Virus record (IMG/VR): IMGVR_UViG_3300024358_000009
Location: 124,001 to 188,000 of that record
Reading direction: 5' to 3' (one strand)
DNA length: 64,000 bases
The notes beneath the pieces were generated by a model. The model had not been told where the DNA came from. It ran no database searches and worked only from the letters and a program-made list of their open reading frames with translations. The translations under genes and the position numbers were made by a program. Positions 1 through 64,000 of the stretch are shown here, piece after piece. How positions within the stretch are numbered: the first letter of the stretch is position 1; each line of letters opens with the position of its first letter.

Positions 1-859
1 CGTATGATGAATAAACAAAACAATAAGATTCATCTTCTGGATTAAATTTTTCTGGATCTACAAACTCAACTCTTTTTTCTAATCCAAATCTTTCTAACCA
101 AATTTTTGTGCCAATAAAATTTATTTTAGTTTTAATTGGAAAAGCTATAATTTTACAAGCCGATTGTGCCAAGACAATAAGTTCTGCTGGAGATGAACCT
201 ACATAAACAACTTTTTTTTGATCAGCTAATTGATAAAGTTTTAAATAATCATCGGCTATAAAAGATTGATCTATTCCGTCTGGAAGAATTAAAGGAAAAT
301 CAAGTTCATCAAAATCAATTTTTTTATTATCAAAAAGTAAATTTAACTTAGGCCAAAAACAAACTAGGCTATAATAACGCATAAAAGAATTTATGCTTTC
401 TGTTATACTATTTTTTACTTCAAAATTTTTATATAGATCTTTTATGTATCTAGATGAAAATAAAAATGGACCAAATGTATTTTTTTCTAAAAAATTTGTA
501 ATGTTATAGTCAGGGCTTCTAGATTGAAAAATTGGTCCTACATAAAGTTTTAAAATTGCTACATCTATTTGATATCTAATTAATGGTTTCCATGTAGACA
601 GATTATTATAAAAAAATTTAGAAAGTTTTTGTTTTCCGTCTAAAAATAAAAAATATTCATAAGAGTCTAAAGATGAAGCTTCATATAAGAAACTTTCAAA
701 CAAATCTCTTCTGTTTTTTCCATTTATATATACTACTTTTCCGCCAAAGTCAGTTTCTTCTAAATTGCTTTTGTTTCTTGCGTTGTCAAAAACTACCAAA
801 TTGCTAAATGGTTTTGTTCCAACTTTTATTTCTGATACTCTAGGACTGCATATTTCCAT
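1..859 (-). CDS. Hypothetical protein, partial (runs off the left edge)
   Basis: ATG at 859 preceded by a GGAGGA RBS; reads MEICSPRVSEIKVGTKPF... Absent from the ORF track, consistent with no stop codon inside the window. Confidence 0.65.
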   Translation of the reverse strand, partial: MEICSPRVSEIKVGTKPFSNLVVFDNARNKSNLEETDFGGKVVYINGKNRRDLFESFLYEASSLDSYEYFLFLDGKQKLSKFFYNNLSTWKPLIRYQIDVAILKLYVGPIFQSRSPDYNITNFLEKNTFGPFLFSSRYIKDLYKNFEVKNSITESINSFMRYYSLVCFWPKLNLLFDNKKIDFDELDFPLILPDGIDQSFIADDYLKLYQLADQKKVVYVGSSPAELIVLAQSACKIIAFPIKTKINFIGTKIWLERFGLEKRVEFVDPEKFNPEDESYCFVYSSY

Positions 860-906
860 AGTATATCCTCCTACTAATATATTATATAAAAAATCCATCA
901 ATGCAA

Positions 907-938
907 CAAAAAAGGGCAGAGCTTTCGCTCCACCCTTT
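907..938 (-). terminator. Intrinsic terminator after the major capsid gene
   Basis: Minus strand reads AAAAGGGTGGAGC-GAAA-GCTCTGCCC followed by a T run. Confidence 0.75.
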
Positions 939-963
939 ATTGATTTTTATATTGGAAGCTTTA

Positions 964-1953
964 TTAGAAAGCACCCAAAAGAACACGACGATTATCGAGA
1001 ACTGCAAAGCCATGTTCGCCGAAACCGTACATGCCCATTCTACGCTGACGATGGAAAGTAGGATCTTCAAAGATCTCAATTTCCTGACGAACAGGCATTA
1101 CAAAGCTGTCACGCTTCTCAAGGTCAAGACCAACAACCAACTCGCTCTTGCCAGACAAAGATCCAGACAAGGTAGAGGTATAGTACAGCTGGTATTCCTG
1201 ACCAACGCCAAGTTCATCGATCTCATGGAGATTTACGCCAAAGATCTGTGCCAAACCATTTTCTGGAGATACAAAGATCTCACGGCGGGTAAAGTCGTCA
1301 ACCTCATCAATATCCCAAGTGCGAATGTCTTCCATCGCCTCTGGAGATACATAAAGGTCAGTCAACTTACCACGATTAATCGAGGTGCTGTTACCACCAG
1401 CATTTCTACGCATTACGGTCTTCATCAAGGCAATAAGCCTCTTGCTGAAGTATCCAGAGGTAGCAACGCTGTCAGTTACAAGCAAGTTGCGACCCTTACC
1501 AGCAGCAATGATAACATGCCAGCCATCATTGTTATTCTTGCGGGTAAAAGAAGCTTCGAGAACTTGCATTGCACGACCTACGATATCCCAACGAGCATCA
1601 CGAAGATACTTGAGGGAGAAGTCGATGGAAGCACCAACTTCATAAGTCTGAACAGTCAAATAATCGCCTTCTACATGGCGTTCAGGAATACGACCCTGTG
1701 AAGGAATAGTATAAGCGATGAAATCCTTCTCAGAACCAGGAGCCAAGAAATCCAATGGGAATTCTACGGAAGTACCTGGTTGGAAAACAACCTGTTCAAA
1801 GATGTTTCCAAGAATATCGCCCTTCAAAACGCCCTGACGCAAAGGAAGAGTAAGAGCCTTTGCAAGTTCTTTCTGAGCAGCTACAGCAACTTCATAATTG
1901 TTGCTACCAGCCTGTTCAGCAAGTTTTACCATTTCTGGAGTTGGAGTCTTCAT
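964..1953 (-). CDS. Major capsid protein (HK97-like)
   Basis: 329 aa; last gene of the terminase-portal-protease-decoration-capsid order; capsid-like C-terminus (RMGMYGFGEHGFAVLDNRRV); strong terminator follows. Confidence 0.85.
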   Translation of the reverse strand: MKTPTPEMVKLAEQAGSNNYEVAVAAQKELAKALTLPLRQGVLKGDILGNIFEQVVFQPGTSVEFPLDFLAPGSEKDFIAYTIPSQGRIPERHVEGDYLTVQTYEVGASIDFSLKYLRDARWDIVGRAMQVLEASFTRKNNNDGWHVIIAAGKGRNLLVTDSVATSGYFSKRLIALMKTVMRRNAGGNSTSINRGKLTDLYVSPEAMEDIRTWDIDEVDDFTRREIFVSPENGLAQIFGVNLHEIDELGVGQEYQLYYTSTLSGSLSGKSELVVGLDLEKRDSFVMPVRQEIEIFEDPTFHRQRRMGMYGFGEHGFAVLDNRRVLLGAF

Positions 1954-1975
1954 AATTCTATTATCTCCTCTCTAA

Positions 1976-2437
1976 TTATACGATTGGAAGGTCAATGAAT
2001 ACTTTTGCATACCCATCTGCGTCAACTCCGCCGAGGAACTGACCGACCTTTGGAGTACCAGAGGTCTGGGTATCGGTAAGATTACCGTTAGAAGTAAGAT
2101 AAGCTGAGTCACCAGCTGCTGGTGAAACACCAGAAGCAATTTTATTGGTAACAACCCAACCTTTTGTGAGAAGAGGGAGCTTTTCACCAAGAAGCTGCTC
2201 ATCTTTGTGCCAATTTCTATGCTGACGAGTAATGTCAATAGAAACCATATCGGCCAAAGAAAGACCAGCTGGAACAAGGCCGGAAGGATTAGAAGCCCTA
2301 GTTACAGTAGCTACATCATCGTTCAACGCACCGGAACCGGAAACGCTGAAAACGAGTACTTCGCCCTTTTCGATAGCAATATTGCAGATATTGCTAATAT
2401 CAGTTACAACAATGTTACGATCTGGTTTAAGAGCCAT
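1976..2437 (-). CDS. Putative capsid decoration/cement protein
   Basis: 153 aa, Gly/Ser/Thr-rich; lies between the scaffold and capsid genes. Confidence 0.65.
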   Translation of the reverse strand: MALKPDRNIVVTDISNICNIAIEKGEVLVFSVSGSGALNDDVATVTRASNPSGLVPAGLSLADMVSIDITRQHRNWHKDEQLLGEKLPLLTKGWVVTNKIASGVSPAAGDSAYLTSNGNLTDTQTSGTPKVGQFLGGVDADGYAKVFIDLPIV

Positions 2438-2451
2438 GAGAGTTTTTCTCC

Positions 2452-3894
2452 TTATTCTTCGTTCTTGCCAAGGTTTTCAATTTCAACACCAAGATATGAA
2501 GCAATCTGAGAAGCTACAGTCTGAATTGGATCTACATTATTAAGAGCAGGAGCGTTTAAAGCTACCTCTTCCTTAACTTCTGCATTTTCCAAAACTTCTT
2601 CGGTAGCAACTACTTCTGCCTTGTCTTCTTCAGCCATAGCTGCTTTTGGACAGGAGCAAGTTTCTTCTTTCTCATTCATGTCTTCTTTAGGCATCATTTC
2701 TGCTGCCTTCTTCAACATCATGAGTTCTTCATTCATCTTCTTGGCAGCTGCTTCATACTCTGCCATTTTCTTAGAAAGATAATCACTCTGTTTGGCAACA
2801 ACGCCAGCAAATGACTCATCTTCAAGGTTGTTAGTAAGAGCGACAATCTCTTCTGCTTCGGTCTTGGACATGCCAAGCTTTTCTGCAACAAGAGAAATTC
2901 GATCACTCTTCTTCTTTTCATCTTTCATCTTCTGCAACTCTTCGGTAGCTTTAGCAAGCTCCTGCTGCATAAGATTGGCCTTGGCAACAGCTTCAGAAAG
3001 TTCAGATTCAAGTTTTACTGTATTTTCAACAGCTACTTCAACCTTCTTTTCCATCTCAGTTGCCTCAACCTTTTCGACAATCTGTTCAGACATTGAAATA
3101 TTCTCCTTAACTTCTGGAGTCTCAAGACTTTCATACCCCAAATCGATAGTTTTTGCTTCGGTTTGGAGTATCACGCTTTCGGGGTTAGCCGGTTTTCGCA
3201 CAAGTCCTTTTCCAGAAAATATAATATTTCGTAAAACACGACCTATCTTCTGGTTACCGTAAACACCAGTACCGCCATACGCCCTTAAATATTTAGTTAA
3301 GAATGAAGTGGCTTCATTTCTAGCTATAATTCTAGTTCTTGCTCCATCAGTAACCGCATAATCAAAATTGCTAAACAAAGCTTCCATGGAAACAAACCAG
3401 CCACCTTTCGGTATTTCATTAACTATATTTTGTATTTGTAATTTTTTTTCTGGATTTTCCCATTCTTTATAAATTACAGCAGAAGTAACAATGTTGTAAT
3501 CTTCAGGTGCAGATTCAGCATTAATCGGCAATCCATTTTCATCTGCTGGATAACAACCAGTAATATGACCAATGATAATATCTTGATTGTGTTCTAAATT
3601 AAACGGTTTGTCTTCTGGGGTATTTCTAGCAGTCCACATTTCTTGAGAATCAAAAACATCATCGTTTTTATTCCAGCCAGTACTAACCAAAATAGACTTT
3701 AAATAATATAAGTCTTCTTGGTTTTTGTTTTCTGCTTTTGCTATTTCAGCTACTGTTCTATTAGATTTGTTTTTAACAAACTCTTGTTCTTGTGCAGAAG
3801 ATACAGAAGCCACCATATCAAAAGCAATAGAATTACTTGCTTTAACAAGTTCAGAAACACCGTCTTCAATTTCTGTTTTATATGCTTCAATCAT
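2452..3894 (-). CDS. Prohead protease with C-terminal scaffold domain
   Basis: N-terminal motifs (GWNKNDDVF, PFNLEH, VSMEA, VRKPANPES), a long acidic coiled-coil C-terminus, and position upstream of the capsid gene. Confidence 0.75.
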   Translation of the reverse strand: MIEAYKTEIEDGVSELVKASNSIAFDMVASVSSAQEQEFVKNKSNRTVAEIAKAENKNQEDLYYLKSILVSTGWNKNDDVFDSQEMWTARNTPEDKPFNLEHNQDIIIGHITGCYPADENGLPINAESAPEDYNIVTSAVIYKEWENPEKKLQIQNIVNEIPKGGWFVSMEALFSNFDYAVTDGARTRIIARNEATSFLTKYLRAYGGTGVYGNQKIGRVLRNIIFSGKGLVRKPANPESVILQTEAKTIDLGYESLETPEVKENISMSEQIVEKVEATEMEKKVEVAVENTVKLESELSEAVAKANLMQQELAKATEELQKMKDEKKKSDRISLVAEKLGMSKTEAEEIVALTNNLEDESFAGVVAKQSDYLSKKMAEYEAAAKKMNEELMMLKKAAEMMPKEDMNEKEETCSCPKAAMAEEDKAEVVATEEVLENAEVKEEVALNAPALNNVDPIQTVASQIASYLGVEIENLGKNEE

Positions 3895-4646
3895 GGTTCA
3901 CCTCTTTTAAAAATTACACCAAACCAATTAAGTATTCTTTTATACCAAGGTATATAACCATTTATATATAAATATGTTGTGTCATTACAGTACTGAGGTT
4001 TGTCTTCAAATTCCGGTAAATACTCAGTTGTATTTTTACTTTCAAATAAAATATTATCTGAATATTTATTAACTTTTATTTTATTTTTTATATCATAACT
4101 TAATGACTTTGGCCAAGCAGATTCTAATACATCTCTATGATTATTGCTTAATACTGGTGGCCAAGAGTGTTTATTATTTGTTATTGCAAAAACAGCTGTT
4201 TTCCAAGCTTCTAAATAGTCATTATTCCATTTAAATACAGATGCTAAAAAACCATCATTAATTTGTTTTTCAAAAATTTTATAAGCAACTGGACTAACCC
4301 TTGTATCTGTAGCATGAACAATGATAAAGCAACTATCTCCGTGTTCTTGAAAAATAATAGGAAAAGCTTTTCTAAAATTTATACTCTCATAAAAACTGGT
4401 ATTTCCTACTTTGTCCAAAGTTTCTCTGTAAATAATATCATGAATCAATTTCCTTTTTTTTAAATCGTCTAAAATCCATTTTTTAGAAATTTCTGGATCA
4501 GCCCACAAAATATAAATAATGGGGCTGTGTTTAAAGAAAATTCTACATCTATAGATATGCTGAACATTATCTATTAGTTCGTGATATCTACGATGCAGAG
4601 TTATCAATATTATCGGTCTTTTGTAAGCCGATTGTGTGCATTGCAT
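3891..4646 (-). CDS. Hypothetical protein, possibly glycosyltransferase-like
   Basis: 251 aa AT-rich ORF between portal and protease; start uncertain because it overlaps the portal end. Confidence 0.5.
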   Translation of the reverse strand: MQCTQSAYKRPIILITLHRRYHELIDNVQHIYRCRIFFKHSPIIYILWADPEISKKWILDDLKKRKLIHDIIYRETLDKVGNTSFYESINFRKAFPIIFQEHGDSCFIIVHATDTRVSPVAYKIFEKQINDGFLASVFKWNNDYLEAWKTAVFAITNNKHSWPPVLSNNHRDVLESAWPKSLSYDIKNKIKVNKYSDNILFESKNTTEYLPEFEDKPQYCNDTTYLYINGYIPWYKRILNWFGVIFKRGEP

Positions 4647-6720
4647 ATACAGAAGCTTGTATCTTTCTTGTTACTTCTGATGTTGGTAAATTTCCAGTTT
4701 TTTCTAAGTATTTAGCCATGCAAGTCTTAAAGAAATCTTCTACTTCAAAAGGTATTTCTATTTTTTCTTTTAATGAATTATGAACAAAAGCTTTTGTTAC
4801 TTTTTGATCTGGTTCAACTCTGCAAAGCAAAGCAAACTTTATATGTTCAAATTCATTTATTTGAGCAACAGAAAGATCCCTAAGAGTTTTCTTGTTAACA
4901 CTTTTTAAATATGCGGGCTGTACAATTTCAGCTATAGTTTTTTGGGTTTGCTCTGCCCAATTAAGTCTATCTACAAAATCTGATGCCATGGCTGGTTTAA
5001 TAGTTCTTCTCTTCCTTGGTAGCGTATCTGTCTTTCCTTGAGGTCTGCCTTGTCCAGATTCGCCCTTTGGTTGCTCTTCTGTATTTTTAGTTGGACTTGT
5101 TTGTATAGATAAACTTGCATTTGGATCTTTTATTCCAAAATATTCTGGAGATAACATACCTAATTGAGCAAATAACTTTTCAACACTTTCTTTGTGCTGT
5201 GGACTATGGAATGGTGAAGCTTTAGGAGGAAGCATATCTTGTTTTCTATAATCTCGTTCTCTGCGTAATCTAACGCTTTCTATTTCTGGTATAAGATTAA
5301 ATCTTTCCTGAACAGCTTCTTCGCTAATAATATCTCTATCTGCAAGTTCTATTAACAATCTCTTTTCAGCAGCTTCGTCGGATAAAGTTTGATGATCAAA
5401 GACTATTTGGGCTGGTAATTTAAACCCCATAGCCATTTGAACAAGTTTAATTTCTCTTTCCCAAAATTCAGTTACAACATCTCTGCCGTACTGAAGTCTT
5501 TCAATTAAAGTTCTCAAACTAATGTAGTTATTTGAAAATCCAGAACCTACTGGCAATCCTGTTAATGAAGGAGGAATACCAAGTCCTGCATAAATAGAGT
5601 TTAAGATAGGTTTATATTTTTCTTCGCCTAAGAAATTTACTAAATCTGTTTTTGTTTCAACAACATCTATTTCTGGACCCCAAATAAGATCCATGCTGCC
5701 ACCACCAACATTGTTCATAAGCATATCAGCAAGTCTGCTTATAGCTTCCTCAGTTGGTAAAATACGATGTTCTAACGAACCCAACTTCCAAAGTCTAATG
5801 TGACTGATAGCACCGTCTAATGCTGCTAAATCAGCAAGCTTCATTTTTTCTAACATTTGCAAATCTTTTAGCAAAGCATATAACATCGGCTTTGCCCAAA
5901 CTTGCCAGTCATCTCTTTTATAATAGAGGGCAACCGTTTTATTAACATCTAGTGGCATTAAAAAACCGCCACGAACAGCATAATCATCCATTTGAGTTGG
6001 CAATGATTTTATAATTTCTTTTTCAATATCAGACTTGGGATTTTTTAACTTCCTTGAAAAATTTTCTGTAACCCTAATGCCAAAACGAAAAGCTCTTGGT
6101 CCAATAAATGGGGCAATTTCTTCGCCGTATACCTCAATAGAGGTTGGATTATAAATTGTATATTCCCAAGGTACTTCTGATTGTTTGGGTTTTTTAATAA
6201 AATTCTTTTTGGTTTCAGCTGCCATTCCTTTTTGAATAATATCTATTTCTTCTGGTTTTAAAATTGCTGTTGCTCTTTTAATAATTACATTTCCAGCACG
6301 ATAAAGTAAATTAAGTATTCTTTCTGTTCTTTCGTTACCACGAATTTTTTTAAACCACTCTTTATAAAACTTTTCAATCTTTGGGTTTGGATGTACTAAA
6401 TCTACTCCTTGACAAGCAAACTCACTCATCATATCTATGGTATTACGAACTATACCTATACGCTCATACGCTTGCATACAAGCAGTCATAATATCTTTGT
6501 CTTTTACTGGTATTTGTTCATTCGGTCTAAAAAAATCGTAATCCCTACGATCAAAACCTTCACGCACAGAAATATTTGGGGATTCAACATTTTTAAAACT
6601 GCTAGAAGCAACTGTCTTCTTTACGACATGACCTTGATTATTGCTTTTTGCTATAGCTTTTTCTTTAGATTCAAGGCTGTTTTCTTCCCAAGTAACAAAA
6701 AGATCTTTTTTTTCGCTCAT
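4588..6720 (-). CDS. Portal protein
   Basis: 710 aa directly downstream of the terminase; portal-like segments (IVRNTIDMMSEF, IYAGLGIPPSL) and a GRP-containing tail. Confidence 0.8.
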   Translation of the reverse strand: MSEKKDLFVTWEENSLESKEKAIAKSNNQGHVVKKTVASSSFKNVESPNISVREGFDRRDYDFFRPNEQIPVKDKDIMTACMQAYERIGIVRNTIDMMSEFACQGVDLVHPNPKIEKFYKEWFKKIRGNERTERILNLLYRAGNVIIKRATAILKPEEIDIIQKGMAAETKKNFIKKPKQSEVPWEYTIYNPTSIEVYGEEIAPFIGPRAFRFGIRVTENFSRKLKNPKSDIEKEIIKSLPTQMDDYAVRGGFLMPLDVNKTVALYYKRDDWQVWAKPMLYALLKDLQMLEKMKLADLAALDGAISHIRLWKLGSLEHRILPTEEAISRLADMLMNNVGGGSMDLIWGPEIDVVETKTDLVNFLGEEKYKPILNSIYAGLGIPPSLTGLPVGSGFSNNYISLRTLIERLQYGRDVVTEFWEREIKLVQMAMGFKLPAQIVFDHQTLSDEAAEKRLLIELADRDIISEEAVQERFNLIPEIESVRLRRERDYRKQDMLPPKASPFHSPQHKESVEKLFAQLGMLSPEYFGIKDPNASLSIQTSPTKNTEEQPKGESGQGRPQGKTDTLPRKRRTIKPAMASDFVDRLNWAEQTQKTIAEIVQPAYLKSVNKKTLRDLSVAQINEFEHIKFALLCRVEPDQKVTKAFVHNSLKEKIEIPFEVEDFFKTCMAKYLEKTGNLPTSEVTRKIQASVYAMHTIGLQKTDNIDNSAS

Positions 6721-6769
6721 GATAATCCTACTTATTAAATTGTAATTGGATCATAATTGAATTACACCA

Positions 6770-8896
6770 TTATTCTTCGCCGGTTCTCCTAACTGCTTCT
6801 CCATAATTTCCAACTTTTTTAATACCTTGGTTAAACCATTCTGGAGCTATATACATAGACTTGTTTCCTTTTCTGCCAGATAAAGTATTAGAAAATCCAC
6901 CCAAAGCTGTATATTCTTGTTGAGTTACAGTTCTTTGAATTTGTCTGGCCGTCATATTAGCCATTAGCAAAGATGAATATCTATCTTTTCTGGTTTTGCT
7001 TCCTCTAATTTGATCCTTAAAATCAGGAGTATCCCAGCGATCTCTACCACCACCAGTTAATGTATGCACTATACTGGCAAGTTCGTCTTTCAGTTCTTCT
7101 ATTTCCATAACACAATCTTCTAGTGTGTCATATAGTTGTATATCTTTTCCTGCTGAATTGTCATATACAATACGCCCTTTATCTCTGTCATCTTCAAACG
7201 CTAAACCTAAAGAAACGCTATCAAAGAAAGGAAATAAAAGTACTTTATCTTCCATATCTTTGCGAAGTCCATGATTGGCTTCTACAACCCACTTTCCATC
7301 AGCAAAATTAACCATATTAAGAATGTGTTTTCCGGGTTTATCGTCAGAGTCTTTTCTTTTCTTAATGTCTGGATCTATAGTTCTCCAAAAAGCCACTTCT
7401 CCTGATTGGAGCTTTGAGTCATCGTGTAAAGCTTCTTCTACAGATATACCACCACCCTGACTATCTATAGCTATCTCTCTACATGGAAATAACTTAGCTA
7501 AATCCCTTATTTTTCTTGCACAATAAGAGTAGAAGTTTTGTTCCTTTGTTATGCCTCGTTTTAATTTTTCTCTATGTGCTGCCCTATTCGTTGTCCAGCA
7601 ATAGACAATCCTTCTAGTATTTTGATGTAAAGCCAAAATAATAACGGAAAAGTTATCTCTTTCAGAAGCTGGATCTACAGCCATCACATGTTCTATTCCT
7701 GGCTCACCAACTAAAGAGGCAGAAAAATTAATATCTGACAATGGACCATCAGGTTTTCCTACAACGCATGACTCTATCAAACTACGCTTGAAAAATCCTT
7801 CTGAATCAGTTGCAAATGTCGCCCCATACTCAATCATGTAATTCGCTCTTGTACTTGTCGCTTTCGCTGATGATATCTGTTTTTGATCCATGAAACCAAT
7901 TGGTAGTAACTCTACTGGTATTCTTATAATTGAGTAGTCACGCCAGTTAAAACCAGCAGGTATTGGTCCTTGGAAAAACTCTTCGAGCTTTTTTGTATCT
8001 CCGCCACTATTGATGATTGTGCGATAAGAGTTCCAGTTCTTATAGAAATGATTAAATGAATAGTAAGCTGTTCCTGAGATTATGTTTTGGTTTGCTCTTA
8101 AAGTTCTACTTTCTTCTTTTTCATTTTCTTCACTCCATAATCCAAGTTGTTTCATTAACCTAATTCTTGCTTGATCTTTAACAGATTGAGCAGGAGAAGC
8201 AGCTACTGATGAGAAGCCCCTAACAACATTCTGGTAAATTTCTTCTTTAATAGATGCGAATTCGTCAGCGATTGTATAGTTTGCTCTTTGACCACGGATC
8301 TTATCGCCATTACCTAAAGGAAGTGCAAATCCAACACTATCGCCAACGATCATGTCAAAACGATCTACTGATCTGCTTGGTCCTTGTTCACGATTGTTTT
8401 TGCCACGACCAGTTCCACATAAATCTCTATAGATATGTCCATTTACCCAAAGATTTTCCATGTATTCAAAAATAACTTTGGCCTGTCTAAATGCAGCACC
8501 AACGATTGCAATTTTACAACCTTGTGTAAATAAAAGTCGTAACATTGCATATAAACCTAAGATAAAAGACTTTCCACTACCACGACCAGCAATAAGCATA
8601 GGGAAGGGGCGATTCCAAAGCTCTTTCAAAATCAAATGCTGGAACGGCATAATTTCAATATCGAATAATAATTTACATGTAAAAGGAAAATAATCTGGAT
8701 TACGCATGATTTTTAAAAGATGCACATGCGGATTCTCTTTGTCATAATGCGTCATCACATTGAAAGGATGAATAGTTCCGATTGGCAAATCTAAAAGAGA
8801 CTCTATGTGCGAAATGTCCGCTCCGGGCCGAATGCCCTGAATTTCTTTTTCAGAAAGCATCCAAGCTTTATCAAGAACTTTCTTTAGTTTGTCCAT
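6770..8896 (-). CDS. terL: Terminase large subunit
   Basis: Walker A (AGRGSGKS), Walker B (TIADEFA) and RNase H-like nuclease motif (AVDPASERD). Likely start is MDKLKK at 8896 rather than 8956. Confidence 0.9.
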   Translation of the reverse strand: MDKLKKVLDKAWMLSEKEIQGIRPGADISHIESLLDLPIGTIHPFNVMTHYDKENPHVHLLKIMRNPDYFPFTCKLLFDIEIMPFQHLILKELWNRPFPMLIAGRGSGKSFILGLYAMLRLLFTQGCKIAIVGAAFRQAKVIFEYMENLWVNGHIYRDLCGTGRGKNNREQGPSRSVDRFDMIVGDSVGFALPLGNGDKIRGQRANYTIADEFASIKEEIYQNVVRGFSSVAASPAQSVKDQARIRLMKQLGLWSEENEKEESRTLRANQNIISGTAYYSFNHFYKNWNSYRTIINSGGDTKKLEEFFQGPIPAGFNWRDYSIIRIPVELLPIGFMDQKQISSAKATSTRANYMIEYGATFATDSEGFFKRSLIESCVVGKPDGPLSDINFSASLVGEPGIEHVMAVDPASERDNFSVIILALHQNTRRIVYCWTTNRAAHREKLKRGITKEQNFYSYCARKIRDLAKLFPCREIAIDSQGGGISVEEALHDDSKLQSGEVAFWRTIDPDIKKRKDSDDKPGKHILNMVNFADGKWVVEANHGLRKDMEDKVLLFPFFDSVSLGLAFEDDRDKGRIVYDNSAGKDIQLYDTLEDCVMEIEELKDELASIVHTLTGGGRDRWDTPDFKDQIRGSKTRKDRYSSLLMANMTARQIQRTVTQQEYTALGGFSNTLSGRKGNKSMYIAPEWFNQGIKKVGNYGEAVRRTGEE

Positions 8897-9353
8897 AGTG
8901 CTCACATACTCTCTTGAATAAACTAGATGCAACTTCTTTTCCGTATTTTCCTGCAAGGATAATCTTGGTCTTATACTTTACTTCTATATCTAAAAGTGCT
9001 TTGACAATAAACTGCGGAGTTATTTTTATATACTTATACTTACTTGGCGGAATTTGTGTCGATTGTGGAAATTTGTAAATGTCTTCCATAGTAAATTCTA
9101 AAACTATAAATGGTAATTCAAATTCTTCAAGCCTTAATAACTCGTCGTGAAATCTTTGTTGCGTAATGTTGTTTGAAAACTCGCTAAGATCACCTTTGCG
9201 TTCTATGACAAATTTATTTTCAAAACCCTCTAATGAATAATCGCCGGTTTTTAGTGTAGCGATAGTCATTCCATCACAAGATGGACCTGGGTTAAACTCC
9301 CAACCAAGCTGTTCTCTAGTGTCTTTGATTACTTTATATTTTTTGCTGTTCAT
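8871..9353 (-). CDS. ERCC4/XPF-domain nuclease
   Basis: Motifs DTREQ, LKTGDYS and VIERK. Confidence 0.85.
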   Translation of the reverse strand: MNSKKYKVIKDTREQLGWEFNPGPSCDGMTIATLKTGDYSLEGFENKFVIERKGDLSEFSNNITQQRFHDELLRLEEFELPFIVLEFTMEDIYKFPQSTQIPPSKYKYIKITPQFIVKALLDIEVKYKTKIILAGKYGKEVASSLFKRVCEHYGQTKESS

Positions 9354-10329
9354 AAAGTTGATAGTCAGACATAACCATGTCTTTAACTAACTCTTCAAAG
9401 GTGAAGGTGGGTGTCCAACCAGTCACTTCCATGATCTTTGTAGGGTTTCCACGAAGGTGTTTTACTTCAGATGGTCTAAAAAGAGACTCATCTATATCAA
9501 CATATTGCTTGTAGTTGTCAATTCCTGCAACAAGGCAAGCTTCTTCTAGAAAATCTTGAACGGAATGGGTGTTACCAGTAGCTACTACATAGTCGTCTGG
9601 CTTGTCTTGATCAACAATTAGCTTCATCGCCCTAACATAATCCTTTGCATGACCCCAATCTCTTTTAGCTTTTAGATTTCCAAGACTTAATTTAGGTAAA
9701 TGAAGACCTCTTTCATAACAATACATGAACTTTGCTGCCCACAAACTGATTTTTCTGGTCACAAAGTTGTGTCCTCTGCGTGGACTCTCATGATTAAAGA
9801 GAATTCCGCAGCTTGCATGTATGTTATATGAGTTGCGATAGCAGTTTACGAAGTTGTGTGCTGCTACTTTTGCTACTGCATAAGGACTTTCTGGTACAAA
9901 TGGAGTAGTTTCGTCTTGAGTTCCGTCTTCTTCGACCATATTTCCAAATTGTTCGGACGAACTAGCCTGATAAAACTTCGCCCAAGGAGTAATTTCCTTG
10001 AAAGCTTGCAAAACATTGAAGCAACCTAGTGCAACTGAGTCAAAAGTTAGCTTTGGTTGGTCAAAAGATATGCGAACATGTGATTGTGCAGCTAAATTGA
10101 AGACATAGTCGGGCTTTTCAGCAGACAAAATGCTCTCAATCGAGTGATAATCGGTCACATCGCCATAAACTAGACTAAAATCGGACGAATTCATCGCATT
10201 TCTTATGCGAGAAATGTTTTCAAACGATGTTCTTCGTGTAACACCTACTGTTTTGATGTTATTTTCAAGCAAATGCTCGGCTAAATACGATCCATCTTGT
10301 CCTGTTACGCCAAAAATTACTGCTTTCAT
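9334..10329 (-). CDS. gmd: GDP-mannose 4,6-dehydratase
   Basis: Motifs GVTGQDGSYLAE, NLAAQSHV, YQASSSE, SPYAVAK, FNHESPRRG and RDWGHAKDYV. Confidence 0.97.
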   Translation of the reverse strand: MKAVIFGVTGQDGSYLAEHLLENNIKTVGVTRRTSFENISRIRNAMNSSDFSLVYGDVTDYHSIESILSAEKPDYVFNLAAQSHVRISFDQPKLTFDSVALGCFNVLQAFKEITPWAKFYQASSSEQFGNMVEEDGTQDETTPFVPESPYAVAKVAAHNFVNCYRNSYNIHASCGILFNHESPRRGHNFVTRKISLWAAKFMYCYERGLHLPKLSLGNLKAKRDWGHAKDYVRAMKLIVDQDKPDDYVVATGNTHSVQDFLEEACLVAGIDNYKQYVDIDESLFRPSEVKHLRGNPTKIMEVTGWTPTFTFEELVKDMVMSDYQLYEQQKI

Positions 10330-11168
10330 GTGCTTTCCTTCTGTTCTTCCATAGTGTCAGCGTTCAAAATTGGCAAATCGGAGTTCCCATCCTCATAAAC
10401 ATGGGCAGATCCTAGTCTTTCCATCTCCTTAGATGACACATGCTTCATGATTTCCATGTGTCGCCCCATAAGTTCTCTGTTCTCTTCGTCTTGTAACTGC
10501 TTGATAATAGCTAAAAAGCTCTGTTTTGACGACTCAATTCTTGTAACTCTCTGCTCTCTAGTGGCTTTTAGGTCTTTTAGTAGTGCCTGATGCTTCTCTT
10601 CAAGCTTAATGAACTCACTAGATCGTGCTTGCTCTGCCTGTTTTGCTGCCTGAATCTGTGCTTCGAGCGATAAAACATACTCTCTGTCTTGTTCTGACAT
10701 TGCAGAACGGTCTGGAAAAGTAGAAAGATAGTCATTTTGCATAGAGACAAGCCTAGCTATCTCTTGTGCTGCACTGTATTTTGCTTTCGCATTACGGTGC
10801 ATCATAATTTCAAACTTTATAAGCAGAGAAATTTGAGTTTGTTCGGTCACTAACACATCATCTTTGAACTGAGCCATATACTGAGCGTACTTTTCTTCAT
10901 AATAAAGCAACTCATTGGGCGAAAGTTCTTCTGTTAACTGCTGCCAAGTCTTTGTTCTCTTAATATCCTTAGCTATTTCAACTTCTTTTTCGTTTAAAGA
11001 AGCCAATCGGCGATCAGCCTTGAGCATTAGTTCGCTCTGTTTAATCACTCTCTTTACTTGAGCCTCGCTCTTATTTAATAGAGTAGCAATTTCTGTAACG
11101 CCCATGGTTTTGGACAAGTTAAGAATTTGCTCCTTGTCATCACTCGTTACTGTCGTCTTCCTCGCCAT
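10326..11168 (-). CDS. HTH plus coiled-coil protein, candidate terminase small subunit
   Basis: N-terminal HTH (MGVTEIATLLNKSEAQVKR); lies upstream of terL in the same operon. Confidence 0.45.
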   Translation of the reverse strand: MARKTTVTSDDKEQILNLSKTMGVTEIATLLNKSEAQVKRVIKQSELMLKADRRLASLNEKEVEIAKDIKRTKTWQQLTEELSPNELLYYEEKYAQYMAQFKDDVLVTEQTQISLLIKFEIMMHRNAKAKYSAAQEIARLVSMQNDYLSTFPDRSAMSEQDREYVLSLEAQIQAAKQAEQARSSEFIKLEEKHQALLKDLKATREQRVTRIESSKQSFLAIIKQLQDEENRELMGRHMEIMKHVSSKEMERLGSAHVYEDGNSDLPILNADTMEEQKEST

Positions 11169-11772
11169 TAGTTCTCCACTCCGAAAGAATGTCTTTTATA
11201 TAAATTTCTAATTGTTTTTTCTTGGCCTTACTTATAGAAACACCCGCCCTCAGTTGTAAATATACCTGTCTTAATTCTACTGGAAGTTTTTCGTCTATTA
11301 ATTCTAACATTTCTTGAGTGGCGACATCATTAATAATATCGGAATCTCTTTCTATACTTTTGTCGCTAACGCTTGTGATATCACATGGTCGCATTAAGTT
11401 TTGCTTAGAGGAATTTCTTTTTTTCCAAGCTTTATATTTATCGCAGTACTCGCCATTTCCATGATCGCCCTCTTCATGACAAATTTTACAGGGCGGATCT
11501 GAGCGGTGAAATTTATCTCTTTTAAAATTAATCAGTCTGTTTTTTATATGTGAGTACAAGAAATTTTCTAGGGGGCGTTTGTTGTCGTAACGAGCCATAG
11601 CCTCCAAGCCAAATATTCTGGCTTCTTGCCTAATGTCATTTATATCGAAATAACCAAAGGAAAACCCTTGGCCTAAAATTGAAACTATCTTGTCTATTAT
11701 TGTAATTACTTCATCTACATCAAATTTTTTAGTTTTCAGTTTTAATGTTTTCTTCGATGATTTTTTCGGCAT
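11140..11772 (-). CDS. Sigma-70 family sigma factor (candidate late sigma)
   Basis: Region 2-like DIRQEARIFGLEAMARYD...FLYSHIKNRLINFKR, a Cys/His insertion and a short C-terminal helical region. Confidence 0.7.
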   Translation of the reverse strand: MPKKSSKKTLKLKTKKFDVDEVITIIDKIVSILGQGFSFGYFDINDIRQEARIFGLEAMARYDNKRPLENFLYSHIKNRLINFKRDKFHRSDPPCKICHEEGDHGNGEYCDKYKAWKKRNSSKQNLMRPCDITSVSDKSIERDSDIINDVATQEMLELIDEKLPVELRQVYLQLRAGVSISKAKKKQLEIYIKDILSEWRTNGEEDDSNE

Positions 11773-11890
11773 CTTTTGGATCTGTTTCTGTTAGTTCGGC
11801 CTTTGTTTTTTCTGCCAGATCTTCTTGTGCTTTCGTACTTAATACAGTTATAATATTTTCATCTGTCATTAAAACCTCCTGAGATGTAAT

Positions 11891-12091
11891 ATGGCTAGAG
11901 TCAGTTGGACGGAATCAATGTTGAAATTCGTAAGAGAAAATCATCATAGCATGACTGACAATCAACTTGCTCTTGCTTTATCTTCTATTATAGGCGTTCG
12001 TGTGTCAAGTCATAGCGTCAGAAACATTAGAGAAGAAAAGGGTTATACAAAATGGAAAAGGTCTTCAACCAAAGATCACCCCACATCGTAG
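11891..12091 (+). CDS. Small HTH-like protein
   Basis: Pattern W...MTDNQLALALS...SHSVRNIR. Confidence 0.5.
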   Translation: MARVSWTESMLKFVRENHHSMTDNQLALALSSIIGVRVSSHSVRNIREEKGYTKWKRSSTKDHPTS

Positions 12092-12642
12092 TAGTTGACA
12101 ACTTCTACAAAGATCCAGACTCTATAGTTCGTTTAGCAGAAGAACAGGAGTATCAGCCACAGAGCAAATACTACAAGGGCGTTAGAACGGCGGAACGCTT
12201 TTTATTTCCATATGTAAGAGAAGAGTTTCAAAGACTTCTCAATTTGGAAATTACAGATTGGTTAAACCAGCCAATGAATGGCATTTTCCAGAAGACTAGT
12301 AAGGATGACCCTCTAGTGTGGCATAGTGATAGTCAAGACTATGCAGCTGCTATTTATCTAACTAAAGATGCTCCTGTAACTATGGGAACATCATTTTGGC
12401 AAGATACAAAGTTTGGGTGTAGAAGACCGCCTAGCCATCCACTTGAGAATAAGTCCGTTCAAGAGAGTGAAATCTACACAGAGTACAATCTTTTGCATAA
12501 AGACAATTGGCAGTTAGTTGATAAAGTAGGGGCGGTTTATAATCGACTAGCTCTTTGGGATGCAAAATTAATACATTCAGCTAGTGAGTATGGTTCAATG
12601 GATCGTTTAGTACAACTTTTCTTCTTTAGCGTCAAAAGATAG
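12052..12642 (+). CDS. 2OG-Fe(II) oxygenase (DUF6445-like)
   Basis: VVDNFYKDPD start, HxD (WHSD), YNRL..W, distal His and RLVQLFFF. Confidence 0.8.
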   Translation: MEKVFNQRSPHIVVVDNFYKDPDSIVRLAEEQEYQPQSKYYKGVRTAERFLFPYVREEFQRLLNLEITDWLNQPMNGIFQKTSKDDPLVWHSDSQDYAAAIYLTKDAPVTMGTSFWQDTKFGCRRPPSHPLENKSVQESEIYTEYNLLHKDNWQLVDKVGAVYNRLALWDAKLIHSASEYGSMDRLVQLFFFSVKR

Positions 12643-12650
12643 GGCGAACT

Positions 12651-13211
12651 ATGAGAGCCTTTTGGCAATTCTGGGGAAGTTATTTTAGCAAAGAACAATG
12701 TGATGAGATTATTAACAAGGCGTTAACTATTCCGTCTATACAAGCAAGTACTTATGGGGCGGTTTCCGACCTCCGAAGTTCAAGAGTCAGGTGGATACAT
12801 AGGGGCGATTTGAGTTGGAATTGGATGTTTACGCATATAGAGAACATATTTAGAAGGGCGAATGGAGCTTTTGGGTTTGATCTTAACTATTTTCACGAAA
12901 TCCAGTTCACAGAATACGATTCAGCCTATGGTGGCCACTACGGTTGGCATGAAGACCTATTATGGGTTCCCAGAAACGATTCAGCAATTCAGCGTAAGCT
13001 CTCAATAGTCATACAGTTATCAGATCCAGCTGAATATACAGGGGGCGATCTTCAGTTTGATATGGCAGAAGAAAAGCCTGACGCTAATCATTTAAAGTTT
13101 CAAGGATCTGCTATTGTATTCCCTTCTTTTGTTAAGCATCGAGTAACACCTGTCGAAACTGGTCGTAGATACAGCCTTGTAACTTGGTACGAAGGACCGC
13201 CTTTCCGTTAA
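12651..13211 (+). CDS. 2OG-Fe(II) oxygenase, PKHD/prolyl-4-hydroxylase type
   Basis: Motifs HYGWHED, RKLSIVIQLS, YTGGDL, FPSF..HRVTPV and GRRYSLVTW. Confidence 0.9.
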   Translation: MRAFWQFWGSYFSKEQCDEIINKALTIPSIQASTYGAVSDLRSSRVRWIHRGDLSWNWMFTHIENIFRRANGAFGFDLNYFHEIQFTEYDSAYGGHYGWHEDLLWVPRNDSAIQRKLSIVIQLSDPAEYTGGDLQFDMAEEKPDANHLKFQGSAIVFPSFVKHRVTPVETGRRYSLVTWYEGPPFR

Positions 13212-13471
13212 GGGGCAACCGAGGAAGTTTAGGTAGTACATTTTGTTGTGTGGGTGGGGATTATGTTTGAACCGCCCACCCCCCCGGGGCCGGGCCGGGT
13301 CGGTAAGCTGGGCAAGATAAATACCCTAGGCAAGCCGTCGCCGTAAAGCCTTATACAATAAGCACTTAAGAAAAATAAAAAAAACAAAAAAATTTTTATC
13401 GCCATAACCCCTTACGCCATAACAACTTAAAATTATTTTAAAAATATTTTATAAAAAAAGTATTTTTGCTA

Positions 13472-13500
13472 TTGTTTTTTATTTTATTGGACGATATACT
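13472..13500 (+). promoter_or_regulatory. Host sigma70-type promoter for the ECF sigma gene
   Basis: TTGTTT-N17-TATACT preceded by A/T tracts. Confidence 0.65.
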
Positions 13501-13556
13501 AATTACATAAGCAATGCACTTCGCAATGCTAACAGTAGTGAAAAGGAATTAGAATT

Positions 13557-14045
13557 ATGACCACTTCAATCGACTATGCAAAGATTACTGAAAAGCTTGT
13601 TTCCGCACTTGGCAAGAAAATACGCAACTATGCGGACTGCCAAGACATAGCTCAAAATATCCTAGTGTATGCTTTGCAAAGTTATAACCCTGCTATGGGA
13701 TCGGCTTTTGAAACGCACTGCTTTACTGTTATGCGTGGCAAGTCCATTGATTTCCTGAGAAGTAAATCCCGCAAGGGTAATCTGGTAAGCTGGGATATCC
13801 TTGAAGCTAATGACAATAATTCAGAAAAAACACTAGCACAAGGTATAGAAATTGCCGAAAAAACCTCCAAGTATAACCTATTGGAGATTGCAGAAGAATA
13901 CTGCAACGAACAAGAATATTTTATCATCCAACGCAAGCTTGAAGGCTTCGATGGATATGAAATAGCCAATATGCTAGGGGTTAGCCCAGGATATGTTAGT
14001 CAACAATTGTCAAGAGCAATAGAGAAAATGAAGGGGGGGTTCTAG
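13557..14045 (+). CDS. ECF-like sigma-70 factor
   Basis: 162 aa with only region 2 (DCQDIAQN...SIDFLR) and a region 4 HTH (GYEIANMLGVSPGYVSQQLSRA); AAAGGAA RBS. Confidence 0.85.
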   Translation: MTTSIDYAKITEKLVSALGKKIRNYADCQDIAQNILVYALQSYNPAMGSAFETHCFTVMRGKSIDFLRSKSRKGNLVSWDILEANDNNSEKTLAQGIEIAEKTSKYNLLEIAEEYCNEQEYFIIQRKLEGFDGYEIANMLGVSPGYVSQQLSRAIEKMKGGF

Positions 14046-14100
14046 GCCGAAATCGCCGATAGGCGATCTATCCGTTAGGCGGGTACTGATGAGGCCAGGA
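14040..14100 (+). ncRNA. Hammerhead ribozyme, type II (stem II open)
   Basis: GGCC-GAAA-UCGCC(GAUA)GGCGA-UC^-UAUCCG(UUAGG)CGGGUA-CUGAUGA-GGCC: complete core plus three stems; predicted cleavage after C14068. Confidence 0.92.
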
Positions 14101-14126
14101 GTCCTTAATAGAAAAGGGAATTGACT

Positions 14127-14294
14127 ATGTTGGAAAGTACTGAGAATGTAGCAACCATGGAATGCACAACTTGCGGGTTGACCATATCGGTAGAACGGTT
14201 GACCATGCGGGTCATATCTGAGAATGAAGTGCACCCCACATGCTGTATGTGCATGAGGGAATTGGAAGAATCTGAAACCCCATTGGGGGTTTAA
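14127..14294 (+). CDS. Small Zn-finger-like protein (55 aa)
   Basis: RBS AAAGGGAA; CTTC...CMC; followed by hairpin AAACCCCC/GGGGGTTT. Confidence 0.55.
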   Translation: MLESTENVATMECTTCGLTISVERLTMRVISENEVHPTCCMCMRELEESETPLGV

Positions 14295-14522
14295 TCTAAA
14301 GGGTTTTAACCTAACCTGCCAGTCTTACCCAACCTGGCCGGACCAGCCTCGGTACGCACATAGGTAATTGTATTACTTGTACTATGCCCGCAAAAATTGG
14401 ATATCTTTATCTTATTATCCAAATATCTTTTTAAAAATATTTTATTTTTATTGTAAATAAATCTGCAAGCGTAGCGAATAAGATTATATAAGAGAGAAGG
14501 GAATAAACAAAAGGAGAATAAA

Positions 14523-14681
14523 ATGGAAATTACTTGCTTGTGCGGAATTGATAATGAGGGAAATATAAACGATGGAATTATCTGCCATATGTGCGAAGGT
14601 CAACTGGCAGGGATGATAGAAAAATGGAATATCGAACAAGCCCTAATGGAAGAATATGAAAATAATTTAGAAAAGTTCTAA
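14523..14681 (+). CDS. Small Cys-containing early protein (52 aa)
   Basis: Promoter and AAGGAG RBS; MEITCLCG...CHMC. Confidence 0.6.
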   Translation: MEITCLCGIDNEGNINDGIICHMCEGQLAGMIEKWNIEQALMEEYENNLEKF

Positions 14682-14724
14682 ATATTTTCTGGTACAGGAC
14701 GAATAAGTATAAAAGGAGATAAAG

Positions 14725-14940
14725 ATGAACGATTTTGATTTTTGTGATTCTTATGACTACTCAGCATATGTAGAAGCCTTTGAGCAAGGCGTGGATGATG
14801 TGGATTTCCCCGATGATATAGGGGAAGACATGTCCGAATATGAGGGGGATCTAACCCCAGGCGAAGGGGATTATTCGGATATCTTCGACCCAGGTGATGA
14901 GATAGTCGATGATGATGGTGATTATTCGGATTGCGAATAA
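14725..14940 (+). CDS. Extremely acidic small protein
   Basis: Own promoter and AAGGAG RBS; 71 aa dominated by D/E with no K or R. Confidence 0.7.
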   Translation: MNDFDFCDSYDYSAYVEAFEQGVDDVDFPDDIGEDMSEYEGDLTPGEGDYSDIFDPGDEIVDDDGDYSDCE

Positions 14941-15015
14941 CGCCAAGGTTTCCCAGTATATCCATAAAACTGGGGGGCAAATAGTCAACTATATTTTTAC
15001 AGAAAGGAAACGACT

Positions 15016-15315
15016 ATGTTTACGATTACTGCCGGATGTTTTAATCAGCCATGTGACCTCCAAGAGCAAATTGGGAAGTCTATTGTTATAGCTGACTACG
15101 CAAGCCCTGATGAGGCTGGCAAACAAGTTGCCAAACGAATAGGTAAAATAGTAGCGTTTAGGCGGTTTTGGCCTAAATATGTAGAGAAGGATGGTAAATG
15201 CAGAATGACTAACCTGATAACGGTTGAATATCAAAGCGATAATCATTATGCAGAGAAAACCATCTCTTCCTATCATCTAGGTAAGATTAGATCTGGGGTT
15301 ATCTTGCCAGTATAA
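15016..15315 (+). CDS. Hypothetical early protein
   Basis: 99 aa; GAAAGGAA RBS. Confidence 0.65.
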   Translation: MFTITAGCFNQPCDLQEQIGKSIVIADYASPDEAGKQVAKRIGKIVAFRRFWPKYVEKDGKCRMTNLITVEYQSDNHYAEKTISSYHLGKIRSGVILPV

Positions 15316-15380
15316 ACAAAAAAGTTTTTCCTGTTTTTTCCTAAATAAAAGCAGGGGGCAAGCGAATAAGAGTATATAAC

Positions 15381-15603
15381 GCTAGGGCACTTGCTGATAC
15401 AAGAGGGCCACTTCCTTGGTGAAAATGGGCTTATCAGAGTCTAAGTAACCTTAAGAGGATGGGATAGTTCGAGACTATCTGGCGTAACCATATAATGATA
15501 GGTATGTTTGGTGTTTAGGTGCAATCCTCCGTGAGATACGGCAAAACGAAAAACACCGTTTTTAAACCTGTTAGTGGGGATGTCTTATCCCTGCTAACCC
15601 TAC
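15381..15603 (+). ncRNA. Candidate structured ncRNA (about 220 nt)
   Basis: Starts just after the promoter at 15363; no RBS-led ORF; multiple helices, with G-U pairs favouring the + strand. Confidence 0.55.
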
Positions 15604-15880
15604 CGAAATTGGATATCTTTATCTAATTATATTCTTTTAAAATTTTTTTATTTTGTTGTAAATAATTTTACCCTGCCAGCGAATAAGATTATATAAGCTT
15701 GGTGGTAATGCTTAAACCATCTATGCGAATGAGTATAGAATGAGGGGAGCCTGGACTATAATTGGATAATCTTATCTTATTATATTATTTAAAATAATTT
15801 TATTTTTTTTGTAAATAAATCATAAGCACTAGCGAATAAGTATATATAAGAGATAACGATAACAACAAAAGGAGATTAAA

Positions 15881-16069
15881 ATGAGCAACTACAATCCATT
15901 CGTTTGCAATTTTGAAAGAGAAGTTGAGATTGCAAAAGGGATGAGTAATCAAGGTTTAATTTCGGCAATCGCCGAATGTCTAGAATGTATTTCAATAGGC
16001 TGTAATACAGATAAATATGTGGATCAAGCCAAAGTGTATAGGCAAGAGTTGGCCAAAAGGGTAAGATAA
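15881..16069 (+). CDS. Hypothetical early protein
   Basis: Promoter and AAGGAG RBS; 62 aa. Confidence 0.7.
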   Translation: MSNYNPFVCNFEREVEIAKGMSNQGLISAIAECLECISIGCNTDKYVDQAKVYRQELAKRVR

Positions 16070-16131
16070 AATAATTTTTTTATAAATATTTTAATCTTAC
16101 AAGCGAATAAGTTAGTATAAAGGAGAATGAT

Positions 16132-16815
16132 ATGAAAATGGAATTGAATACTGTTGAGATTAATACTTCTAAGACTCAGAAGATGCCATGGGAAAGTTGG
16201 GATTTACCAGCTTGGATGTGCAAGACTGGTGCTAAGTTAGTAAAGGTAAAGGGTTCTATATGTGAAGGATGCTATGCATTAAAAGGACGATACATATTTG
16301 GAACGGTGAAGAATGCAAACTTAAAAAGATTTGATCAAATAAAAGATATAAATAACTTGGAAGATTGGAAAAATTCTTTCATAAGCTTATTCAAGTCTAA
16401 GCTAAAAAGACTTTCAGCAGAAAAAAGGTTTTTCAGATGGTTTACTAGTGGGGATTTGCAATCCGTAGATATGTTAGTAGCAATTGTAAATATTGCAAAA
16501 GCTATTCCAGAAATTCAATTCTGGTTGCCAACAAAAGAACATGGCATAATAAGGGAATACCAAGCCATACATGGTGAATTCCCTGCAAATCTTAATGTTC
16601 GTGTTTCAATGTTCATGGTCAATCAGGAACCAAGTAAGGGCTTAGGTTTACCTACCAGTACAGTAGTTAATTCCCCTGATGATATGAATGATAAACATCA
16701 GAACTTGTGCCCTGCTAGTCTTGAACAATTCAACGGCAAAGCCGAGGTTAATTGTGGAGATTGCAGGAAATGCTGGGATAAGAATGTAGATAATGTGGCA
16801 TACATATACCACTAA
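16132..16815 (+). CDS. Gp88-like phage protein (Cys-rich, radical-SAM-related)
   Basis: Motifs C.TG.KL..VKGSICEGCYA, FRWFTSGD, FWLPTKE, CPA and CGDCRKCW. Confidence 0.75.
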   Translation: MKMELNTVEINTSKTQKMPWESWDLPAWMCKTGAKLVKVKGSICEGCYALKGRYIFGTVKNANLKRFDQIKDINNLEDWKNSFISLFKSKLKRLSAEKRFFRWFTSGDLQSVDMLVAIVNIAKAIPEIQFWLPTKEHGIIREYQAIHGEFPANLNVRVSMFMVNQEPSKGLGLPTSTVVNSPDDMNDKHQNLCPASLEQFNGKAEVNCGDCRKCWDKNVDNVAYIYH

Positions 16816-16868
16816 GAATTCTGGAAATAATTTTCTTTGGGAAACGAATAAGTAAGTAAGAGGTCAAT

Positions 16869-19312
16869 ATGTTTAAGTTAAGATTTCACTTGGCGAACGG
16901 TCCACATAAATATAAGTGGCAACTAAAAGATAGTGAAGGAAATGTTACCTATGTAGATCCTGAAAGTGTTAACTTCACAATGAAAAATTGTAAGTTGCAT
17001 AATAGCAAAAAGATAGCAGAAAGTATTTATTCAGGCAAAGAGAAGACCGTATGTTCTTGGATAGAATGCCAAGATATATCGATAAGGTTAAGTAGCGAAG
17101 AATTTCCTGACGAATTTTTTAATAACGAAGTAAGTTATAATCCAAGGTTGGCCCCCTTCTGGAGAAATGTAGAAGGAGAAAATATTGACGGTAAATTCTT
17201 TGAAGTGCTAGAGACAAAAGGAAGGAAGGTTTACGCATGAGTGTTGAAGAATGGTCAATCGCTGGTATGTTACTAGGTGCACTAATGATGAGCGGATCTT
17301 TACTTGTGCTAGGACTATCATGGGCAATTCAAAAGCTTGAAGAATACTGGGGGCCAATGTGATCTTTGAACAAACTATAGGTTACTTGATGTTTTTTCTT
17401 TGCGTAATGATCGCTAATTTTTTTCTTCTATTCTCAGGAGATAACTAAATGACATTAGCAGTAACGCTATTTACAGTTTATTTAGTTATTATGGCATTCA
17501 TGGGGGCAAACAAATGAAAAATAAATTTTTGTATAAAAAGTGTATTCCGTATAGCATTGCAGTTGTTTCAATAAAAGAAGATAAGCTTGTCTTAATTAAA
17601 GATAAAAATATGGAAAAAGAATTAAATGAAATAAATGAAGAATTTGAATCTGATGAAATAGAATATAATGAATTCATTAAACAAACAAACGAATGCTTAG
17701 ATCATTATTTTAGCTTGTATTATGCAAGCTAGACTTGCCAAATTAGATATCTTTATCCAAATATAATTTTAAAAATTTTGTAAATAATTTTTTATATATA
17801 GCGAATAAGAATACAGAGGGTAAACCCGCCATGGGAAACTATGGGATGGGCAGAGCCTGGACTATAATTAGATAACTTTATCCGATTATCTTTTTATAAA
17901 ATTTTTATTTTTTTTGTAAATAAATTATAACTAATCACGAATAAGATTATATAAGAGGAAACAACTAAAACGAAAGGAAAAGAAGATGGAACTTGTAAGG
18001 GAAATCAAAGATTGGGCTTTGGATAATTATGATGCTGGCGGTCATTGGATTGTTGAAACTTTTTCCGATGAGGAGATTGCCGAACAGTTCAAGACATTGA
18101 ACGAAGCTAAAAAGTATTGTGGTTTAATACAAGATAGGCACGAAGATATCTGCAACGCATAAGGAGAATGAAATGGATTTTGTACTTGAGAATGTAGGCA
18201 AGATGGTAAAATTTTGGAACTTAATGCCAGAAACCTACCAAGGTTTTGGCTATGAAGTTGAAGGAGATTGGGATTACGATGCTGAAAAATTTCAGCCAAA
18301 GTGGTTTCAGTTGTATGACGAAGAACAGGTTTTGAGGTTAGGTTATTGTCCTCCCGACCTTTTGCAATATGTCGAAAGGGCTTGCAAAGAAATTGCTGCT
18401 GACCTTGAAGCGAAAGGTTTAATAGGTGATACATTAATCGAAGAAGACGAATACACATATGAGGATTATTTAGCTGACAAGGCAGACAAAGAATATTACG
18501 AAAGGAACTAATCATGTTTAAGTTTGTAGAAAAGCTATTTGGTTTTGATAGTGGTCGAATTGAGTATCTTGAATCGAAATGTTTGGAACAATCGGAGCTA
18601 ATTAAAAACCTTGCAGAAGGATTTAAAGAACAAACATTGTTATTGCAAAAGATAAGTGAACGAAAGCAAGATATTGACTATGACAGAATTGATATAGATT
18701 ACTACGATTTGGCAAACAAGATTAATTTAAAAGCCGTAGCTAGTGGAGTAGGTCTTAAATATCTAGCAGAAGAAATTGATCTTGGCGAATTAGCCAACAA
18801 TATCAGCCTAGATGATTTAAGTAGTTATTTCAATGTGGATGAAGTAGCAGCTAACTTAGACTTAAATGAGGATGATTTTGTAGATACTATTGCAGAAAAA
18901 GTTTTGGAAAAACTTGTAAATAAATATAGGGCGAAAGCCGAATAAGTATATAGAAAGGAGATGGTCATGATTAAGTTTACTCTGACAACTAAACAATTTG
19001 AACGCAGAGGCGTTATGGCAAGAGGAAGCTCACGCTTTAAGGACGAAAGAAAAAATCCTAAAGGCGGTAGAAGTGGCGACAAAGTTAGATTTAAGAAGGG
19101 AGAATACTAAAATGGATGTTGATGTAACACTAAGTTTGGTTGAAATAAAACAAATTGTAGAATCTTTGAGATACGAAGTTAGGGTAAGCAATTACATGAG
19201 AAAACATCGTAGTGAATACGCAAACCATCTTATTGAACTATCCAATAGGTTGGAAAAAATAATGATCTATCATGCAAGGAAGGATGATAAAGTTAGATGC
19301 GAACAACCTTAG
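16869..19312 (+). CDS. Cluster of small hypothetical early genes (16869-17240, 17514-17732, 17986-18162, 18173-18511, 18514-18945 and others)
   Basis: Closely packed ORFs with RBSs downstream of CGAATA promoters. Confidence 0.65.
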
Positions 19313-19599
19313 TCAAGGTTAATGTAGAGTTTATCTTGCCAGCATATCTAAGAACTAAAGAAGAAGTGGCAAGCTATATCAACACACATCTTAAGAACAA
19401 CAACAATCTTAAGTATGTAATGCTTATCGAAGGCGATGTAGAAGATTTTAACATTCAAGCAGAAAGGTTTTAACTATGATTGATTTTCTTTGCTCAATGT
19501 ATTTTGCTTTGGAGTTTTACCAAATGGAAGTAATCTTTAACTTGTTCGGTGATAGGATTTTGCTTTAGACTTCTTAGAGGAATATTTCCTCTGCTAAAG

Positions 19600-19629
19600 A
19601 TTTTATCAACCCGCCCAAAATCCTGTCAA
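19600..19629 (-). promoter_or_regulatory. Sigma70-type promoter on the antisense strand
   Basis: TTGACA-N18-TAAAAT with an extended -10 TG. Confidence 0.65.
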
Positions 19630-20147
19630 GAAAAATCCGTAAGGATTTGCAAAATAGATGAACTTTTATGAAACTTGGTTTGCTACTTTCCCAAGGGGCA
19701 AAAAAAGTAGCACTTTTAATAATGTGCTGACAGTAAGCACTTTGTTTTCATTTATTGATATAAACTCTTTGGGTTCAATGACTTATGTTTATTTTTTAAA
19801 TTCTTCTTGTAAGGAATACTGGTATGTTTTCCTTACAAATATAGTGGGTAGGCTTGTCCTACCCCTTCTAAATTGACCGAAATTGGATATCTTTATCTAA
19901 TTGTAATTTTAAAAAATTTTTGTAAATAATTTTTATTAGCTGACGAATAAGTATATATAGAGAGGAGTAACTATTAAAATTTGAGTTATGAGTGGGAGTT
20001 CCTGCTTTCCAAAAGGAGAGGATGAGGGGAGCCTGGAAACTAATTAGATATGTTTATCTTATTATCTATTTAAGAATTTTTTTATTTTTATATAAATAAA
20101 TCTGTATGGCCAACGAATAAGATTATGTAAGAGGAAAGGAAAAGAAA

Positions 20148-20626
20148 ATGAAATATGAAATAACAAGAGAATTCATCGGTGGTTTATTGAATGGGTTAAT
20201 CATTACCCAAACCATGAATAGTGATTGTGGTTATTATGTTGGGCAAGTTGTGAAAAATCCATATGGTAACACTTCTCCATATAAAATTTTGGAAATTAGG
20301 AAATATTCTCCAATGGTCGGCGAATAAGTCTATATAGAAGAAAGGAAAGTAAAATGGAAGTTAATGTAAGGGATTCAAGAAGCGTTGCAATTGGGGTCAA
20401 ATATATTGGCCCAACCAATACAAGAGGTGCAAAGGTTAAAGCCTTTGTAAGATCGGCGACAAGGATGATACATAAAATTGAAATGCCTTGGGATCATGAA
20501 TTCGATAATTCTGTAAATTACTGCAATGCAGCAAAAAAATTGGTAGAAAAGATGCATTGGAGTGGAAATTTGGTCGGCGGTTGGTTAGGCGATCAATATG
20601 TGTGCGTATTCGAAAAGTGGAATTAA
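20148..20626 (+). CDS. Two small hypothetical early genes (20148-20327, 20354-20626)
   Basis: Each has its own CGAATA promoter and AAAGGAAA RBS. Confidence 0.65.
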
Positions 20627-20721
20627 TTTTGGAAATATTTGCCAATGGTTGGCGAATAAGTATATGTAAGGTTGAGAGTTTTAATTTATAGGGCTGAAAG
20701 CCCAAGAAAGGTTTGGTCATC

Positions 20722-21858
20722 ATGTCTAATGGTAGCATCGGTATTCGTTCTGTGCGTGGTTTTTCCGGTTCGGCTTATGCTGGTGTAATCGAAAGATTCA
20801 ACAATCGTAAGGATCATTATCATGACAGTCTTTGCACTGTTGCCGGTGAATCCGCTAGGGTTCGTCCAGTTGTAGTCGATGGTAAGTTCCAGCTTCTGGA
20901 TAAGAAGAACGAAAAGTTCTATACTCCAACAAAACACGCTCTTAGTCAATTCGCTCAGAAGACTAAGTGGGGTTCTTATACAATCAATAAGTTGGCAGAG
21001 TCTAAAGATGTACGCCATCACAATATATTGCGTGACCTTCTTGATATTTCTTTCCAAGAGTTCGGAGGAGAATATCTCTTTAGGTTCAACGATCAGGATG
21101 ATACCTGTCGGGCGTTTTTGAGTGATCGTTACGCAATCATTAATAATGGATGGGTATTGGATGAAGTCCAGAAGTTCCTACCAGCTGAATGCAAAGATGC
21201 GGTAGCTATGGATAAGTCCGGCGAAGACTTTATCAACTTCATGGTAGTGCTACCAAGTAGCCTTAAGTCTTCCGATGATAGCGACTATCAAGGTTTGATC
21301 AAGGTTAAGAACTCTGAGATTGGCACTCATCGCCTTGATGTTACTGCCGGTGTCTTCCGCACTATTTGTTCTAATGGTGCAATCGGTTGGGTTAAGCATA
21401 ACGATGTAAGTGTAGTCCATCGTGGTAAGGTAGACTTCGAGCTTTTGGCTAATCATATTCAGTCGGCTATTAGCTCACATATTCAGGCTATGCCTACCAT
21501 GATTGAAAAGCTTTTAGGTACTAAGCAAATGGGTTGGGATGGATCAATGACCCCCCTGTTTGCCTCTGTCGCTCAAACCTATAAGTTGAGCAAGAACGAA
21601 GTGGAGTCCGTTCATACGGCATGGGGTGTAGAACGCAATGAGACTCCTCAATATGCCAAGACCCTGTTCGGCGTGGTTAATAGCCTAACAAGGGGTAGTC
21701 AACGGATGGTTGAGTCTTCTTGGGAAAAGCTTAACGACATTGGTGGTGAGTTGGCCAATTACGATGAAAGTGATTGGACTGGCCTTAAAGCCAAGGCTAG
21801 GGCAATGACCTCCAAGGATGTTGAGAATGTCTTGGGCAAGGAACTATCCTTCGCCTAA
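20722..21858 (+). CDS. DUF932-family phage/plasmid protein
   Basis: Motifs RAFLSDRY, NSEIG, FRTICSNG and TLFGVVNSLT; likely start MSNG at 20722 behind a GAAAGGT RBS. Confidence 0.75.
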   Translation: MSNGSIGIRSVRGFSGSAYAGVIERFNNRKDHYHDSLCTVAGESARVRPVVVDGKFQLLDKKNEKFYTPTKHALSQFAQKTKWGSYTINKLAESKDVRHHNILRDLLDISFQEFGGEYLFRFNDQDDTCRAFLSDRYAIINNGWVLDEVQKFLPAECKDAVAMDKSGEDFINFMVVLPSSLKSSDDSDYQGLIKVKNSEIGTHRLDVTAGVFRTICSNGAIGWVKHNDVSVVHRGKVDFELLANHIQSAISSHIQAMPTMIEKLLGTKQMGWDGSMTPLFASVAQTYKLSKNEVESVHTAWGVERNETPQYAKTLFGVVNSLTRGSQRMVESSWEKLNDIGGELANYDESDWTGLKAKARAMTSKDVENVLGKELSFA

Positions 21859-21868
21859 GATAACCCAA

Positions 21869-21942
21869 GGGGATGTAGACCAACAGGCAGAGTCAAAGGA
21901 CTTAAAATCCTTCCAGTATGGGTTCGACTCCCATCATCCCTA
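21869..21942 (+). tRNA. tRNA-Leu (anticodon UAA), short variable loop, no encoded CCA
   Basis: Acceptor GGGGAUG/CAUCCCU; anticodon arm AAGGA-CUUAAAA-UCCUU; T arm AUGGG-UUCGACU-CCCAU; discriminator A. Confidence 0.92.
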
Positions 21943-21945
21943 ATC

Positions 21946-22045
21946 CCCGCCTTACCTTTCGGGCGGGTTCCCCCATCCAGCTTGTTTCGTTTCCTTTCAG
22001 GCTGGATGCCGTCTAGGGGTGGCCTTGACCTCTCCATCCCTAGAC
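21946..22045 (+). ncRNA. Three-hairpin RNA with pyrimidine-rich (anti-Shine-Dalgarno-like) loops
   Basis: Hairpins at 21946-21967, 21974-22008 and 22011-22045, each with a G-U pair that forms only on the + strand. Confidence 0.6.
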
Positions 22046-22089
22046 ATTCTTATAAATATTTTTACCTCTGTATCGAATAAGATTATATA

Positions 22090-22173
22090 GAGGTAACCTG
22101 CTTGTCTTAGCAATGATAAGCGGGTCGCTGGGGTATTTTACCCATATTATCTAAGTCTATATAGGCGTACCTC
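22090..22173 (+). ncRNA. Candidate multi-branch small RNA
   Basis: Follows the promoter at 22074; closing stem GAGGUA/UACCUC; 11-bp hairpin ACCUGCUUGUC/GAUAAGCGGGU; hairpin GGGUA/UACCC. Confidence 0.5.
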
Positions 22174-22334
22174 ATCCCCAATTCCCCTTATGGAAGGCCA
22201 AGTGGGCGGGTTTTCAGCGATTCCCTCACGCTCCTGTATATACTTATTCGTTATAGAAGCGGAAATATTTTTTTAATTTTATTTAAAATATTTTTGGTTG
22301 GTGAGCGAATAAGACTATATAAAGGAGAAAGCAA

Positions 22335-25300
22335 ATGAAGACATATCCAAAAGAGAAAGTTATAGGCCAATTCAAGGTAAAAGCCGTGGATGGATGCATA
22401 GTTAAGCCTGAGAAATGGCCTTTTGGAAGGCTTTTGATGCCATCTAGCTGGGAACCGGCAGGGCATTACCTACAAAGAGGGTGGGGAGAACATGAAGGTA
22501 GCATAGCAGTTAATGTATATATAACAGGTAGAACCATAAAGTATAACTTTAAACATGGTCACCATATAGCTATCCTTTTAGAATTTGTCGGGGATTGTGA
22601 ACCAAGTACCTACACTTACGGAATCCTAGAAGTAAGATTAAACAACGGAAGCATGGAGAGAATTGATGTAAGTCCTTGAGATATAAGGGTTTAAAAAATT
22701 TTAGAATTTTTATATTATGTGCGACCCAATTATATTGGAATATGCCCATAATACCCCCTTAAACCCTAGTCCTCTCTCCTCTGTATGGTATGTACTTACA
22801 TATACCTTATATATAAAGGAGTTATGTCAAATGCTTATATTAAGAGGAGTGTTAAAAAGTGGAGAAAAGTGGTGAAAAAGCCCAAAGAAAACCCCTCAAA
22901 TAATACATCGAACAAAGTAAATAATTCACCCTCATAAGCGAATAAGTATATAAGGAGATAGATATGAAGGATGATTTAAAGCATAGATGTGAAGACCTAT
23001 ATATAGTCGAAGGGGCATCTGCTGTTTTTGACTATTGCCAGTCTATTGACCATAAAGACTATGGGGATTGTGACCAATGCCAGACTTATGTTCCTATATA
23101 TAAAGATTGTTGTCTTCTTTGCGGAACAGAATTAAAAAGAGTAAACAAAACTGTATAGATAACGAATAAGTATATAAGAGAAGTTATACATAAGGAGATT
23201 AGACATGGCTTTTACTTGGAGTGCTTCAGAGTGTGATGAGAACAATATTAAAAATGTTCATAATACAGATCAGGATAGAATAGCTTGGGCTTGTTTAGAT
23301 ATTGGCCTGAGTGGTATTACCCTTAAGAACTATAAAGAGTTCTACAGAAGAATGAGGCTTAGGGGCGAACTGTTCAATATCTATAAGGAGTTGACGCTAA
23401 ATCACATATTTAACTGTATAGGTTTGGTCACATCTGCTGCTGATTTAAGCAAGTCTGATTTTCACAAGAAGACTATAGAGCTATTTAACTATCAGGTGGA
23501 AAGAGAAATAGCTTGTGGCCGTATCCCATAGTGTTTTTGAATTGATATAACTTGTTATTTGATAAGGAGTTATGGAAATGGTTACAAACAACACCAATAC
23601 ACATAGATACTTTGCCGAAGTCTTCTTCCGTTCTAAGAAGGGAAACCCCTGTGCATATCATCTGTATATGGATGGTAAAGATGAGGAGGAAGTATATGGG
23701 AATATAGTAGGGAAGGTAAAGAGACTTAAGTATTTTGACAGAGTAGATAGAGTGGACATAGTAAAAATGCAACCCCTTGATAAATAAGGACTTATATCAA
23801 ATGAATAATGCACAATTCGACAATGATATTCCCCCAATGATCTTTGAATTTAGGTTCACTTCCTACAACAAACAAGGTCAAGCTTATGAATCCAATAGGA
23901 TGGTCAAGGCTTGTGGTATAGATCATGCAGTAGAGAAATTTAACGAGGAATTTACAGATTGGGGAGAAGAAGTACCAAAGTGGGATTTAATGAACATTAT
24001 GGCTATTGAAAGTAAATAAATAGCTGTTAGGGCGAATATGTAAATATAAGGATGTAGCAAACATAAGGAGGGTCAAACAATGGATGATTTCAAATATTAC
24101 ATTGGTGAAATTCTAGAGATTAATTGTGGTTTTGAATACGAAACAAAGTACATATTTAAAATATATGAAGATGAATCTACAGATGAACATACAGATAGAG
24201 TAGCAATGAATTGGAGGGGCGGTAGCAAGCATGATTGGGATGTAAATGAGGGCTGTTATAGATGTAGTCATACATTTATCTTTGATTCTGGATGTAAGGA
24301 AATAAGCAAAGAAGAATTCGATGTACTATCTGAACATCTTGCCATTGTATAGAAAGGCAAATCATGGATAAGTCTAAAAAAGAACTAATACATACTGTAA
24401 TTAAACAGATAGTCGATGATACAAAACATAACTATTATGAGGGTATAACAGCATTACTTAACCATATAGATACATACAAGCTTATAGCTTTTTTACCAGA
24501 AGAAATGCATGAGAAATGGAGGGGCGATGACTTTTAAAATTTTTAGAGAAGAACTTGTACACGAAGTATTCGACATGGTTTTAAACCATATAGATAATGA
24601 TGACTATTCAGTCATATGGAAGATATTAGATCGTATGGACATATATGAGCTAGTGGCTTTATTGCCTAAAGAACAGCGTGAGAAGTGGGATAGTTCTATT
24701 GTATAAAGGAGTAAACAATGTCTTTGAATTTAAGACAACAAGTGACATACGACATATGGAACAAAGTATTTTCAAATGTAGGTAATGAACACTACCAAAC
24801 CATATGCAACATACTGGATAAACTAGATATCTTTGACCTGTTAGGCATCTTGCCCAAAGAACATCGTAAGAAGTTTGAAGGTTATGTTATTAATTCAGAT
24901 GTAATGGAGAAATAACATGGAAAGACAAGAAAAAATCAACATTTTGATGGCCCATGACATTATGCAAATTAGAGAAGATATAGAAAATGGAGATTATGAG
25001 CTTGTTTGTTCTATTCTACAGGGAGAAGGATGGGAGCAATACAATAAGCTTACAGACTACCAAATAGATGGTGAACTTGAGGACAGATTTGTTTATGTCA
25101 ATTTAAATGACAAGATTATTGATTTGGCTAATAGATTAAACGGCAAGCCTATCAAGTTAGAAACATAATACCGCCACTTATTAAAATATGGAGGTATTTT
25201 GACGAATATATAAATATAAGAAGGAGGACAGACATGAAGTTAGATATTAAAAATATGTGCGTAGTATCTGGAAAAAACAAATATCAAATTTCTTTTGATG

Positions 25301-26619
25301 ATATAAACATCGGCGATCAAGTATACAACCCATTATCAGATGTTCTAATTCATATAGATGAAGATGATGACATTGAATATGTAAATAATAATTATTTTAA
25401 AATCTGTTAATATTTTTTAGTAAACTGCGAATAAATATATAGGAAAGGGGATTAGCAATGAATGAAAAGCTAGAAGATTTGAAATGGTTAGATGGACGAA
25501 AGGTTTTAAACTTTGTTGGTATTTTACCAGACGATGAGCATCAAGAATGTATTGACTGCAAGTTCACAGGACAAGTTCATGCTGAGTTTGAAGTAGAAGG
25601 ATTGGAAGAAGCTGAAGTAGTTTGCCCAAAGTGTGCAAGCCTACATTACTACATTGTTTAGTACCTATACATGAAGGAAATCAATCATGAAAATCAAAGT
25701 ATCGGACAGGGCGATATATGGATATATACCAACAGAAAATCCAAATGTATTTAATAGAAAAAGCGTAGTATTTATAAAAGACCGAGGTTATTTATTCCAA
25801 GAAAATTCAGTAAAGATCATTAAACAAATATTGGATGGCATCGTATATGAAATAGAAGAATCAACACCATATGATGCTAAAACGATTATGTTGGAAAATC
25901 CAAGAAGGTATAGCAAGAAAAGGTTGGGCGAACTTTTTGACATTCATGTAAAAGGAAATACCAATGAAGGAAATTAAGTATATCTATGTAGATGTAACAG
26001 CTAGGGTTTGTATATCTACATACGAAGACGATAAAGAGAACTCCATCCGTGGACTTAAACCAGATTTTGTTTCTACAGTTGGTGATTATGTAGAGTGGGT
26101 AAAAGTTGAAAAAGTTAATGAATTGAAAGTTTAAGGAGCAAACATGGAAAGTAATTTGAATGAAATCGCCCAAGGTGCAATTCATGGTGATTTTTTGGCT
26201 GATGTAAGTAAAGTTGGTGAAAACTTTGTTGTCAGCATTAAACACTATAAGCATGATGAAGACCATTGCCGTGGACAAAATCAAGTAGTTGGCGAACTAC
26301 ATAAGGCTATTGGGGCATTAAACCTCAATAAGCTTGAGAACATCACGCATGGTGGCGGTTTTGCTTGTGTAAAATGTAAGTAATAAAAGTTTAAAAGGAT
26401 AGTATCATGGCTAAAGTTTCTATCAATGCTGAAAACGCTTCTAACGCTTTTTTTAATGTGGCTGATGTAATTGAGTCATTAAAAAGGTTTGACAATGTTT
26501 TGGAATCCCCTATTTCAGATGACGATGATAATGGTTATTCCATCGGCGATTGTCTAGATGACATAAAAGCATTTCTTCAACAGCTAGATGAAGAATGTAT
26601 ATCATCTGACAAAAACTAA
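22335..26619 (+). CDS. Run of small hypothetical genes, including tandem paralogues at 24364-25168
   Basis: Dense ORFs of roughly 55-115 aa with AAGGAG-type RBSs and CGAATA promoters. Confidence 0.65.
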
Positions 26620-26667
26620 TAATAAAATTAGGGTCTGTAGCTCAATAGGTTAGAGCAAGCGACTCAT

Positions 26668-27418
26668 CTGAGGTTGTCTTCTTGGTTCAAATGGTGTAAT
26701 ATAATTACAGTATTACACTATAAGGAGACAACATGAAAAGCGATGTAAGAATCTTAAATGGTTATAGACTTATATTTTTGCCAGAACACTCAAGAGCTAT
26801 GAAAAATAGCAATTGGGAAGGATATGTTTATGAACATATCGTAGTTGCTGAAGAATGTGTTGGTCGTAACTTAAAAGATGAAGAAGTTGTGCATCATTTA
26901 AATGGCAAAAGAGATGATAATAGACATCAAAATCTATTAGTTCTCGAAAGAAGCCAACACGCTAAACTTCACGCTTGGATAGACTCAGGTGCTTCTGGTT
27001 TGGAAACTGCCAGAAAGAATCGGATGAATTCAATGAAAATGTCACATAATGAACCTAAATTTTGCAAAATTTGTTTTCGGACACTACAAGATAAACAATC
27101 AAAATTTTGTGGTATTGATTGTCAATCTTTAGGAACTCGTATTGTTAATAGACCTGAAAAAAATCAATTAAAAGAAGATATTGAAAAAATGTCTTTTGTA
27201 AAAATTGGTAAAAAGTATGGTGTTTCAGACAATACGATAAGAAAATGGGCTAAGCAATATGGAATTATGCCATCAACATTGAGCCAAGCCATTGGTACAC
27301 CAATGGAAGGTGCAGAGACTAGCGGAGAGGTAAAGCCCTCTTAATAACCGCACTAGCGTCCGATATCCTTATGGGATAATGATATAGTCCATGGAGGGTA
27401 GAAATACCCACAAACATG
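26668..27418 (+). mobile_element. Group I self-splicing intron (751 nt) inserted 3' of the CAU anticodon
   Basis: P1 CAU|CUGAG pairs with CUCAG-GUG (26984-26991), U-G at the splice site; P3 AUCGGAUG/CGUCCGAU; P4 UUCAAUG/CAUUGAG; P7 from CAGAGACUA and GAUAUAGUCC; P9 GGGUA-GAAA-UACCC; terminal G27418. Confidence 0.93.
26733..27344 (+). CDS. Intron-encoded HNH homing endonuclease with Zn-finger and HTH
   Basis: YVYEHIVV...VHHLNGKRDDNRHQNL; CKIC...FCGIDC; HTH FVKIGKKYGVSDNTIRKW; AAGGAG RBS. Confidence 0.9.
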   Translation: MKSDVRILNGYRLIFLPEHSRAMKNSNWEGYVYEHIVVAEECVGRNLKDEEVVHHLNGKRDDNRHQNLLVLERSQHAKLHAWIDSGASGLETARKNRMNSMKMSHNEPKFCKICFRTLQDKQSKFCGIDCQSLGTRIVNRPEKNQLKEDIEKMSFVKIGKKYGVSDNTIRKWAKQYGIMPSTLSQAIGTPMEGAETSGEVKPS

Positions 27419-28051
27419 AATCGCTAGGTTTTCGGTTCAAATCCGAACAGACCCATTAAATAAACATTCTTTATCAACGGAGATAAATAATAATGCCCAG
27501 AACATTCCAAGCTAAGATTGTAATATTTGTCGAAGTTGATGTTCCTGACAATATGCCAGAATTAAATGTTGAAAGCTGGGTTAATTATGAGGCTAAACTT
27601 TTGGCAAATAAAATGTTGTGGGATGAAAAAACTAAATTTGAAATAGTTCATGTGGAATAAAAATATGACAAGAAAAGATTTCTTAGAACTGGTAGATAGA
27701 TCAAGGATGACAAACAGCGAAAGAATAAATGCTGGACTTCCTCTTGCAGAAGAAGATATTAGGCGAGTTCTAGATGAGTGTTATCCATATTTAAAGAAGT
27801 CAAAGGAATGGGAAAATGATAGAGATGGGTAATGGCTGGACTGTTAGCTTAAAAGACAATTCGTGTTTGAATAAACTATCATATCAAGAAAAGAAAAAAT
27901 GGTGGAATGATATAAAAAAAGTAACACCAATTCAATTTTCAGTAAAGGAAAAGGCAGATACAGCGAAGATATTATTAGAGAGAAGAACGAAATTTGAGTG
28001 GATTGTTACTAACACTCTTTTTCTTGGTCACTATCACGAAAAGAGACAAAG

Positions 28052-28124
28052 GGGCGTGTAGACCAATGGCAGAGTCAAAGGACTTAAAATCCTTCAAGTA
28101 TGGGTTCGACTCCCATCACGCCTA
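28052..28124 (+). tRNA. Second tRNA-Leu (UAA), short variable loop, no encoded CCA
   Basis: Near copy of 21869-21942 with a compensatory acceptor stem GGGCGUG/CACGCCU. Confidence 0.92.
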
Positions 28125-28133
28125 TCCTATTAA

Positions 28134-31100
28134 ATGAAAGGATTAATTATGGATGATTTTGTTTATGTGGTTAGACTTTCAGATCGTTACTACTTTGTGG
28201 GTTGGTGCAAAGTTGATGTTGTTAATTTCTGGAGAGAAATAAAGAGCATTGTAAATAAATTATATTTTGAAACCTATATAGAAGCAGAGGAAGTTGTAAA
28301 GCTTTTAAAAAGTAAAACAACTTTAAGTTGGGAAGTTAAACAAGTTAATCTGGAGGTCAAGCTATGAAAATTGATGACGCTATTAAGATGTTGCAGGAAG
28401 CAAAAGCGGAAGGGAATAAAAATATTATTTTTGCATTCTGGACAGCAGATATATTTACAAAAGTAAACGACAAGGGAGTTACTAAGAGTTATAAAGAAGG
28501 AGAAGTTTGGAAAAACTTGGTTGAGTTTATTGATAAAAATATGGATTGGGGTTATACGCACGAAGCATTACAAGAGATTATTAATGCTGTAAGAGGTGCT
28601 AAAAATGCATAAGAAACAAATTTTAGAATTTCTTGATGCAGAGACAGAGATAGAAGCTAGATCAAATATGTTTAGATATACAGAGTGCGGGGCGTTCATT
28701 GAATTCAAGGATGATCGTATTATAATTGGCTCAATTGTTGAAGGATCGGAAAATGGAACTGAATATTTTGAATTTGAATATGGCAAATTTACTGCAAATG
28801 AATTCCTAGATGCAATACAAGAAATTGAAAGACAGGCTAGTATAATCTGGGATTGGGCAAATAAAGAAGATGAGAATGGTCTTACAAATGCCGAGAAAGG
28901 ATATGATTGGCCACTACTATGATCAAAGAAGATTTTTTAAAATACCTGAATGCCAGTAATGAATACAGAGCTAGTGTTAATTTCAATTCTTATACAGAAT
29001 ATAAAGTATTCTTAAGATTTGATAAAAACTCTATTTGTTTACATACAGCAGATAATAAAAAATCTCATGTATTAGAATATGGTAAATTTACTAAAGAACA
29101 ATTTGATTTGCTCGTAGATGAACTGGAGAAGTAATGCATACATATTATGCAATTAAACATTCAAATAAAAAACCATGCATTGTTGGTATGGTTCAAGCGT
29201 GGAGAAGGGATACAGCTAATAAAATAGCAGAGGTTTGTTTTGCAAAAAGAAACTCTGACAGAGTGTATTTATATGTACAACCAAAGGGTTTTGTAGATAA
29301 AAATACAAAAAAATATATTTGGAGTAAATTTAAAAAGGTTGCTGACGAATAAATATATATAGCAAGAAAGGAGTTTGATATGACCAGCATGGAAAACAAG
29401 AAAGATTCAAAAAACAAGAAACCAAGATTATCCGATGAGGATATTCTTACTCAAGTTTTTATTCAATGTGGCCGTCCTAAAGACATAATCAAAACTGCTG
29501 TCGTTAATGTTTTTGATAATAGATATAGAGTTAATGTATGGCAAAGCATTAACAATCCATTTCTGCCAAAAGCCGGAAAGATTGTAGCAAGTTTTTTTGT
29601 GGTTGTTACTGACGAACTAGAGGTGAAAGTAATTAAATAAAGGAAATACAATGATTGAATCGCATGGAATGCTTTTAAATTATTTTTGTGTTGACCCATC
29701 TAATTATAAAAACGAAGTTCAAATAAACAACGATCTGTTTCCAGATGGCTTAACCATTAAAAAGGTTGACAATCTAACTGTTTTGTTAAAAGCAAAACAC
29801 GCAATGAAAATCTTGTTTTATCCAATTAAACTTAAAAAGTTAGAAACTGCTTGTAATAACTTAGCAAAAGAAATGAAGGAGGAATCCAATGAAATGGTTT
29901 CAAGATCATAGCAATGTTTGTGCATTAGCACGATGGCTGGCCGGACTTGGAGAGTGGGAAAATATTGGAGATATTGAACTTCCAAATGGACAAACTGTTG
30001 AGGACAATCCAGCCGATAGGCTTATTTACTTCTTTGAAAAACCTTGGAAATGGGATTCTGAATGGGAAGAATTTAAGAAATCTGGGCATTCGTAAGACGA
30101 ATAATATAATATAGGAAGGAGGATATAAAATGATTATACAAATTGATAACCAGTCTAGGCATATATTTGCTGTTGCTGCAAATTACCTTGTAGTAGACGA
30201 AGATAAGATCATTGGTGCTTTTATTACTAAGCGTGAAGCTATTGCACAAGAAAAGGTATATAAAAATGCTAAAGATGATTGCATTGATCTTGTGTCTTAT
30301 GATGCTTAATGGGTGTGGAACTGTTGAGCAATCTGTATCAACCAGCATATCTCCCTATGATTCTAGAGAGATAGAAAAAGTAAATGTGAGTTTTAGATAT
30401 ACTTATACTTTTCCAAAATAAGGAGAATAAAATGAAAATGTATCTTATTAATGGTTATAAAGATAACCAAATTCGTGCCGGACTTCTTGAAAAAGAGTGG
30501 CAAAGTAAAAATGGCACTCCTCTTGTAACATTAAAAATTATTGACCATTACAATGAACATAAGACTGTTTACAGGACTTATCATAAAAATAAATTGGCGG
30601 TAATGAAAGTTCTTGAAATGGATGACAATCTTTTATCTAAATAACTGTACTACTCATACTAGAAGGGTTGAAAATTAAATGGCTAACAAAGGACAAAGCT
30701 GGAAACAAAATCGCTCTATTACTCCAGAAGAATTTGTAAAGGTATTTACCGAAAAGGATTCTTTTGAAGAAGTGGCAGAATATTTTGGCCTTAGTGTTTC
30801 TTCTGTAAAGAACAGGGCGTACTCCTTAAAAAGATCTGGCGTAAACCTAGTGACAAAAAAGAAAAATGCCAAACCATTTTTTGGAACTCAGGGATTTGAT
30901 GTGGATTCGCTAAATAAAATCATTCAGAAGGCGAATAAATAAATAGAGGAGACTAAAATGCCACTAAAGCCAACTGCCGGTGCTGACTATTTTTTAATCT
31001 TTGGTTGTATCTTAACTTTTGTTATAGGTCTTTTTAGGAGTAATAGATATGTATAGAAGGTTCTTTATTACAACTGTAGCGTCTGTTCTTACAGCTGGCT

Positions 31101-32309
31101 TTGCTCTTGCAAAAAAGAAGGTTAGGCAAACTGTTAGCGGTTTTGGAAAAAGCCTTTCTGAAGCTATGACTGATTGCTATAGAAATGCTAGACTTGTTTC
31201 TACTTCATATCAGACTATTACTAGAAGTTCTTCTGGTAGCGGTTCTTCTTGGACTTACACTATGGTAATCGAATATGAAGACTAATTTTGAAAAGTGGGT
31301 TTTACCTAGATCAAACTGGACAATGTATGTTATCCATGTTTGTTCTAGGAAAATGCCAGAACAAATCTGGATTGAAAGATGCGGAAAAGACAGGAAATTA
31401 ATGTTTGCACAAGGTGGTGCAGGAAAAAGAGGTGACATATTAACGGAACAGAAATTGCGGAGTATGGGCTACACACTATTAAAAAAATAGCGGTTGTAGT
31501 AGTTAATGAACACGGAGAAGTTTTTTCAAAAAAAGATAATACTCAGTTTAGCATTGACAAAAACAAGGCATTCGTATTTCATTGTTTAAATGAGGTTCAT
31601 GCCGATATTGTTGTAGAAAAAACAAAGGAGCATACAGGACTTCAAAATTTGCAATGGAGGGCATATGACGAGACAGGCGAAAGCTAAAAAGACAGCAATA
31701 AAAATAGCTAAAGTTATGGCTCGACAACTAGGAAGAAAGATAAAAAACATAAGTTTTGACGATGCTGACACTATTCGTGAAGATTATTTTTCTATTTTTG
31801 GAACAGATAGATTGACACGAAGATATGATTTGGTAAGTATTGTAGCTTGAATTTTTAACACAAACCCAAAGGAGAGAATGATGGAAAGTTTTAAGAAGAT
31901 TATGCCAGTTAGCCTTTTGCTTTGTTCTTTTTACATTATGGGAAGCACATTTTATATTGTGTATCAAAATGCACGATATAACTTTATGGCAAGCATTTAT
32001 AGTGCAGAATCTAGGATTTTGCGTGACGAACTAAATGAAGTTAGATACAAGCCAGATTATGAAAGTGGTTATCGTGATGCAGTAATTAAAATGGGTACTC
32101 CAACAAGCCCAGGAGCCTATACCGATGGATTTACTGCTGCTGCAAAGATTTATCAAAACTCTAGTTATGCAGAAGGATATCACAACGCAATCAAGCAGTT
32201 TGGGTATAACGAAATTCCAAATGCTAATACTAAATTGCCACTAGATAATATAAAAACATCTTCTATTAAAACAGAGGATGTTCCTGTGAGGTTGGCTGAA
32301 GAAAAGTAA
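28134..32309 (+). CDS. Run of small hypothetical genes, including an HTH protein (30679-30942), a Tat-like exported peptide (31049-31285) and a membrane-anchored protein (31878-32309)
   Basis: Tightly packed ORFs; HTH FEEVAEYFGLSVSSVKNR; leader MYRRFFIT. Confidence 0.6.
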
Positions 32310-32324
32310 AATATAAAGTTAATT

Positions 32325-32350
32325 AATGCCCCTTAATTGGGGCATTTTTT
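32325..32350. terminator. Terminator between convergent genes
   Basis: AATGCCCC-TTAATT-GGGGCATT followed by a T run. Confidence 0.75.
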
Positions 32351-32978
32351 AATTATGGAACATCAATGGAAAATTAATAAAATGTATGTTAGTTTTATTT
32401 TCTTTTATAATTTTTGTTATGTATGAAAAGTCTGCTCCATATCCAAAAGATTTCCATTCAGTATTATTTACTAATTCCCTTTTTAAAAAATAACAACATA
32501 AATCAATAGTTCCATTTTTTGGAATTGGTTTTGTGGATTTTAATATTTTGTATAAATAAGGATCATTTTTTATTCTATGTATGCATTCAGATATAACTAC
32601 ATTGCACTCTTTTGTTAAAAATATATTATTCAATAAGTTTAATATTTTTGGATTATAGTAATTATCTTCATTTGTAAAACCAAGTATGTCACAATCTGTT
32701 TTAAGTGCATATTCTCTTCTATATTCATGGCCCCAATGATTTAATCTTTCATTAGACTCAAAACATTTTATTTTTTCCGATAAAAGTTCCAGTTCATAAT
32801 ATTTTTTTCTAATTTTTTCATCTGTTATTTTTCCATCATGAACTATATTTAATTTCCAATTTTCATAAGATTGAGATAAAAATGAATAAACTAAACAGTA
32901 TAATTTATTGATTCTATTTGGTTCATCGTTTAAATATGAAGCTACTGAAAAACCAAAACTTAAATTTGACATATGCAT
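32349..32978 (-). CDS. Glycosyltransferase family 2-like protein
   Basis: Motifs SFLSQSYENW...VHDG, WGHEYR and FTNEDNYY. Confidence 0.7.
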   Translation of the reverse strand: MHMSNLSFGFSVASYLNDEPNRINKLYCLVYSFLSQSYENWKLNIVHDGKITDEKIRKKYYELELLSEKIKCFESNERLNHWGHEYRREYALKTDCDILGFTNEDNYYNPKILNLLNNIFLTKECNVVISECIHRIKNDPYLYKILKSTKPIPKNGTIDLCCYFLKRELVNNTEWKSFGYGADFSYITKIIKENKTNIHFINFPLMFHN

Positions 32979-32998
32979 CCTTGTTTTTTGGAATGTGA

Positions 32999-33658
32999 AT
33001 GATAAATCATTTTATCGAAACTAGATTTAATTTAAAGTATTCTTTTATAAAATATAAGAAGCATTTAAATGAAAATTGGTTAAATTATAGATTAGAATTA
33101 TTTAATAAATTCTGCGCCCCATCAGTTTTAGGACAAAAAAACAAAAACTTTTTTTGGATGATTAAATGTGATTCAGAAACACCAAATGAAATCTTAAACA
33201 AAATAAAAATAGATGATAGAATACATATTTATTTTAATAAAGATGAAAATTTAAATATAAGAAAAGAAATTTCTAATTTAAACCATCCATTTGTTTTCTC
33301 TAGATTTGACAGCGATGATATTTATAGAAATGATTTTACAGAAGAAATAAAAAATAATTCTTCAGTATATGAAGACGAATATCTTATAGATATAAATTAT
33401 TCATCTTTTGATTTATCAAAAAATTTATTTTGTCAAAAAAATATTTATCCTTCTCACTTTGTAAGTATAAAAACAAATAATATTGAAAAAGACATTTATG
33501 AAGATAAACATGTTAATTATTCAAGTAAATATAAAATATTTAAAATAAAAGAAAATTTAGCACTAGAATTAATACATGGAAAAAATATATCTAATAAATT
33601 TAATGAAAATGCAAAAAAAATAGATATAAATTTATCTGATTATAATATACTGCTGTAA
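32999..33658 (+). CDS. Putative rhamnosyltransferase-family glycosyltransferase
   Basis: Motifs HFIETRFN, RLELF..FCAPSV..Q...NF.W and SRFDSDD. Confidence 0.75.
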   Translation: MINHFIETRFNLKYSFIKYKKHLNENWLNYRLELFNKFCAPSVLGQKNKNFFWMIKCDSETPNEILNKIKIDDRIHIYFNKDENLNIRKEISNLNHPFVFSRFDSDDIYRNDFTEEIKNNSSVYEDEYLIDINYSSFDLSKNLFCQKNIYPSHFVSIKTNNIEKDIYEDKHVNYSSKYKIFKIKENLALELIHGKNISNKFNENAKKIDINLSDYNILL

Positions 33659-33709
33659 ATAATTACTGACAATTGGCGAATAAATATTAAGCAACAAAAG
33701 GAGTTTATT

Positions 33710-36700
33710 ATGAAGATAGAAATGGATGGCGAAAAGTATCTTCTTTTTGCAAGTGAAAATGTGAAGCGTGTTTTTTTAAGCAATAAGGTAGCCATATTTG
33801 ATTTAGTAAAACTTTATAAAAATAAACCTTTTACTAAAACTGGCACATGTACAATTGTTAATGTTGGGAATACAAATGTCAGTATTTTAAATATAAAAGC
33901 TTTAGATTTTGAAACTCAGGAAAACATTAATTGTTTTGTGTTACATTGCGTAGGAAATTATAAAGAATTAACGCCAGTAGCAGCTAATAAATGGTCAGTA
34001 ACTCTTTATTGTGGACATAAAGCGATTATTGATGAAACAGTTGATTCGATTGATAAAGATCATAAAGTTCATTGTTTTTTATGTGAGAAGAAAAATTAGG
34101 AATGAGCTATGTCAGAACTAATTATTGAGGAATTAAAAAAAAGAATTCAAGAACTTGAAGAAAAGAATAAAAAGCTGCGTAAAGCATGTCAAAGAGCGTT
34201 TGACTTCGTTGATGACGAAGACAACAATAAAATAGTAGTTAAAATGCCTTTCTCATTTGGTCTGCATTGTGATTTAGCCGAAGCTTTAGATATTCGTGAC
34301 CTAAAAAATTTGAAGGATTAATATGGAAAAGGAAATGATAAATTTAATTTTTGCGATGTATCAGTTGTCTGGTGGGAATAATGGAGAATTGTTTGCGAAG
34401 CTAACAGTAGAAGAACAAACTGTTTTAAGGTCTATCGTTTTTTCAAAGTTATTTTTTAATACAGAGATAAAAAATGGCAATTAAAAGAAACTGCTTCTGC
34501 TGCAATAAAAAACTCAAAGGTTTATATACTAATATAGAAGATCCTCCGTATGACGCTGTATCTTTTTCATCAGATGGAAAATATGGAAGTTCTATATTTG
34601 ATCCATATGAAGAAAATGCACGAATAGAAATTTATATATGCGATGAATGTCTTAAAAAGAAAGCGAAGCTTTCTTATTATTATGAACTAGAACAAAAAAT
34701 AGAGATTAAAAATATTCAGTCTTTTGACAAGAAACTAAAACAGGATGAAGCTATTATTAAAGAAAGAACTAAAAAGTTAATAGCTGCCGTAAAGAAATTT
34801 AAGAGGATGAAGAAAAATGACAAGAGAAGAAGCTGAAATTTATTGCGAAGAAATTGGAGCAAACCCTTTGTATGCAAATGGTTATGACGATTGTATAATT
34901 GGAGTTGGAAGAATATTTCATGATTATAAAATAATCTATGACACTAATAAGATTTTACATAAAATGGTAGAAGAACAAGGCATGACAACTGAAGAAGCTA
35001 TAGAGTTTTACGAATATAATATGGTTGGTGCATACATGGGCGAAGGCACTCCTATATTTTTGGAAAATCATAATGAACAATGAGCAGTTAAACAAAATAA
35101 AAGAAACATGGAAACCAAAAGTAGATAAGCATTATGGAGAATGCTATTTGGCAAATGCAAGATGTGCAATACATTTTCTTTTACTAGAAATAGAAAGGCT
35201 AAAAAATGACATTGCCACAAGAAAGAACAAGGAGTGTGATACAAACTAGAGATTTTTTAATAGATTTAATTAATCCCAAAAAAACGCCAAAAGTTCCAAA
35301 ATACATAAGACTTTCAGCAAAAAGACTTTTAAGACATTTTCCTTGGGATTATCATTTAAAACAAATATCTAAAAAAAATCCTGATGTATTCGGTGACATA
35401 AATGACATATTTACTTTTTCTATTACTAATAATTTTAAGTTTTCTAACGATAAAAAGTATAAGAAAAAATCAAAAAATACTAAAAATCTTTGAAGAAGAG
35501 GCGAATAAGATTATAGATGAAAAGTGCGGTTTAGAAATATTAAAAGTTATTTGTTCAATAGAAAATAAAATACGGAAAATAAAATGACAGATGAAGAAAA
35601 AATTAAATTAGTTATAGAAACAAGAGATGTTTTTGGAGATCCAAGAAGATTGTGTTTGCTTCTTGTTGATGAGATTAAAAATCTAAGATTAGAACTGGAA
35701 AAAGCAAAAGCATATGACTACAGATCCTATGCACCGAATGTTTGGACGCAAGCAGGAGAAAAATATGTTTTCCTGCAATAAAAAAGATGGCAATGGATTT
35801 AAAATTGGTTTTAAGAATGGATATACTTTGTCAGTAAGATTTGGAGTAAGAAACTACTGCGAAAATTTAGGCAAAGAAGATAAGAAATTTTTAAAATCAA
35901 GTGATGCAGAAATAGCCATTATTGATCCAGCAGGAAAGCTAATGCAATTAAATGATCAAGATGCAATATTGGCAAATCAATCAGCAGAAGATTTAGTAGA
36001 AACGCTTTTTAAATATTTTATGATGAAAAATGAAACCTATTAATGTTTTTTTATTAGTGATTTTAGCATTGGTTGGAAGTTATTATAAACAATATATTTA
36101 TCACAAGGAAATTGGTGAAAAATTAATGAATAACCTTTATGAGATGGAACAAAGAGTTATACCAGACGAATCTATTAATGATGTTCCTGCTTATTCAGAA
36201 AAACAAATGATAAAGATAAAAGTAATTCATGAGTGCCAACAACTTATTTATGAGGAGTTTAAGTTATGGAAGTAACAGAAGAATTTATTCAAGAGATTGA
36301 AAAAGACATGCAATCCAATAATGGAAATTGGGTTTCTAATGAAAATGTTACCAAGCTTATTGCAGAAATAAGAAGATTGAAAGGGCTTATTAAGCCATGT
36401 TGTCAGAAAAAGAATTGCGTGAAATAGAAAATAGATTATACAGAGCAACTCCTGGTCCTTGGGTTTCTTCGTATTCTGAAAATGGAAAAACAAGCATATA
36501 TTCAGAAAGTAAGGAGCGAGCATATTTTTATCATGGAGAATGGATTGCAGATGTATCTACGGAAGAAGACTTAAAATTTTTAGTTAATTCTATAGAAGAT
36601 ATACAAAAGCTTTTGAAAGAAGTTTATAGGCTAAAGACTATTTTGGATAAAAACATGTATAAAGAAATTGTTGAAGCATTTTGTCATAAATTAAGTGGAA

Positions 36701-37021
36701 AAACAGATGACAAAAAGTGAGTTATTCAAAAGATTAAATGACATTCACATATCAAAAGTATATGTAATGTTTTCTTATGAAAATAAAGAAATATCAATAA
36801 TAAGTAATGTAATTATCATGCAAGATCAAAGTTATGTTGTTGATTGGGGCGATGATGTTTATAGTGATAAATCATACATAGTAGAACCGATATATAAATA
36901 TGATTTTCAAAATTATGATAGTGTAGATGGATTATTAACATGGGATGTATTAAAGAATAAAGTTATTATAAGTGGTGAAAAAAAGATTGTTACTCTAGAA
37001 AAATTTTCTGAAGAAGTATAG
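33710..37021 (+). CDS. Run of small hypothetical genes
   Basis: Adjacent or overlapping ORFs of 60-130 aa, several with Cys pairs. Confidence 0.6.
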
Positions 37022-37030
37022 TAAATATAT

Positions 37031-37101
37031 GGGCGGTAGTAGTTGATTCACTAGGCAGGGAAACTTCTACTAATTAGCCTTGTTGGCTAAACCGCCCACC
37101 A
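37031..37101 (+). ncRNA. tRNA-like RNA, copy 1 (acceptor stem plus ACCA, no anticodon arm)
   Basis: GGGCGGU...UAGCC-UUGUU-GGCUA-A-ACCGCCC-ACCA. Confidence 0.65.
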
Positions 37102-37114
37102 AACAAGGATTATC

Positions 37115-38023
37115 ATGGAAGAAACTTTAAAAGTTTATGATATGTTTGCTGGTATTGGTGGTTTTTCTCTGGCTTTTCAACAAGCTGGTAATTACGAAAT
37201 AACAGCCAACGCAGAAATAGACAAATATCCTAGCGAAGTATTAAAAAAGAATTTTCCATCTATACCAAACTTTGGCGATGTTACAAAAATAACATATCAA
37301 TCAAATCAGTTTGATGTGATCGTGGGCGGATTTCCTTGCACAGACATTTCTATAGCAAGTAAAACAAAGGACGGTATTTATGGAAAAAGATCTATTCTCT
37401 GGAAAGAATTCTTTAGAGCAGTCACAGAAGTCAGACCAAAATATTGTGTCATTGAAAATGTCTTTATGCTCCTTAGAAGAGGGCTTAACACAATTCTCTC
37501 AGACCTTGCCAAAATCGGGTACGATGCGACTTATACGACCATTGATGCACAATTCTGCGGAACACCACAAAGAAGACGCAGAGTTTACATTCTCGGAGTC
37601 CGTGATGGAATCTCCGCCAACGCCGATATCTTCCAACTTGGAGAGCGTAGTACAACAGAATGTGAACGAAAAGTACAGTCTGTCAAAAAAAGCTTTAAGT
37701 GGTATTTTGAGCAGAGCGAAAAAAGGGAACAAGCCTTTGCCTACTTTACTCGCCAAAGAAGTGATCAATTTGATGAATGCGGAGTATCCTCCACATTAAC
37801 TAAAAGAGATTATAAATCTTTTACAGATTTAGTAGTGTCTAAAGGAAATATACGAAGAGTAACGCCAACAGAAAGACTTAGACTGATGGGTTTTCCCGAT
37901 GATTGGCATTTAACTAATGCCTCAGATACAGATAAGTATAAATATTGTGGAATGCATGTTCCTTCAGTTAAATATATTGCGGAATGCTTAAATAAATATC
38001 ATAAGGAAACTATTAAGGATTGA
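37115..38023 (+). CDS. C5-cytosine DNA methyltransferase family protein
   Basis: Motifs I (DMFAGIGG), IV (GGFPC), VI (ENV), VIII (PQRRRRVY) and IX (RRVTPTERLRLMGFPDDW); atypical motif X. Confidence 0.92.
   Translation: MEETLKVYDMFAGIGGFSLAFQQAGNYEITANAEIDKYPSEVLKKNFPSIPNFGDVTKITYQSNQFDVIVGGFPCTDISIASKTKDGIYGKRSILWKEFFRAVTEVRPKYCVIENVFMLLRRGLNTILSDLAKIGYDATYTTIDAQFCGTPQRRRRVYILGVRDGISANADIFQLGERSTTECERKVQSVKKSFKWYFEQSEKREQAFAYFTRQRSDQFDECGVSSTLTKRDYKSFTDLVVSKGNIRRVTPTERLRLMGFPDDWHLTNASDTDKYKYCGMHVPSVKYIAECLNKYHKETIKD
37380..37799 (+). CDS. Nested alternative-frame ORF inside the methyltransferase gene (possible second subunit)
   Basis: 139 codons open in AT-rich DNA; AAGGA 8 nt before the ATG; contains YSLSKKALSGILSRAKKGNKPLP. 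Confidence 0.55.
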   Translation: MEKDLFSGKNSLEQSQKSDQNIVSLKMSLCSLEEGLTQFSQTLPKSGTMRLIRPLMHNSAEHHKEDAEFTFSESVMESPPTPISSNLESVVQQNVNEKYSLSKKALSGILSRAKKGNKPLPTLLAKEVINLMNAEYPPH

Positions 38024-38661
38024 TCATGTTTGATTTTGCAAAAGCAGCGCCAACTTTTAATGAACACATTAAAGGTCAATTATTTTGGCATGAAGATTTT
38101 TTAAGACATTTCTTGCCAGAAATTGCATCTGTATATATGGAACCAGATAGTGTGGTATATGATTTTGGGGCAAGTACAGGCAATGTTGGATTAGCATTAA
38201 GAGATAAAATAAAAGAAAGAAATATTGAGTTTTATGCTATTGAAAAATGTCAAGAAATGGAACCGTACTATATTGGTGATTATCAAAGTCTAATAATAGG
38301 CGACATGCTAGATATATGTATAAGAGAGTTTTCTTTCGCAACAAGTATTTTAGCATTGTGCTTTATTCATCCAAGTAAAAGAACTGACTTTATAGAAAAA
38401 CTTAAACACAAATGTAAGAATGGTGGAGCATTTTTAATTTTAGAAAAAATGATGCCTCATGGTGGCTATCTTGGTACTGCCTTAAATCGTATTACTTGGA
38501 GAAATAAATTAGAAAATGGCGAGTCTCTTGAACAAGTTGTATACAAAGAACTTTCTCTCAGCGGTGTACAATATCCATTGTGCGAAAAAGAACTAGAAGG
38601 ATTTAAACTTATTTGGGCGTATGGTGATTTTCGTTCTTATATTTGGACTAATGGCTTTTAA
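38020..38661 (+). CDS. CmoA-like SAM-dependent enzyme (candidate carboxy-SAM synthase)
   Basis: FDF...F.EHI start, VYDFGASTG, L.FI...R and GGAFLILEK; overlaps the methyltransferase stop. Confidence 0.7.
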   Translation: MIMFDFAKAAPTFNEHIKGQLFWHEDFLRHFLPEIASVYMEPDSVVYDFGASTGNVGLALRDKIKERNIEFYAIEKCQEMEPYYIGDYQSLIIGDMLDICIREFSFATSILALCFIHPSKRTDFIEKLKHKCKNGGAFLILEKMMPHGGYLGTALNRITWRNKLENGESLEQVVYKELSLSGVQYPLCEKELEGFKLIWAYGDFRSYIWTNGF

Positions 38662-39044
38662 TATATGGCGTATTTATATACGCTATGGAATATAGACCTT
38701 ATATAGAACTGTTGATTTGGTATATAATTTATTTTTTAATTATGTACTCTATGGAAGAAGTTCTAAATGAAAAGTAGTTATTGTCGAATAAACTAATATA
38801 ACCCTAACTCAAGGAGGATTTATGTTCAAGTTTCTTAAGAATATATTTGTAAAGTCTGAAGATCAAATCAATTTAGCTATATTAAAAACAAAGTTGCAAG
38901 ATCTAGAAATAGATAACAAGGATTTTGAAATAGTAAATAATAACTTAAAAGATGAAAATAAGGAACTTACTAATAGAATAAAAGAACTAAACATTAAGCT
39001 TGATTCAATTAAAATTATATTGGATTCTATTAACAAATAATTAT

Positions 39045-39107
39045 GGGCGGTAGCAATTTACCGTGGTGGGATAAGTTGCGTGATCTTGTTGATCAAACCG
39101 CCCACCA
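39045..39107 (+). ncRNA. tRNA-like RNA, copy 2
   Basis: GGGCGGU-A-GCAAUUUA...UAAGUUGC-G-UGAUC-UUGUU-GAUCA-A-ACCGCCC-ACCA. Confidence 0.65.
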
Positions 39108-39121
39108 AGATAGGAGATAAA

Positions 39122-39316
39122 ATGGAAACAGGGAATTTAGTTTTTACAAGAAATTTTGGAGAGTCTTTTACTATTTTCACTCCATCTGGAAACATAGTAA
39201 TAACACTTCTTGCAGATAAGATAAGCATAAATAAAGCAAAAGTAAAAATAAATGCTCCAAAAGATTTTAAAATTATGAGAAATGAAATTATCAATACAAC
39301 GAGGGATAAAAAATGA
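39122..39316 (+). CDS. csrA: CsrA/RsmA family RNA-binding protein
   Basis: LVFTRNFGESFTI...VKINAPKDFKIMRNEI matches the CsrA pattern; TAGGAG RBS before the ATG at 39122. Confidence 0.8.
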   Translation: METGNLVFTRNFGESFTIFTPSGNIVITLLADKISINKAKVKINAPKDFKIMRNEIINTTRDKK

Positions 39317-40593
39317 ACAGGCGACACTTTTTACAGCATACAACAGAATTTGCTTCTCTTGCATTAGTATCTAATCTATATGCACAGCAAGAAACCATAA
39401 AGAAAAAGGGAAAAAGACTCATTGTGCTTTGGATGAGTGGTGGCCCAAGTCATATGGATTTATGGGATTTGAAGACAGGAGAATCAACTGGTGGAGACTT
39501 TAAACAGATCAAAACTTCTGCAAACGGAGTGCAGATTAGTGAGGTATTGCCAACAGTTGCTGAACAGTTCAAACACTTGGTGGCTATTAGATCTTTGGTT
39601 ACTAATGAAGGCAGTCATGAGCGTGGCACATTCTTAATGAATACGGCCAAGCAACCAAACCCAGTAGTGCAATATCCAGCTATGGGCGCAGTTGTATCTT
39701 CTATGATTGGCTCTAAAGAGTTGCCATTACCTAATTTTATTGGAATTGGTGGAACTGCACAACGCATTGGGCCAGGATTCCTTGGCGCAATGTACACTCC
39801 TTTTGTTGTGCAAAATCCTGGCGTTCCTCCAGAAAATATAAAGCCACCATCAGAAATTGGCAATGAAGAAGAGCGTCTTAGAAGAAGGCAGAGATTATTC
39901 TACGGAATAGAAGATGAGTTTGCTGCAAAGATAATGCCTCATGTAAAAGGTGCAAAAGACAGAGAAAGTTTAGGTAATGTCGCACAATCACATGCTTCTA
40001 TATATGGTAAAGCATTTGATCTAACTATTTCGCCACTTAGAACTGTATTTGAAATAAAGAACGAAAGCCAAGCGACTATAGATGCTTATGGCGGTAGGAT
40101 GAATCAGTTTGGCATGGGATGCCTTCTTGCAAGAAAATTAATTGAGAAGGGAGTTAGTTGTGTTCAAGTGGATCTCGGCGGATGGGATAATCATAATAAT
40201 ATCTTTTCTACTATTAGGAATGGTAATGGCCCTCGGCTTGATAAAGGTTTTGGAAACCTTGTAAAAGAACTAAACGATATTGGTCTTTGGAAAGATACTG
40301 TAGTTTTATGGATGGGCGAATTTGGTCGTACACCTAAGATTAATCAAAATGGTGGACGAGATCATTGGGCAAGATGTTGGTCTATAGTAGTAGGCGGAGG
40401 TTCCATTAAGGGTGGACAAGCTTATGGTTCTACTAGCAAAGATGGTTTAGACATTAAGGATAAGCCATGCTCAATAGGCGATGTATATGCTACTGTTTAT
40501 AAAGCTTTAGATATGGATCTATCTGCTCAAATTAGAGACAACATTGGACGACCCATGGCTATTACAGAAGGAAAACCTCTAGATATCTTTTAA
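39313..40593 (+). CDS. DUF1501 family protein with Tat signal
   Basis: Motifs MNRRHFL, LWMSGGPSHMDLWDLK, CLLARKLIEKGV, GGWDNH, WMGEFGRTPKIN and GRDHW. Confidence 0.92.
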   Translation: MNRRHFLQHTTEFASLALVSNLYAQQETIKKKGKRLIVLWMSGGPSHMDLWDLKTGESTGGDFKQIKTSANGVQISEVLPTVAEQFKHLVAIRSLVTNEGSHERGTFLMNTAKQPNPVVQYPAMGAVVSSMIGSKELPLPNFIGIGGTAQRIGPGFLGAMYTPFVVQNPGVPPENIKPPSEIGNEEERLRRRQRLFYGIEDEFAAKIMPHVKGAKDRESLGNVAQSHASIYGKAFDLTISPLRTVFEIKNESQATIDAYGGRMNQFGMGCLLARKLIEKGVSCVQVDLGGWDNHNNIFSTIRNGNGPRLDKGFGNLVKELNDIGLWKDTVVLWMGEFGRTPKINQNGGRDHWARCWSIVVGGGSIKGGQAYGSTSKDGLDIKDKPCSIGDVYATVYKALDMDLSAQIRDNIGRPMAITEGKPLDIF

Positions 40594-40933
40594 AGGAACA
40601 ATCATGCTTAAAAAAAATGCAAGGATGACAAAGTGTTTAGGGTGGTGCGATAAAGAATTTTTATCACAAAATCCAATTTATTATAGAATTTGCCCTAAGT
40701 GTAAAGATAGGTATAATAAAGCAGCAGAAATTAAATCAGTTGCTAAATATAAAAAAGAAAAAGATTAACTATCTTATCAAATGTTAAGATGTGTAATATT
40801 TTTATTTTTAAAATAGTCATAGCTGATATTGATAAAAAAAATAAATCTGTTAATTTTTTGTCTTGGTTGTCGAATAAAAGAGTAGATGGTTAGTGTGTTG
40901 CTAATCGTTGTTTTTTCTTTAGGAGGAAGTATC

Positions 40934-41161
40934 ATGTTGAGTTTTGTTATGGCTATTGCCATTGCTACGAGTTCTGAGACTTTGGATGGTATCAGGCTTC
41001 GTGGTGGTTCTTCTTGCTCTAATGGAAGTTGCGGTGTTGCTGCTGCTCCAGTAGTAGAAAAGAAGGCTGAAACTTCAACAAAGCAGGAAGTAGTTCAGAA
41101 CTCTTGTGGTTCTGGCGGATGCAGTTCAAGGCATCGTGCTTTTAAGCTTCGTTGTCGTTAA
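40934..41161 (+). CDS. Small secreted Cys/Gly/Ser-rich peptide
   Basis: Own promoter; GGAGG RBS; hydrophobic leader; CSNGSC and CGSGGC motifs. Confidence 0.6.
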   Translation: MLSFVMAIAIATSSETLDGIRLRGGSSCSNGSCGVAAAPVVEKKAETSTKQEVVQNSCGSGGCSSRHRAFKLRCR

Positions 41162-41171
41162 TAAATGCAAG

Positions 41172-41200
41172 AAGGGGGCGAAAGCCCCCTTTAAGCTTTT
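41172..41200 (+). terminator. Intrinsic terminator
   Basis: AAGGGGGC-GAAA-GCCCCCTT. Confidence 0.8.
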
Positions 41201-41398
41201 AAGGAGCTATAATGAACTGCAAAACATGCAATGAAGAAATTCCAGACTATATTTACTTAGAAGAAAGTACCATAGAATGGCAATGTTTTGATTGTTCTTT
41301 AAAAGAAAATATGAAATGTGAAATATGCAATGAAATTTTAAATATAAATAAGATAGATAAGGCGAATAGTATATTAGGTGACAGTTGGATAGAAATGT

Positions 41399-41773
41399 GT
41401 GACAGTTGTGCGGAGGAATTTAATGAAGGTAGGGAGACTTACAATATTAGAAGAAGTAGAATCTAAAAAAATGCCATCTGGACAGATTTGCAAGATGGTT
41501 AAAGTTTTATGTGATTGTGGAAAAGAAAAAATTATTTATTTAAACAACATAATGAATGGAAGAACTGTAAGTTGTGGATGTTACAAAAAAGACTCTGTTA
41601 TTAAACAAAACAAAGCTAATAAAGAAACTACAATATGGGTAGAATACAAAGACGAAATAATAACATTCGTTGAATTTTGTAAAAAAAATAATCTTGATTA
41701 CTTCTTTGCTAAGAATAGATATATTATGGGGTGGGATTTGGAAAGCATCATACAAATACCAAAACTGAAATAG
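41399..41773 (+). CDS. Homing-endonuclease-derived protein without an obvious HNH core
   Basis: GRLTILEE...CDCG...SCGC N-terminal module. Confidence 0.55.
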   Translation: MTVVRRNLMKVGRLTILEEVESKKMPSGQICKMVKVLCDCGKEKIIYLNNIMNGRTVSCGCYKKDSVIKQNKANKETTIWVEYKDEIITFVEFCKKNNLDYFFAKNRYIMGWDLESIIQIPKLK

Positions 41774-43465
41774 CCATGTCATATTTTTTTAATGTTTGGA
41801 TAGAATACATCGGTTGTGATAATGTAAAGAAAAGAAAGTTTTTAAAAAAAATTAATGATTATAATGATTGTTTACCATTATTATTAGAAAGCGAGTATAT
41901 AAAAGAATACCTTTTTATGCCAAAATGCATTGTTATATTAGAGGATACATTTGGAAATGACATGAGACTAAAACCATTGTTTGAAAATGATAAGTTTTTT
42001 CTTTTGTGTGAATAATGAAAAATGTTTTTTTCAAATTAAATAACGAAAAGTTTTATGTTATAGCTGGAGATACAGCTAAACGAGAAAAAGAAAAATTAAA
42101 GTGTTCTTGGAAAACATTGCTTAGTGTTTTATGTAAAGAAAATTTTCCAAATATAAAAAAGGTGACAGAAAAAACAGAAAATAATCATATTGTTACAATA
42201 CCATTTTTTGAGGAGTTAATTTTTTTTGTAATGACAATTATGTATAAAGATAAAAAAATTTTTGTCGTAACAGCAAATGAAAAGGTTAAAAAGTTTAAAT
42301 TAAAAAAATTTGGTAAGTGGATAGCGGAATTAGAATGTGGGCATACTTTTTTAATGGATAGCGGAGTAGATGATTACAGATTTATAAAAAGAATATTTTG
42401 TCCTACATGTATGGAGAATACCGATGGTTCAGTTTTTAAATGAATTAAAAACATTTATAGAAAACAAAAGCGATGAATGCAAACTAAAACCAGAATTAAA
42501 AATTACTGAATCAAAAATTTTGTTTATTACATCAAATAACTATTTAATATCAAAATATTTTTTAGATGTATGCGAAAAGTTTTTGAATAATAAGAATTTA
42601 ATAATTACTGAAAATAAAAAAACTTGTTTGAATTTGGAAAAATCATTAGAAGATATTGTTTCTATTATAAAAGAATCGTGTCATTATGGATTTGATCATG
42701 CAATATTATTGAATAATTATGATATTTTTTTTGATGATGAAACATGTATTAGTGTTGCAAAAGAATTAATTGATTATTCTAAAAATTCAAATGATAACTT
42801 AAAAATGATTATAATTTTGACAAACAGATCAAAAACTATAGAGCCGTTTTTAATGCACAGTCCAAATCATTTAAAAGTAAATCAAGCATGGTGTCTCGGT
42901 AAATATATTTGTAGGAAAATCGAAGAAAAGAGTATGGAGCAAATACTTTCTGAAACGATTAATGCAGTTAATGATACTCTTAATTGTAAATATTATTAAA
43001 GGCATTTCTATTGGTGTGTTTATTTATTTTATGATTAAATTTTTAAGGAGAGGAATATGAAGTCTCTAAGATCTGATCTACACAGCGAAATTAGTACAAC
43101 CAGCGGTTCTTTGGTTTTAATACCTCTAGAAAAATTTCAAGAACTAATAGGTTTTTCAGACGATGAAGATTTTGAAATTGTATCTGAAATAATTGATAAC
43201 GGCGGAGATATTATAAACATAAATCCATATGTAAATTTAGAGGTAAGAAAAAGATTTACTTTAAATGCAGACGGCACAAATGATACGGTTATTCAAATAG
43301 CACCAAAAAATGAATCTAAAGACTTTGTAAGACTTTTAAACAAGGATGAAGAGACATTAGAAGAATTTTCTTTGCGTAAGAAAAAAGAATTAAAAATGAA
43401 TACCGAAGAAATGATTAAGTCATTTACAGATATTAGAAACGAATACTTAGAAAAGATGGATATAA

Positions 43466-44080
43466 ATGATTAACAAAGAAAAAATAATGCATAGAATAAA
43501 AAAAGGAAATGAATTAGCAGAATATGTAGCTAAGTATCTGAATCATAGATATGGATATAATTTTAAAAAAGTGGGATTACAAGAAGATAAAGAATCAATG
43601 ATTGATTATAGGTGTGATAAATATAATAAAACTGCTCAATTTAAATGTCGTGATAACCAATCTGACATAATTTATGAATGTTGGAAATTTATACCAAGAG
43701 AAAACAATCAATTTGAAAATGTTCCTGGTAGAGATGTAAGGACAAAAGCGGATTTTTATATTTGTTTAAATTCATCTAAGACAAAGATAATTGTTGCAGA
43801 AACGAGCAAGATTAAAGAAATAGCAAAAAATTCTATTAATGAAAAAACAATAGAAAGCGTTGCTAATATATACAAAGAGGCTAAATTAAAACCGACAAAA
43901 AGTAAATTTTTAAAATCAAATTCAAATTTGTCTGAGGTTTGTTTTAAGATAGATGAAGGAAAAGATACAAATGAATATGGAAAAATATTAATTTTTATAC
44001 CATTTGATTCAATAAAAGAAGCAAAAGTAATCGACTTAAAACCAAAAGAAAACATATTAGATGAACGGAGTTGGAACTAA
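43466..44080 (+). CDS. Putative PD-(D/E)xK-like nuclease
   Basis: Pattern G..AE...ID...QFK. Confidence 0.4.
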   Translation: MINKEKIMHRIKKGNELAEYVAKYLNHRYGYNFKKVGLQEDKESMIDYRCDKYNKTAQFKCRDNQSDIIYECWKFIPRENNQFENVPGRDVRTKADFYICLNSSKTKIIVAETSKIKEIAKNSINEKTIESVANIYKEAKLKPTKSKFLKSNSNLSEVCFKIDEGKDTNEYGKILIFIPFDSIKEAKVIDLKPKENILDERSWN

Positions 44081-45321
44081 TGCCATACTTTTCAATAGTA
44101 ACACCTACGAATAATGGACAATATTTGCCAAGACTGTCTAGGTCTTTAGCAAATCAAGCTTTTAAAGATTTTGAATGGGTAGTTTTACCAAATGGCAATG
44201 CTACTATTGATTTGGATTCTTTAAGTTTAAAACCAAGAATTATAAATTCATCCAAACCAGATTCAAAACTAATAGGTTTATTTAAAAAAGAAGCGTCAAT
44301 GGCTGGGAAAGGTCATGTTATTGTCGAAGTTGATCACGATGATGAATTAACTCCAGATTGTTTAGAAGAGTTGCATAAGTGTTTTAATGAATCTGAATCT
44401 ATAGATTTTGTTTACTCAAATTGTGCAGAGATAGACTTTAATGGAAAACCATTTGTTTATTCTGATGTATATGGATGGAGAAATAGACCATTTGAATATA
44501 ATGGAAAAAAACTTTTAGAATTGATTTCTTTTGAACCTTCAGCAGCTTGCTTTTCAAAAATATGGTTTGCACCAAATCATGTTAGAGCTTGGAAGAAATC
44601 TTTTTATGAGAAAATCGGTGGACATAATGAAAAAATGGATGTCTTAGATGATCATGACATTCTTTGCAGAACATATATACATGGAAATGTAAAACACTTG
44701 GATAAATGTCTTTATATATATTATAGGCATAAAGGAAATACATGTTATGGAGAGAAAAACGCTTTTATTCAAGAGGAAACACTAAATATACACGATAGAT
44801 ATATATATCAATTAGCAGAAAAATGGTCAGACTTAAACGGTCTTTTAAAAATAGATCTATGTGGCGGTTTTAATAGTCCTGCTGGATATAAATCTGTTGA
44901 TCTAGAAAACGGAAATATCGTACACGATTTAAATAATCCTTGGCCTTTTGAAGACAATTCTGTTGGTGTTATAAGGGCGCACGATGCATTAGAGCATTTA
45001 AAAAACCCAATCCATGTTATGAAAGAAGCTTATCGTTGCTTATCTCCTTTGGGATGGTTTTTAACACAAACTCCATCAACTGACGGAAGAGGAGCTTTTC
45101 AAGATCCAACTCATATAAGTTTTTGGAATAGTAATAGTTTTTGGTATTATACTAAAGCAGAAACCGCAAAATATATTGGAACACCAGTAAGATTTCAATT
45201 AAATAGAATTAAAAATTTCTTCCCAACAGAATGGCATAAAACTCACAACATCTTATATGTTAAAGCGGACTTATTAAAAATATCAAACGATATAAGAATA
45301 CCAGGAGAAATATCTATTTAG
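44071..45321 (+). CDS. GT2 glycosyltransferase fused to a SAM-methyltransferase-like domain
   Basis: FSIVTPT, EVDHDD and DDHDILCR in the N-terminal part; IDLCGG, HDALEHL and AFQDPTH in the C-terminal part. Confidence 0.85.
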   Translation: MELMPYFSIVTPTNNGQYLPRLSRSLANQAFKDFEWVVLPNGNATIDLDSLSLKPRIINSSKPDSKLIGLFKKEASMAGKGHVIVEVDHDDELTPDCLEELHKCFNESESIDFVYSNCAEIDFNGKPFVYSDVYGWRNRPFEYNGKKLLELISFEPSAACFSKIWFAPNHVRAWKKSFYEKIGGHNEKMDVLDDHDILCRTYIHGNVKHLDKCLYIYYRHKGNTCYGEKNAFIQEETLNIHDRYIYQLAEKWSDLNGLLKIDLCGGFNSPAGYKSVDLENGNIVHDLNNPWPFEDNSVGVIRAHDALEHLKNPIHVMKEAYRCLSPLGWFLTQTPSTDGRGAFQDPTHISFWNSNSFWYYTKAETAKYIGTPVRFQLNRIKNFFPTEWHKTHNILYVKADLLKISNDIRIPGEISI

Positions 45322-45757
45322 CAATTTTTAAAAATGCTTCTTGTTGTTCTTTCGGGCCAGCAAATTTAATTGAATTTGATCCATACTTCCTTATTAAAAC
45401 AAGCATGTGTTTGGCTATATAATTTATTACAGATTTTCCTAATTCTGAATCAGATGCATTTTCCCACACTTCTTGACCTAGCATGTGGGCAAAACCAAGA
45501 TCATTTTGTTTTGGTGCTGGATAAAACATTAAACCAAGATTATTGGGTCTAATGGTTTCATCGCCTGGCAAAATACCTAAAACCCAAGAACAAGACCACT
45601 TTCTACATATTTCCGGTCTTGTATCATAAATCATACAGCCTTTGTTTTGGTGATGACAATTTGTATATTCTGGCTTGTTTAGTTCTTGAACAATTAAAAT
45701 TGTGCAACAAACATCACAATCACTACAATGTCTATCAGCCAATGGTAAATTGATCAT
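45314..45757 (-). CDS. YkgJ-like CxxCxxCC protein
   Basis: CSDCDVCC...GCMIYDTRPEICRKW. Confidence 0.8.
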   Translation of the reverse strand: MINLPLADRHCSDCDVCCTILIVQELNKPEYTNCHHQNKGCMIYDTRPEICRKWSCSWVLGILPGDETIRPNNLGLMFYPAPKQNDLGFAHMLGQEVWENASDSELGKSVINYIAKHMLVLIRKYGSNSIKFAGPKEQQEAFLKIAK

Positions 45758-45760
45758 ATA

Positions 45761-46273
45761 TTATCCATGCCAAATTTTTTCTTCTGGACCCAAAAGTCTA
45801 GCCAAGGTAAACAAAAAATCACTCAATCTATTTATATATACAACTATTTTCTTTAGGTTTTGATGAACTTCCATTAATTTGACTAAATCAATTTCAACCC
45901 TTCTACATACTGCTCTTGCTAGATGAATTTCACAATGATTAAAAGGTATTATAAAGTTTTTCAATGGCTTTAAAAGCTTAGTCATGTCGTCAATTTTGCC
46001 TTCTATTTCTTTAATATGCTTGTCATCTATTCTTGCTTCGCCCGTAGCTATTTCAGCGCCTATATCAAATAAATGTTTTTGTATGTCTACAATAAAATCA
46101 TAAGCGTTTTGAATTTTTAATTCTAAAACATATTTTTGATTTACTAAACCTATTGAAGCGTTAAGTTCATCAACACTTCCTAACAATTGAATGTGTGGGT
46201 CAGTTTTTGGAACACGCCCAACTTTAGGCAAAAAGGTTGTTCCATCATCTCCTGTTTTAGTATAAATTTTCAT
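45761..46273 (-). CDS. pduO: ATP:cob(I)alamin adenosyltransferase, PduO type
   Basis: Motifs KIYTKTGDDGTT, GSVDELNA, HLARAVCRRVE and YINRLSDFLFTLAR. Confidence 0.93.
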   Translation of the reverse strand: MKIYTKTGDDGTTFLPKVGRVPKTDPHIQLLGSVDELNASIGLVNQKYVLELKIQNAYDFIVDIQKHLFDIGAEIATGEARIDDKHIKEIEGKIDDMTKLLKPLKNFIIPFNHCEIHLARAVCRRVEIDLVKLMEVHQNLKKIVVYINRLSDFLFTLARLLGPEEKIWHG

Positions 46274-46913
46274 TCTTGCTCCATTCCATTATTTTTAATT
46301 TTGATTCCATACCTATTTTTGTAAATGGAAAACCATGAAAACCAAATGGTTTATCAAAAAACTCAGGTCTTTTATGTTCGATAGAAAATTTAAAAGCTGT
46401 TTTAATGTCTGGGAATTTAAAACCATTATCTACTAATTCATTATATGATTGATTGCATATTTCTAAATCTTCATTGAATATAATTTGTTTATCTTTATAT
46501 TTATTAGATATAAACTCTAAAAGTTTTTTTGATCTTAAACTAAATCCGCCATTACCAACTTTATTTATGTATTCATCATTTTTCCAAGGTGCGCCTATAT
46601 AATCATATTCTAAGAATGAATCATCCCATGAGTTTGGATTTATTATAAATCCATCGTGTTGAATCACTAAAACATACTTAGTATTAATAAATTTATTCAA
46701 ATCTACTAAAATAAATTTACTATATTCTTCTTTGCTTTTTATTTTATTGACTTGTATATGTTTTATTTTGTTTGTTTTTACTTTTTGTTCATCAGATATA
46801 AAAATAGATTCTTTAAAATTAAAGAATTGCATACTATACAACATAGCTGCAATCGCTTTTTTATGATTAACGCAATCTACAGAACAAATAGTTATGTCTT
46901 CAAAAAAATTCAT
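46257..46913 (-). CDS. DUF5672-like glycosyltransferase-related protein
   Basis: Motifs VIQHDG, YDYIGAPW, VGNGGFSLRS, NED and FGFHG. Confidence 0.8.
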   Translation of the reverse strand: MNFFEDITICSVDCVNHKKAIAAMLYSMQFFNFKESIFISDEQKVKTNKIKHIQVNKIKSKEEYSKFILVDLNKFINTKYVLVIQHDGFIINPNSWDDSFLEYDYIGAPWKNDEYINKVGNGGFSLRSKKLLEFISNKYKDKQIIFNEDLEICNQSYNELVDNGFKFPDIKTAFKFSIEHKRPEFFDKPFGFHGFPFTKIGMESKLKIMEWSKNENLY

Positions 46914-47400
46914 AAAGACATATTAATCTTTTTCTATTAGAGTCAATAGATATTTTTTCAAAAGTTGGTTTTATTTCAAACCATTTCAATAATGTATTTT
47001 CATCTATATTATGATGACAGTTATTTGGTTTATTCCACTTATATGGAACTGATATTATAGCTTTGTTAACTATTTTTTTTATTTGATTAAATACTTCTGT
47101 TTGTTTGTTTTTAAAATGTTCAAAAGTTTGTAAACATATTAATAAATCAAATCTTTCTTTAAAATCCCAAGGGGTTTTTGTGCAATCAAAAACATGATTG
47201 ATTTCACTATTATATTTTGAATCTATTCTTGTTGAATTTAAACATAGCGGAAAAGATGAGCAACCTAATTCAAGAACAGACTGAGGACTTAAACTCTTTG
47301 CTAGTTCTATAGCATCATTATAATAATTCCATCTATTTATAAAATATTTATCTTCTAAACACTTTTTATTATAGTCTGCTTTTGTTATAAATTTAATCAT
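46900..47400 (-). CDS. Class I SAM-dependent methyltransferase
   Basis: Motifs SVLELG and FDLLICLQTFEH. Confidence 0.7.
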   Translation of the reverse strand: MIKFITKADYNKKCLEDKYFINRWNYYNDAIELAKSLSPQSVLELGCSSFPLCLNSTRIDSKYNSEINHVFDCTKTPWDFKERFDLLICLQTFEHFKNKQTEVFNQIKKIVNKAIISVPYKWNKPNNCHHNIDENTLLKWFEIKPTFEKISIDSNRKRLICLYEFF

Positions 47401-47789
47401 TTTTTAGGAGATTTAGTTTTAATGCCTAATTTTTTATATACATTTCTAGCTTTTGGATTATCATCTATAGCTAATATAATTTTATCTTTTATTGATTGTG
47501 CATGTTTTCTTTTAGACTCTAGCTGATCTTTTGGACTTCCACCAATGTTATTCATCATTAAGCGATTGTATTTCAATCCTGCTTTTTTTAATGATTTAAC
47601 AGTTTCTGATCTATTAGATTCTGGTCTTCCAGTAATCATATATATTTTATGATCTTTTGACAATTCATTTATATAATCAACCATTTTTTTTATTGGATAT
47701 ATACCATTTCTTAAAACGGTATTATCTATATCTACAATAACAACAGAAGATACAGAAAAAAACTGTTTAATTTGGTTTGCAATCGACAT
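47397..47789 (-). CDS. HAD-family phosphatase (PNKP phosphatase-like)
   Basis: Motifs VDIDNT, ITGR and IDD. Confidence 0.8.
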   Translation of the reverse strand: MSIANQIKQFFSVSSVVIVDIDNTVLRNGIYPIKKMVDYINELSKDHKIYMITGRPESNRSETVKSLKKAGLKYNRLMMNNIGGSPKDQLESKRKHAQSIKDKIILAIDDNPKARNVYKKLGIKTKSPKK

Positions 47790-47965
47790 TTGTTCTTCCC
47801 ATAGTTATATTTTTTGTTGCAACAACATCCTTATTAGTAAATTCCCATATTAAGCCATTATTTAATATAACTGTAAATATTTTTTCTATCTCAGTACCAT
47901 ATTCAGTTACGAGCCAAATTCTTCCTCTTCCTTTAGGTGTTTCAACTTCTAATTCTTGTCTTGGC

Positions 47966-48646
47966 TCATATATTACAATTGACATTTTTTATCTCTATTA
48001 AAGAATCTCTCCTGCATAAACTTTGATAAAGTTCTTTATCGCTTGACCATTCTTTACCTGTCCACCATTCAAAGCCATTAAACTGATTTTTATAAAGAGA
48101 ACATTCTTCATAACCGCCCATCATATAATAATAAATACACCCAGATCTTTTTGCTAAAGTGCATTCTATTAGTGTACTTATACTTCCTAAAGATAAAGAC
48201 GGTTTTTCATAATCCCAAGCAAACTGAACACCTATGAATGATTTTTTAAATAGTTTATAACAAACAAATCCTATTAGATTTGATTCATAAAAATATTGTA
48301 TAGTATTTTCTAACATTAATTCATTGTCAAAAACATGTTCACTTATAAAACCTTTTTTAGATTGATATGAATTTGAAATTCTTAAAATATCTTCATTTGA
48401 AGGTTTTCCAATTTGATATTCTATTTTTTTTGCAAGTTTTTTTGTTTTTTTATGGAATTCGATTTTTGAAAGGTTGTATCTGACACTTCGAGATTGAAAC
48501 CAATAATTATCCCAAGGCAACCATCCTTGCTCAAGCAAATCATCAAAGTTATCATTTATATCTGGGTAAGCAAAAATAGGTGTATAAATCAAATCTTGAT
48601 TTGAAACTTTTCCAAAACCATTTATATGATCAAATATAATTTTCAT
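47966..48646 (-). CDS. Bpt/ATE1-like aminoacyl-tRNA-protein transferase
   Basis: LLEQGW...SVRY N-terminal part; C-terminal WDY..PSLSLG....E...AKR.G..YYY.....YK..F pattern. Confidence 0.7.
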   Translation of the reverse strand: MKIIFDHINGFGKVSNQDLIYTPIFAYPDINDNFDDLLEQGWLPWDNYWFQSRSVRYNLSKIEFHKKTKKLAKKIEYQIGKPSNEDILRISNSYQSKKGFISEHVFDNELMLENTIQYFYESNLIGFVCYKLFKKSFIGVQFAWDYEKPSLSLGSISTLIECTLAKRSGCIYYYMMGGYEECSLYKNQFNGFEWWTGKEWSSDKELYQSLCRRDSLIEIKNVNCNI

Positions 48647-48695
48647 AATAAATACTACACCCTAATAAGCGAATAAAATGTTAAAGGAGTAAGTT

Positions 48696-49163
48696 ATGAA
48701 CATATTTGTGTTAGACAAAAACCCAAGACAAGCTGCTGAATGGCATGTAAACAAACATGTTGTTAAAATGCCTTTAGAAACGGCTCAAATGCTTTGTACA
48801 GTTCTTAATCAAAATGGAGTTAAAACACCTTATAAATCAACTCATGTCAAACACCCATGCACTATTTGGGCAGGAGAAAGCATGGGTAATTTTGTTTGGT
48901 TATGTGAATTAGGTTTAGAACTTTGTAGAGAATATACTTATCGGTATGAAAAAGTACATAAATGCGAAGCAATAATTAAAGAATGTTTAACATATGCTTG
49001 TAAAGTTCAAAATACTGAAATGACAGAATTTGTTCAAGCTATGCCAAATGAATTAAAGCAAACAAACCCAATAGATGGATATAAGAACTATTATATAAAA
49101 GCAAAATCTCATATTGCTGAATGGAAAAATAGAAATCAACCAAATTGGTATTATTTTGCATAA
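48696..49163 (+). CDS. Pyrimidine-dimer DNA glycosylase (DenV-like)
   Basis: Motifs MNIFVLD, KHVVKMPLETAQML, HPCTIW and EYTYRY.KVH. Confidence 0.85.
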   Translation: MNIFVLDKNPRQAAEWHVNKHVVKMPLETAQMLCTVLNQNGVKTPYKSTHVKHPCTIWAGESMGNFVWLCELGLELCREYTYRYEKVHKCEAIIKECLTYACKVQNTEMTEFVQAMPNELKQTNPIDGYKNYYIKAKSHIAEWKNRNQPNWYYFA

Positions 49164-49510
49164 AACCCCCATTATCTCCTAGATATTCTAAGAGATTTAA
49201 TTAAAACAGAGCCTTTTACCATAAGCCTCTACAGGGTGAATAGTAAATAGATTTGTAAAATCATCTAGGTTTGAGCGGACAGGGGGTAAGTCCATTCTCA
49301 ATTTTTGATTTACTATTACTTCTCTGCTCCATGTTGGTTTGGCTACCAACCAGAACCCTTGGGGTATTTACCCTTCGGTGATAAGCTTATTCCGGTGTAG
49401 GAATGGTCGAAAGAACCGGACATTTGAGTTTTTATTTAACGCCATTACCTTTTGCTTATCGTCTGATAAAAGTATGTTAGAATGATACGCATTAAAAAGC
49501 GTGGTGCAAC

Positions 49511-50017
49511 ATGAAAAAAATAGCAGAAACAAAAATCGCCTTAAAAAGAAATATAGTTGATTTAGTCAGAATAGAAGAAGATTCAAATCTAATAGAAGAT
49601 CCTGATTTTGGGGTTTTAAAAACAAATAACGGCTGGAAAGAACAAGAATTTATTGATTATGTTAGAAAAAAGAATACATCTATATATATTTGTCAAGTTA
49701 GCAATACTATAATTGGATTTATTGCTTTTTCAAAAGAAGATGATTTTTTAATAATAAATAAATTAGTTATAGATCCAGTTTTAAGAAAAAACGGATTTGG
49801 TTCTACATTACTTAATTTTGTTGAAAATTTAAACTTTTCAAAAATAATTGCTTATGTTAAAGAAAATGATATGGAAAGTATAACTTTCTTTAAAAATAGA
49901 GGTTTTAAAGGAAAATTAAAGTTTGATTACTTTGGAAAAGATAAAGACGCAATAGTTTTTGAAAGAGAAACAAATGAAGAAAAAAAGTCAAAATCTGGCA
50001 AAAGGAAAAATGGTTAA
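49511..50017 (+). CDS. GNAT acetyltransferase (RimI-like)
   Basis: Motifs IDPVLRKNGFGSTLL and FFKNRGF. Confidence 0.8.
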   Translation: MKKIAETKIALKRNIVDLVRIEEDSNLIEDPDFGVLKTNNGWKEQEFIDYVRKKNTSIYICQVSNTIIGFIAFSKEDDFLIINKLVIDPVLRKNGFGSTLLNFVENLNFSKIIAYVKENDMESITFFKNRGFKGKLKFDYFGKDKDAIVFERETNEEKKSKSGKRKNG

Positions 50018-50148
50018 TTGTCTTGGTTGGTGTAACAAAATGTTTTTTTCTATAGATCCAATAAACATAAGATTTTGCAATAAGTGTAAAGACAAAAGAA
50101 GAGATATGGTTTTATCAAAATTTGAAACAAAAGAATTAAAAATAAACA

Positions 50149-50454
50149 ATGATTAATTTTTTAAAATCAATATTCTTTGGAACTCCAAGATCAGGAAAAT
50201 GGTCATCGTTAAGAGATAAACTTATAAAAGAAAGCGGTGAGTGCTTGTCGTGCGGAGTAAAAAAGGAACTTACTTGTCATCACATAATACCATTTAGCAT
50301 AGATAAAACTTTAGAGCTTGAAGAATCTAATTTGGTAGTTTTATGCGAAACATGTCATTTTGTTTTTGGGCATTTGAAAAGCTGGAAATCATATAATAAA
50401 AATGTTATAAAAGACTGTAGAGATTATAGGTTAAAAGTGGAGTATCGACCATGA
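50149..50454 (+). CDS. Small HNH endonuclease
   Basis: CLSCG...HHIIP...NLVVLCETCH. Confidence 0.85.
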   Translation: MINFLKSIFFGTPRSGKWSSLRDKLIKESGECLSCGVKKELTCHHIIPFSIDKTLELEESNLVVLCETCHFVFGHLKSWKSYNKNVIKDCRDYRLKVEYRP

Positions 50455-50816
50455 GCGAACCAGTACCTGGTATATTTCAAAAAGCTGTTAATTTTACAAA
50501 AGCAGTTGTTAAACATGCAGCTACTGGATTTCAGCGTGTTCCATTAAATGTATTTCATGACAGAATGAATATATGTAACTCTTGCGAAAATAAAACTCCA
50601 GAAGGAACATGCAAGCTATGTGGTTGTTTTTTAAATATCAAAAATACATGGGCTTCTGAAAAATGCCCTGCTGGAAAATGGGATATATTTAATGCTCCTA
50701 TTCCACAAAATATAGCAGGACAGGTTAATCAAGTTAATCAAGCACAACCAAAACAAGGTGGTTGCGGATGCAATAAAAGCGCTGTTAATTTTAGTAACCC
50801 AATAGGTCCAACTTAA
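50451..50816 (+). CDS. Cys-rich protein (DUF6171-like)
   Basis: R..IC..C...CKLCGCF...CP.GKW. Confidence 0.6.
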   Translation: MSEPVPGIFQKAVNFTKAVVKHAATGFQRVPLNVFHDRMNICNSCENKTPEGTCKLCGCFLNIKNTWASEKCPAGKWDIFNAPIPQNIAGQVNQVNQAQPKQGGCGCNKSAVNFSNPIGPT

Positions 50817-50863
50817 ACAAGCAAATAATCCTCTAGTATAGTGTATTTAATACTAGGGGTATT

Positions 50864-51247
50864 ATGTCTAGAAAAGCATATAATAATTCAACAGTCGGAG
50901 AAATATCTGGTAAATATTGGGCTTTAGCTAAAAAAAACGCAAAAAAAAGAAATATAGAATTTAATATAACTAAAGAAGAAGCTTGGGATATTTTCCTAAA
51001 ACAAAATAGAAGATGTATTTACACAGGAATAAAAATAACTCATTTAAAATATTTATGCAGAAAAAACGGTAAAGAAATTTATCATTTAGGAACTGCTTCT
51101 ATGGATAGAATAGATAATGATTTAGGATACACTAAGGAAAATATTCAATGGGTTCACAAGGATGTAAATGCGATGAAATCTAATTTTAAGGAAAAATATT
51201 TCTTAAAAATTTGTAAACTTATAGTTAGGAGATTGTTATGCCATTAA
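50864..51247 (+). CDS. His-Me finger (HNH-like) endonuclease
   Basis: CIYTG...SMDRIDNDLGYTKENIQWV...N.MK. Confidence 0.75.
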   Translation: MSRKAYNNSTVGEISGKYWALAKKNAKKRNIEFNITKEEAWDIFLKQNRRCIYTGIKITHLKYLCRKNGKEIYHLGTASMDRIDNDLGYTKENIQWVHKDVNAMKSNFKEKYFLKICKLIVRRLLCH

Positions 51248-51747
51248 AAAAATGCAGCGACAATGGTAAAAACGGTTGGAAATGGGGCGATCAAGGCAAA
51301 TGCTATACTGGCAAAGAGGGAAAGAATCAAGCTATTAAACAAGGCGTGGCTATTGAAGGGCCAGAAAAGTTTGCAAAAATTATGCGTGAAAAAGCTGCTG
51401 AATGGGCTGGAAAAAGTCTTTACGATAGTTTAAGTGATGATGAAAAGGAATTAGCTAATGCATTGCTTTCTCTTGCTGAAAAAATTGGTCCTTTAGATAA
51501 AGGCGAAGGTATTTGGGTTGGTTATGAGGGCGCTTCTACTAACTCAACAAAAGATATTGGCGTAAAATGCGGTAATTGTGCGTTACATAAATCTGAAAAT
51601 GCATGTGCTATTTTAGATCAAGAAATAGAAATGGACGGAGCATGTAGATTTGCTGTAATACCACCAGGACTTGTTAAAACTAAACAGATAAATAAAGACA
51701 TAGAGGAATATTTGAATGAGGATTCTAACGGAAAATCCACTTCTTAA
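51238..51747 (+). CDS. Hypothetical protein with a Cys cluster
   Basis: KCGNC...C...GACRF. Confidence 0.5.
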   Translation: MPLKKCSDNGKNGWKWGDQGKCYTGKEGKNQAIKQGVAIEGPEKFAKIMREKAAEWAGKSLYDSLSDDEKELANALLSLAEKIGPLDKGEGIWVGYEGASTNSTKDIGVKCGNCALHKSENACAILDQEIEMDGACRFAVIPPGLVKTKQINKDIEEYLNEDSNGKSTS

Positions 51748-52207
51748 GACAAAATGCAATTTTATAAACATAAAAGAAGGTAGAAAAATAGCAAGAAGAC
51801 TTGTTGTTTTTATACAAGATTTTAATAAAAAAAATAAGAATAAAGCAGCTGGAATAGCTGCTAATCAGCTTGGAATTAATGCTTCTGTAGTAGTTGTTTT
51901 AATAAAAAATAAACCGCTAATTTTGATAAATCCAGTAATTACAGATTTTTCAAAATCAAAGTTTGCTCATGAAGAAGAGTGTTTAAGTTTTCCAGATCAA
52001 AGACTCACCGTTTTTAGACATGATTGGATAAAAGTAAAATCTGATTATTCAAAAGAAGAAATGTTTTTTGGTCAACTTGAAAACATGGATATAAACAAAA
52101 CAAATCTTTTTGAATCGGCTTTAATACAACATGAAATAGCTCATCTTTTTGGTAAAACAATTCATGATTTTCAATGGGAAAATTCACCAAGTCCTAGAGA
52201 ATGGTAA
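51716..52207 (+). CDS. def: Peptide deformylase
   Basis: Motifs GIAANQLG, EECLSFP and QHEIAHLFG. Confidence 0.9.
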   Translation: MRILTENPLLKTKCNFINIKEGRKIARRLVVFIQDFNKKNKNKAAGIAANQLGINASVVVVLIKNKPLILINPVITDFSKSKFAHEEECLSFPDQRLTVFRHDWIKVKSDYSKEEMFFGQLENMDINKTNLFESALIQHEIAHLFGKTIHDFQWENSPSPREW

Positions 52208-52899
52208 TGTTTAATTTTAAAGTAAAAACAGCAGAAGAAAATAATGACATTACTTTGTTTATAAATAAACATTCTTATAAATTAAACATAAGTGATTTAT
52301 ATGAGTTTATAACAGATTTAAACAAAGCAAAGTTTGATTTTTTAAGAAAAAAACAAAACACCGAAATAGACAAACCATCTTAAAATTTCTATAATGACTT
52401 CATAACGGAGGCAATGTTATGAAGACACATTATGCAAAAAGAAATGGTAGAACTGGTCAAAAGTTTGATACATCAATCGAAAGCATTTTATATCAAATAC
52501 TTCCAGACGATTGCCTATTAACTAAAAATGAAATACAAGAAAAGTTAAATTTATACTTTAAGCAAAAACCATCTGAATCAATTGGTCGTTTTGGATCAAA
52601 AGAGTTAGACTCTTGTATATTCAATTTGTGTCAAAAAGGTTATCTAAAAGAAATTTTTGGCATAAAGTTAGAGAAGTTCATTAAAACATTGTCATAAAAA
52701 AAAGTGTATTTAATAGCAGTCTCAATATAGGAGTCTGCTATGTCCGTATACTATGAAATATGGGGCATTCTCCCAGACAAAAAGAAAAGGTCTTTAATAA
52801 TGACCTATGAAGAAGATAAATGGCAAAGAGCAGAAAAAAAAGCTGCTAGACTTATTGAAATGGAAATGTCTGGGGTTGTTTTGCTAGAAAAGAAGACGA

Positions 52900-53952
52900 A
52901 TGAAAAAGATTAATATAGTATGTCCAGTTAACCAACTTGGATATGGAATAGTATCTACGAACATAGTTAAAGAAATTGCTAAAAAGCTCGATGTTTTTTT
53001 ATGGCCAATAGGACAAATAGACAAATCTATAAATGATTATCAATTTTTTGAAGATTTAAATAAAAAGTCTGATTTTTATGATAAAGATGCTTCAAGTTTA
53101 AAAATTTGGCATCAAAATGATTTATCTATGCATCCATCTAAAGGAATTAGAACTGCATTACCAATATTTGAATTAGAGCCACTACAAAAACATGAAGTTC
53201 ATCAAATGAATTGTATGGATATAATTTTTTTGCCAACTCAATGGGCTGTTGATATAGCTATAAACTCTGGTGTTAAAACAAAAATATTTAAAACTCCGTT
53301 TGGTGTTGATCATTCTATTTTTGATAAACCAAAGCAAGCATTAAACAAAAACAAATTTACATTTTTAAATGTTGGTAAATGGGAAATAAGAAAAGGTCAT
53401 GACATTTTAATAAAAGCTTTTCAAAAGGCATTCCCATCTGACAATGATGTTGAACTTATAATGCATTGTGACAATCCGTTTTTAAACGAAGAAGAAAGAA
53501 ATAATTGGGAAAGCTATTATTCTTCTGACAAAAGAATAAAGATTAGCCATAGATTTAAAACACAACAAGAATTATTTGAATTGATGTCATATGCAGATTG
53601 TGGTGTTTTTCCTGCTAGGGCTGAAGGATGGAATATGGAATTAGCAGAAATGCTTTCTATGGGAAAAAATTGTATAGCTACAAATGCTACTGCTCATAAA
53701 GAATTTATAAACAATGAAATATGTGAATTGGTAAATGTAGATAAATTAGTAAAAGCATATGATAATAAATGGTTTTTTGGTCAAGGATATTGGCCAAATC
53801 TTGATGACAATTTTATAAATCAATTTGCAAGTAAAATGATCAAGGTGAAAAACCTTAAAAATAATTTTAATAAAAAGGCATACGATGAAATGAAAAAATT
53901 AACATGGGAAAAAACAGCTTCGTTAATAACGGATTATATTTATGGAAATTAA
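52900..53952 (+). CDS. GT4-type glycosyltransferase
   Basis: Motifs FLNVGKWEIRKGHD and FPARAEGWNMELAE. Confidence 0.88.
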   Translation: MKKINIVCPVNQLGYGIVSTNIVKEIAKKLDVFLWPIGQIDKSINDYQFFEDLNKKSDFYDKDASSLKIWHQNDLSMHPSKGIRTALPIFELEPLQKHEVHQMNCMDIIFLPTQWAVDIAINSGVKTKIFKTPFGVDHSIFDKPKQALNKNKFTFLNVGKWEIRKGHDILIKAFQKAFPSDNDVELIMHCDNPFLNEEERNNWESYYSSDKRIKISHRFKTQQELFELMSYADCGVFPARAEGWNMELAEMLSMGKNCIATNATAHKEFINNEICELVNVDKLVKAYDNKWFFGQGYWPNLDDNFINQFASKMIKVKNLKNNFNKKAYDEMKKLTWEKTASLITDYIYGN

Positions 53953-54358
53953 AGAATTGTCATTAAATGATATATACAATGGCTATTCTGATTGCCTTAA
54001 AGAAATAGGTGTATTTTTTATAGCTAAAATAGAACTAGAAAGATTTGTTCAATATTTGTTGAAAAAGAACAGCAAAATATTTTGTTTTTATATTAATAAC
54101 ATAGTAGCTGGAACTATAACTATAGATTTATTTTCTAAAAAAAATAAAAATAGTTGCTATATTACAAATCTTTGTGTTCAAAAAAAATACAGAGGACAAA
54201 ATATATCTTATGAACTATTAGAACATTGTTATAATTTTGCAAAAGATAACATGTGCCATGAATTGTGTTTACATTGTGAATCAAATATGATTTCTTTTTA
54301 TGAAAAGAACGGATTTTTTTGTGAAGGAAATTGTATGAGGAGAAAAATAAATGTCTGA
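53942..54358 (+). CDS. GNAT acetyltransferase
   Basis: Motifs LCVQKKYRGQNIS and FYEKNGF. Confidence 0.8.
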   Translation: MEIKELSLNDIYNGYSDCLKEIGVFFIAKIELERFVQYLLKKNSKIFCFYINNIVAGTITIDLFSKKNKNSCYITNLCVQKKYRGQNISYELLEHCYNFAKDNMCHELCLHCESNMISFYEKNGFFCEGNCMRRKINV

Positions 54359-54676
54359 TTTATCTTCTATAACTTTTTTCTTAGACAAAGAAGATGTTTA
54401 CTGTAAAGTTAACCTAGAAACACTAGAAAATAATAAGGACGAGCTTGATTTAATAAAAAGAACTGGCGACTTTTTTGCTTTATTAAGTGTTGGGGCTTTA
54501 AAGCCAGTTATAGTTCATGCTTTAGCAGAGTATGGAATATTAACAAACAATAAAAGAATGACAGAAAATATATTAATTTCCTTTGAACAATCTTTGAAAA
54601 GAATATCAAACCAAAACGAAACAAGGGAAAGGCCAGTAGTATTACCAACTGAAGCTTTTTTAATAAAGGAAAAACA

Positions 54677-55492
54677 ATGATTTCTGCTGAAATAGTAGCC
54701 GATTCAATAAGCCCGTCCAATCAAAGAATAACAAGTTTTGTTTGTATTTTTCCTAGATTTATATTGTCTGAATTTAATACGCACAGAATGTTATCTAGAA
54801 ATGCTGCTAGTAGTCGTGCTATTCCAACAAAAAAGTTTTTAGAACAAATTATTAATGATCCTGTTTTTCCTGTTCATTGGGGAAAAAATCAATCTGGTAT
54901 GCAAGCATTTTTAGAATTGGATGAAGAAAAAAAAGAAAACGCTAAAAAAATATGGTTAGAAGCAAGAGATAAAATGATAGATAGTGTTTCAAAATTACAA
55001 GAACTTGGCTTACATAAACAAATAACAAATAGATTATTAGAACCTTGGTTTAATGCTACTGTAATTGTTACTGCCACAGATTATGAAAACTTTTTTAAAC
55101 TTAGAATAAATAAAAATGCTCAACCAGAAATATTTGAATTAGCTACTTTAATGAAAAAAGAAATAGATAAATCAATACCAAAAAAAGTTGACATTGGATG
55201 TTGGCACATACCTTTTGCAGATAAACACATCAATAATGTTCCAGAGGAAAAAAATCTTTTAAAAATTGGCGTGGCAAGGTGCGCTAGAGTTAGTTATTTA
55301 AATTTTGAAGGCGTAATAGATTATGAAAAAGATTATGCGTTACACGACCAATTAAAAAACGATGGTCATTGGAGTCCATTTGAACATTGTGCAACACCGT
55401 GTTCGGAATCAAATAGATCATATGGAAATTTTTCTGGCTGGAAACAATATAGAAAGTTTTTTAAAGAAGAAAATGGAAAATGCGAAAAATAA
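54677..55492 (+). CDS. thyX: Flavin-dependent thymidylate synthase
   Basis: Motifs EFNTHRMLSRNAASSRAIP, FFKLR...AQPEI and HWSPFEH. Confidence 0.9.
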   Translation: MISAEIVADSISPSNQRITSFVCIFPRFILSEFNTHRMLSRNAASSRAIPTKKFLEQIINDPVFPVHWGKNQSGMQAFLELDEEKKENAKKIWLEARDKMIDSVSKLQELGLHKQITNRLLEPWFNATVIVTATDYENFFKLRINKNAQPEIFELATLMKKEIDKSIPKKVDIGCWHIPFADKHINNVPEEKNLLKIGVARCARVSYLNFEGVIDYEKDYALHDQLKNDGHWSPFEHCATPCSESNRSYGNFSGWKQYRKFFKEENGKCEK

Positions 55493-56318
55493 AATGGTTA
55501 AAATGGGAAGACCCATTAACTCCTAAAACAAATAACGATATTAAAAATTTTGAAGAGCAAGAGCAAAAAGATAGTTTTGATCAAGAAAATGATTTTATTA
55601 AACATGTTAGAGTTATATCGACTCCGCAAGGAGTAATACCTTTGGCAGAGCATGGTCTTTCCAGCAATCTTTATAAACTTTGGGTTGGCCATACAAATTT
55701 TGACATTACTGATAAAATTGTATCTGCTATTGAAAAAATTAAAGGCGTTGAAATATTAAAAGTTTGGACTAGATATAGATTTTGGATTGGCATAGGAAAT
55801 ATGTTTGATGTCGAGAAAGTTCAAATAGAAATAGAAAATAAACTTTGTCATAAGTCTTTTCCTGCTAAAAACTTAGTTGTTAAATCATTATTAAAAGCCG
55901 TTAAGAACAAAGATGTTTCTTGGGCTATATGTTCAAATAACAAAGGTGTCTTAGAAACAATAACTGGAAAAAATGATTTAGATGTTAAAAAAGAAGTGTT
56001 GAAAAACAATTTATATGTTATAAAATGTAGTTGGCATTTTAACTAACAGGAGTAATCATGTCTGATGTAAAAACTGCAATTAGTCCAGAACAAGTAGCTC
56101 GCTCTATTAGTCTTATTGTTTCCACTTTGAAGTGGATTACCACAATCATTCCTGGCGATAGCGATGACAAAATTGTTGCTGCTGTAGTCAAACTCACAGA
56201 AGAACCTTGGTTTATTTCTGCTCTAACTTTTCTTATTAATAAATTTGATGGCGATACAAATAAGATTACTGCCGATGACTTCATTCTTGCTGTAAAGAAG
56301 GCGCAAGGACAGAATTGA
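55480..56318 (+). CDS. Two hypothetical proteins (55480-56046, 56058-56318)
   Basis: Open frames; the second has an AGGAG RBS and is amphipathic. Confidence 0.6.
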
Positions 56319-56460
56319 TAAAAAAAATATTTTGGGAAGTAATTTTTGATATTGTAACTGTAGTTATATTTGGGGCAGCAATTACTGCCCTAATTTATAT
56401 TTCTAAAAATTTTCAACCACATAAACACACGGACAAATGTTTGATAGAGGAAAACAAAAA

Positions 56461-57267
56461 ATGAAGATTATTTTGTCTTTTGCTTTAGCACTTGTTTTTT
56501 CCTTCAATGTTTTTGCAGAAAAATTTGTAATTCCAGATCAAAAAATTGTTGGTGCTGAAACACCAATTGCTCTTGGAGAACTTGTTGATTTATCTGTAAG
56601 CCCGATCAAAAGCCCTCCTCAATATTTAGTAGAAACTACTTATACTTGGAAAGTTCTTGATGGATATACCGAAAAAAGAGTTAGAGATTATAATGGCGGT
56701 GTTTTCTTTGGTGCTGGAATTCAGCCGAAAAGACTAAAAGCTCTTGTTGCCGTAACATATCTTTATGCAGTTAAAGAACAGGATAAAATTACCGAGACTG
56801 CTGCAAGAACAGCATTCTTATCTACCGATGTTCTTATCGGCGATGAAGCTCCTCCTGCACCAGAACCAAATCCAAACCCCAATCCTAATCCAGAACCAGA
56901 ACCAAATTTTCCAGAGGGAAAGTATAATCTTTCTCCATTTATTTATAATTTGACTAAAACGAAAATCAATTTATCTAAATCTGATAAGGCTAAACAGGCT
57001 AATGCTTTAGCCAAATCATTTGAAGGAATAGCTGCTGCTATTGCTGCTGGAACTATTGATGACCAAGAAGATATTTTGAAAAAGACAGCAGAAGCTAATC
57101 GCTCTTCAATTGCTGCTGTTGGTGGAGATAGGTCAAAATGGGAAATTGTTTTTAACGAAATCCAAGAAAAGCTTTATGGTCTTTACAAAGATAATAAGAT
57201 GGTAACTAAACAAGATTTTGCTTCTGCATGGCGTGAAATTGCTGCTGGATTTAAAGCTTTTAAATAA
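56461..57267 (+). CDS. Secreted protein with a Pro-rich linker
   Basis: Signal peptide MKIILSFALALVFSFNVFA; linker PPAPEPNPNPNPNPEPEP. Confidence 0.75.
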   Translation: MKIILSFALALVFSFNVFAEKFVIPDQKIVGAETPIALGELVDLSVSPIKSPPQYLVETTYTWKVLDGYTEKRVRDYNGGVFFGAGIQPKRLKALVAVTYLYAVKEQDKITETAARTAFLSTDVLIGDEAPPAPEPNPNPNPNPEPEPNFPEGKYNLSPFIYNLTKTKINLSKSDKAKQANALAKSFEGIAAAIAAGTIDDQEDILKKTAEANRSSIAAVGGDRSKWEIVFNEIQEKLYGLYKDNKMVTKQDFASAWREIAAGFKAFK

Positions 57268-57278
57268 GGTGAATTAAC

Positions 57279-58229
57279 ATGTCAGATATTTCAAAGTTAT
57301 ATACAGATGGAACAGTTAATGGTTGGGCAGGAAAAAATAATCCCGATCTTGTCAAATCAGAATTTGATCTACTAAAAGATGATGGCTCTTTTAAAGATCT
57401 AAAAATTTTTAGTGCCAGCAGAGATACTAAAGGTAAAAAGCTAATGCTTTATGATGTAGTTCGTAAAGTATTGGGCAAAGATACTGAAAATTATGGCCAA
57501 GAAATTGGTGATTGCGTTTCGTTTGGCGCTAAAAACGCAATTGAATACTTAATGGCTACAGAAAAACTAATGAAGGGCGATAGAGAAGAGTGGAATCCTA
57601 TCTTTCCTCCATATTTATATGGTACGGGGCGAGTATTTATTGGGCGTGGACAACTTGATGGCAGCGATGGTTCACTCGGTAGTTGGATGGCAGATGCTGT
57701 TATTAAGTTTGGAGTATTACGATCTAACTTCACAAATGTTCCGAAATACTCAGGAAGAGTAGCCAGTAAGTGGGGCGATAAGCCAGGCCCACCTACTGAA
57801 TTCGTTAATGAAGCAAAACTCCATCCTGTAAAGTCTGCTGCTCTAATTAAGAGTTGGGATGATCTTCGTGACGCAATTGTAAATGGTTATCCATGCACTA
57901 CAGCTAGCGACATTGGATATAACATGGAACCATCTTCTGATGGCTTTCATCGTCAGACAGATAGTTGGGGTCATCAAATGTGTGTCATAGGAATTGATGA
58001 TGGGTATAAAAATGGTTCAGATCCTTACGCTATTATTCTTAATAGCTGGGGAGATTGTCACGGCAATCTTAAAGATTTTGATACTGGTGATAGCTTGCCA
58101 GCTGGTGTTCTTCGTGTTCGCAGGAAAGATATGGAAAAACATATTCGACAGGAAGAAACATTTGCCTACTCGAACTTTGATGGATTCCCAGAACAATTAA
58201 TTGACAAAAAACTATTTATGTTAATTTAA
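57279..58229 (+). CDS. Papain-like (C1) cysteine peptidase
   Basis: Catalytic motifs Q..GDCVSF, WGHQM and ILNSWG. Confidence 0.85.
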   Translation: MSDISKLYTDGTVNGWAGKNNPDLVKSEFDLLKDDGSFKDLKIFSASRDTKGKKLMLYDVVRKVLGKDTENYGQEIGDCVSFGAKNAIEYLMATEKLMKGDREEWNPIFPPYLYGTGRVFIGRGQLDGSDGSLGSWMADAVIKFGVLRSNFTNVPKYSGRVASKWGDKPGPPTEFVNEAKLHPVKSAALIKSWDDLRDAIVNGYPCTTASDIGYNMEPSSDGFHRQTDSWGHQMCVIGIDDGYKNGSDPYAIILNSWGDCHGNLKDFDTGDSLPAGVLRVRRKDMEKHIRQEETFAYSNFDGFPEQLIDKKLFMLI

Positions 58230-58230
58230 A

Positions 58231-58794
58231 ATGATAGAACAAATATATAAAAATCATTGTAACTCTGCTAGCGATATAAATGAACATCTCCCAATACTTA
58301 AAAAGTATGGAGAAAAATGCTCGCATATAACAGAAATGGGAGTTAGGGGTATAGTATCTACATGGGCATTTGTTGTTGCAAAACCAAAAAAGTTAACATG
58401 CATAGATATAAAACATCCGAGTTCTTTTGGAGCAGAAGAAAAATTTAATAATTTAATCAATGAATGCAATTTAAATAATATAGATTTTAAATTTATACAA
58501 GGAAATACATTAGATATAAACATTGAAAACACAGATCTTCTTTTTATAGACACTCTTCATAATTACGAACAAATAAAAACAGAATTATCAAAACATAATA
58601 TAAATGTTAATAAGTTTATGATTTTTCATGATACAGTAAGTTTTGGAAAAAGAAATGAAACTGGACATGGAAAAGGTATATTGGTAGCAATTAATGAATT
58701 TTTAGATGAAAATAAAAACTGGAAAGTTGTTGAAGATTTAAAAAACAATAATGGACTAATGGTACTAGAAAAAATTGGAGATAATAATGTTTGA
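58231..58794 (+). CDS. Class I SAM methyltransferase (Methyltransf_24-like)
   Basis: Motifs ITEMGVRG, DLLFIDTLH and IFHDT. Confidence 0.8.
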   Translation: MIEQIYKNHCNSASDINEHLPILKKYGEKCSHITEMGVRGIVSTWAFVVAKPKKLTCIDIKHPSSFGAEEKFNNLINECNLNNIDFKFIQGNTLDINIENTDLLFIDTLHNYEQIKTELSKHNINVNKFMIFHDTVSFGKRNETGHGKGILVAINEFLDENKNWKVVEDLKNNNGLMVLEKIGDNNV

Positions 58795-59686
58795 TCATAC
58801 AGAAGGTTTGCAGTATGGCCGTCCAGATAAAAACGATCCAAGAAAAAAACCTGCAAAACCAGAAGAAAGAAAAAGGGGTTCTAAAAAGAACCCAAAAGAT
58901 TCAGCCAGTAAACCAAATAAGAATATAGAAGTTTCTAAAGAAACTGAAGATAAAATTAGAAAATTAATGCAAGAACACAACGCAAAAAATCCAAAGTTTA
59001 AAGCTAATATGGCTCAGTTAAAAGCTGTATTTAGGCGTGGTGCTGGTGCATATTCCACAAGTCATGCCCCAGGAATGGATAGAACTAGATGGGGTCTAAA
59101 TAGAATTAAAGCATTTCTTTATCTATTAAGAAACAATCGTCCATCAAACCCAAACTATAAACAGGACAATGATCTTTTGCCTAATGGTCATCCACGAAGT
59201 TCAAAAAAGTCAAAGTCGGGGTATTTATGGGAAGAGGTTGAACTTTCAGATGTTTTAGCAATTGTAAAAAAACAAGTTGAGGAACATTATATGTCTGAAG
59301 ATAAAAAGTCAAAAGCCAAAAATGATATTGAAAATTATTTTTCTGAAGCTGCCGAAGGATATGATGCTCCTCAATCAGCAAGAAACAATGCTAAAAAAGT
59401 CTTAGAATGGAAGCGTAAGTACGGAAAGGAATGCAAAGGCATGACTCCTGTTGGCTGGGCTAGAGCTAGAGATTTGGCTGGTAATGCCAAGCTTTCTGCC
59501 GATACAGTAAAAAGAATGGCCCAGTTCAATCGTCATCGTGGTAATTACGAAAAAGCAAAATCTAAACCAGAATATAAAACCAAGCCTTGGACTATCCCTG
59601 CTGTAGTTGCTTGGTTGGGTTGGGGCGGAACAAGCGGAGTTGAATGGGCTATTAGAGTAAGTAATTCATTAAGCAAAAAAAAGTAA
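58787..59686 (+). CDS. Basic phage protein, probably head-associated
   Basis: Segments KAVFRRGAGAY...RWGLNR and GWARARDLA...TVKRM...AWLGWGG resemble domains attached to phage head proteins. Confidence 0.5.
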   Translation: MFDHTEGLQYGRPDKNDPRKKPAKPEERKRGSKKNPKDSASKPNKNIEVSKETEDKIRKLMQEHNAKNPKFKANMAQLKAVFRRGAGAYSTSHAPGMDRTRWGLNRIKAFLYLLRNNRPSNPNYKQDNDLLPNGHPRSSKKSKSGYLWEEVELSDVLAIVKKQVEEHYMSEDKKSKAKNDIENYFSEAAEGYDAPQSARNNAKKVLEWKRKYGKECKGMTPVGWARARDLAGNAKLSADTVKRMAQFNRHRGNYEKAKSKPEYKTKPWTIPAVVAWLGWGGTSGVEWAIRVSNSLSKKK

Positions 59687-60349
59687 ATGCATATTTATTA
59701 TAGGATAAGCGATAATAGTTATAAAAAGCCAAAAATGTGTGGCAAAGATAAATGCTTGTCTAATTTTCTTTCTAAATTTAATGATTGTTCTAAAACTTTT
59801 TTAGCTGATAATGTTTCGTCAGAAGATACTTTATCTTTAATAAAAAATATACCACATCAAAAAACATCTTTGGGCAATGCCGGTTCTTTTATGGCTTGTT
59901 TAGAGGATGCTATTAATAGATTTGATGATGACAAAGTAATATACTTTTTAGAAGACGATTACTTACACAATGGAAATGTAATAGATGCTTTAAACGAAGG
60001 ATTGCTTTTTGGAGATTATGTAACTTTATATGATCATCCAGATAAATATTCTAAATTGTATAATTTTGGAGAGGTTACTAAAGTTTTAAGAAAGAACTTT
60101 CATTGGAAATATACTATATCAACAACAATGACTTTTGCAACAAAAGTGGCTACTTTAAAGGATGACTATTCATGTTTTTTTAAGTGGACTAGAAACTTTC
60201 ATCCAGAAGATCATCAAATATTTTTAGATATAAATAAAAAAGCTAAAAAATTAGTAAGTTGTATACCAGGAATGTCAATTCATACAGACTTAACCGTGTA
60301 TAATAATATAGATAAGTCTTACATTGACAACTGGGTGCAACATGTATGA
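59687..60349 (+). CDS. Glycosyltransferase-like protein
   Basis: Motifs GNAGSF, YFLEDDYLH, YDHPDKY and STTMTFA. Confidence 0.65.
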   Translation: MHIYYRISDNSYKKPKMCGKDKCLSNFLSKFNDCSKTFLADNVSSEDTLSLIKNIPHQKTSLGNAGSFMACLEDAINRFDDDKVIYFLEDDYLHNGNVIDALNEGLLFGDYVTLYDHPDKYSKLYNFGEVTKVLRKNFHWKYTISTTMTFATKVATLKDDYSCFFKWTRNFHPEDHQIFLDINKKAKKLVSCIPGMSIHTDLTVYNNIDKSYIDNWVQHV

Positions 60350-60528
60350 GTTAATATTATTTCTTGTTGTCGGTATAAATAAAGAGTGTTTCAACTTAAT
60401 AGAAGATAAAAAAGTTTTTATTAAAAAAGAACAGCCGATAATTCAAAATAAAGAATGGATTTACGATAGAAATAAAAATCAATGGAAAATTTTCAGAGAT
60501 AGATGTTTTACATGAAGGTAAAAAAATC

Positions 60529-60891
60529 ATGCAGTTGCATGAAAAATTAGAAAACGAATTTAAAAAATCAGAAGTATTCAAAAAATACGAAGCGGTTGGA
60601 ATTATAACTATACTAACTATAGTTAGCTTGGTTATAAACGCTATAAGGCTTTTAAAAGCTTGCCAATCACCAAAAGGAGTAGCTTTAATTATAAAAGCTG
60701 GCGGACCTTTAGTTAAATTGTATGTTAGAAGAAATATTTATAAAAAAATGTTATCAATAAATATCCCAGAAGAAGATGCAAAAATATTGTCACATAATAT
60801 AATTGATTTAATTCAATCAATGCCATTAGAAGATTTAGAAAATTTAATAGAAACAGTTTTTAATCAAAGTTCTGGTGAAGAAGATGAGTGA
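60529..60891 (+). CDS. Membrane-anchored hypothetical protein
   Basis: One hydrophobic helix (VGIITILTIVSLVINAI). Confidence 0.6.
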   Translation: MQLHEKLENEFKKSEVFKKYEAVGIITILTIVSLVINAIRLLKACQSPKGVALIIKAGGPLVKLYVRRNIYKKMLSINIPEEDAKILSHNIIDLIQSMPLEDLENLIETVFNQSSGEEDE

Positions 60892-61154
60892 TTACTATAT
60901 TTTTAATCGTTATGCGCCAATTAATAATGCAAGTGTTAAGTGTTCAAAATGTAAATTATCTTTTTTTATTTTAAAAGAAATTTTTGAAAAAAAAGAAGAT
61001 GTTAGCTGTCCTCATTGTAAATCAAATTTAATTAACACATCTAAAAAATAATCTTTGAAAAATTCATATTTCTTGATTGCCATCATTCAAAAGATGGTGT
61101 AAAAATTCCAGTCCAAACATAAGATCATAAAAAATTAAAAGGAAAAAAACTGCC

Positions 61155-63437
61155 ATGTCTATTACAGAGTTGCAGAAATATACAGCCATTTCTAAATATG
61201 CAAGATGGATCGAAAATGAAAAAAGAAGAGAAACTTGGGAAGAAAGCGTAGATCGTGTTAAAAACATGATGATAGAAGTATATCCAAGTCTTTCTGAAGA
61301 CATTGAAAAGTATTATGGAATGATTAAAGATCAAAAAATACTTGGATCTCAAAGAGCATTACAGTTTGGTGGCAAGCCAATACTTAAACATAATGCAAGA
61401 ATATACAATTGTTCAGCTAGCTATTGTGATCGACTTAGGTTTTTTCAAGAATGTTTTTATTTGCTTTTATGCGGTTCAGGAACTGGTTTTAGCGTACAAA
61501 AACACCATGTCGAACTTTTGCCCAGTTTTTCTGAAAACAGGCTTAAAAATCAAATTATAAGCCACAAAATACATGTTATAGATGACTCTATTGAAGGTTG
61601 GGCTGATGCTCTTGGAATACTGCTTTCTTCATATTTTGATAAACCGGTAAAAGAGTTTAAAGAATTTAAAGATTGTAATATTCATTTTGATTATTCTTCA
61701 ATTAGAAAGAAGGGCGAACCTTTAGGTTTTGGCATTGGAACAGCCCCAGGTCATGAACCTCTTGAAAAAGCTTTAAAGAATATTAAAGCATTGCTTGATA
61801 AATGCGTTTCTGAAGGATTATCTAAACTTCGTACTATTGATGCTTTTGATATAGTCATGCATTCTGCCGATGCCGTTATTAGTGGCGGTGTTCGTAGATC
61901 GGCTACTATAGCTTTATTCTCTGCTGATGATGAATTAATGATTAATGCAAAAACAGGCGATTGGTATTTTACTAATCCACAAAGAGGCAGAGCTAATATA
62001 TCTGCTCTTTTGCACAGAAAAGATTCTTCTAAAGAAGTATTTGAGAATTTATTTAAAGCTACTAAACAATTTGGTGAGCCAGGTTTTTTCTGGGCTGATC
62101 TTTATGATGCATTGTGCAATCCATGCTGCGAAATATCATGGGTAACAAGAGCTTATTATAAAAAAGATAGCGATGAATTAAAGCTTGCTTTGTTAAATTA
62201 TGATGGTCCAATTACTACAAAGGAAAACTGTAAAGACGATATGCCAGAAGATGAAGTTGGTCTTTCTGGTTGGGGATTTTGTAACCTTTCTACAATTAAT
62301 GGAAAAACGGTCACATGCCCAGAAGATTTTTATGAAAGGTGTGAAGCTGCTGCATTTATTGGAACGCTTCAAGCTTCATTTACTAATTTTTCTTATCTTG
62401 GAAAGATTACTGAACAGATAGTTAGAAAAGAAGCTTTGTTAGGTGTTTCGATCAATGGTATGCAGCATCATCCAGAAATACTTTTAAATCCAAAAATTCA
62501 ACAGCATGGAGCTAAAATAGTAAGACAAACAAATGAAAAATATGCAAAAGCATTGAAAATAAATCCAGCTGCCAGAACAACATGTATTAAACCAGAAGGA
62601 AATTCTGCTTGTTTATTAGGTTCAACATCTGGAATTCACCCAGACCATAGCCAAAAATATTTTCGTATAGTCCAAGCAAATACTAATGAAGCTCCGTATA
62701 AGTTTTTTAAATCTAAAAATCCACAAGCATGTGAAGAATCTGTTTGGTCAATAAACAAAACAGATGATTGCATTAGATTTTGTGTAGAAAGTCAAGAAGG
62801 CACAAGACTAAAAGAGTCTTTAAGCGCCACAGAACTATTAGATAATGTTGTGTCAACTTATAATAATTGGGTAATACCAGGAAAAAATGAACAATTATGT
62901 GTTTGCAAAGAAATCAATCACAATGTTTCTAATACAATACATGTGAATGAAAATGAATGGTCTATTGTGTGCGATTACATCTATAATAATAGATATTATT
63001 TGGCTGGAATATCTTTAATTGCTTCTAGTGGCGACAAAGATTATGAACAAGCACCTTTTACCGCTGTTTATACAATTGAACAGCAAGAAGAAATTTATGG
63101 AAAAGAATCTTTAGTTATAGCAAAAGAACTTTTTGATAAATATAAATCATACGAATTTAGTTCTTTGTGGAGTGCCTGTTCTTGTGCTTTAGGTTATTTT
63201 GAACCTAATAGTGATATGCAAAAAATTTATAAAAATCATATTATTAACTTTTCCAAAATGTTTAATAATGACATTAAAAAAGCTACATATGCTTTAAAAG
63301 ATATGTACAATATTGAATTATGGAATAAGTTGAAAGAAAGTTATATTAACATAGATTATAAAGATATGATCGAAGAAAGTTCTACTATTGATGTGCAAAA
63401 CGAACTGGCTTGCGCTGGAGGTTCTTGCATTATCTAG
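61155..63437 (+). CDS. nrdJ: Ribonucleotide reductase, probably class II (AdoCbl-dependent, monomeric type)
   Basis: Motifs RRETWEE, YNC, GGVRRSA, NPCCEI, FCNL, TCIKPEG and C-terminal CAGGSC; no beta-subunit gene next to it in this window. Confidence 0.8.
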   Translation: MSITELQKYTAISKYARWIENEKRRETWEESVDRVKNMMIEVYPSLSEDIEKYYGMIKDQKILGSQRALQFGGKPILKHNARIYNCSASYCDRLRFFQECFYLLLCGSGTGFSVQKHHVELLPSFSENRLKNQIISHKIHVIDDSIEGWADALGILLSSYFDKPVKEFKEFKDCNIHFDYSSIRKKGEPLGFGIGTAPGHEPLEKALKNIKALLDKCVSEGLSKLRTIDAFDIVMHSADAVISGGVRRSATIALFSADDELMINAKTGDWYFTNPQRGRANISALLHRKDSSKEVFENLFKATKQFGEPGFFWADLYDALCNPCCEISWVTRAYYKKDSDELKLALLNYDGPITTKENCKDDMPEDEVGLSGWGFCNLSTINGKTVTCPEDFYERCEAAAFIGTLQASFTNFSYLGKITEQIVRKEALLGVSINGMQHHPEILLNPKIQQHGAKIVRQTNEKYAKALKINPAARTTCIKPEGNSACLLGSTSGIHPDHSQKYFRIVQANTNEAPYKFFKSKNPQACEESVWSINKTDDCIRFCVESQEGTRLKESLSATELLDNVVSTYNNWVIPGKNEQLCVCKEINHNVSNTIHVNENEWSIVCDYIYNNRYYLAGISLIASSGDKDYEQAPFTAVYTIEQQEEIYGKESLVIAKELFDKYKSYEFSSLWSACSCALGYFEPNSDMQKIYKNHIINFSKMFNNDIKKATYALKDMYNIELWNKLKESYINIDYKDMIEESSTIDVQNELACAGGSCII

Positions 63438-63449
63438 AAAGATGTATTT

Positions 63450-64000
63450 ATGGAAATCAAAGAATTAATTAATAACAATTTAAAAAAATGGAAAATAGAA
63501 CAAGCTCAAATAGATCCATTTGGTTATTGCAACGCTAAGTGTTGGTTTTGTCCTGTTAGATATTCTCCAAATCCATCTGAAGGCAAAGTTCAGATGCCCA
63601 TAGAATTATTTGAGAAGATAATAAACAATATTTTAGAAGAAAGATCAAAAGAAGATGGCATAGTTTCAAAAAAGTTTAATGGTTTATATACAGCCCATTA
63701 TAATGAAGTTTTATTGTATAAACACTTTGAGCAAATGTTGGAAATATTAAATAAAAATAACCTTTATACAATGATATTATCTAATGGAATAAATTTAACT
63801 CCAGACAAAACAGATATAATAAAAAAACACCAAAGAATAATAAGCGGAATATGTTTAAATATACCAGCTTTTGAAGCTGAGTTATGGGAAAAAAGATCTG
63901 GAATTAAAAAAGAGAAATTTGGACAACTTATAAGCAATATAAATTACGCAAGAATGACATTAAGAGATATGGTATCAAACAAGGCTTTTTCTATACAAAT
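63450..64000 (+). CDS. Radical SAM protein, partial (runs off the right edge)
   Basis: CNAKCWFC (CxxxCxxC) and a downstream SNG motif. Confidence 0.8.
   Translation, partial: MEIKELINNNLKKWKIEQAQIDPFGYCNAKCWFCPVRYSPNPSEGKVQMPIELFEKIINNILEERSKEDGIVSKKFNGLYTAHYNEVLLYKHFEQMLEILNKNNLYTMILSNGINLTPDKTDIIKKHQRIISGICLNIPAFEAELWEKRSGIKKEKFGQLISNINYARMTLRDMVSNKAFSIQ

What the first reader, a model, noticed from the sequence alone, without database searches (positions are those of the whole stretch)
21946..22045. tRNA-trailer RNA with three loops complementary to phage ribosome-binding sites
Seen: three GC-rich hairpins directly after tRNA-Leu, each favoured on the + strand by a G-U pair. UCGUUUCCUUUC (21987-21998) is the 12-nt complement of the RBS of ORF 15016 (15002-15013). 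UUGACCUCU and CUUGACCUC (22024-22033) match the RBSs of ORF 16869 (16859-16867) and ORF 28364 (28353-28361). ACCUUUC (21954-21960) matches the RBS of the DUF932 gene (20706-20712). Known: C/U-rich loop sRNAs such as staphylococcal RNAIII repress translation by pairing to SD sequences. Inference: a multi-target translational repressor released by tRNA 3' processing, switching off early or host mRNAs.
Basis: partly seen in the sequence, partly recalled or inferred. Interest (0 to 1): 0.78.

Follow-up and report, generated by a model that had tools for sequence, protein, structure and literature searches.

The report
Phage hairpin array with anti-Shine-Dalgarno loops
Behind an early gene of an uncultured 206-kb freshwater phage lies a conserved row of RNA hairpins whose loops copy pieces of the ribosome's mRNA-docking tail, which probably lets the phage block the ribosome-binding sites of its own early messages; the neighbouring tRNA is incidental.

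Summary
Three strong hairpins (21946-21967, 21974-22008, 22011-22045) follow tRNA-Leu(UAA).

The element is not really a tRNA trailer. About 20 distinct relatives from lakes and rivers carry 2-6 such hairpins directly after the same DUF932 gene, with or without a tRNA. Stems change by compensatory substitutions while the loops stay conserved: 79% pyrimidine, with motifs (N)ACCUC and CCUUUC, the two halves of the 16S rRNA 3' tail.

None of 71 more distant DUF932 loci has such loops. No other intergenic hairpin in this genome has them either.

Target evidence is mixed:
- The 7-nt DUF932 match is at chance level.
- The 9-nt H3 matches alone give P 0.11.
- The 12-nt match gives P 0.026 and is not kept in a relative.
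- One early gene (ORF 16869) is matched by two loops at once (post-hoc P 0.004), and its ortholog is again matched in a relative.

Most likely this is a new phage-encoded regulatory RNA domain that pairs with ribosome-binding sites (confidence about 0.4). A passive terminator or stabiliser, or a protein decoy, is not excluded. No expression data could be obtained.

The parts
20653..20668 (+). Copy of the repeated early-promoter motif (TAAATA-N15-CGAATAAGNNTATATA) that heads the DUF932 transcription unit
   Evidence: The motif occurs 22 times in the window against 2.7 expected. Nearly all copies are on the + strand, just upstream of the RBSs of early genes. Promoter function is inferred.
20722..21858 (+). 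The hairpin array always follows it.
   Evidence: Pfam PF06067, E 8e-8. The fold matches only E. coli YfjQ/YubP/YafZ. Graded homologs span 98-30% identity.
21869..21942 (+). tRNA-Leu(UAA), 74 nt, with no encoded CCA and no long variable arm. It occupies an exchangeable slot between DUF932 and the array.
   Evidence: It is absent in clades B and C. L184 has a different tRNA(UAA) in the slot.
21946..21967 (+). Hairpin H1: 7 bp including one U-G pair; loop UACCUUUC at 21953-21960 (CCUUUC motif)
   Evidence: Homologs in clades A and B have 3 stem pairs changed on both sides.
21974..22008 (+). Hairpin H2: 11 bp including one U-G pair; 13-nt loop at 21985-21997 (UUUCGUUUCCUUU)
   Evidence: Three compensatory pairs. 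The complement of the loop core is the top RBS 6-, 7- and 8-mer of the phage.
22011..22045 (+). Hairpin H3: 12 bp including one G-U pair; 11-nt loop at 22023-22033 (CCUUGACCUCU, ACCUC motif). Probably also the terminator of the unit.
   Evidence: In the 96% relative L023 the stem is largely replaced while the loop is unchanged. The last hairpin is followed by a run of 5-9 U in most relatives but only UUCUU here. The terminator scan does not call it.
22053..22089 (+). Next early-promoter motif (TAAATA at 22053-22058, CGAATAAGATTATATA at 22074-22089), which bounds the array on the 3' side
16840..16867 (+). Best candidate target: the initiation region of ORF 16869 (123 aa, weak Phage_L5_gp82 hit). 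GGAAACGAA (16840-16848) is complementary to the H2 loop and AGAGGUCAA (16859-16867) to the H3 loop.
   Evidence: the only one of 260 initiation regions with matches of 8 nt or more to two loops; P 0.004 against shuffled loops, a post-hoc test. Its ortholog in L101 has a 10-nt match to that genome's H2 loop. Pfam result.
15002..15013 (+). RBS of ORF 15016, a 12-nt complement of the H2 loop (21987-21998)
   Evidence: P 0.026 uncorrected. It is not maintained in L101, where a 7-nt core remains.

Best explanation
The three hairpins are the local version of a conserved RNA domain at the 3' end of the DUF932 early transcription unit in a clade of uncultured freshwater phages.

Proposed mechanism:
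1. The domain is transcribed with DUF932 from the phage-specific early promoter at 20653.
2. It ends at the last hairpin, which doubles as the terminator.
3. In this lineage the 5' end is probably freed by endonucleolytic 3' processing of the CCA-less tRNA inserted in front of it. In tRNA-less relatives it stays a 3' UTR or is cut out by other RNases.
4. The stable stems protect the RNA and display 8-13-nt loops carrying (N)ACCUC or CCUUUC, the two halves of the 16S rRNA anti-Shine-Dalgarno tail.
5. These loops pair with purine-rich Shine-Dalgarno regions, chiefly those of the phage's own strong-SD, short-leader early mRNAs. ORF 16869 is the best candidate in this genome.
6. Pairing competes with 30S binding and damps early translation as the RNA accumulates.

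Shown computationally: the structure, the strand, the conservation with covariation, the conserved loop motifs, their complementarity to the consensus RBS, and clade specificity.
Inferred: transcription, processing, RNA-RNA pairing in vivo, and the direction of the effect.
For: Structure and strand:
- z = -7.1 on the + strand against -3.6 on the - strand.
- 32 G-U cells on the + strand across relatives, with all stem cells paired.

Conservation:
- 2-6 hairpins follow DUF932 in every relative of 67% identity or more, about 20 distinct sequences from many metagenomes.
- 28 stem pairs are changed on both sides, and RNAalifold finds 4 compensatory pairs in the terminal hairpin.

Loops are selected, not stems:
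- ACCUCU and CCCUU are invariant in clade C, while 8 of 9 stem pairs of that hairpin vary.
- In L023 the H3 stem is replaced and the loop kept.
- Loops are 79% pyrimidine in a genome with 14.6% C.
- Similarity to the 16S 3' tail exceeds shuffles: 122 against 98.5 +/- 4.4. One loop, in L024, is CCUCCUUUCU exactly.

Specificity:
- 0 of 71 regions downstream of more distant DUF932 genes have such loops.
- They are the only such hairpins in the genome; the other terminators have 4-6-nt loops plus U-runs.

RBS complementarity:
- The complement of the H2 core is the top RBS 6-, 7- and 8-mer.
- Initiation regions pairing at -8 kcal/mol or better, against mid-gene controls: 64 against 10 for H2 and 49 against 10 for H3.
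- Early genes carry the strongest SDs: AAAGGAG in 17 of 103 early genes against 3 of 157 others.

Lineage-specific matching:
- The two-loop hit on ORF 16869, P 0.004.
- A 10-nt hit on its ortholog in L101, P 0.04.
- Cognate loop/initiation-region z-scores are the row maximum in 4 of 8 lineages.
- In clade C, the base flanking ACCUCU forms G-C, A-U and U-A with the RBS of one orthologous gene in three sublineages.
Against: - Single-loop matches and duplex energies are no better than for shuffled loops of the same composition.
- Some conserved loop motifs (UCCCUUUC) have no full complement among the phage's RBSs: GAAAGGGA occurs in 0 of 260.
- The 12-mer and the H1 7-mer are not maintained in relatives.
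- In five clade-C loci the 'gene X' initiation region is replaced and does not match the unchanged loop.
- The ORF 16869 orthologs of clade C match by only 5-6 nt.
- The two-loop and covariation statistics were devised after seeing the data. The lineages are not independent. Gene starts come from a crude SD-based caller, which is partly circular.
- Some hairpins of the arrays lack the motif: the first hairpin of clade C and the third of clade B.
- There is no evidence that the RNA accumulates. Logan contigs gave flat depth.
Confidence: 0.4

Rival explanations
1. Passive RNA-end element. The last hairpin is the intrinsic terminator of the DUF932(-tRNA) unit. The others are 3'-exonuclease barriers or processing aids that stabilise the mRNA or tRNA precursor. 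The loops have no pairing function.
For: - The array sits at the end of a transcription unit, directly before the next promoter.
- A U-run of 5-9 follows the last hairpin in most relatives.
- More distant DUF932 genes have an ordinary terminator at the same place.
- Single-target statistics are at chance level.
Against: - It does not explain why 8-13-nt loops persist. The genome's other terminators have 4-6-nt loops.
- It does not explain why loops are 79% pyrimidine and C-rich in a genome with 14.6% C.
- It does not explain why loop motifs stay invariant while stems turn over.
- The terminator scan does not call any of the three. H1 and H2 have no U-tract.
Confidence: 0.2
2. Protein decoy or recruitment RNA. 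The array presents repeated pyrimidine-rich or 16S-tail-like loops to a protein, in the manner of CsrB/RsmZ-type sponges. Candidates are ribosomal protein S1, Rho (YC-rich sites), a factor or nuclease that recognises the 16S 3' tail, or the DUF932 protein itself.
For: - The copy number of hairpins bearing the same short loop motifs varies from 2 to 6, as in sponge RNAs.
- The motifs are conserved even where no complementary RBS exists in the phage (UCCCUUUC).
- Linkage to DUF932 is strict.
- Loops resemble the 16S tail itself beyond what their composition gives.
Against: - No candidate protein is identified.
- The DUF932 model shows no known RNA-binding fold. Its only matches are uncharacterised YfjQ-family proteins.
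- The region is almost fully base-paired (-50.6 kcal/mol), which suits Rho loading poorly.
- The lineage-specific loop/initiation-region matches are not expected under this model.
Confidence: 0.2
3. Cis-acting 3' UTR. The loops pair with purine-rich sites within the same polycistronic early transcript, such as the DUF932 RBS or upstream genes, to control its own translation or decay rather than acting in trans.
For: - In tRNA-less relatives the array is simply the DUF932 3' UTR.
- The clade-C candidate target ('gene X') lies only about 0.6 kb upstream of DUF932.
- The H1 loop has a 7-nt complement in the DUF932 RBS.
Against: - The DUF932 RBS (GAAAGGU) stays constant in clade A while the H1 loop changes, so there is no covariation, and the 7-mer is at chance level.
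- Gene X has its own promoter motif directly upstream.
- The insertion of a tRNA, whose processing would sever the array from the mRNA, is tolerated in clade A.
Confidence: 0.1

Closest known systems
Staphylococcal RNAIII and Rsa-type sRNAs (RsaA, RsaE and others) with unpaired C-rich loop motifs
   Same: Several stable hairpins present C/U-rich loops that pair with Shine-Dalgarno regions of several mRNAs. Some targets are held by two loop contacts (PMC2790875, PMC2837412). The two-loop match to ORF 16869 resembles this.
   Different: - No sequence or structural homology: no Rfam match in the window or in relatives.
- The motif here is ACCUC/CCUUUC rather than UCCC.
- It is encoded by a large uncultured phage that looks virulent.
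- It lies in a 3' UTR or tRNA trailer rather than being a free-standing gene.
- Hairpin number varies from 2 to 6.
3' external transcribed spacer of the E. coli glyW-cysT-leuZ tRNA operon (3'ETS-leuZ), a functional tRNA trailer
   Same: In this window the RNA lies between a tRNA-Leu 3' end and a terminator. It would be released by tRNA processing, like 3'ETS-leuZ (described in 10.1101/2021.04.25.441314 and my own knowledge of Lalaouna et al. 2015).
   Different: 3'ETS-leuZ sponges sRNAs (RyhB, RybB) and is tied to its tRNA. Here the tRNA is dispensable: it is absent in clades B and C and swapped in L184. The array belongs to the DUF932 gene.
Phage antisense RNAs that occlude ribosome-binding sites (P1/P7 c4 RNA, P22 sar) and T4 RegB shut-off of early mRNAs at GGAG (own knowledge, not tested here)
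   Same: - A phage-encoded means of silencing early messages at the SD.
- c4 RNA uses two loop sequences and is matured by a tRNA-processing enzyme.
- RegB shows that targeting early SDs is a workable temporal switch.
   Different: c4 and sar have one dedicated target with long complementarity, and RegB is a protein nuclease. Here the loops carry generic pieces of the anti-SD, and target specificity is only suggested.
Regulatory loops of intrinsic terminators (SdsR, RseX, ArrS acting on fepA; PMC11979758)
   Same: The loop of the terminal, terminator-like hairpin is conserved (UCCCUUUC in clade C, GACCUC in clades A and B). This fits the idea that terminator loops can carry regulatory information.
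   Different: In that study the effect is probably not by base pairing and depends on Hfq and RNase E in E. coli. Nothing comparable can be tested here.
T4 stable RNAs C and D in the tRNA gene cluster (own knowledge)
   Same: Small structured phage RNAs co-transcribed with and processed next to phage tRNAs.
   Different: Their function is unknown, they show no anti-SD loop motif, and they are tied to the tRNA cluster.

Membership tests
C-rich-loop SD-pairing sRNAs (RNAIII / Rsa class) | Unpaired C-rich motif (UCCC) displayed in hairpin loops | tested here: inconclusive
   Loops are C/U-rich in all relatives. UCCC itself occurs in clade B and C loops (UCCCUUUC) but not in the three window loops, which carry ACCUUUC, UUCCUUU and GACCUCU.
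C-rich-loop SD-pairing sRNAs (RNAIII / Rsa class) | Homology to the curated RNA families (Rfam RNAIII, RsaE and others) | tested here: not met
   cmscan at E <= 1 on the window (21000-29000) and on five relatives finds only tRNA, plus one chance-level hit to anti-hemB at 21.6 bits against a gathering score of 49.5.
C-rich-loop SD-pairing sRNAs (RNAIII / Rsa class) | Demonstrated pairing with SD regions and translational repression | not testable with these tools
   Only complementarity statistics are available.
Intrinsic (Rho-independent) terminator | G+C-rich stem, short loop (3-8 nt), then a U-tract | tested here: inconclusive
   - The scan calls none of the three hairpins.
- Loops are 8, 13 and 11 nt.
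- H1 and H2 lack U-tracts, and H3 is followed by UUCUUAU here.
- The last hairpin has 5-9 U in most relatives.
Functional tRNA 3' trailer (3'ETS type) | Lies between a tRNA 3' end and the operon terminator | tested here: met
   The tRNA ends at 21942, H1 starts at 21946 and the next promoter motif is at 22053-22089.
Functional tRNA 3' trailer (3'ETS type) | Evolutionary linkage of the trailer to its tRNA | tested here: not met
   - The array is present without any tRNA in clades B and C.
- L184 has a different tRNA(UAA).
- The second tRNA-Leu, at 28052-28124, is followed directly by the next gene's RBS.
CsrB/RsmZ-type protein-sponge RNA | Repeated GGA motifs in hairpin loops | tested here: not met
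   On the supported + strand the loops are pyrimidine-rich. GGA-type loops would exist only on the - strand, which the G-U pairs and folding energies disfavour.
Known RNA family of any kind (Rfam 15) | Score at or near a family's gathering threshold | tested here: not met

The most novel reading that the evidence does not exclude
The array is a deliberate mimic of the 16S rRNA 3' tail, split over several hairpin loops (ACCUC + CCUUUC). It would act globally rather than on chosen targets. One possibility is a Shine-Dalgarno sponge that reprogrammes which mRNAs the ribosome can load, shifting translation away from strong-SD early messages. The other is a decoy for a host or defence factor that recognises or attacks the anti-SD tail. 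Either would be a new way for a virus to manipulate translation initiation.
Probability: 0.15. Interest if true: 0.85.

Novelty: new variant of a known kind. Interest (0 to 1): 0.62.

Why it matters
Regulatory RNAs of virulent and uncultured phages are almost unexplored. This element is defined purely by comparative genomics. It is conserved across lake and river metagenomes with clear covariation, and it has an unusual, interpretable feature: loops that copy the anti-Shine-Dalgarno tail.

If it pairs with ribosome-binding sites, it would be an RNA-based early-to-late translation switch. That would be the functional analogue of T4 RegB, achieved by antisense loops. It would also extend the RNAIII/Rsa logic to phages of (probably) planctomycetes.

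It further shows how a tRNA gene can be dropped into a 3' UTR and so convert a UTR domain into a processed free RNA. The element gives concrete, cheap in-vitro tests even though the host is uncultured.

Tried and rejected
- **Expression evidence.** 24 riverine metatranscriptome runs hold the locus, but they are kept only as assembled contigs. Read laying gave flat depth, no ends and no strand. This neither supports nor refutes transcription.
- **Public phage records.** There is no relative beyond the tRNA. The DUF932 protein has no tblastn hit and the terminase has only hits of 27% identity or less.
- **IMG/VR with the single protein.** It returned only five near-identical copies, with no informative variation.
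- **The genome search on the metagenome loci.** Longer flanks came from the look-up of encoding contigs and a second IMG/VR scan instead.
- **Minus-strand reading** (GGA-like loops, CsrB type; antisense ORF 21855-22037). Rejected on G-U pairs and folding energy.
- **Repeat-family or REP-like element.** Rejected. The three hairpins differ in sequence and no other copies exist in the genome.
- **H1 loop pairing with the DUF932 RBS.** Rejected.
- **DUF932 as an RNA-binding partner.** The structure model (pLDDT 72) matches only uncharacterised YfjQ/YubP/YafZ proteins and nothing in the PDB.
- **Rfam identity of the array or the neighbouring conserved segment.** None.
- **Not examined.** CRISPR-repeat mimics and ToxI-like antitoxin repeats were considered only by eye. 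The hairpins are non-identical, and stems of 11-12 bp with 8-13-nt loops are unlike either. No tandem-repeat scan was run.

Full report
**Setting**

- The window is bases 124001-188000 of a single 206,326-bp contig with 33% G+C.
- It encodes a terminase and a portal on the - strand.
- From about 12 kb onward it holds a long + strand block of small early genes.
- A phage sigma factor lies at 13557-14045 (Sigma70_r2 + r4).
- A repeated motif, TAAATA-N15-CGAATAAGATTATATA, sits just upstream of the ribosome-binding sites of many early genes. It has 22 copies in the window against 2.7 expected, almost all on the + strand. I read it as the early or middle promoter; that is an inference.
- Public phage records hold no relative.
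- A DUF1501 gene at 39313-40593 is 65-73% identical to genes of freshwater Planctomycetota/Gemmataceae MAGs. This is a weak lead to the host.

**The observation**

- tRNA-Leu(UAA) lies at 21869-21942.
- Directly after it, the + strand RNA 21943-22050 folds into exactly three hairpins at -50.6 kcal/mol, z = -7.1, with none of 200 shuffles as stable. The - strand reaches -42.9 kcal/mol, z = -3.6.
- Coordinates:
  - H1: 21946-21967, 7 bp, loop UACCUUUC.
  - H2: 21974-22008, 11 bp, loop UUUCGUUUCCUUU.
  - H3: 22011-22045, 12 bp, loop CCUUGACCUCU.
- Each stem has one G-U pair that is possible only on the + strand.
- A scan of the whole genome shows these are the only intergenic hairpins with large pyrimidine-rich loops. 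The phage's ordinary terminators have 4-6-nt loops followed by U-runs.
- The region 20700-22500 is also a G+C-rich island, 42-50% against 33%.

**Are the quoted matches more than chance?**

I called 260 translation-initiation regions (TIRs) with a crude caller (longest ORF plus SD) and compared each loop with 1000 composition-preserving shuffles of itself.

| Loop | Best match | P |
|---|---|---|
| H1 | 7 nt | 0.96 |
| H2 | 12 nt | 0.026 (uncorrected for three loops) |
| H3 | 9 nt | 0.11 |

- An energy-based version gives the same picture. The loops pair far better with TIRs than with mid-gene controls: 64 against 10 TIRs at -8 kcal/mol or better for H2, and 49 against 10 for H3. They do no better than shuffled loops (P 0.17-0.4).
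- So any C/U-rich loop would find RBS partners in this genome.
- On the other hand, the complement of the H2 loop core (AAAGGA, AAAGGAA, AAAGGAAA) is the most frequent 6-, 7- and 8-mer in the phage's RBS regions. The early genes carry the strongest SDs.

**Relatives change the picture**

- IMG/VR holds only near-identical copies.
- The DUF932 protein upstream of the tRNA has a graded series of homologs, 98% to 30% identical.
- I fetched their contigs, ran one metagenome scan and a profile scan of IMG/VR.
- Every relative with 67% DUF932 identity or more, about 20 distinct sequences from many lakes and rivers, carries 2-6 strong hairpins directly after the DUF932 stop codon and before the next promoter motif.
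- The tRNA is present only in the closest clade.
  - The 73-75% and 67-69% clades have the array and no tRNA.
  - A 98% relative (L184) has a different tRNA(UAA) in the same slot in front of an identical H1.
  - The window's second tRNA-Leu (28052-28124) is followed at once by the next gene's RBS.
- The element is therefore a 3' domain of the DUF932 unit into which a tRNA has been inserted. It is not a tRNA trailer as such.
- Both window tRNAs lack an encoded CCA. Endonucleolytic 3' processing would therefore free the array in this lineage (inference).

**Selection acts on structure and, more tellingly, on the loops**

- Across six groups of homologous hairpins, all stem cells remain paired. 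28 pairs show changes on both sides, and 32 cells are G-U on the + strand. The register is counted from the loop outward, so a few pairs may be out of register.
- RNAalifold independently finds four compensatory pairs in the terminal hairpin of clade C.
- In that alignment the loop words ACCUCU and CCCUU are invariant, while 8 of 9 stem pairs of the ACCUCU hairpin vary.
- In the 96% relative L023 the H3 stem is largely replaced but its loop is unchanged.
- The 25 distinct loops are 79% pyrimidine. Most carry (N)ACCUC or CCUUUC (UACCUUUC, UUUCCUUUC, UCCCUUUC). Together these spell the 16S rRNA 3' tail CACCUCCUUUC, and one loop (L024) is CCUCCUUUCU exactly.
- Similarity to that tail exceeds shuffled loops: summed longest common substring 122 against 98.5 +/- 4.4, none of 5000 shuffles as high. 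The loops are related by descent, so this measures conservation of the motifs, not independent events.
- As a control, none of 71 distinct regions downstream of more distant DUF932 genes (28-55% identity) has such a loop. They mostly have one ordinary terminator.
- No Rfam family matches the array in the window or in relatives.

**Specific targets: mixed evidence**

Against:
- The 12-nt H2/ORF 15016 match falls to a 7-nt core in the 87% relative L101.
- The DUF932 RBS stays GAAAGGU while the H1 loop changes.
- Clade-C loops find no target better than shuffles do.

For:
- The TIR of ORF 16869 is complementary to two adjacent loops at once: GGAAACGAA at 16840-16848 to H2, and AGAGGUCAA at 16859-16867 to H3. 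It is the only one of 260 TIRs with matches of 8 nt or more to two loops. Only 0.4% of shuffles give any TIR with two 9-nt matches. I devised this statistic after seeing the match.
- In L101 the ortholog of that gene has a different RBS, which matches that genome's different H2 loop over 10 nt (P 0.04).
- In a matrix of loop sets against early-TIR sets from eight lineages, the cognate z-score is the row maximum in four: window 3.3, L192 2.9, L195 2.2, L101 0.8. The nominal binomial P is about 0.01, and the lineages are not independent.
- In clade C, an orthologous short-leader gene about 0.6 kb upstream of DUF932 has the RBS AGAGGU followed by C, U or A in three sublineages. The loop base flanking ACCUCU is G, A or U respectively. 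In five other loci that TIR has been replaced and does not match.

I regard specific pairing with nearby early TIRs as suggested, not shown.

**Most likely mechanism**

- The array is transcribed with DUF932 and ends at the last hairpin. That hairpin is followed by 5-9 U in most relatives, though only by UUCUU here, and the terminator scan does not call it.
- The array displays anti-SD-like loops that pair with purine-rich SD regions of early mRNAs and compete with the 30S subunit.
- This is how RNAIII and the Rsa RNAs work (PMC2790875, PMC2837412). It would achieve what T4 RegB achieves by cleaving GGAG in early SDs (own knowledge).
- Membership in those RNA families is not supported. There is no homology, and the defining UCCC motif is absent from the window's loops.

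**Rivals**

- A passive terminator or stabiliser. It explains the position but not the large, conserved, C-rich loops.
- A protein decoy or recruitment RNA (S1, Rho, a factor that recognises the 16S tail, or DUF932 itself). It fits the variable copy number and the motifs without RBS complements, but no partner is known. The DUF932 model resembles only uncharacterised YfjQ/YubP/YafZ proteins.
- A purely cis-acting 3' UTR.

**Limits**

- There are no usable expression data.
- Gene starts are crude and chosen on SD motifs.
- Several statistics are post hoc.
- The host is unknown.

Noticed in passing
window 22090-22235 (flanking promoter motifs at 22074-22089 on + and 22250-22235 on -): A conserved non-coding segment of about 140 nt lies right after the array, bracketed by convergent copies of the early-promoter motif.
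- It is conserved in sequence across clades A-C: CCUGCUUGUCUUA..., twin CCCC tracts, GGGCGGGUUU, CCCUCACGCU.
- Its first hairpin (22096-22125) has invariant U-G/G-U pairs and compensatory changes on the + strand. The rest is unresolved, and a - strand helix is also possible.
- It has no Rfam match.
- It may be a second small RNA, or a sense/antisense pair.
   Followed up: partly
window 13557-14045 and about 25 sites between 14475 and 22321 (also the genome's left end): A phage-encoded sigma factor (Sigma70_r2 + r4) and a highly repeated motif, TAAATA-N15-CGAATAAGATTATATA, directly upstream of early-gene RBSs. They are probably a cognate pair. The sigma gene itself lacks the motif upstream.
   Followed up: partly
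window 21869-21942 and 28052-28124; L184:3726-3800: Two tRNA(UAA) genes of 73-74 nt have no long variable arm and no encoded CCA, which is unusual for bacterial tRNA-Leu. A 98% relative carries a clearly different tRNA(UAA) in the same slot, so the slot is a hot spot of tRNA exchange.
   Followed up: partly
window 20700-22500: A G+C-rich island (42-50% against 33% genome average) covers DUF932, the tRNA, the hairpins and the conserved non-coding segment. It is either a horizontally acquired module or a strongly constrained one.
   Followed up: no
window 15379-15660 and 15696-15790; motif copies near 14395, 15605 and 15760: Two promoter motifs are followed by structured non-coding stretches rather than ORFs. 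A conserved element (GAGGGGAGCCUGGA...AAUUGGAUAUCUUUAUCUUAUUAU) recurs just upstream of promoter motifs, and also in clade-B relatives (seen). These may be further small RNAs or unusual terminators.
   Followed up: no
window 13212-13340: An extremely G+C-rich, structured non-coding stretch (…CCGCCCACCCCCCCGGGGCCGGGCCGGGUCGG…; -23 kcal/mol in a 44-nt window on both strands) lies between the 2OG-Fe oxygenase-like ORF and the sigma gene.
   Followed up: no
window 39313-40593: A DUF1501 gene (Pfam E 2e-92) is 65-73% identical to genes of freshwater Planctomycetota/Gemmataceae MAGs, some with about 40-45% G+C. It is a likely host-derived auxiliary gene and the only lead to the host.
   Followed up: partly
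window 20689-20701: A small hairpin (GGGCUGAAAGCCC) lies between the DUF932 promoter motif and its RBS. It is conserved, with a compensatory variant (GAGCUAAAAGCUC), in L101.
   Followed up: no
L027 about 4265-4350 (downstream of its fourth hairpin): One clade-B relative has two extra hairpins appended to the array, making six in all. This shows that the array grows and shrinks by whole hairpins. Some clade-C members lack the first hairpin.
   Followed up: partly

What the first reader, a model, noticed from the sequence alone, without database searches (positions are those of the whole stretch)
26631..27455. Phage tRNA-Ile2 group I intron whose homing endonuclease ORF threads through the catalytic core
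Seen: the insertion site (after CAU) and the GUG internal guide match the Azoarcus tRNA-Ile intron arrangement. Here the HNH domain sits in the P1 loop, and the same frame continues through the guide, P2, P3 and P4 (DSGASGLETARKNRMNSM). It then encodes a Zn-finger/HTH in the P5 region and reads through P4', P6 and P7 to stop at 27344. Known: intron ORFs normally occupy one peripheral loop with limited core overlap. Inference: extreme dual RNA/protein coding, probably fusing two loop insertions; translation and splicing should be mutually exclusive, so AUA decoding may be gated by splicing.
Basis: partly seen in the sequence, partly recalled or inferred. Interest (0 to 1): 0.8.

Follow-up and report, generated by a model that had tools for sequence, protein, structure and literature searches.

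The report
Endonuclease gene threaded through ribozyme core
A phage tRNA gene is interrupted by a self-splicing intron whose catalytic RNA core also encodes the flexible linker between the two domains of the intron's own DNA-cutting enzyme. The same layout recurs in at least 25 related phage introns, so one sequence is kept under both RNA and protein constraints.

Summary
Window 26631-27455 is a tRNA(CAU) gene split after CAU by a 751-nt group I intron (26668-27418), with U-1 paired to G and a 3'-terminal G. Rfam Intron_gpI scores 53.9 bits over 26967-27411.

The 203-aa ORF (26733-27344) has its own SD and AUG in the P1 loop.
- The loop encodes the HNH domain.
- The ORF reads through the guide GGUG, P2, P3, P4, P5 and P5a.
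- It encodes a Zn-ribbon and HTH in an L5 insert.
- It continues through P5'-P4'-P6-J6/7-P7 and stops in a conserved P7.1-like hairpin.

I found 24 further introns with this layout in phage and metagenome tRNA(CAU) genes. Helices inside the ORF covary, their synonymous sites are frozen, and codon periodicity is weak or absent there. AlphaFold predicts the core-encoded segments to be disordered.

Natural controls exist: ORF-less 222-240-nt versions, and an escaped free-standing copy whose internal core has decayed.

The intron belongs to the known Azoarcus-type Ile2.5Ug (IC3) class. The threaded two-loop ORF is a new variant. Splicing, translation control and cleavage remain untested: metatranscriptome contigs show only the unspliced form.

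The parts
26631..26667 (+). tRNA(CAU) 5' exon, ending in the anticodon CAU (U26667 = U-1 of the 5' splice site)
   Evidence: ARAGORN with introns allowed. The spliced sequence aligns with E. coli tRNA-Ile(CAT), with an identical anticodon arm.
26668..27418 (+). Group I intron, 751 nt, Ile2.5Ug / IC3 type; G27418 is the terminal omega-G
   Evidence: Rfam RF00028 at 53.9 bits. U-1 and omega-G are present in all 25 ORF-carrying members and in the ORF-less L244 intron.
26665..26672 (+). P1 5' strand (CAU|CUGAG)
   Evidence: Pairs with 26984-26991. The pairs CAUC/GGUG, including the U.G wobble, are standard in 24-25 of 25 sequences. The outer 4 bp are specific to this member.
26673..26732 (+). Structured ORF leader: an 11-bp stem (26673-26683 with 26722-26732) buries the SD AAGGAG (26722-26727); inner hairpin 26691-26721
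   Evidence: strand folding gives -27.7 kcal/mol, z = -4.1. The stem is kept by compensatory changes in the close relative L242 (read by eye from the sequences).
26733..27344 (+). Homing-endonuclease ORF, 203 aa
   Evidence: the ORF listing, Pfam and PHROG matches, 395 homologs. The frame is kept through the core in 25 of 25 introns.
26748..26987 (+). HNH nuclease domain (residues about 6-85), encoded in the L1 (P1 loop) insert
   Evidence: HNH_3 E 7.6e-10. pLDDT is 84 or higher over residues 11-80. Codon periodicity is coding-like, entropy 0.93/0.59/1.48.
26984..26991 (+). P1 3' strand with the internal guide GGUG (26988-26991); encodes S85-G86-A87
   Evidence: The Gly codon is GGT in 22 of 22 sequences. 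It has changed to GGA in the escaped free-standing copy in L244.
26992..27017 (+). P2 hairpin with GAAA tetraloop (27003-27006); encodes residues 87-95
   Evidence: A hairpin forms in all 26 sequences with different stem sequences; the loop is a GNRA-type tetraloop (GAAA, AAAA, GAGA, GGAA) in most.
27020..27026 (+). P3 5' strand (inside the ORF, codons N-R-M)
   Evidence: Pairs with 27357-27363. Five of the 7 pairs are standard in 25 of 25 sequences and the other two in 23 of 25, with 1-4 pair types each.
27030..27035 (+). P4 5' strand (codons S-M)
   Evidence: Pairs with 27277-27282. Compensatory variants are UCAAUG/CAUUGA, UCAGUG/CACUGA and UCAGGG/UCCUGA.
27039..27050 (+). P5 (27039-27041) and P5a (27045-27050) 5' strands
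   Evidence: P5 pairs with 27271-27273: two pairs are standard in 26 of 26, one with 5 pair types. P5a pairs with 27264-69; a complementary run is present in every member, mean 6.2 nt against 4.5 in shuffles.
27051..27263 (+). L5 insert encoding the Zn ribbon (C111-C130) and HTH (residues about 138-178)
   Evidence: Pfam PLATZ and HTH matches. Ten-residue pLDDT block means are 77-94 over residues 111-180. Codon periodicity is coding-like. This insert is absent from the ORF-less relatives.
27264..27282 (+). P5a', P5', J5/4 and P4' (inside the ORF in this member)
   Evidence: In 9 of 25 relatives the ORF stops here instead.
27289..27306 (+). P6 hairpin (loop UACA)
   Evidence: All 7 pairs are standard in 25 of 25 sequences, with 2-5 pair types each.
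27307..27321 (+). J6/7 and P7 5' strand (GGUGCAGAGACUA)
   Evidence: Nearly invariant. P7 pairs with 27385-27389 and shows one compensatory UA to CG change. Codons GGT, GCA, GAG and ACT are fixed in 19-21 of 22 sequences.
27323..27350 (+). P7.1-like two-part hairpin between P7 and P3'; its internal loop holds the stop codon UAA 27342-27344
   Evidence: Predicted by RNAalifold with compensatory changes. It is also present in the ORF-less introns.
27357..27363 (+). P3 3' strand
   Evidence: Covaries with the coding P3 5' strand.
27365..27389 (+). P8 (short, 4 bp), J8/7 and P7 3' strand (GAUAUAGUC)
27396..27418 (+). P9 hairpin with GAAA loop and the 3' tail ACAAACAUG ending in omega-G
27419..27455 (+). 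tRNA 3' exon (no encoded CCA)

Best explanation
This is a mobile group I intron of the Azoarcus-type tRNA-Ile2(CAU) class (IC3, Ile2.5Ug) in a roughly 220-kb freshwater phage. It carries an I-HmuI-like HNH homing endonuclease whose gene is interleaved with the ribozyme.

Layout (shown):
- The nuclease domain is encoded in an insert of about 310 nt in the P1 loop.
- The DNA-binding Zn-ribbon and HTH domain is encoded in an insert of about 210 nt in L5, closed by P5a.
- The roughly 20-residue linker between the domains is the translation of the guide sequence, P2, P3, P4 and P5.
- In this member the frame runs on through P5'-P4'-P6-J6/7-P7 as a disordered tail and ends at a UAA in the loop of a conserved P7.1-like hairpin.
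- In the core segments the sequence is set by the RNA. The protein only needs an open frame of tolerable length.

How it most likely works (inferred):
- The pre-tRNA self-splices with guanosine to give tRNA-Ile2 for the abundant AUA codons.
- The endonuclease is made at low level from precursor or excised intron RNA, because its SD is buried in an 11-bp stem and a translating ribosome would unfold the core.
- The enzyme cuts or nicks intron-less tRNA(CAU) genes of co-infecting phages and drives homing.
For: - Rfam hits. The window scores 53.9 bits. Twelve threaded relatives score 55.8-82.7 bits, each hit lying inside the ORF.
- Splice sites. All 25 ORF-carrying introns and the ORF-less L244 intron lie after CAU of a tRNA(CAU) gene and end in G.
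- Covariation. It supports P2, P3, P4, P5, P6, P7.1, P8 and P9, including helices whose strands are codons.
- Codon-position entropy. It is coding-like in the L1 and L5 inserts, only weakly periodic in the 5' core (0.99/0.79/1.02) and flat in the 3' core (0.68/0.63/0.59).
- Synonymous sites. G86 is GGT in 22 of 22 sequences and S100 is TCA in 21 of 22.
- Predicted structure. There are two confident domains. pLDDT is below 50 at residues 88-105, 183-187 and 192-194, and block means are 47-56 over 181-203; these are the core-encoded parts.
- Frame. It is kept through the guide to P5 in 25 of 25 introns, while the stop position varies: L5/P5'/P4' in 9, P7.1 in 15, P9 in 1.
- ORF-less relatives of 222-240 nt lack exactly the two inserts. 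L244 scores 93.5 bits. L347's core is about 90-93% identical to threaded L161, and L347 is syntenic with threaded L089.
- In the escaped free-standing copy in L244 the internal core motifs have decayed.
- The SD is sequestered in a stem.
- Class and guide sequence are documented in the literature.
Against: - No splicing evidence. Four metatranscriptome assemblies contain only unspliced contigs, at the same depth as the flanks, with no joints. Contigs cannot show rare or short spliced tRNA, and DNA carry-over is possible.
- This member has the lowest Rfam score of the family, a shortened P8 and a 3-bp P5.
- No protein or cleavage data exist.
- The structural match to I-HmuI is weak (E 0.07), and there is no sequence match in the PDB.
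- The Ile2 versus Met identity rests on similarity and on the insertion site only.
Confidence: 0.85

Rival explanations
1. Origin as proposed by the reader. Two independent loop insertions, an HNH ORF in L1 and a DNA-binding ORF in L5, became fused when the frame opened across the core.
For: - L5 is used independently as an ORF site. In L333 a different HNH gene lies wholly in L5 of a related tRNA(CAU) intron, and its frame starts at the AUG inside P3.
- That P3 triplet is in frame and reads AUG or GUG in 20 of the 22 threaded members tabulated, GUU in the other two.
- ORF-less and threaded cores differ only by the two inserts.
Against: - Free-standing relatives with the same HNH-Zn ribbon-HTH order and full-length similarity (38-50% identity) sit in phage tRNA arrays without any group I core.
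- They branch outside the threaded clade, although support is weak (SH-aLRT 83-88, quick tree).
- More distant homologs have the same architecture with short, unrelated linkers.
Confidence: 0.2
2. The tRNA is an elongator tRNA-Met rather than tRNA-Ile2, so the intron affects AUG decoding and not AUA decoding.
For: The anticodon is CAU. Similar phage tRNAs are labelled tRNA-Met by their submitters.
Against: - Those labels come from tools that call every CAU anticodon Met.
- In PGAP-annotated E. coli the best match in all 5426 genomes is tRNA-Ile. The one hit inspected has anticodon CAT and an identical anticodon arm.
- The splice site after position 36 is that of the classical Ile2 intron class. 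fMet introns lie after U33.
- AUA makes up 44% of Ile codons in the window.
Confidence: 0.15
3. This copy is a decaying relic. The intron no longer splices, the tRNA is a pseudogene, and the ORF survives as a selfish gene.
For: It has the lowest Rfam score in the family (53.9 bits), a short P8, and only unspliced contigs in RNA libraries.
Against: - All core helices, the U.G wobble, omega-G and the J6/7 and J8/7 motifs are intact in this copy.
- The locus is identical in four IMG/VR contigs.
- Heavy AUA use makes the tRNA useful to the phage.
Confidence: 0.07
4. The long ORF is not the real product. Only the HNH part is made, or the two domains are made as separate polypeptides from the internal AUG or GUG in P3.
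For: There is an in-frame AUG or GUG in P3 in nearly every member. The linker is predicted to be disordered.
Against: - A single frame links both domains in 25 of 25 introns despite high divergence in P2.
- There is no SD ahead of the internal start.
- Free-standing homologs are single two-domain proteins.
Confidence: 0.07

Closest known systems
[quoted passage not shown]
   Same: - Host gene type and insertion site, after the third anticodon base.
- Guide GUG pairing with CAU, with a U.G wobble.
- P2 follows the guide directly and carries a GAAA loop; there is no P5abc.
- Similarity of the J3/4-P4-J4/5 and J6/7-P7 motifs to Azoarcus rests on my recollection of the Azoarcus sequence and was not tested with a tool.
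   Different: The Azoarcus intron is 205 nt, ORF-less and bacterial. This one is 751 nt and in a phage. It has large inserts in L1 and L5 that together encode one protein, plus an extra P7.1-like hairpin between P7 and P3'.
HNH homing endonucleases of phage group I introns (I-HmuI of SPO1, I-BasI, I-TwoI, I-PfoP3I)
   Same: An HNH nuclease domain joined to a C-terminal HTH-type DNA-binding module, carried in a phage self-splicing intron. I-HmuI is the best, though weak, structural match.
   Different: As far as I know (own knowledge, not checked here), those ORFs lie in a single peripheral loop of introns in protein-coding genes. Here the two domains lie in different loops of a tRNA intron and are joined through the catalytic core. 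Sequence similarity to the solved structures is undetectable.
'Core creep' ORFs of organellar group I introns
   Same: The intron ORF includes ribozyme core sequence, so the same nucleotides serve both RNA and protein.
   Different: Core creep extends an ORF upstream until it fuses with a protein-coding exon and borrows that exon's translation signals. Here the exon is a tRNA, and the ORF has its own SD and AUG inside L1. Folded domains lie on both sides of the core, so the core encodes an internal linker rather than an N-terminal extension.
Free-standing homing endonucleases in phage tRNA gene clusters (e.g. T4 SegB) and I-Ssp6803I of the cyanobacterial tRNA-fMet intron
   Same: Endonucleases associated with tRNA genes. 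Free-standing relatives of this protein sit between tRNA genes in phage arrays.
   Different: SegB is a GIY-YIG enzyme. I-Ssp6803I is a PD-(D/E)XK enzyme (own knowledge), and the fMet intron class is inserted at a different anticodon-loop position.
Introns in Lak megaphage tRNA genes
   Same: Phage tRNA genes interrupted by introns.
   Different: Those introns were reported as enigmatic, and the passages read mention no endonuclease or ribozyme analysis. The relationship to this family was not tested.

Membership tests
Group I intron (Rfam RF00028) | Covariance-model score at or above the gathering threshold over the full model | tested here: met
   53.9 bits against 50, model positions 1-253, E 1e-12. 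Relatives score 55.8-93.5 bits.
Group I intron (Rfam RF00028) | U at -1 forming a U.G wobble with the internal guide in P1, and G at the intron 3' end | tested here: met
   U26667 pairs with G26989, and G27418 is the terminal base. The wobble was counted in 25 of 25 ORF-carrying introns, and all 26 introns end in G.
Group I intron (Rfam RF00028) | Conserved helices P3-P9 supported by compensatory changes | tested here: met
   Python pair counts. In RNAalifold, 23 of 34 pairs show double changes.
Group I intron (Rfam RF00028) | Guanosine-dependent self-splicing | not testable with these tools
   RNA-library contigs show only the unspliced form, which is uninformative for a 74-nt modified tRNA.
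IC3 tRNA intron, class Ile2.5Ug (Azoarcus type) | Insertion after anticodon-loop nucleotide 5 (position 36) of a tRNA(CAU) | tested here: met
   CUCAU|...G|AAUCGC. Class definition.
IC3 tRNA intron, class Ile2.5Ug (Azoarcus type) | Compact core without extra peripheral helices | tested here: not met
   A conserved P7.1-like hairpin lies between P7 and P3', and there are large L1 and L5 inserts. ORF-less relatives keep the hairpin. The intron is therefore a derived variant of the class.
HNH homing endonuclease (Pfam PF13392 HNH_3) | Profile score above the curated cut-off and conserved His/Asn motif residues | tested here: met
   38.7 bits against 24.8. H54, H55, N63, N67 and H76 are invariant in 31 sequences.
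HNH homing endonuclease (Pfam PF13392 HNH_3) | Site-specific cleavage of the intron-less allele | not testable with these tools
   Intron-less tRNA(CAU) genes with an identical anticodon arm exist in other viral contigs and are candidate targets.
tRNA-Ile2 (lysidine tRNA) | CAU anticodon with an Ile2-type rather than Met-type body | tested here: inconclusive
   The best E. coli match everywhere is tRNA-Ile, and the one hit inspected has CAT with an identical anticodon arm. No isotype-specific model or TilS determinant test was available.
Organellar 'core creep' ORF | Intron ORF fused in frame to the upstream protein-coding exon | tested here: not met
   The upstream exon is a tRNA half. The ORF starts at its own AUG 26733, with an SD at 26722-26727.

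The most novel reading that the evidence does not exclude
The threaded arrangement may be a two-way street between RNA and protein sequence. The ribozyme's guide-P2-P3-P4-P5 segment has become a permanent protein linker. When such endonuclease genes escape the intron they keep this 'fossil ribozyme' as coding sequence.

L244 shows one such escape. The free-standing tRNA-array enzymes L099 and L172 branch just outside the threaded clade, and L099 (the one whose linker was aligned) carries GAPGIERF, the peptide that the guide plus P2 encode in L090.

If this holds, part of a widespread phage endonuclease family carries protein sequence that was born from catalytic RNA. In the intron-borne forms each transcript would then have to choose between folding to splice and being translated.
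Probability: 0.35. Interest if true: 0.8.

Novelty: new variant of a known kind. Interest (0 to 1): 0.7.

Why it matters
Sequence under simultaneous selection as catalytic RNA and as protein is rare, and usually short. Here about 60-130 nt of a ribozyme core lie inside one reading frame in at least 25 diverged natural introns. Natural controls exist alongside them: ORF-less twins, an escaped copy with a decayed core, and variants whose stops fall in three different elements.

That makes several questions directly testable:
- how RNA and protein constraints are partitioned;
- how translation and ribozyme folding are kept apart on a non-coding (tRNA) transcript;
- how homing endonuclease genes enter and leave introns.

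It also shows that large phages carry mobile introns in their own tRNA genes. Default tRNA and Rfam scans miss these genes, so phage tRNA-Ile2 genes of this type are likely under-annotated.

Tried and rejected
- Default ARAGORN and the whole-window Rfam gathering scan both miss the feature. It appears only with introns allowed and with a local E-value scan.
- ARAGORN's labels (His/ATG here; Gln, Pro, Arg and others in relatives) come from shifting the splice site by a few bases. I rejected them because only the CAU| reading gives U-1 and omega-G.
- Megablast of the region against 50,697 phage records found nothing. Sequence search of the PDB found nothing.
- Laying metatranscriptome contigs gave no joints, only unspliced pieces at the depth of the flanks. 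This is uninformative.
- An alternative P1 formed by the local hairpin CAU|CUGAACC..GGUUCAAAUG was considered. I rejected it as the catalytic P1 for three reasons: GGUG next to P2 is invariant at a synonymous site, ORF-less relatives use it, and it decays once the gene leaves the intron.
- In one search I mistyped the P5 3' coordinates, and the poor P5 numbers there are an error. They are corrected.
- MAFFT misplaced the 5' 30 nt of the ORF-less L244 intron. L244 was left out of the pair counts, and its P2 was folded from a manually delimited segment.
- One literature search failed on a term that was too short.
- Distant HNH homologs in other ARAGORN-split tRNAs (L111, L115) have no Rfam group I hit and were not pursued.
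Full report
**Observation.** The sequence at 26631-27455 is a tRNA gene split in its anticodon loop. The two halves (26631-26667 and 27419-27455) join into a standard cloverleaf with acceptor stem GGGTCTG/CAGACCC and anticodon loop CUCAUAA. ARAGORN misses it by default but finds it with a 751-nt intron when introns are allowed. ARAGORN places the splice site three bases early and calls the anticodon ATG. Only the CAU| reading gives a U before the 5' splice site and a G at the intron's 3' end, so that reading is the right one.

The whole-window Rfam scan found only two tRNA-Leu genes. A local scan gave Intron_gpI at 26967-27411, covering the full model, at 53.9 bits (gathering 50, E 1e-12). The ORF 26733-27344 encodes 203 aa. 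It has an HNH_3 domain at residues 33-77, a PLATZ-like zinc ribbon at 98-131 and a helix-turn-helix at about 138-178. The best PHROG match is phrog_15471, an HNH endonuclease family.

- P1: CAU|CUGAG (26665-26672) pairs with CUCAG-GUG (26984-26991). The P1 loop of about 310 nt therefore holds the ORF leader and the HNH domain.
- From the guide onward the same frame passes through:
  - P2 (26992-27017, GAAA loop)
  - P3 (27020-27026)
  - P4 (27030-27035)
  - P5 (27039-27041) and P5a (27045-27050)
  - an L5 insert (27051-27263) that encodes the Zn ribbon and HTH
  - P5a'-P5'-P4' (27264-27282)
  - P6 (27289-27306)
  - J6/7-P7 (27307-27321)
- The frame ends at UAA 27342-27344, in the internal loop of a two-part hairpin (27323-27350) that lies between P7 and P3'.
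- P3', P8, J8/7-P7', P9 and the terminal G follow outside the ORF.

**A family, not a one-off.** The protein has 395 homologs in the 5.8-billion-protein collection. At least 79 of the best 120 clusters carry the peptide encoded by the 5' core, by a rough regular-expression count.

I recovered 24 further distinct introns with the same layout. They come from IMG/VR contigs (mostly 50-395 kb), metagenomes, Logan assemblies and two MAG contigs. Each lies after CAU of a tRNA(CAU) gene, and each ends in G. Every one tested has a full-length Intron_gpI hit that starts about 230 nt inside the ORF, at 55.8-82.7 bits. The window itself matches four IMG/VR contigs of up to 221 kb from riverine samples at 100% protein identity.

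**Evidence that the overlap is functional on both levels.**

RNA level:
- P3 has five pairs that are standard in 25 of 25 sequences and two in 23 of 25, with up to four pair types. Its 5' strand is codons and its 3' strand is non-coding.
- P4, P5 and P6 are 88-100% paired per position (P6 100% at all seven), with many double changes.
- P2 is a hairpin in all 26 sequences, with quite different stems and in most a GNRA-type loop.
- RNAalifold, run independently, recovers P6, P7, the P7.1-like hairpin, P8 and P9. In 23 of its 34 pairs at least one sequence shows a compensatory change.
- Synonymous sites are frozen in the core: Gly86 is GGT in 22 of 22, Ser100 is TCA in 21 of 22, and Ser184, Gln185, Gly193, Ala194, Glu195 and Thr196 use essentially one codon each.

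Protein level:
- All 25 introns keep one open frame from the HNH domain through the guide to P5 and into the Zn-ribbon/HTH domain.
- Per-codon-position entropy (positions 1/2/3) by region:

| Region | Entropy 1/2/3 |
|---|---|
| L1 insert (HNH) | 0.93 / 0.59 / 1.48 |
| L5 insert (Zn ribbon, HTH) | 1.15 / 0.98 / 1.59 |
| 5' core (guide to P5) | 0.99 / 0.79 / 1.02 |
| 3' core (P5' to P7.1) | 0.68 / 0.63 / 0.59 |

- The two inserts show the periodicity typical of coding sequence. The 5' core shows little and the 3' core none.
- AlphaFold gives two confident domains. pLDDT is below 50 at residues 88-105, 183-187 and 192-194, and block means are 47-56 over 181-203. These are the core-encoded linker and tail.
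- The stop position is not fixed: end of L5/P5'/P4' in 9 introns, the P7.1 loop in 15 and P9 in 1 (L243, where the ORF also reads through P3'-P8-P7').

I conclude that the 5' threading is obligatory for making a two-domain enzyme. The 3' read-through in this window is most likely an unselected by-product.

**Natural controls.**
- ORF-less introns of 222-240 nt in phage tRNA(CAU) genes lack exactly the two inserts and keep the P7.1-like hairpin. The L244 intron scores 93.5 bits.
- L347 (ORF-less) and L161 (threaded) are about 90-93% identical over the core.
- L347 is syntenic with threaded L089: 1.1 kb of upstream flank is 78% identical.
- In L244 the endonuclease gene (67% identical to the window's protein) sits free, just upstream of a tRNA(CAU) gene that carries the ORF-less intron.
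  - Its leader still begins ..ATCAT|CTGAAC.
  - Its linker keeps the length and the GA.GLE peptide.
  - Its RNA motifs have decayed: GGT has become GGA, which destroys the guide, and the P3 and P4 motifs are lost.
  - This shows that the conservation seen in threaded copies is RNA-driven, and that escape from the intron occurs.

**tRNA identity.**
- The splice site after position 36 defines the classical Ile2.5Ug class. fMet introns lie after U33.
- Azoarcus uses the same GUG/CAU pairing.
- The spliced tRNA's best match in all 5426 E. coli genomes is annotated tRNA-Ile. The one hit inspected carries anticodon CAT, and its anticodon arm is identical to the window's.
- Phage records label similar tRNAs Met, but that label does not discriminate.
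- The window is 32.7% G+C, and AUA makes up 44% of Ile codons. The other tRNAs in the window are two tRNA-Leu(UAA), which match the top Leu codon UUA.

Ile2 is likely but not proven.

**Expression.**
- The SD AAGGAG (26722-26727) is fully paired in an 11-bp stem with 26673-26683, directly after the P1 5' strand. The leader folds at -27.7 kcal/mol (z = -4.1).
- From the sequences listed, the close relative L242 keeps this pairing through compensatory changes.
- This fits the general rule that ORFs overlapping core sequence are tightly controlled (review).
- Mutual exclusion of translation and splicing is a reasonable inference, but I could not test it.
- Contigs from four riverine metatranscriptomes cover both splice sites in unspliced form, at the depth of the flanks, with no joints. 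This neither supports nor refutes splicing.

**Origin.**
- More distant homologs (38-50% identity) are free-standing ORFs between intact tRNA genes in phage arrays. They have the same domain order and no group I core.
- In a quick tree they branch outside a weakly supported clade (SH-aLRT 83) that holds all threaded forms, L244 and two others (L100, L165).
- This argues against two unrelated insertions being fused. It favours a pre-existing two-domain enzyme whose linker was replaced by, or recombined with, the 5' core. The mechanism is unknown.
- L333 keeps the fusion idea alive at low probability. There a different HNH gene lies wholly in L5 and starts at the in-frame AUG inside P3.

**Comparison with what is known.**
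- The intron belongs to a known class, Azoarcus-type IC3 tRNA-Ile2.
- The enzyme belongs to a known superfamily. I-HmuI is the best, though weak, structural match.
- Overlap of ORF and core is known in outline for bacterial introns and as 'core creep' in organelles.
- Introns in phage tRNAs were first noted in 2019 without characterisation. [quoted passage not shown]
- In the literature I could search, I found no description of an endonuclease whose two domains are encoded in two different loops and joined through P1'-P5.

I therefore rate this a new variant of a known kind.

**Limits.**
- Everything about activity (splicing, translation control, cleavage, homing) is inferred.
- The tree is a quick search with weak support.
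- The covariation counts were computed by my own script on a MAFFT alignment.
- The codon-usage ORF set is crude.

Noticed in passing
window 26665-26700 (and the same place in L086, L089, L092, L094, L097, L161-L163, L242, and the L244 leader): A conserved local hairpin encloses the 5' splice site: CAU|CUGAACC..GGUUCA(A/G)(A/G)UG. It mimics P1, with AUG or GUG opposite CAU, and contains a T-loop-like GGTTCRAAT. Its role is unknown; it could be a decoy P1, a folding switch or a remnant of a tRNA duplication.
   Followed up: partly
L333 (IMG/VR contig; the intron lies upstream of the motif at L333:3095): A related tRNA(CAU) intron of 555 nt carries a different HNH endonuclease wholly inside L5. 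Its open frame begins at the AUG inside P3 (GGAUGAA) and reads through P4 and P5.
   Followed up: partly
window 27024-27026: The P3 triplet is in frame with the ORF and reads AUG or GUG in 20 of the 22 threaded members tabulated (GUU in two). It is a possible internal start for a separate Zn-ribbon/HTH polypeptide, though no SD precedes it.
   Followed up: no
window 21869-21942 and 28052-28124: Two tRNA-Leu(UAA) genes flank the region. UUA is the most used Leu codon and AUA makes up 44% of Ile codons in this 32.7% G+C window, so the phage tRNA set matches its A/U-ending codons.
   Followed up: partly
window 26638-26681: In two different metatranscriptome assemblies (X15, X19) a contig starts exactly at 26681. 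In X15 the upstream contig ends at 26637, and in X19 at 26577. This leaves the tRNA 5' half and the first 13 intron bases uncovered. The cause could be a graph branch, a filter or a real RNA end.
   Followed up: no
window 27054-27059 and 27258-27262: CCUAAA and UAUGG, just beyond P5a, resemble the 11-nt GAAA-tetraloop receptor (CCUAAG/UAUGG). That receptor sits directly in P5 in other members, for example L269. In the closest relatives the 5' half is not conserved, so this may be chance.
   Followed up: no
L085:547-1225: The same phage contig carries a second ARAGORN-split tRNA with a 606-nt intron, inserted after the first anticodon base (..CCUU|...|CUAAG..).
   Followed up: no
L111:1419-2080, L115:465-1142, L146:1418-2095: More distant HNH homologs (39% identity) lie inside ARAGORN-split tRNA genes, but Rfam finds no group I core in the two scanned (L111, L115). 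L111:269-339 is a near-threshold twister-P3 match (35.2 against 39.9 bits).
   Followed up: no
L086:592-951 and L104:2273-2668: Phage contigs carrying these endonucleases also encode tmRNA genes (99.5 and 130.6 bits) next to the tRNA cluster.
   Followed up: no
Only 25 of them lie in ARAGORN-detectable split tRNAs. These include ORF-less introns that ARAGORN places in tRNAs other than CAU (Leu, Asn and Lys by its unchecked labels). The other 86 may lie in other genes.
   Followed up: no
L357 and L358 (IMG/VR): Uninterrupted tRNA(CAU) genes with an anticodon arm identical to the window's tRNA exist in unrelated viral contigs. They are candidate natural homing targets.
   Followed up: partly
L098 / P0119: A free-standing homolog (50% identity) with no group I core is recorded on a 5.5-Mb contig of Leptolyngbyaceae cyanobacterium JSC-12. 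A near-identical copy lies in a 195-kb IMG/VR region (L098).
   Followed up: no

What the first reader, a model, noticed from the sequence alone, without database searches (positions are those of the whole stretch)
39122..41161. Planctomycete-type host genes in a phage: CsrA, Tat-exported DUF1501 and a Cys-rich peptide
Seen: csrA overlaps the DUF1501 start (ATGA) behind a tRNA-like RNA, and DUF1501 has phage-like AT-rich codons. Known: DUF1501 is greatly expanded in Planctomycetota and related phyla and its function is unknown; few phages of this phylum are characterised. Inference: a host assignment, and a long-retained periplasmic auxiliary gene that offers a handle on DUF1501 function.
Basis: partly seen in the sequence, partly recalled or inferred. 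Interest (0 to 1): 0.6.

Follow-up and report, generated by a model that had tools for sequence, protein, structure and literature searches.

The report
Phage csrA–DUF1501 operon from Planctomycetes
An uncultured freshwater phage carries a conserved, transcribed operon that pairs a small RNA-binding regulator with an exported enzyme of unknown function captured long ago from Gemmataceae (Planctomycetota) bacteria, which points to its host and gives a compact system for studying that enzyme family.

Summary
csrA (39122-39316) overlaps a Tat-signal DUF1501 gene (39313-40593) by ATGA, inside a phage with portal, terminase and head genes.

DUF1501 is host-derived. The phage copies form one clade nested in a Gemmataceae/Gemmatales orthologue group (63-70% identity), with codons recoded to phage composition (GC3 0.27) and dN/dS 0.06.

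The csrA-DUF1501 pair occurs in 26 viral loci from 25 metagenomes. It is absent beside the two cellular orthologues whose neighbourhoods I read.

The "tRNA-like RNA" is not a tRNA. It is a covarying Y-shaped leader with an invariant GGGA (GGA) in one hairpin loop and a second GGA in the ribosome-binding site. That fits CsrA autoregulation, which is untested.

CsrA is a divergent phage-type protein of unresolved origin. The Cys-rich peptide (start revised to 40934) belongs to a tiny family seen on phage or phage-like contigs, not a host gene family.

A Planctomycetota host is supported by the DUF1501 tree and by one prophage-like relative on a Gemmataceae contig. No CRISPR spacer match was found.

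The enzyme has an alkaline-phosphatase-superfamily fold but lacks the sulfatase formylglycine motif. Its substrate is unknown.

The 206-kb record is a two-strain chimera of a genome of about 149 kb.

The parts
38822..39040 (+). Small coiled-coil protein (72 aa) that always precedes the leader and csrA
   Evidence: Conserved position in both arcs of the record and in group-2 phages. dN/dS 0.24. No Pfam or PHROG family.
39044..39104 (+). Y-shaped structured leader RNA. P1 is a closing stem. P2 is a hairpin whose loop shows GGUGGGA. P3 is a hairpin with loop UUGUU. A ribosome-binding site containing GGA follows at 39113-39115.
   Evidence: MFE -29.3 kcal/mol, z -4.3. The same architecture is reachable in 10 homologous leaders. 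98% of cells paired and 11 of 20 pairs with compensatory changes; 0 of 500 shuffles reached the observed score. No tRNA call or Rfam match.
39122..39316 (+). Divergent CsrA-like RNA-binding regulator (64 aa)
   Evidence: Pfam CsrA 37.3 bits (cut-off 27). phrog_9500 'CsrA-like regulator'. Below the NCBIfam equivalog cut-off (32.7 against 73). dN/dS 0.06. 36% identical to a Gemmataceae CsrA, with the LV-x-TR and APK...R-x-EI blocks kept.
39313..40593 (+). Tat-signal DUF1501 protein (426 aa), an alkaline-phosphatase-superfamily fold; start overlaps the csrA stop
   Evidence: PF07394 at 2.2e-92. VIA-align Z 17-18 to ENPP6, PafA, ENPP4 and choline sulfatase. 91% aa identity and dN/dS 0.06 between the two arcs. 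Single phage clade inside the Gemmatales orthologues. RNA-library contigs cover it at 100% identity.
40604..40768 (+). 54-aa CxxxC...CxxC zinc-ribbon-like ORF, found only in this phage sub-clade
   Evidence: Present in both arcs at 47% identity, dN/dS 0.49. Absent downstream of DUF1501 in group-2 phages. No family.
40934..41161 (+). Cys-containing small peptide (75 aa from the conserved start). It has a hydrophobic N-terminus, an invariant SSCSxGxC block and a C-terminal CR.
   Evidence: Alignment A6. 19 representatives among 1.84 billion proteins, 17 of them 62-91 aa. Not found in 5 candidate host genomes. Its own RNA-library contigs have the highest word depth of the stretch.
41172..41191 (.). 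GC-rich hairpin just after the peptide ORF; terminator-like
   Evidence: Pattern scan. RNA-library contigs of the peptide end at 41206-41240.
37030..37098 (+). Second copy of the leader RNA, in front of the C5 DNA methylase cassette
   Evidence: Covariance-model hits (27.8 bits; 55.5 bits). Same P1 sequence and ACCAA tail, with compensatory P2 and P3.
37115..38661 (+). Two-gene methyltransferase cassette: C5 DNA methylase at 37115-38023 and a phrog_4752 methyltransferase at 38020-38661. It lies elsewhere in the sister strain.
   Evidence: Pfam DNA_methylase 2.3e-56. phrog_4752. The homologous cassette is at genome 2022-3530 in the other arc, with no leader in front of it.

Best explanation
The locus is a conserved phage operon with three linked parts.

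1. A structured 5' leader shows a GGA motif in a hairpin loop.
2. It precedes a divergent CsrA-like RNA-binding protein.
3. The csrA stop overlaps the start of a Tat-exported DUF1501 enzyme.

Shown:
- DUF1501 was captured once from a Gemmataceae-type (Planctomycetota) bacterium.
- It has since been recoded to phage codon usage and kept under strong purifying selection in two diverged phage sub-clades.
- csrA is glued to it only in phages.
- RNA libraries from river samples contain the region.

Inferred:
- During infection, phage CsrA rewires host translation.
- By bridging the loop GGA and the ribosome-binding-site GGA, CsrA limits its own synthesis and that of the coupled DUF1501.
- DUF1501 is exported folded by the host Tat system. 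There it adds to the host's own single-copy orthologue, a periplasmic metallo-enzyme of the alkaline-phosphatase superfamily.
- My preferred guess for the chemistry is phospho-ester (or sulfo-ester) hydrolysis that feeds phage DNA synthesis.
- The phage's host is a freshwater Gemmataceae-like planctomycete.
For: Anatomy.

Conservation:
- csrA lies directly upstream of DUF1501 in all 26 viral loci at 69-100% DUF1501 identity, from 25 metagenomes.
- No csrA lies beside the cellular orthologues.

Selection: dN/dS is 0.06 for both genes, against 0.18-0.49 for seven of the eight neighbours compared and 0.10 for the eighth.

Origin:
- The phage clade has SH-aLRT 100 and sits inside the Gemmataceae/Gemmatales orthogroup (SH-aLRT 99).
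- GC3 is 0.27 against 0.46-0.83.

Host:
- The Gemmataceae-family contig G096:C5 carries cellular genes followed by a block collinear with this phage's head, portal and terminase genes (71%, 52% and 57% aa).
- Candidate hosts have TatC and 3-6 csrA genes.

Fold: Z 17-18 to NPP/PafA phosphatases and S1 sulfatases.

Leader:
- Covariation in all three helices, with an invariant GGGA in the P2 loop.
- It is found only before csrA and before one duplicated site.

Expression: four metatranscriptome runs hold contigs identical to the region, with uneven depth.
Against: - No biochemical evidence exists for any substrate.
- The canonical sulfatase C/S-x-P-x-R motif is absent. The sulfatase D-H-G metal block aligns to E-F-G, so the active site is atypical and no nucleophile could be assigned.
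- CsrA binding to the leader is inferred from motifs only. Any AGGAG-type ribosome-binding site contains GGA. Two relatives (L017, L025) lack the P2 hairpin altogether.
- Host evidence is indirect. No spacer-like match was found for 40 kb of the window in 252 Gemmataceae-family genomes.
- The head protein belongs to a very large environmental family: 5238 hits, some from Tara ocean samples.
- That head protein was found in only 1 of 252 family genomes and 0 of 401 sampled genomes of the phylum.
- RNA-library contigs cannot exclude carried-over DNA.
Confidence: 0.6

Rival explanations
1. DUF1501 acts on the cell envelope rather than on nutrients. As a periplasmic alkaline-phosphatase-superfamily transferase or hydrolase, it would modify a surface or periplasmic polymer. 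That could block superinfection or prepare lysis.
For: Structural neighbours include envelope-modifying enzymes of the same superfamily: EptA, MCR-1, LtaS, BcsG and YejM at Z 14-16. The gene sits among small secreted or membrane-like phage ORFs.
Against: Those enzymes are membrane-anchored, whereas this protein has only a Tat signal. The host already has a near-identical orthologue in most family genomes. That fits reinforcement of a host function better than a new modification. The best Z scores are to soluble NPP/PafA phosphatases and sulfatases.
Confidence: 0.2
2. The leader RNA is a general 5' element, such as an mRNA stabiliser, an RNase processing site or a promoter-proximal structure. 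On this view it has no link to CsrA, and the GGA motifs are incidental.
For: A copy also precedes the methylase cassette. Two relatives keep only P1 and P3 and have no GGA loop. In group-2 leaders an alternative fold competes with the P2+P3 form.
Against: GGGA is invariant in the P2 loop across leaders whose stems have changed by compensation. In two whole phage records the element occurs only before csrA, apart from the one duplicated copy. From general knowledge of CsrA: the loop GGA and the ribosome-binding-site GGA lie about 44 nt apart, within the range a CsrA dimer can bridge.
Confidence: 0.3
3. The phage does not infect Planctomycetota. DUF1501 would then be an old transfer from that phylum, kept in a lineage that now infects another AT-rich freshwater bacterium.
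For: Phage GC is 0.32, while the closest candidate hosts are at 0.43-0.45 and most Gemmataceae at 0.55-0.69. No spacer match was found. The head-protein family is very widespread.
Against: A Tat-exported enzyme at 70% identity to a Gemmatales-specific orthologue, held at dN/dS 0.06, makes most sense in a cell that uses that enzyme. A relative of the phage lies on a Gemmataceae contig. A second, largely unrelated phage group took a different DUF1501 from another Planctomycetota clade. Two tRNA-Leu(TAA) genes fit a phage that is more AT-rich than its host.
Confidence: 0.12
4. The upstream RNA is a tRNA-like element, either a degenerate tRNA or a tRNA mimic.
For: In this strain's two copies a 7-8 bp closing stem is followed by ACCA.
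Against: ARAGORN makes no call. Rfam gives no tRNA match even at E<=5. There are only two inner hairpins, with no anticodon-like 7-nt loop or T-loop. The ACCA tail is missing in the sister strain and in all group-2 phages.
Confidence: 0.03

Closest known systems
DUF1501 / PSCyt (DUF1549-DUF1553) modules of Planctomycetes-Verrucomicrobia (Kamneva et al. 2012, PMC3542564)
   Same: Same Pfam family (PF07394), twin-arginine signal and expansion in PVC bacteria, with function unknown.
   Different: No PSCyt/PSD1 partner gene lies next to the phage gene or next to its cellular orthologues. This is a stand-alone orthologue conserved across many Gemmataceae-family genomes, and here it is carried by a virus and fused into an operon with csrA.
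CsrA/RsmA-like regulators encoded by phages and plasmids (PHROG phrog_9500; from my own knowledge, plasmid pQBR103 RsmQ)
   Same: A small CsrA-fold regulator carried by a mobile element, presumably acting on GGA sites in host or own mRNAs.
   Different: Very divergent: 37 bits to Pfam, below the NCBIfam equivalog cut-off. It is always translationally coupled to an exported enzyme gene and preceded by a dedicated covarying leader RNA. Neither feature is known to me for other phage CsrA genes.
Cyanophage phosphate-acquisition auxiliary genes (pstS, phoA; from my own knowledge)
   Same: A host-derived periplasmic or nutrient-acquisition gene kept by a lytic-type phage, recoded to phage composition. 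The enzyme fold is of the alkaline-phosphatase superfamily.
   Different: The substrate is unknown and the active site is atypical. The host phylum differs, and phosphate regulation has not been shown.
Type I (S1) formylglycine sulfatases
   Same: Shared alpha/beta core (Z 15-17.6). One alignable sequence block lies around the metal-binding strand.
   Different: No C/S-x-P-x-R formylglycine motif. The D-H-G metal block reads E-F-G. The protein uses Tat rather than Sec export.
CsrA autoregulatory leaders and CsrA-binding hairpins (E. coli csrA and glgC leaders; from my own knowledge)
   Same: One GGA in a hairpin loop plus one GGA overlapping the ribosome-binding site, upstream of csrA itself.
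   Different: It is a three-way-junction element with its own covariation pattern, it matches no Rfam family, and binding is untested.

Membership tests
CsrA (PF02599) | Sequence match above the curated family threshold | tested here: met
   Pfam 37.3 bits against a cut-off of 27, profile 2-50 of 53. phrog_9500 at 6e-6.
CsrA (PF02599) | Orthologue-level match to bacterial CsrA (NCBIfam equivalog) | tested here: not met
   NF002469 scores 32.7 bits against a cut-off of 73, and TIGR00202 scores 28.5 against 70.1. This is a divergent CsrA-like protein.
CsrA (PF02599) | Conserved RNA-binding blocks: N-terminal L-x-L-T-R, and C-terminal A-P-K...R-x-E-I with the critical Arg | tested here: met
   Kept in the pairwise alignment to a Gemmataceae CsrA and in all 12 distinct phage variants.
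CsrA (PF02599) | Binds GGA-containing RNA as a dimer | not testable with these tools
   Only candidate sites were seen.
DUF1501 (PF07394) | Full-length family match | tested here: met
   310.7 bits, profile 2-384 of 390. 63-70% identity to annotated DUF1501 proteins.
DUF1501 (PF07394) | Twin-arginine export signal | tested here: met
   N-R-R-H-F-L followed by a hydrophobic stretch. R3 and R4 are invariant in 37 sequences. Residues 1-31 are unstructured in the model. TatC is present in candidate hosts. Export itself was not tested.
DUF1501-PSCyt module (Kamneva 2012) | Adjacent PSCyt1/PSCyt2/PSD1 partner protein | tested here: not met
   No such gene lies near the phage gene or near its cellular orthologues.
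Alkaline-phosphatase superfamily | Core alpha/beta fold | tested here: met
   AF2 model pLDDT 75.7. Z 17-18, rmsd 3.1-4.3 A over 240-272 residues to ENPP6, PafA, ENPP4 and choline sulfatase. Foldseek probability 1.0 to sulfatases and LtaS.
Alkaline-phosphatase superfamily | Identifiable nucleophile (Ser/Thr/formylglycine) and bimetal ligands | tested here: inconclusive
   The invariant residues G43-G44-P45-S46, D49, D52, D292-N293-H294 and R349-D350-H351 are candidates. No residue-level structural superposition was available.
S1 formylglycine sulfatase | C/S-x-P-x-R motif | tested here: not met
   The motif is absent from the sequence (read). The invariant columns contain no such block.
S1 formylglycine sulfatase | D-H/N-G metal-ligand block after the central strand | tested here: not met
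   It aligns to E336-F337-G338.
tRNA / tRNA-like element | Cloverleaf recognised by tRNA models | tested here: not met
   ARAGORN finds only the two tRNA-Leu genes elsewhere. Rfam gives no tRNA hit at gathering score or at E<=5. Only two inner hairpins are present.
tRNA / tRNA-like element | Conserved 3' CCA end | tested here: not met
   ACCA occurs only in this strain's two copies and is absent from L001 and group-2 leaders.
Viral auxiliary (host-derived) gene | Embedded in a viral genome and nested phylogenetically in cellular homologues | tested here: met
   Viral hallmark genes lie on the same record, and the same module lies in a complete 141.8-kb genome with terminal repeats. Tree.
Viral auxiliary (host-derived) gene | Expressed during infection | tested here: inconclusive
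   Identical contigs occur in 4 metatranscriptome runs with uneven depth. Contigs cannot prove transcription or strand.

The most novel reading that the evidence does not exclude
The leader, CsrA and DUF1501 form a self-contained post-transcriptional circuit invented by a planctomycete phage lineage. The covarying Y-shaped RNA would be a new class of CsrA-responsive element, either an autoregulatory operator or a decoy for the host's several CsrA paralogues. It would time the Tat export of a host-derived enzyme. That enzyme's stand-alone orthologue would be a core periplasmic function of Gemmataceae. The phage operon would then be the first genetic handle on both DUF1501 chemistry and CsrA control in Planctomycetota.
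Probability: 0.25. Interest if true: 0.75.

Novelty: new variant of a known kind. Interest (0 to 1): 0.58.

Why it matters
DUF1501 is one of the most expanded protein families of unknown function in Planctomycetota and Verrucomicrobiota, and it has had no experimental entry point.

This locus singles out one stand-alone, highly conserved orthologue. A virus found it worth keeping for a long time, stripped of paralogues and partner genes. It is only 426 residues long, with a clear export signal and a defined set of invariant residues.

That makes it a good first target for expression, metal analysis, substrate screening and structure work.

The locus also gives sequence-based host evidence for a widespread uncultured phage lineage with genomes of about 140-150 kb. 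Few phages of Planctomycetota are characterised.

Finally, it adds a candidate new cis-regulatory RNA tied to a phage CsrA.

Tried and rejected
- **CRISPR-spacer matching.** I ran DNA searches with window 1-20000 and 30001-50000 against 252 Gemmataceae-family genomes. The only hits were gene homology: DUF1501, an epimerase motif and the head gene of G096. Nothing was spacer-like. Only two candidates per genome are scored, and metagenome-assembled genomes often lack arrays, so this is weak negative evidence.
- **CsrA phylogeny.** The word-index search returned only four phage relatives. Host CsrA paralogues score 17-28 bits against a phage-CsrA profile. I judged a 64-residue tree uninformative and did not build it.
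- **Divergent CsrA genes in G004.** Two divergent 66-aa csrA hits looked phage-like but lie on host-composition contigs. They are no closer to the phage protein than other host copies.
- **Head protein as host marker.** It was found in 1 of 252 family genomes and 0 of 401 sampled genomes of the phylum. The cluster look-up of NCBI-sourced head proteins gave no organism names.
- **First RNA model.** Model R1 on the whole record through the genome search found nothing. The rebuilt model R2 worked.
- **A GGGCGGTA word at window 24217.** It lies inside a coding region and has no partner strand, so it is a chance match.
- **Literature.** DUF1501 occurs in 12 papers, none of them on phages in any meaningful way. 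No paper on planctomycete phages carrying this gene was found.
- **Complex prediction.** Not used, because nothing suggests that CsrA and DUF1501 bind each other.
Full report
**What is there.** The window is bases 124001-188000 of a 206,326-bp IMG/VR virus record. It encodes a portal, a large terminase and a ribonucleotide reductase, and a major head protein. Mean GC is 0.32.

At the flagged place:
- A 64-codon CsrA gene lies at 39122-39316 (Pfam CsrA 37.3 bits, cut-off 27).
- It overlaps by ATGA a 426-codon DUF1501 gene at 39313-40593 (PF07394, 2.2e-92, near full length).
- DUF1501 opens with N-R-R-H-F-L and a hydrophobic stretch. The two arginines are invariant in 37 homologues.
- Two small Cys-containing ORFs follow. 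One is a 54-aa zinc-ribbon-like ORF at 40604-40768.

So the gene-level observation is correct.

**The record is a chimera, which gives a built-in comparison.**
- Self-BLAST shows that genome 149,670-206,319 is collinear with 283-58,947 at 75-80% identity.
- A 94.5-kb IMG/VR contig carries window 4001-24000 at 100% identity. It is then followed by the other arc, with the A-type DUF1501 where predicted.
- The shared 90-kb part therefore joins to either arc. The record is a walk through two co-occurring strains of a genome of about 149 kb, not a 206-kb phage.
- A related group-2 genome is complete at 141.8 kb with terminal repeats.

Both arcs carry the same module. Between them:

| Gene | aa identity | dN/dS |
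|---|---|---|
| DUF1501 | 91% | 0.06 |
| CsrA | 75% | 0.06 |
| Seven of the eight neighbouring genes | not tabulated | 0.18-0.49 |
| Eighth neighbour (the 124-aa ORF) | not tabulated | 0.10 |

**Origin of DUF1501.**
- The word search found thousands of homologues. The nearest cellular ones (63-70% identity) are named Gemmataceae or Planctomycetota.
- In one-genome-per-species contigs, the best 40 or so hits are nearly all Planctomycetota, mostly freshwater Gemmataceae/Gemmatales MAGs (Baikal, Mendota, Zurich, Erken). More distant hits are Pirellulaceae-type and Poribacteria.
- In a 90-row likelihood tree, the csrA-linked viral sequences form one clade (SH-aLRT 100). That clade sits inside the Gemmataceae/Gemmatales orthologue group (SH-aLRT 99).
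- Three other viral contigs carry a 41%-identical DUF1501 without csrA. They nest in a different Planctomycetota clade and share almost no other genes with this phage. That is a second, independent capture.
- Phage copies have GC3 0.21-0.27, against 0.46-0.83 in cellular orthologues. The transfer is therefore old and fully recoded.
- The cellular orthologue stands alone. It has no PSCyt/DUF1553 partner, no csrA and no conserved neighbours. This differs from the classic DUF1501 modules described by Kamneva et al. (PMC3542564).
- DNA-level matches to it occur in 136 of 252 genomes of the family.

**The operon is a phage invention.**
- All 26 viral loci at 69-100% DUF1501 identity come from 25 metagenomes. 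All have csrA directly upstream, overlapping by 4 nt in all but one (L024, an 11-nt gap).
- CsrA itself has diverged to 41-47% identity between the two phage sub-clades, while DUF1501 stays at about 70%.
- No deposited phage genome among 50,697 has a full-length DUF1501, and no PHROG family exists for it.

**CsrA.** It is a divergent member of the family.
- It passes Pfam and matches phrog_9500, but is far below the NCBIfam equivalog cut-offs.
- It is 36% identical to a Gemmataceae CsrA. The LV-x-TR and APK...R-x-EI blocks are kept and are present in all 12 distinct phage variants.
- Candidate hosts have 3-6 csrA genes each.
- Its origin cannot be resolved. "Planctomycete-type CsrA" is therefore not supported.

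**The upstream RNA.** The 61-nt stretch 39044-39104 folds stably (-29.3 kcal/mol, z -4.3).
- It is not a tRNA.
- All ten homologous leaders can form the same Y shape. P1 is a closing stem. P2 is a hairpin whose loop carries GGUGGGA (GCAGGGA in one copy). P3 is a hairpin with a UUGUU or GUGUU loop.
- On an 8-sequence alignment, 98% of cells pair. Eleven of 20 pairs show compensatory double changes. The covariation score is 0.61 against 0.25 in shuffles (0 of 500 as high). Slid controls pair at 29-45%.
- A covariance model finds the element three times in the record: before csrA in both arcs, and at 37030-37098 before the methylase cassette. It finds it once in the complete group-2 genome, before csrA. 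It found none among the top 150 candidates scored per genome in three candidate host genomes.
- In the sister strain the methylase cassette sits elsewhere, without the element. The second copy is therefore a duplication that came with a cassette move.
- A GGA in a hairpin loop lies about 44 nt upstream of a GGA in the ribosome-binding site. From general knowledge, this is the arrangement CsrA dimers use to repress translation, including of E. coli csrA itself.
- I therefore propose autoregulation that also throttles the coupled DUF1501. This is inference.
- Two relatives lack P2, and the DUF1501 ribosome-binding site has GGA in most but not all relatives.

**The enzyme.**
- An AlphaFold model (pLDDT 75.7) matches the alkaline-phosphatase superfamily. 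Z is 17-18 to ENPP6, PafA, ENPP4, ENPP7 and choline sulfatase. Other S1 sulfatases follow at Z about 15-17.5, and EptA/MCR-1/LtaS-type transferases at about 14-16.
- The sulfatase formylglycine motif is absent.
- The only block alignable by sequence puts E336-F337-G338 where sulfatases have D-H-G.
- The invariant residues G43-G44-P45-S46, D49, D52, D292-N293-H294 and R349-D350-H351 are the candidate site.
- TatC is present in candidate hosts.
- The substrate is open. I favour periplasmic ester hydrolysis that supplies phosphate (or sulfate) during infection, by analogy with cyanophage phosphate genes. I hold this loosely.

**Host.**
- The DUF1501 tree supports a Planctomycetota host.
- A 78.8-kb contig of a Gemmataceae-family genome also supports it. 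NCBI names its head-protein homologue as Gemmataceae.
  - Its first 38 kb encode typical planctomycete proteins: Ser/Thr kinase-WD40, HEAT, TPR and SNF2.
  - From about 47 kb to the contig end it is collinear with this phage's head and packaging block: head 71%, terminase 57% and portal 52% aa identity, plus tail genes.
- Caveats:
  - This is one genome of 252 in the family, and none of 401 sampled in the phylum.
  - The head-protein family is very large.
  - No spacer match was found.
- The samples are riverine and lake metagenomes, which matches freshwater Gemmataceae.

**The peptide.**
- The family is tiny: 19 representatives in 1.84 billion proteins, of which 17 are 62-91 aa.
- It has a hydrophobic N-terminus, an invariant S-S-C-S-x-G-x-C block and a basic tail ending in C-R.
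- It is present in both phage sub-clades at variable distance from DUF1501.
- It was not found in five candidate host genomes.
- Two divergent members lie on contigs whose called genes have no Pfam hit on record.
- It is not a host gene. Its function is unknown.

**Expression.**
- Four riverine metatranscriptome runs hold contigs identical to csrA, DUF1501 and the peptide.
- Word depth is uneven: about 12 over DUF1501, 26-70 over the peptide, and near zero in some neighbours. This fits RNA better than carried-over DNA, but contigs cannot prove it.

**Verdict.** This is a real, conserved, probably expressed phage operon. It joins a divergent CsrA, a new structured leader and a Gemmataceae-derived stand-alone DUF1501. 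It is a new variant of known themes: phage auxiliary genes and phage CsrA. It is of moderate to good interest as a handle on DUF1501 and on planctomycete phages.

Noticed in passing
whole record; window 1-25670 is the shared part and 25670-64000 the B-type arc: The 206-kb 'complete' virus record is a walk through two strains. Genome 283-58,947 and 149,670-206,319 are collinear at 75-80% identity. Another contig joins the identical shared part to the other arc. The true genome is about 149 kb.
   Followed up: yes
G096:C5 (loci L143-L148), contig positions about 47,000-78,816: A prophage-like block on a Gemmataceae-family contig lies next to typical planctomycete genes. It is collinear with this phage's head, portal, terminase and some tail genes (52-71% aa). 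It runs off the contig end, and no tRNA or integrase was seen at the boundary.
   Followed up: partly
L028, L029, L030 (IMG/VR contigs, GC 0.36-0.37): A second, largely unrelated phage group carries a different DUF1501 (41% identity, no csrA). It nests in another Planctomycetota clade, so this is an independent capture of the family by viruses.
   Followed up: partly
window 37030-38661: A C5 DNA methylase plus a second methyltransferase form a cassette that sits at different places in the two strains. Here it has its own duplicated copy of the csrA leader RNA, and the methylase starts with the same ATGGAA as csrA.
   Followed up: partly
window 21869-21942 and 28052-28124: Two tRNA-Leu(TAA) genes. 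This fits an AT-rich phage that decodes TTA in a host with higher GC.
   Followed up: no
window 40896-41240: In two RNA libraries the Cys-containing peptide lies on its own short contigs. Their word depth is 2-6 times that of DUF1501, and they end near a GC-rich hairpin at 41172-41191. It may be a separate, strongly expressed small transcript.
   Followed up: partly
window 38690-38866: One metatranscriptome contig runs from B-type sequence into A-type sequence of the coiled-coil gene, and another skips 155 nt (38690 to 38846). The two strains appear to recombine or vary here.
   Followed up: no
window 41212-41773: Two overlapping ORFs rich in CxxC pairs lie downstream. The second (41399-41773) matches HNH endonuclease PHROGs.
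   Followed up: no
window 964-1953 (- strand): The major head protein belongs to a very large, highly conserved environmental family: 5238 hits at 65-80% identity, including Tara ocean samples. It has no relative among 50,697 deposited phages beyond a 20% match to Bacillus phage G. This is a widespread uncultured lineage.
   Followed up: partly
G004:C76:10035-10190 and G004:C121:31317-31478: One low-GC Gemmataceae genome has six csrA-like genes. Two of them are weak-scoring 66-aa ones on host-composition contigs.
   Followed up: partly
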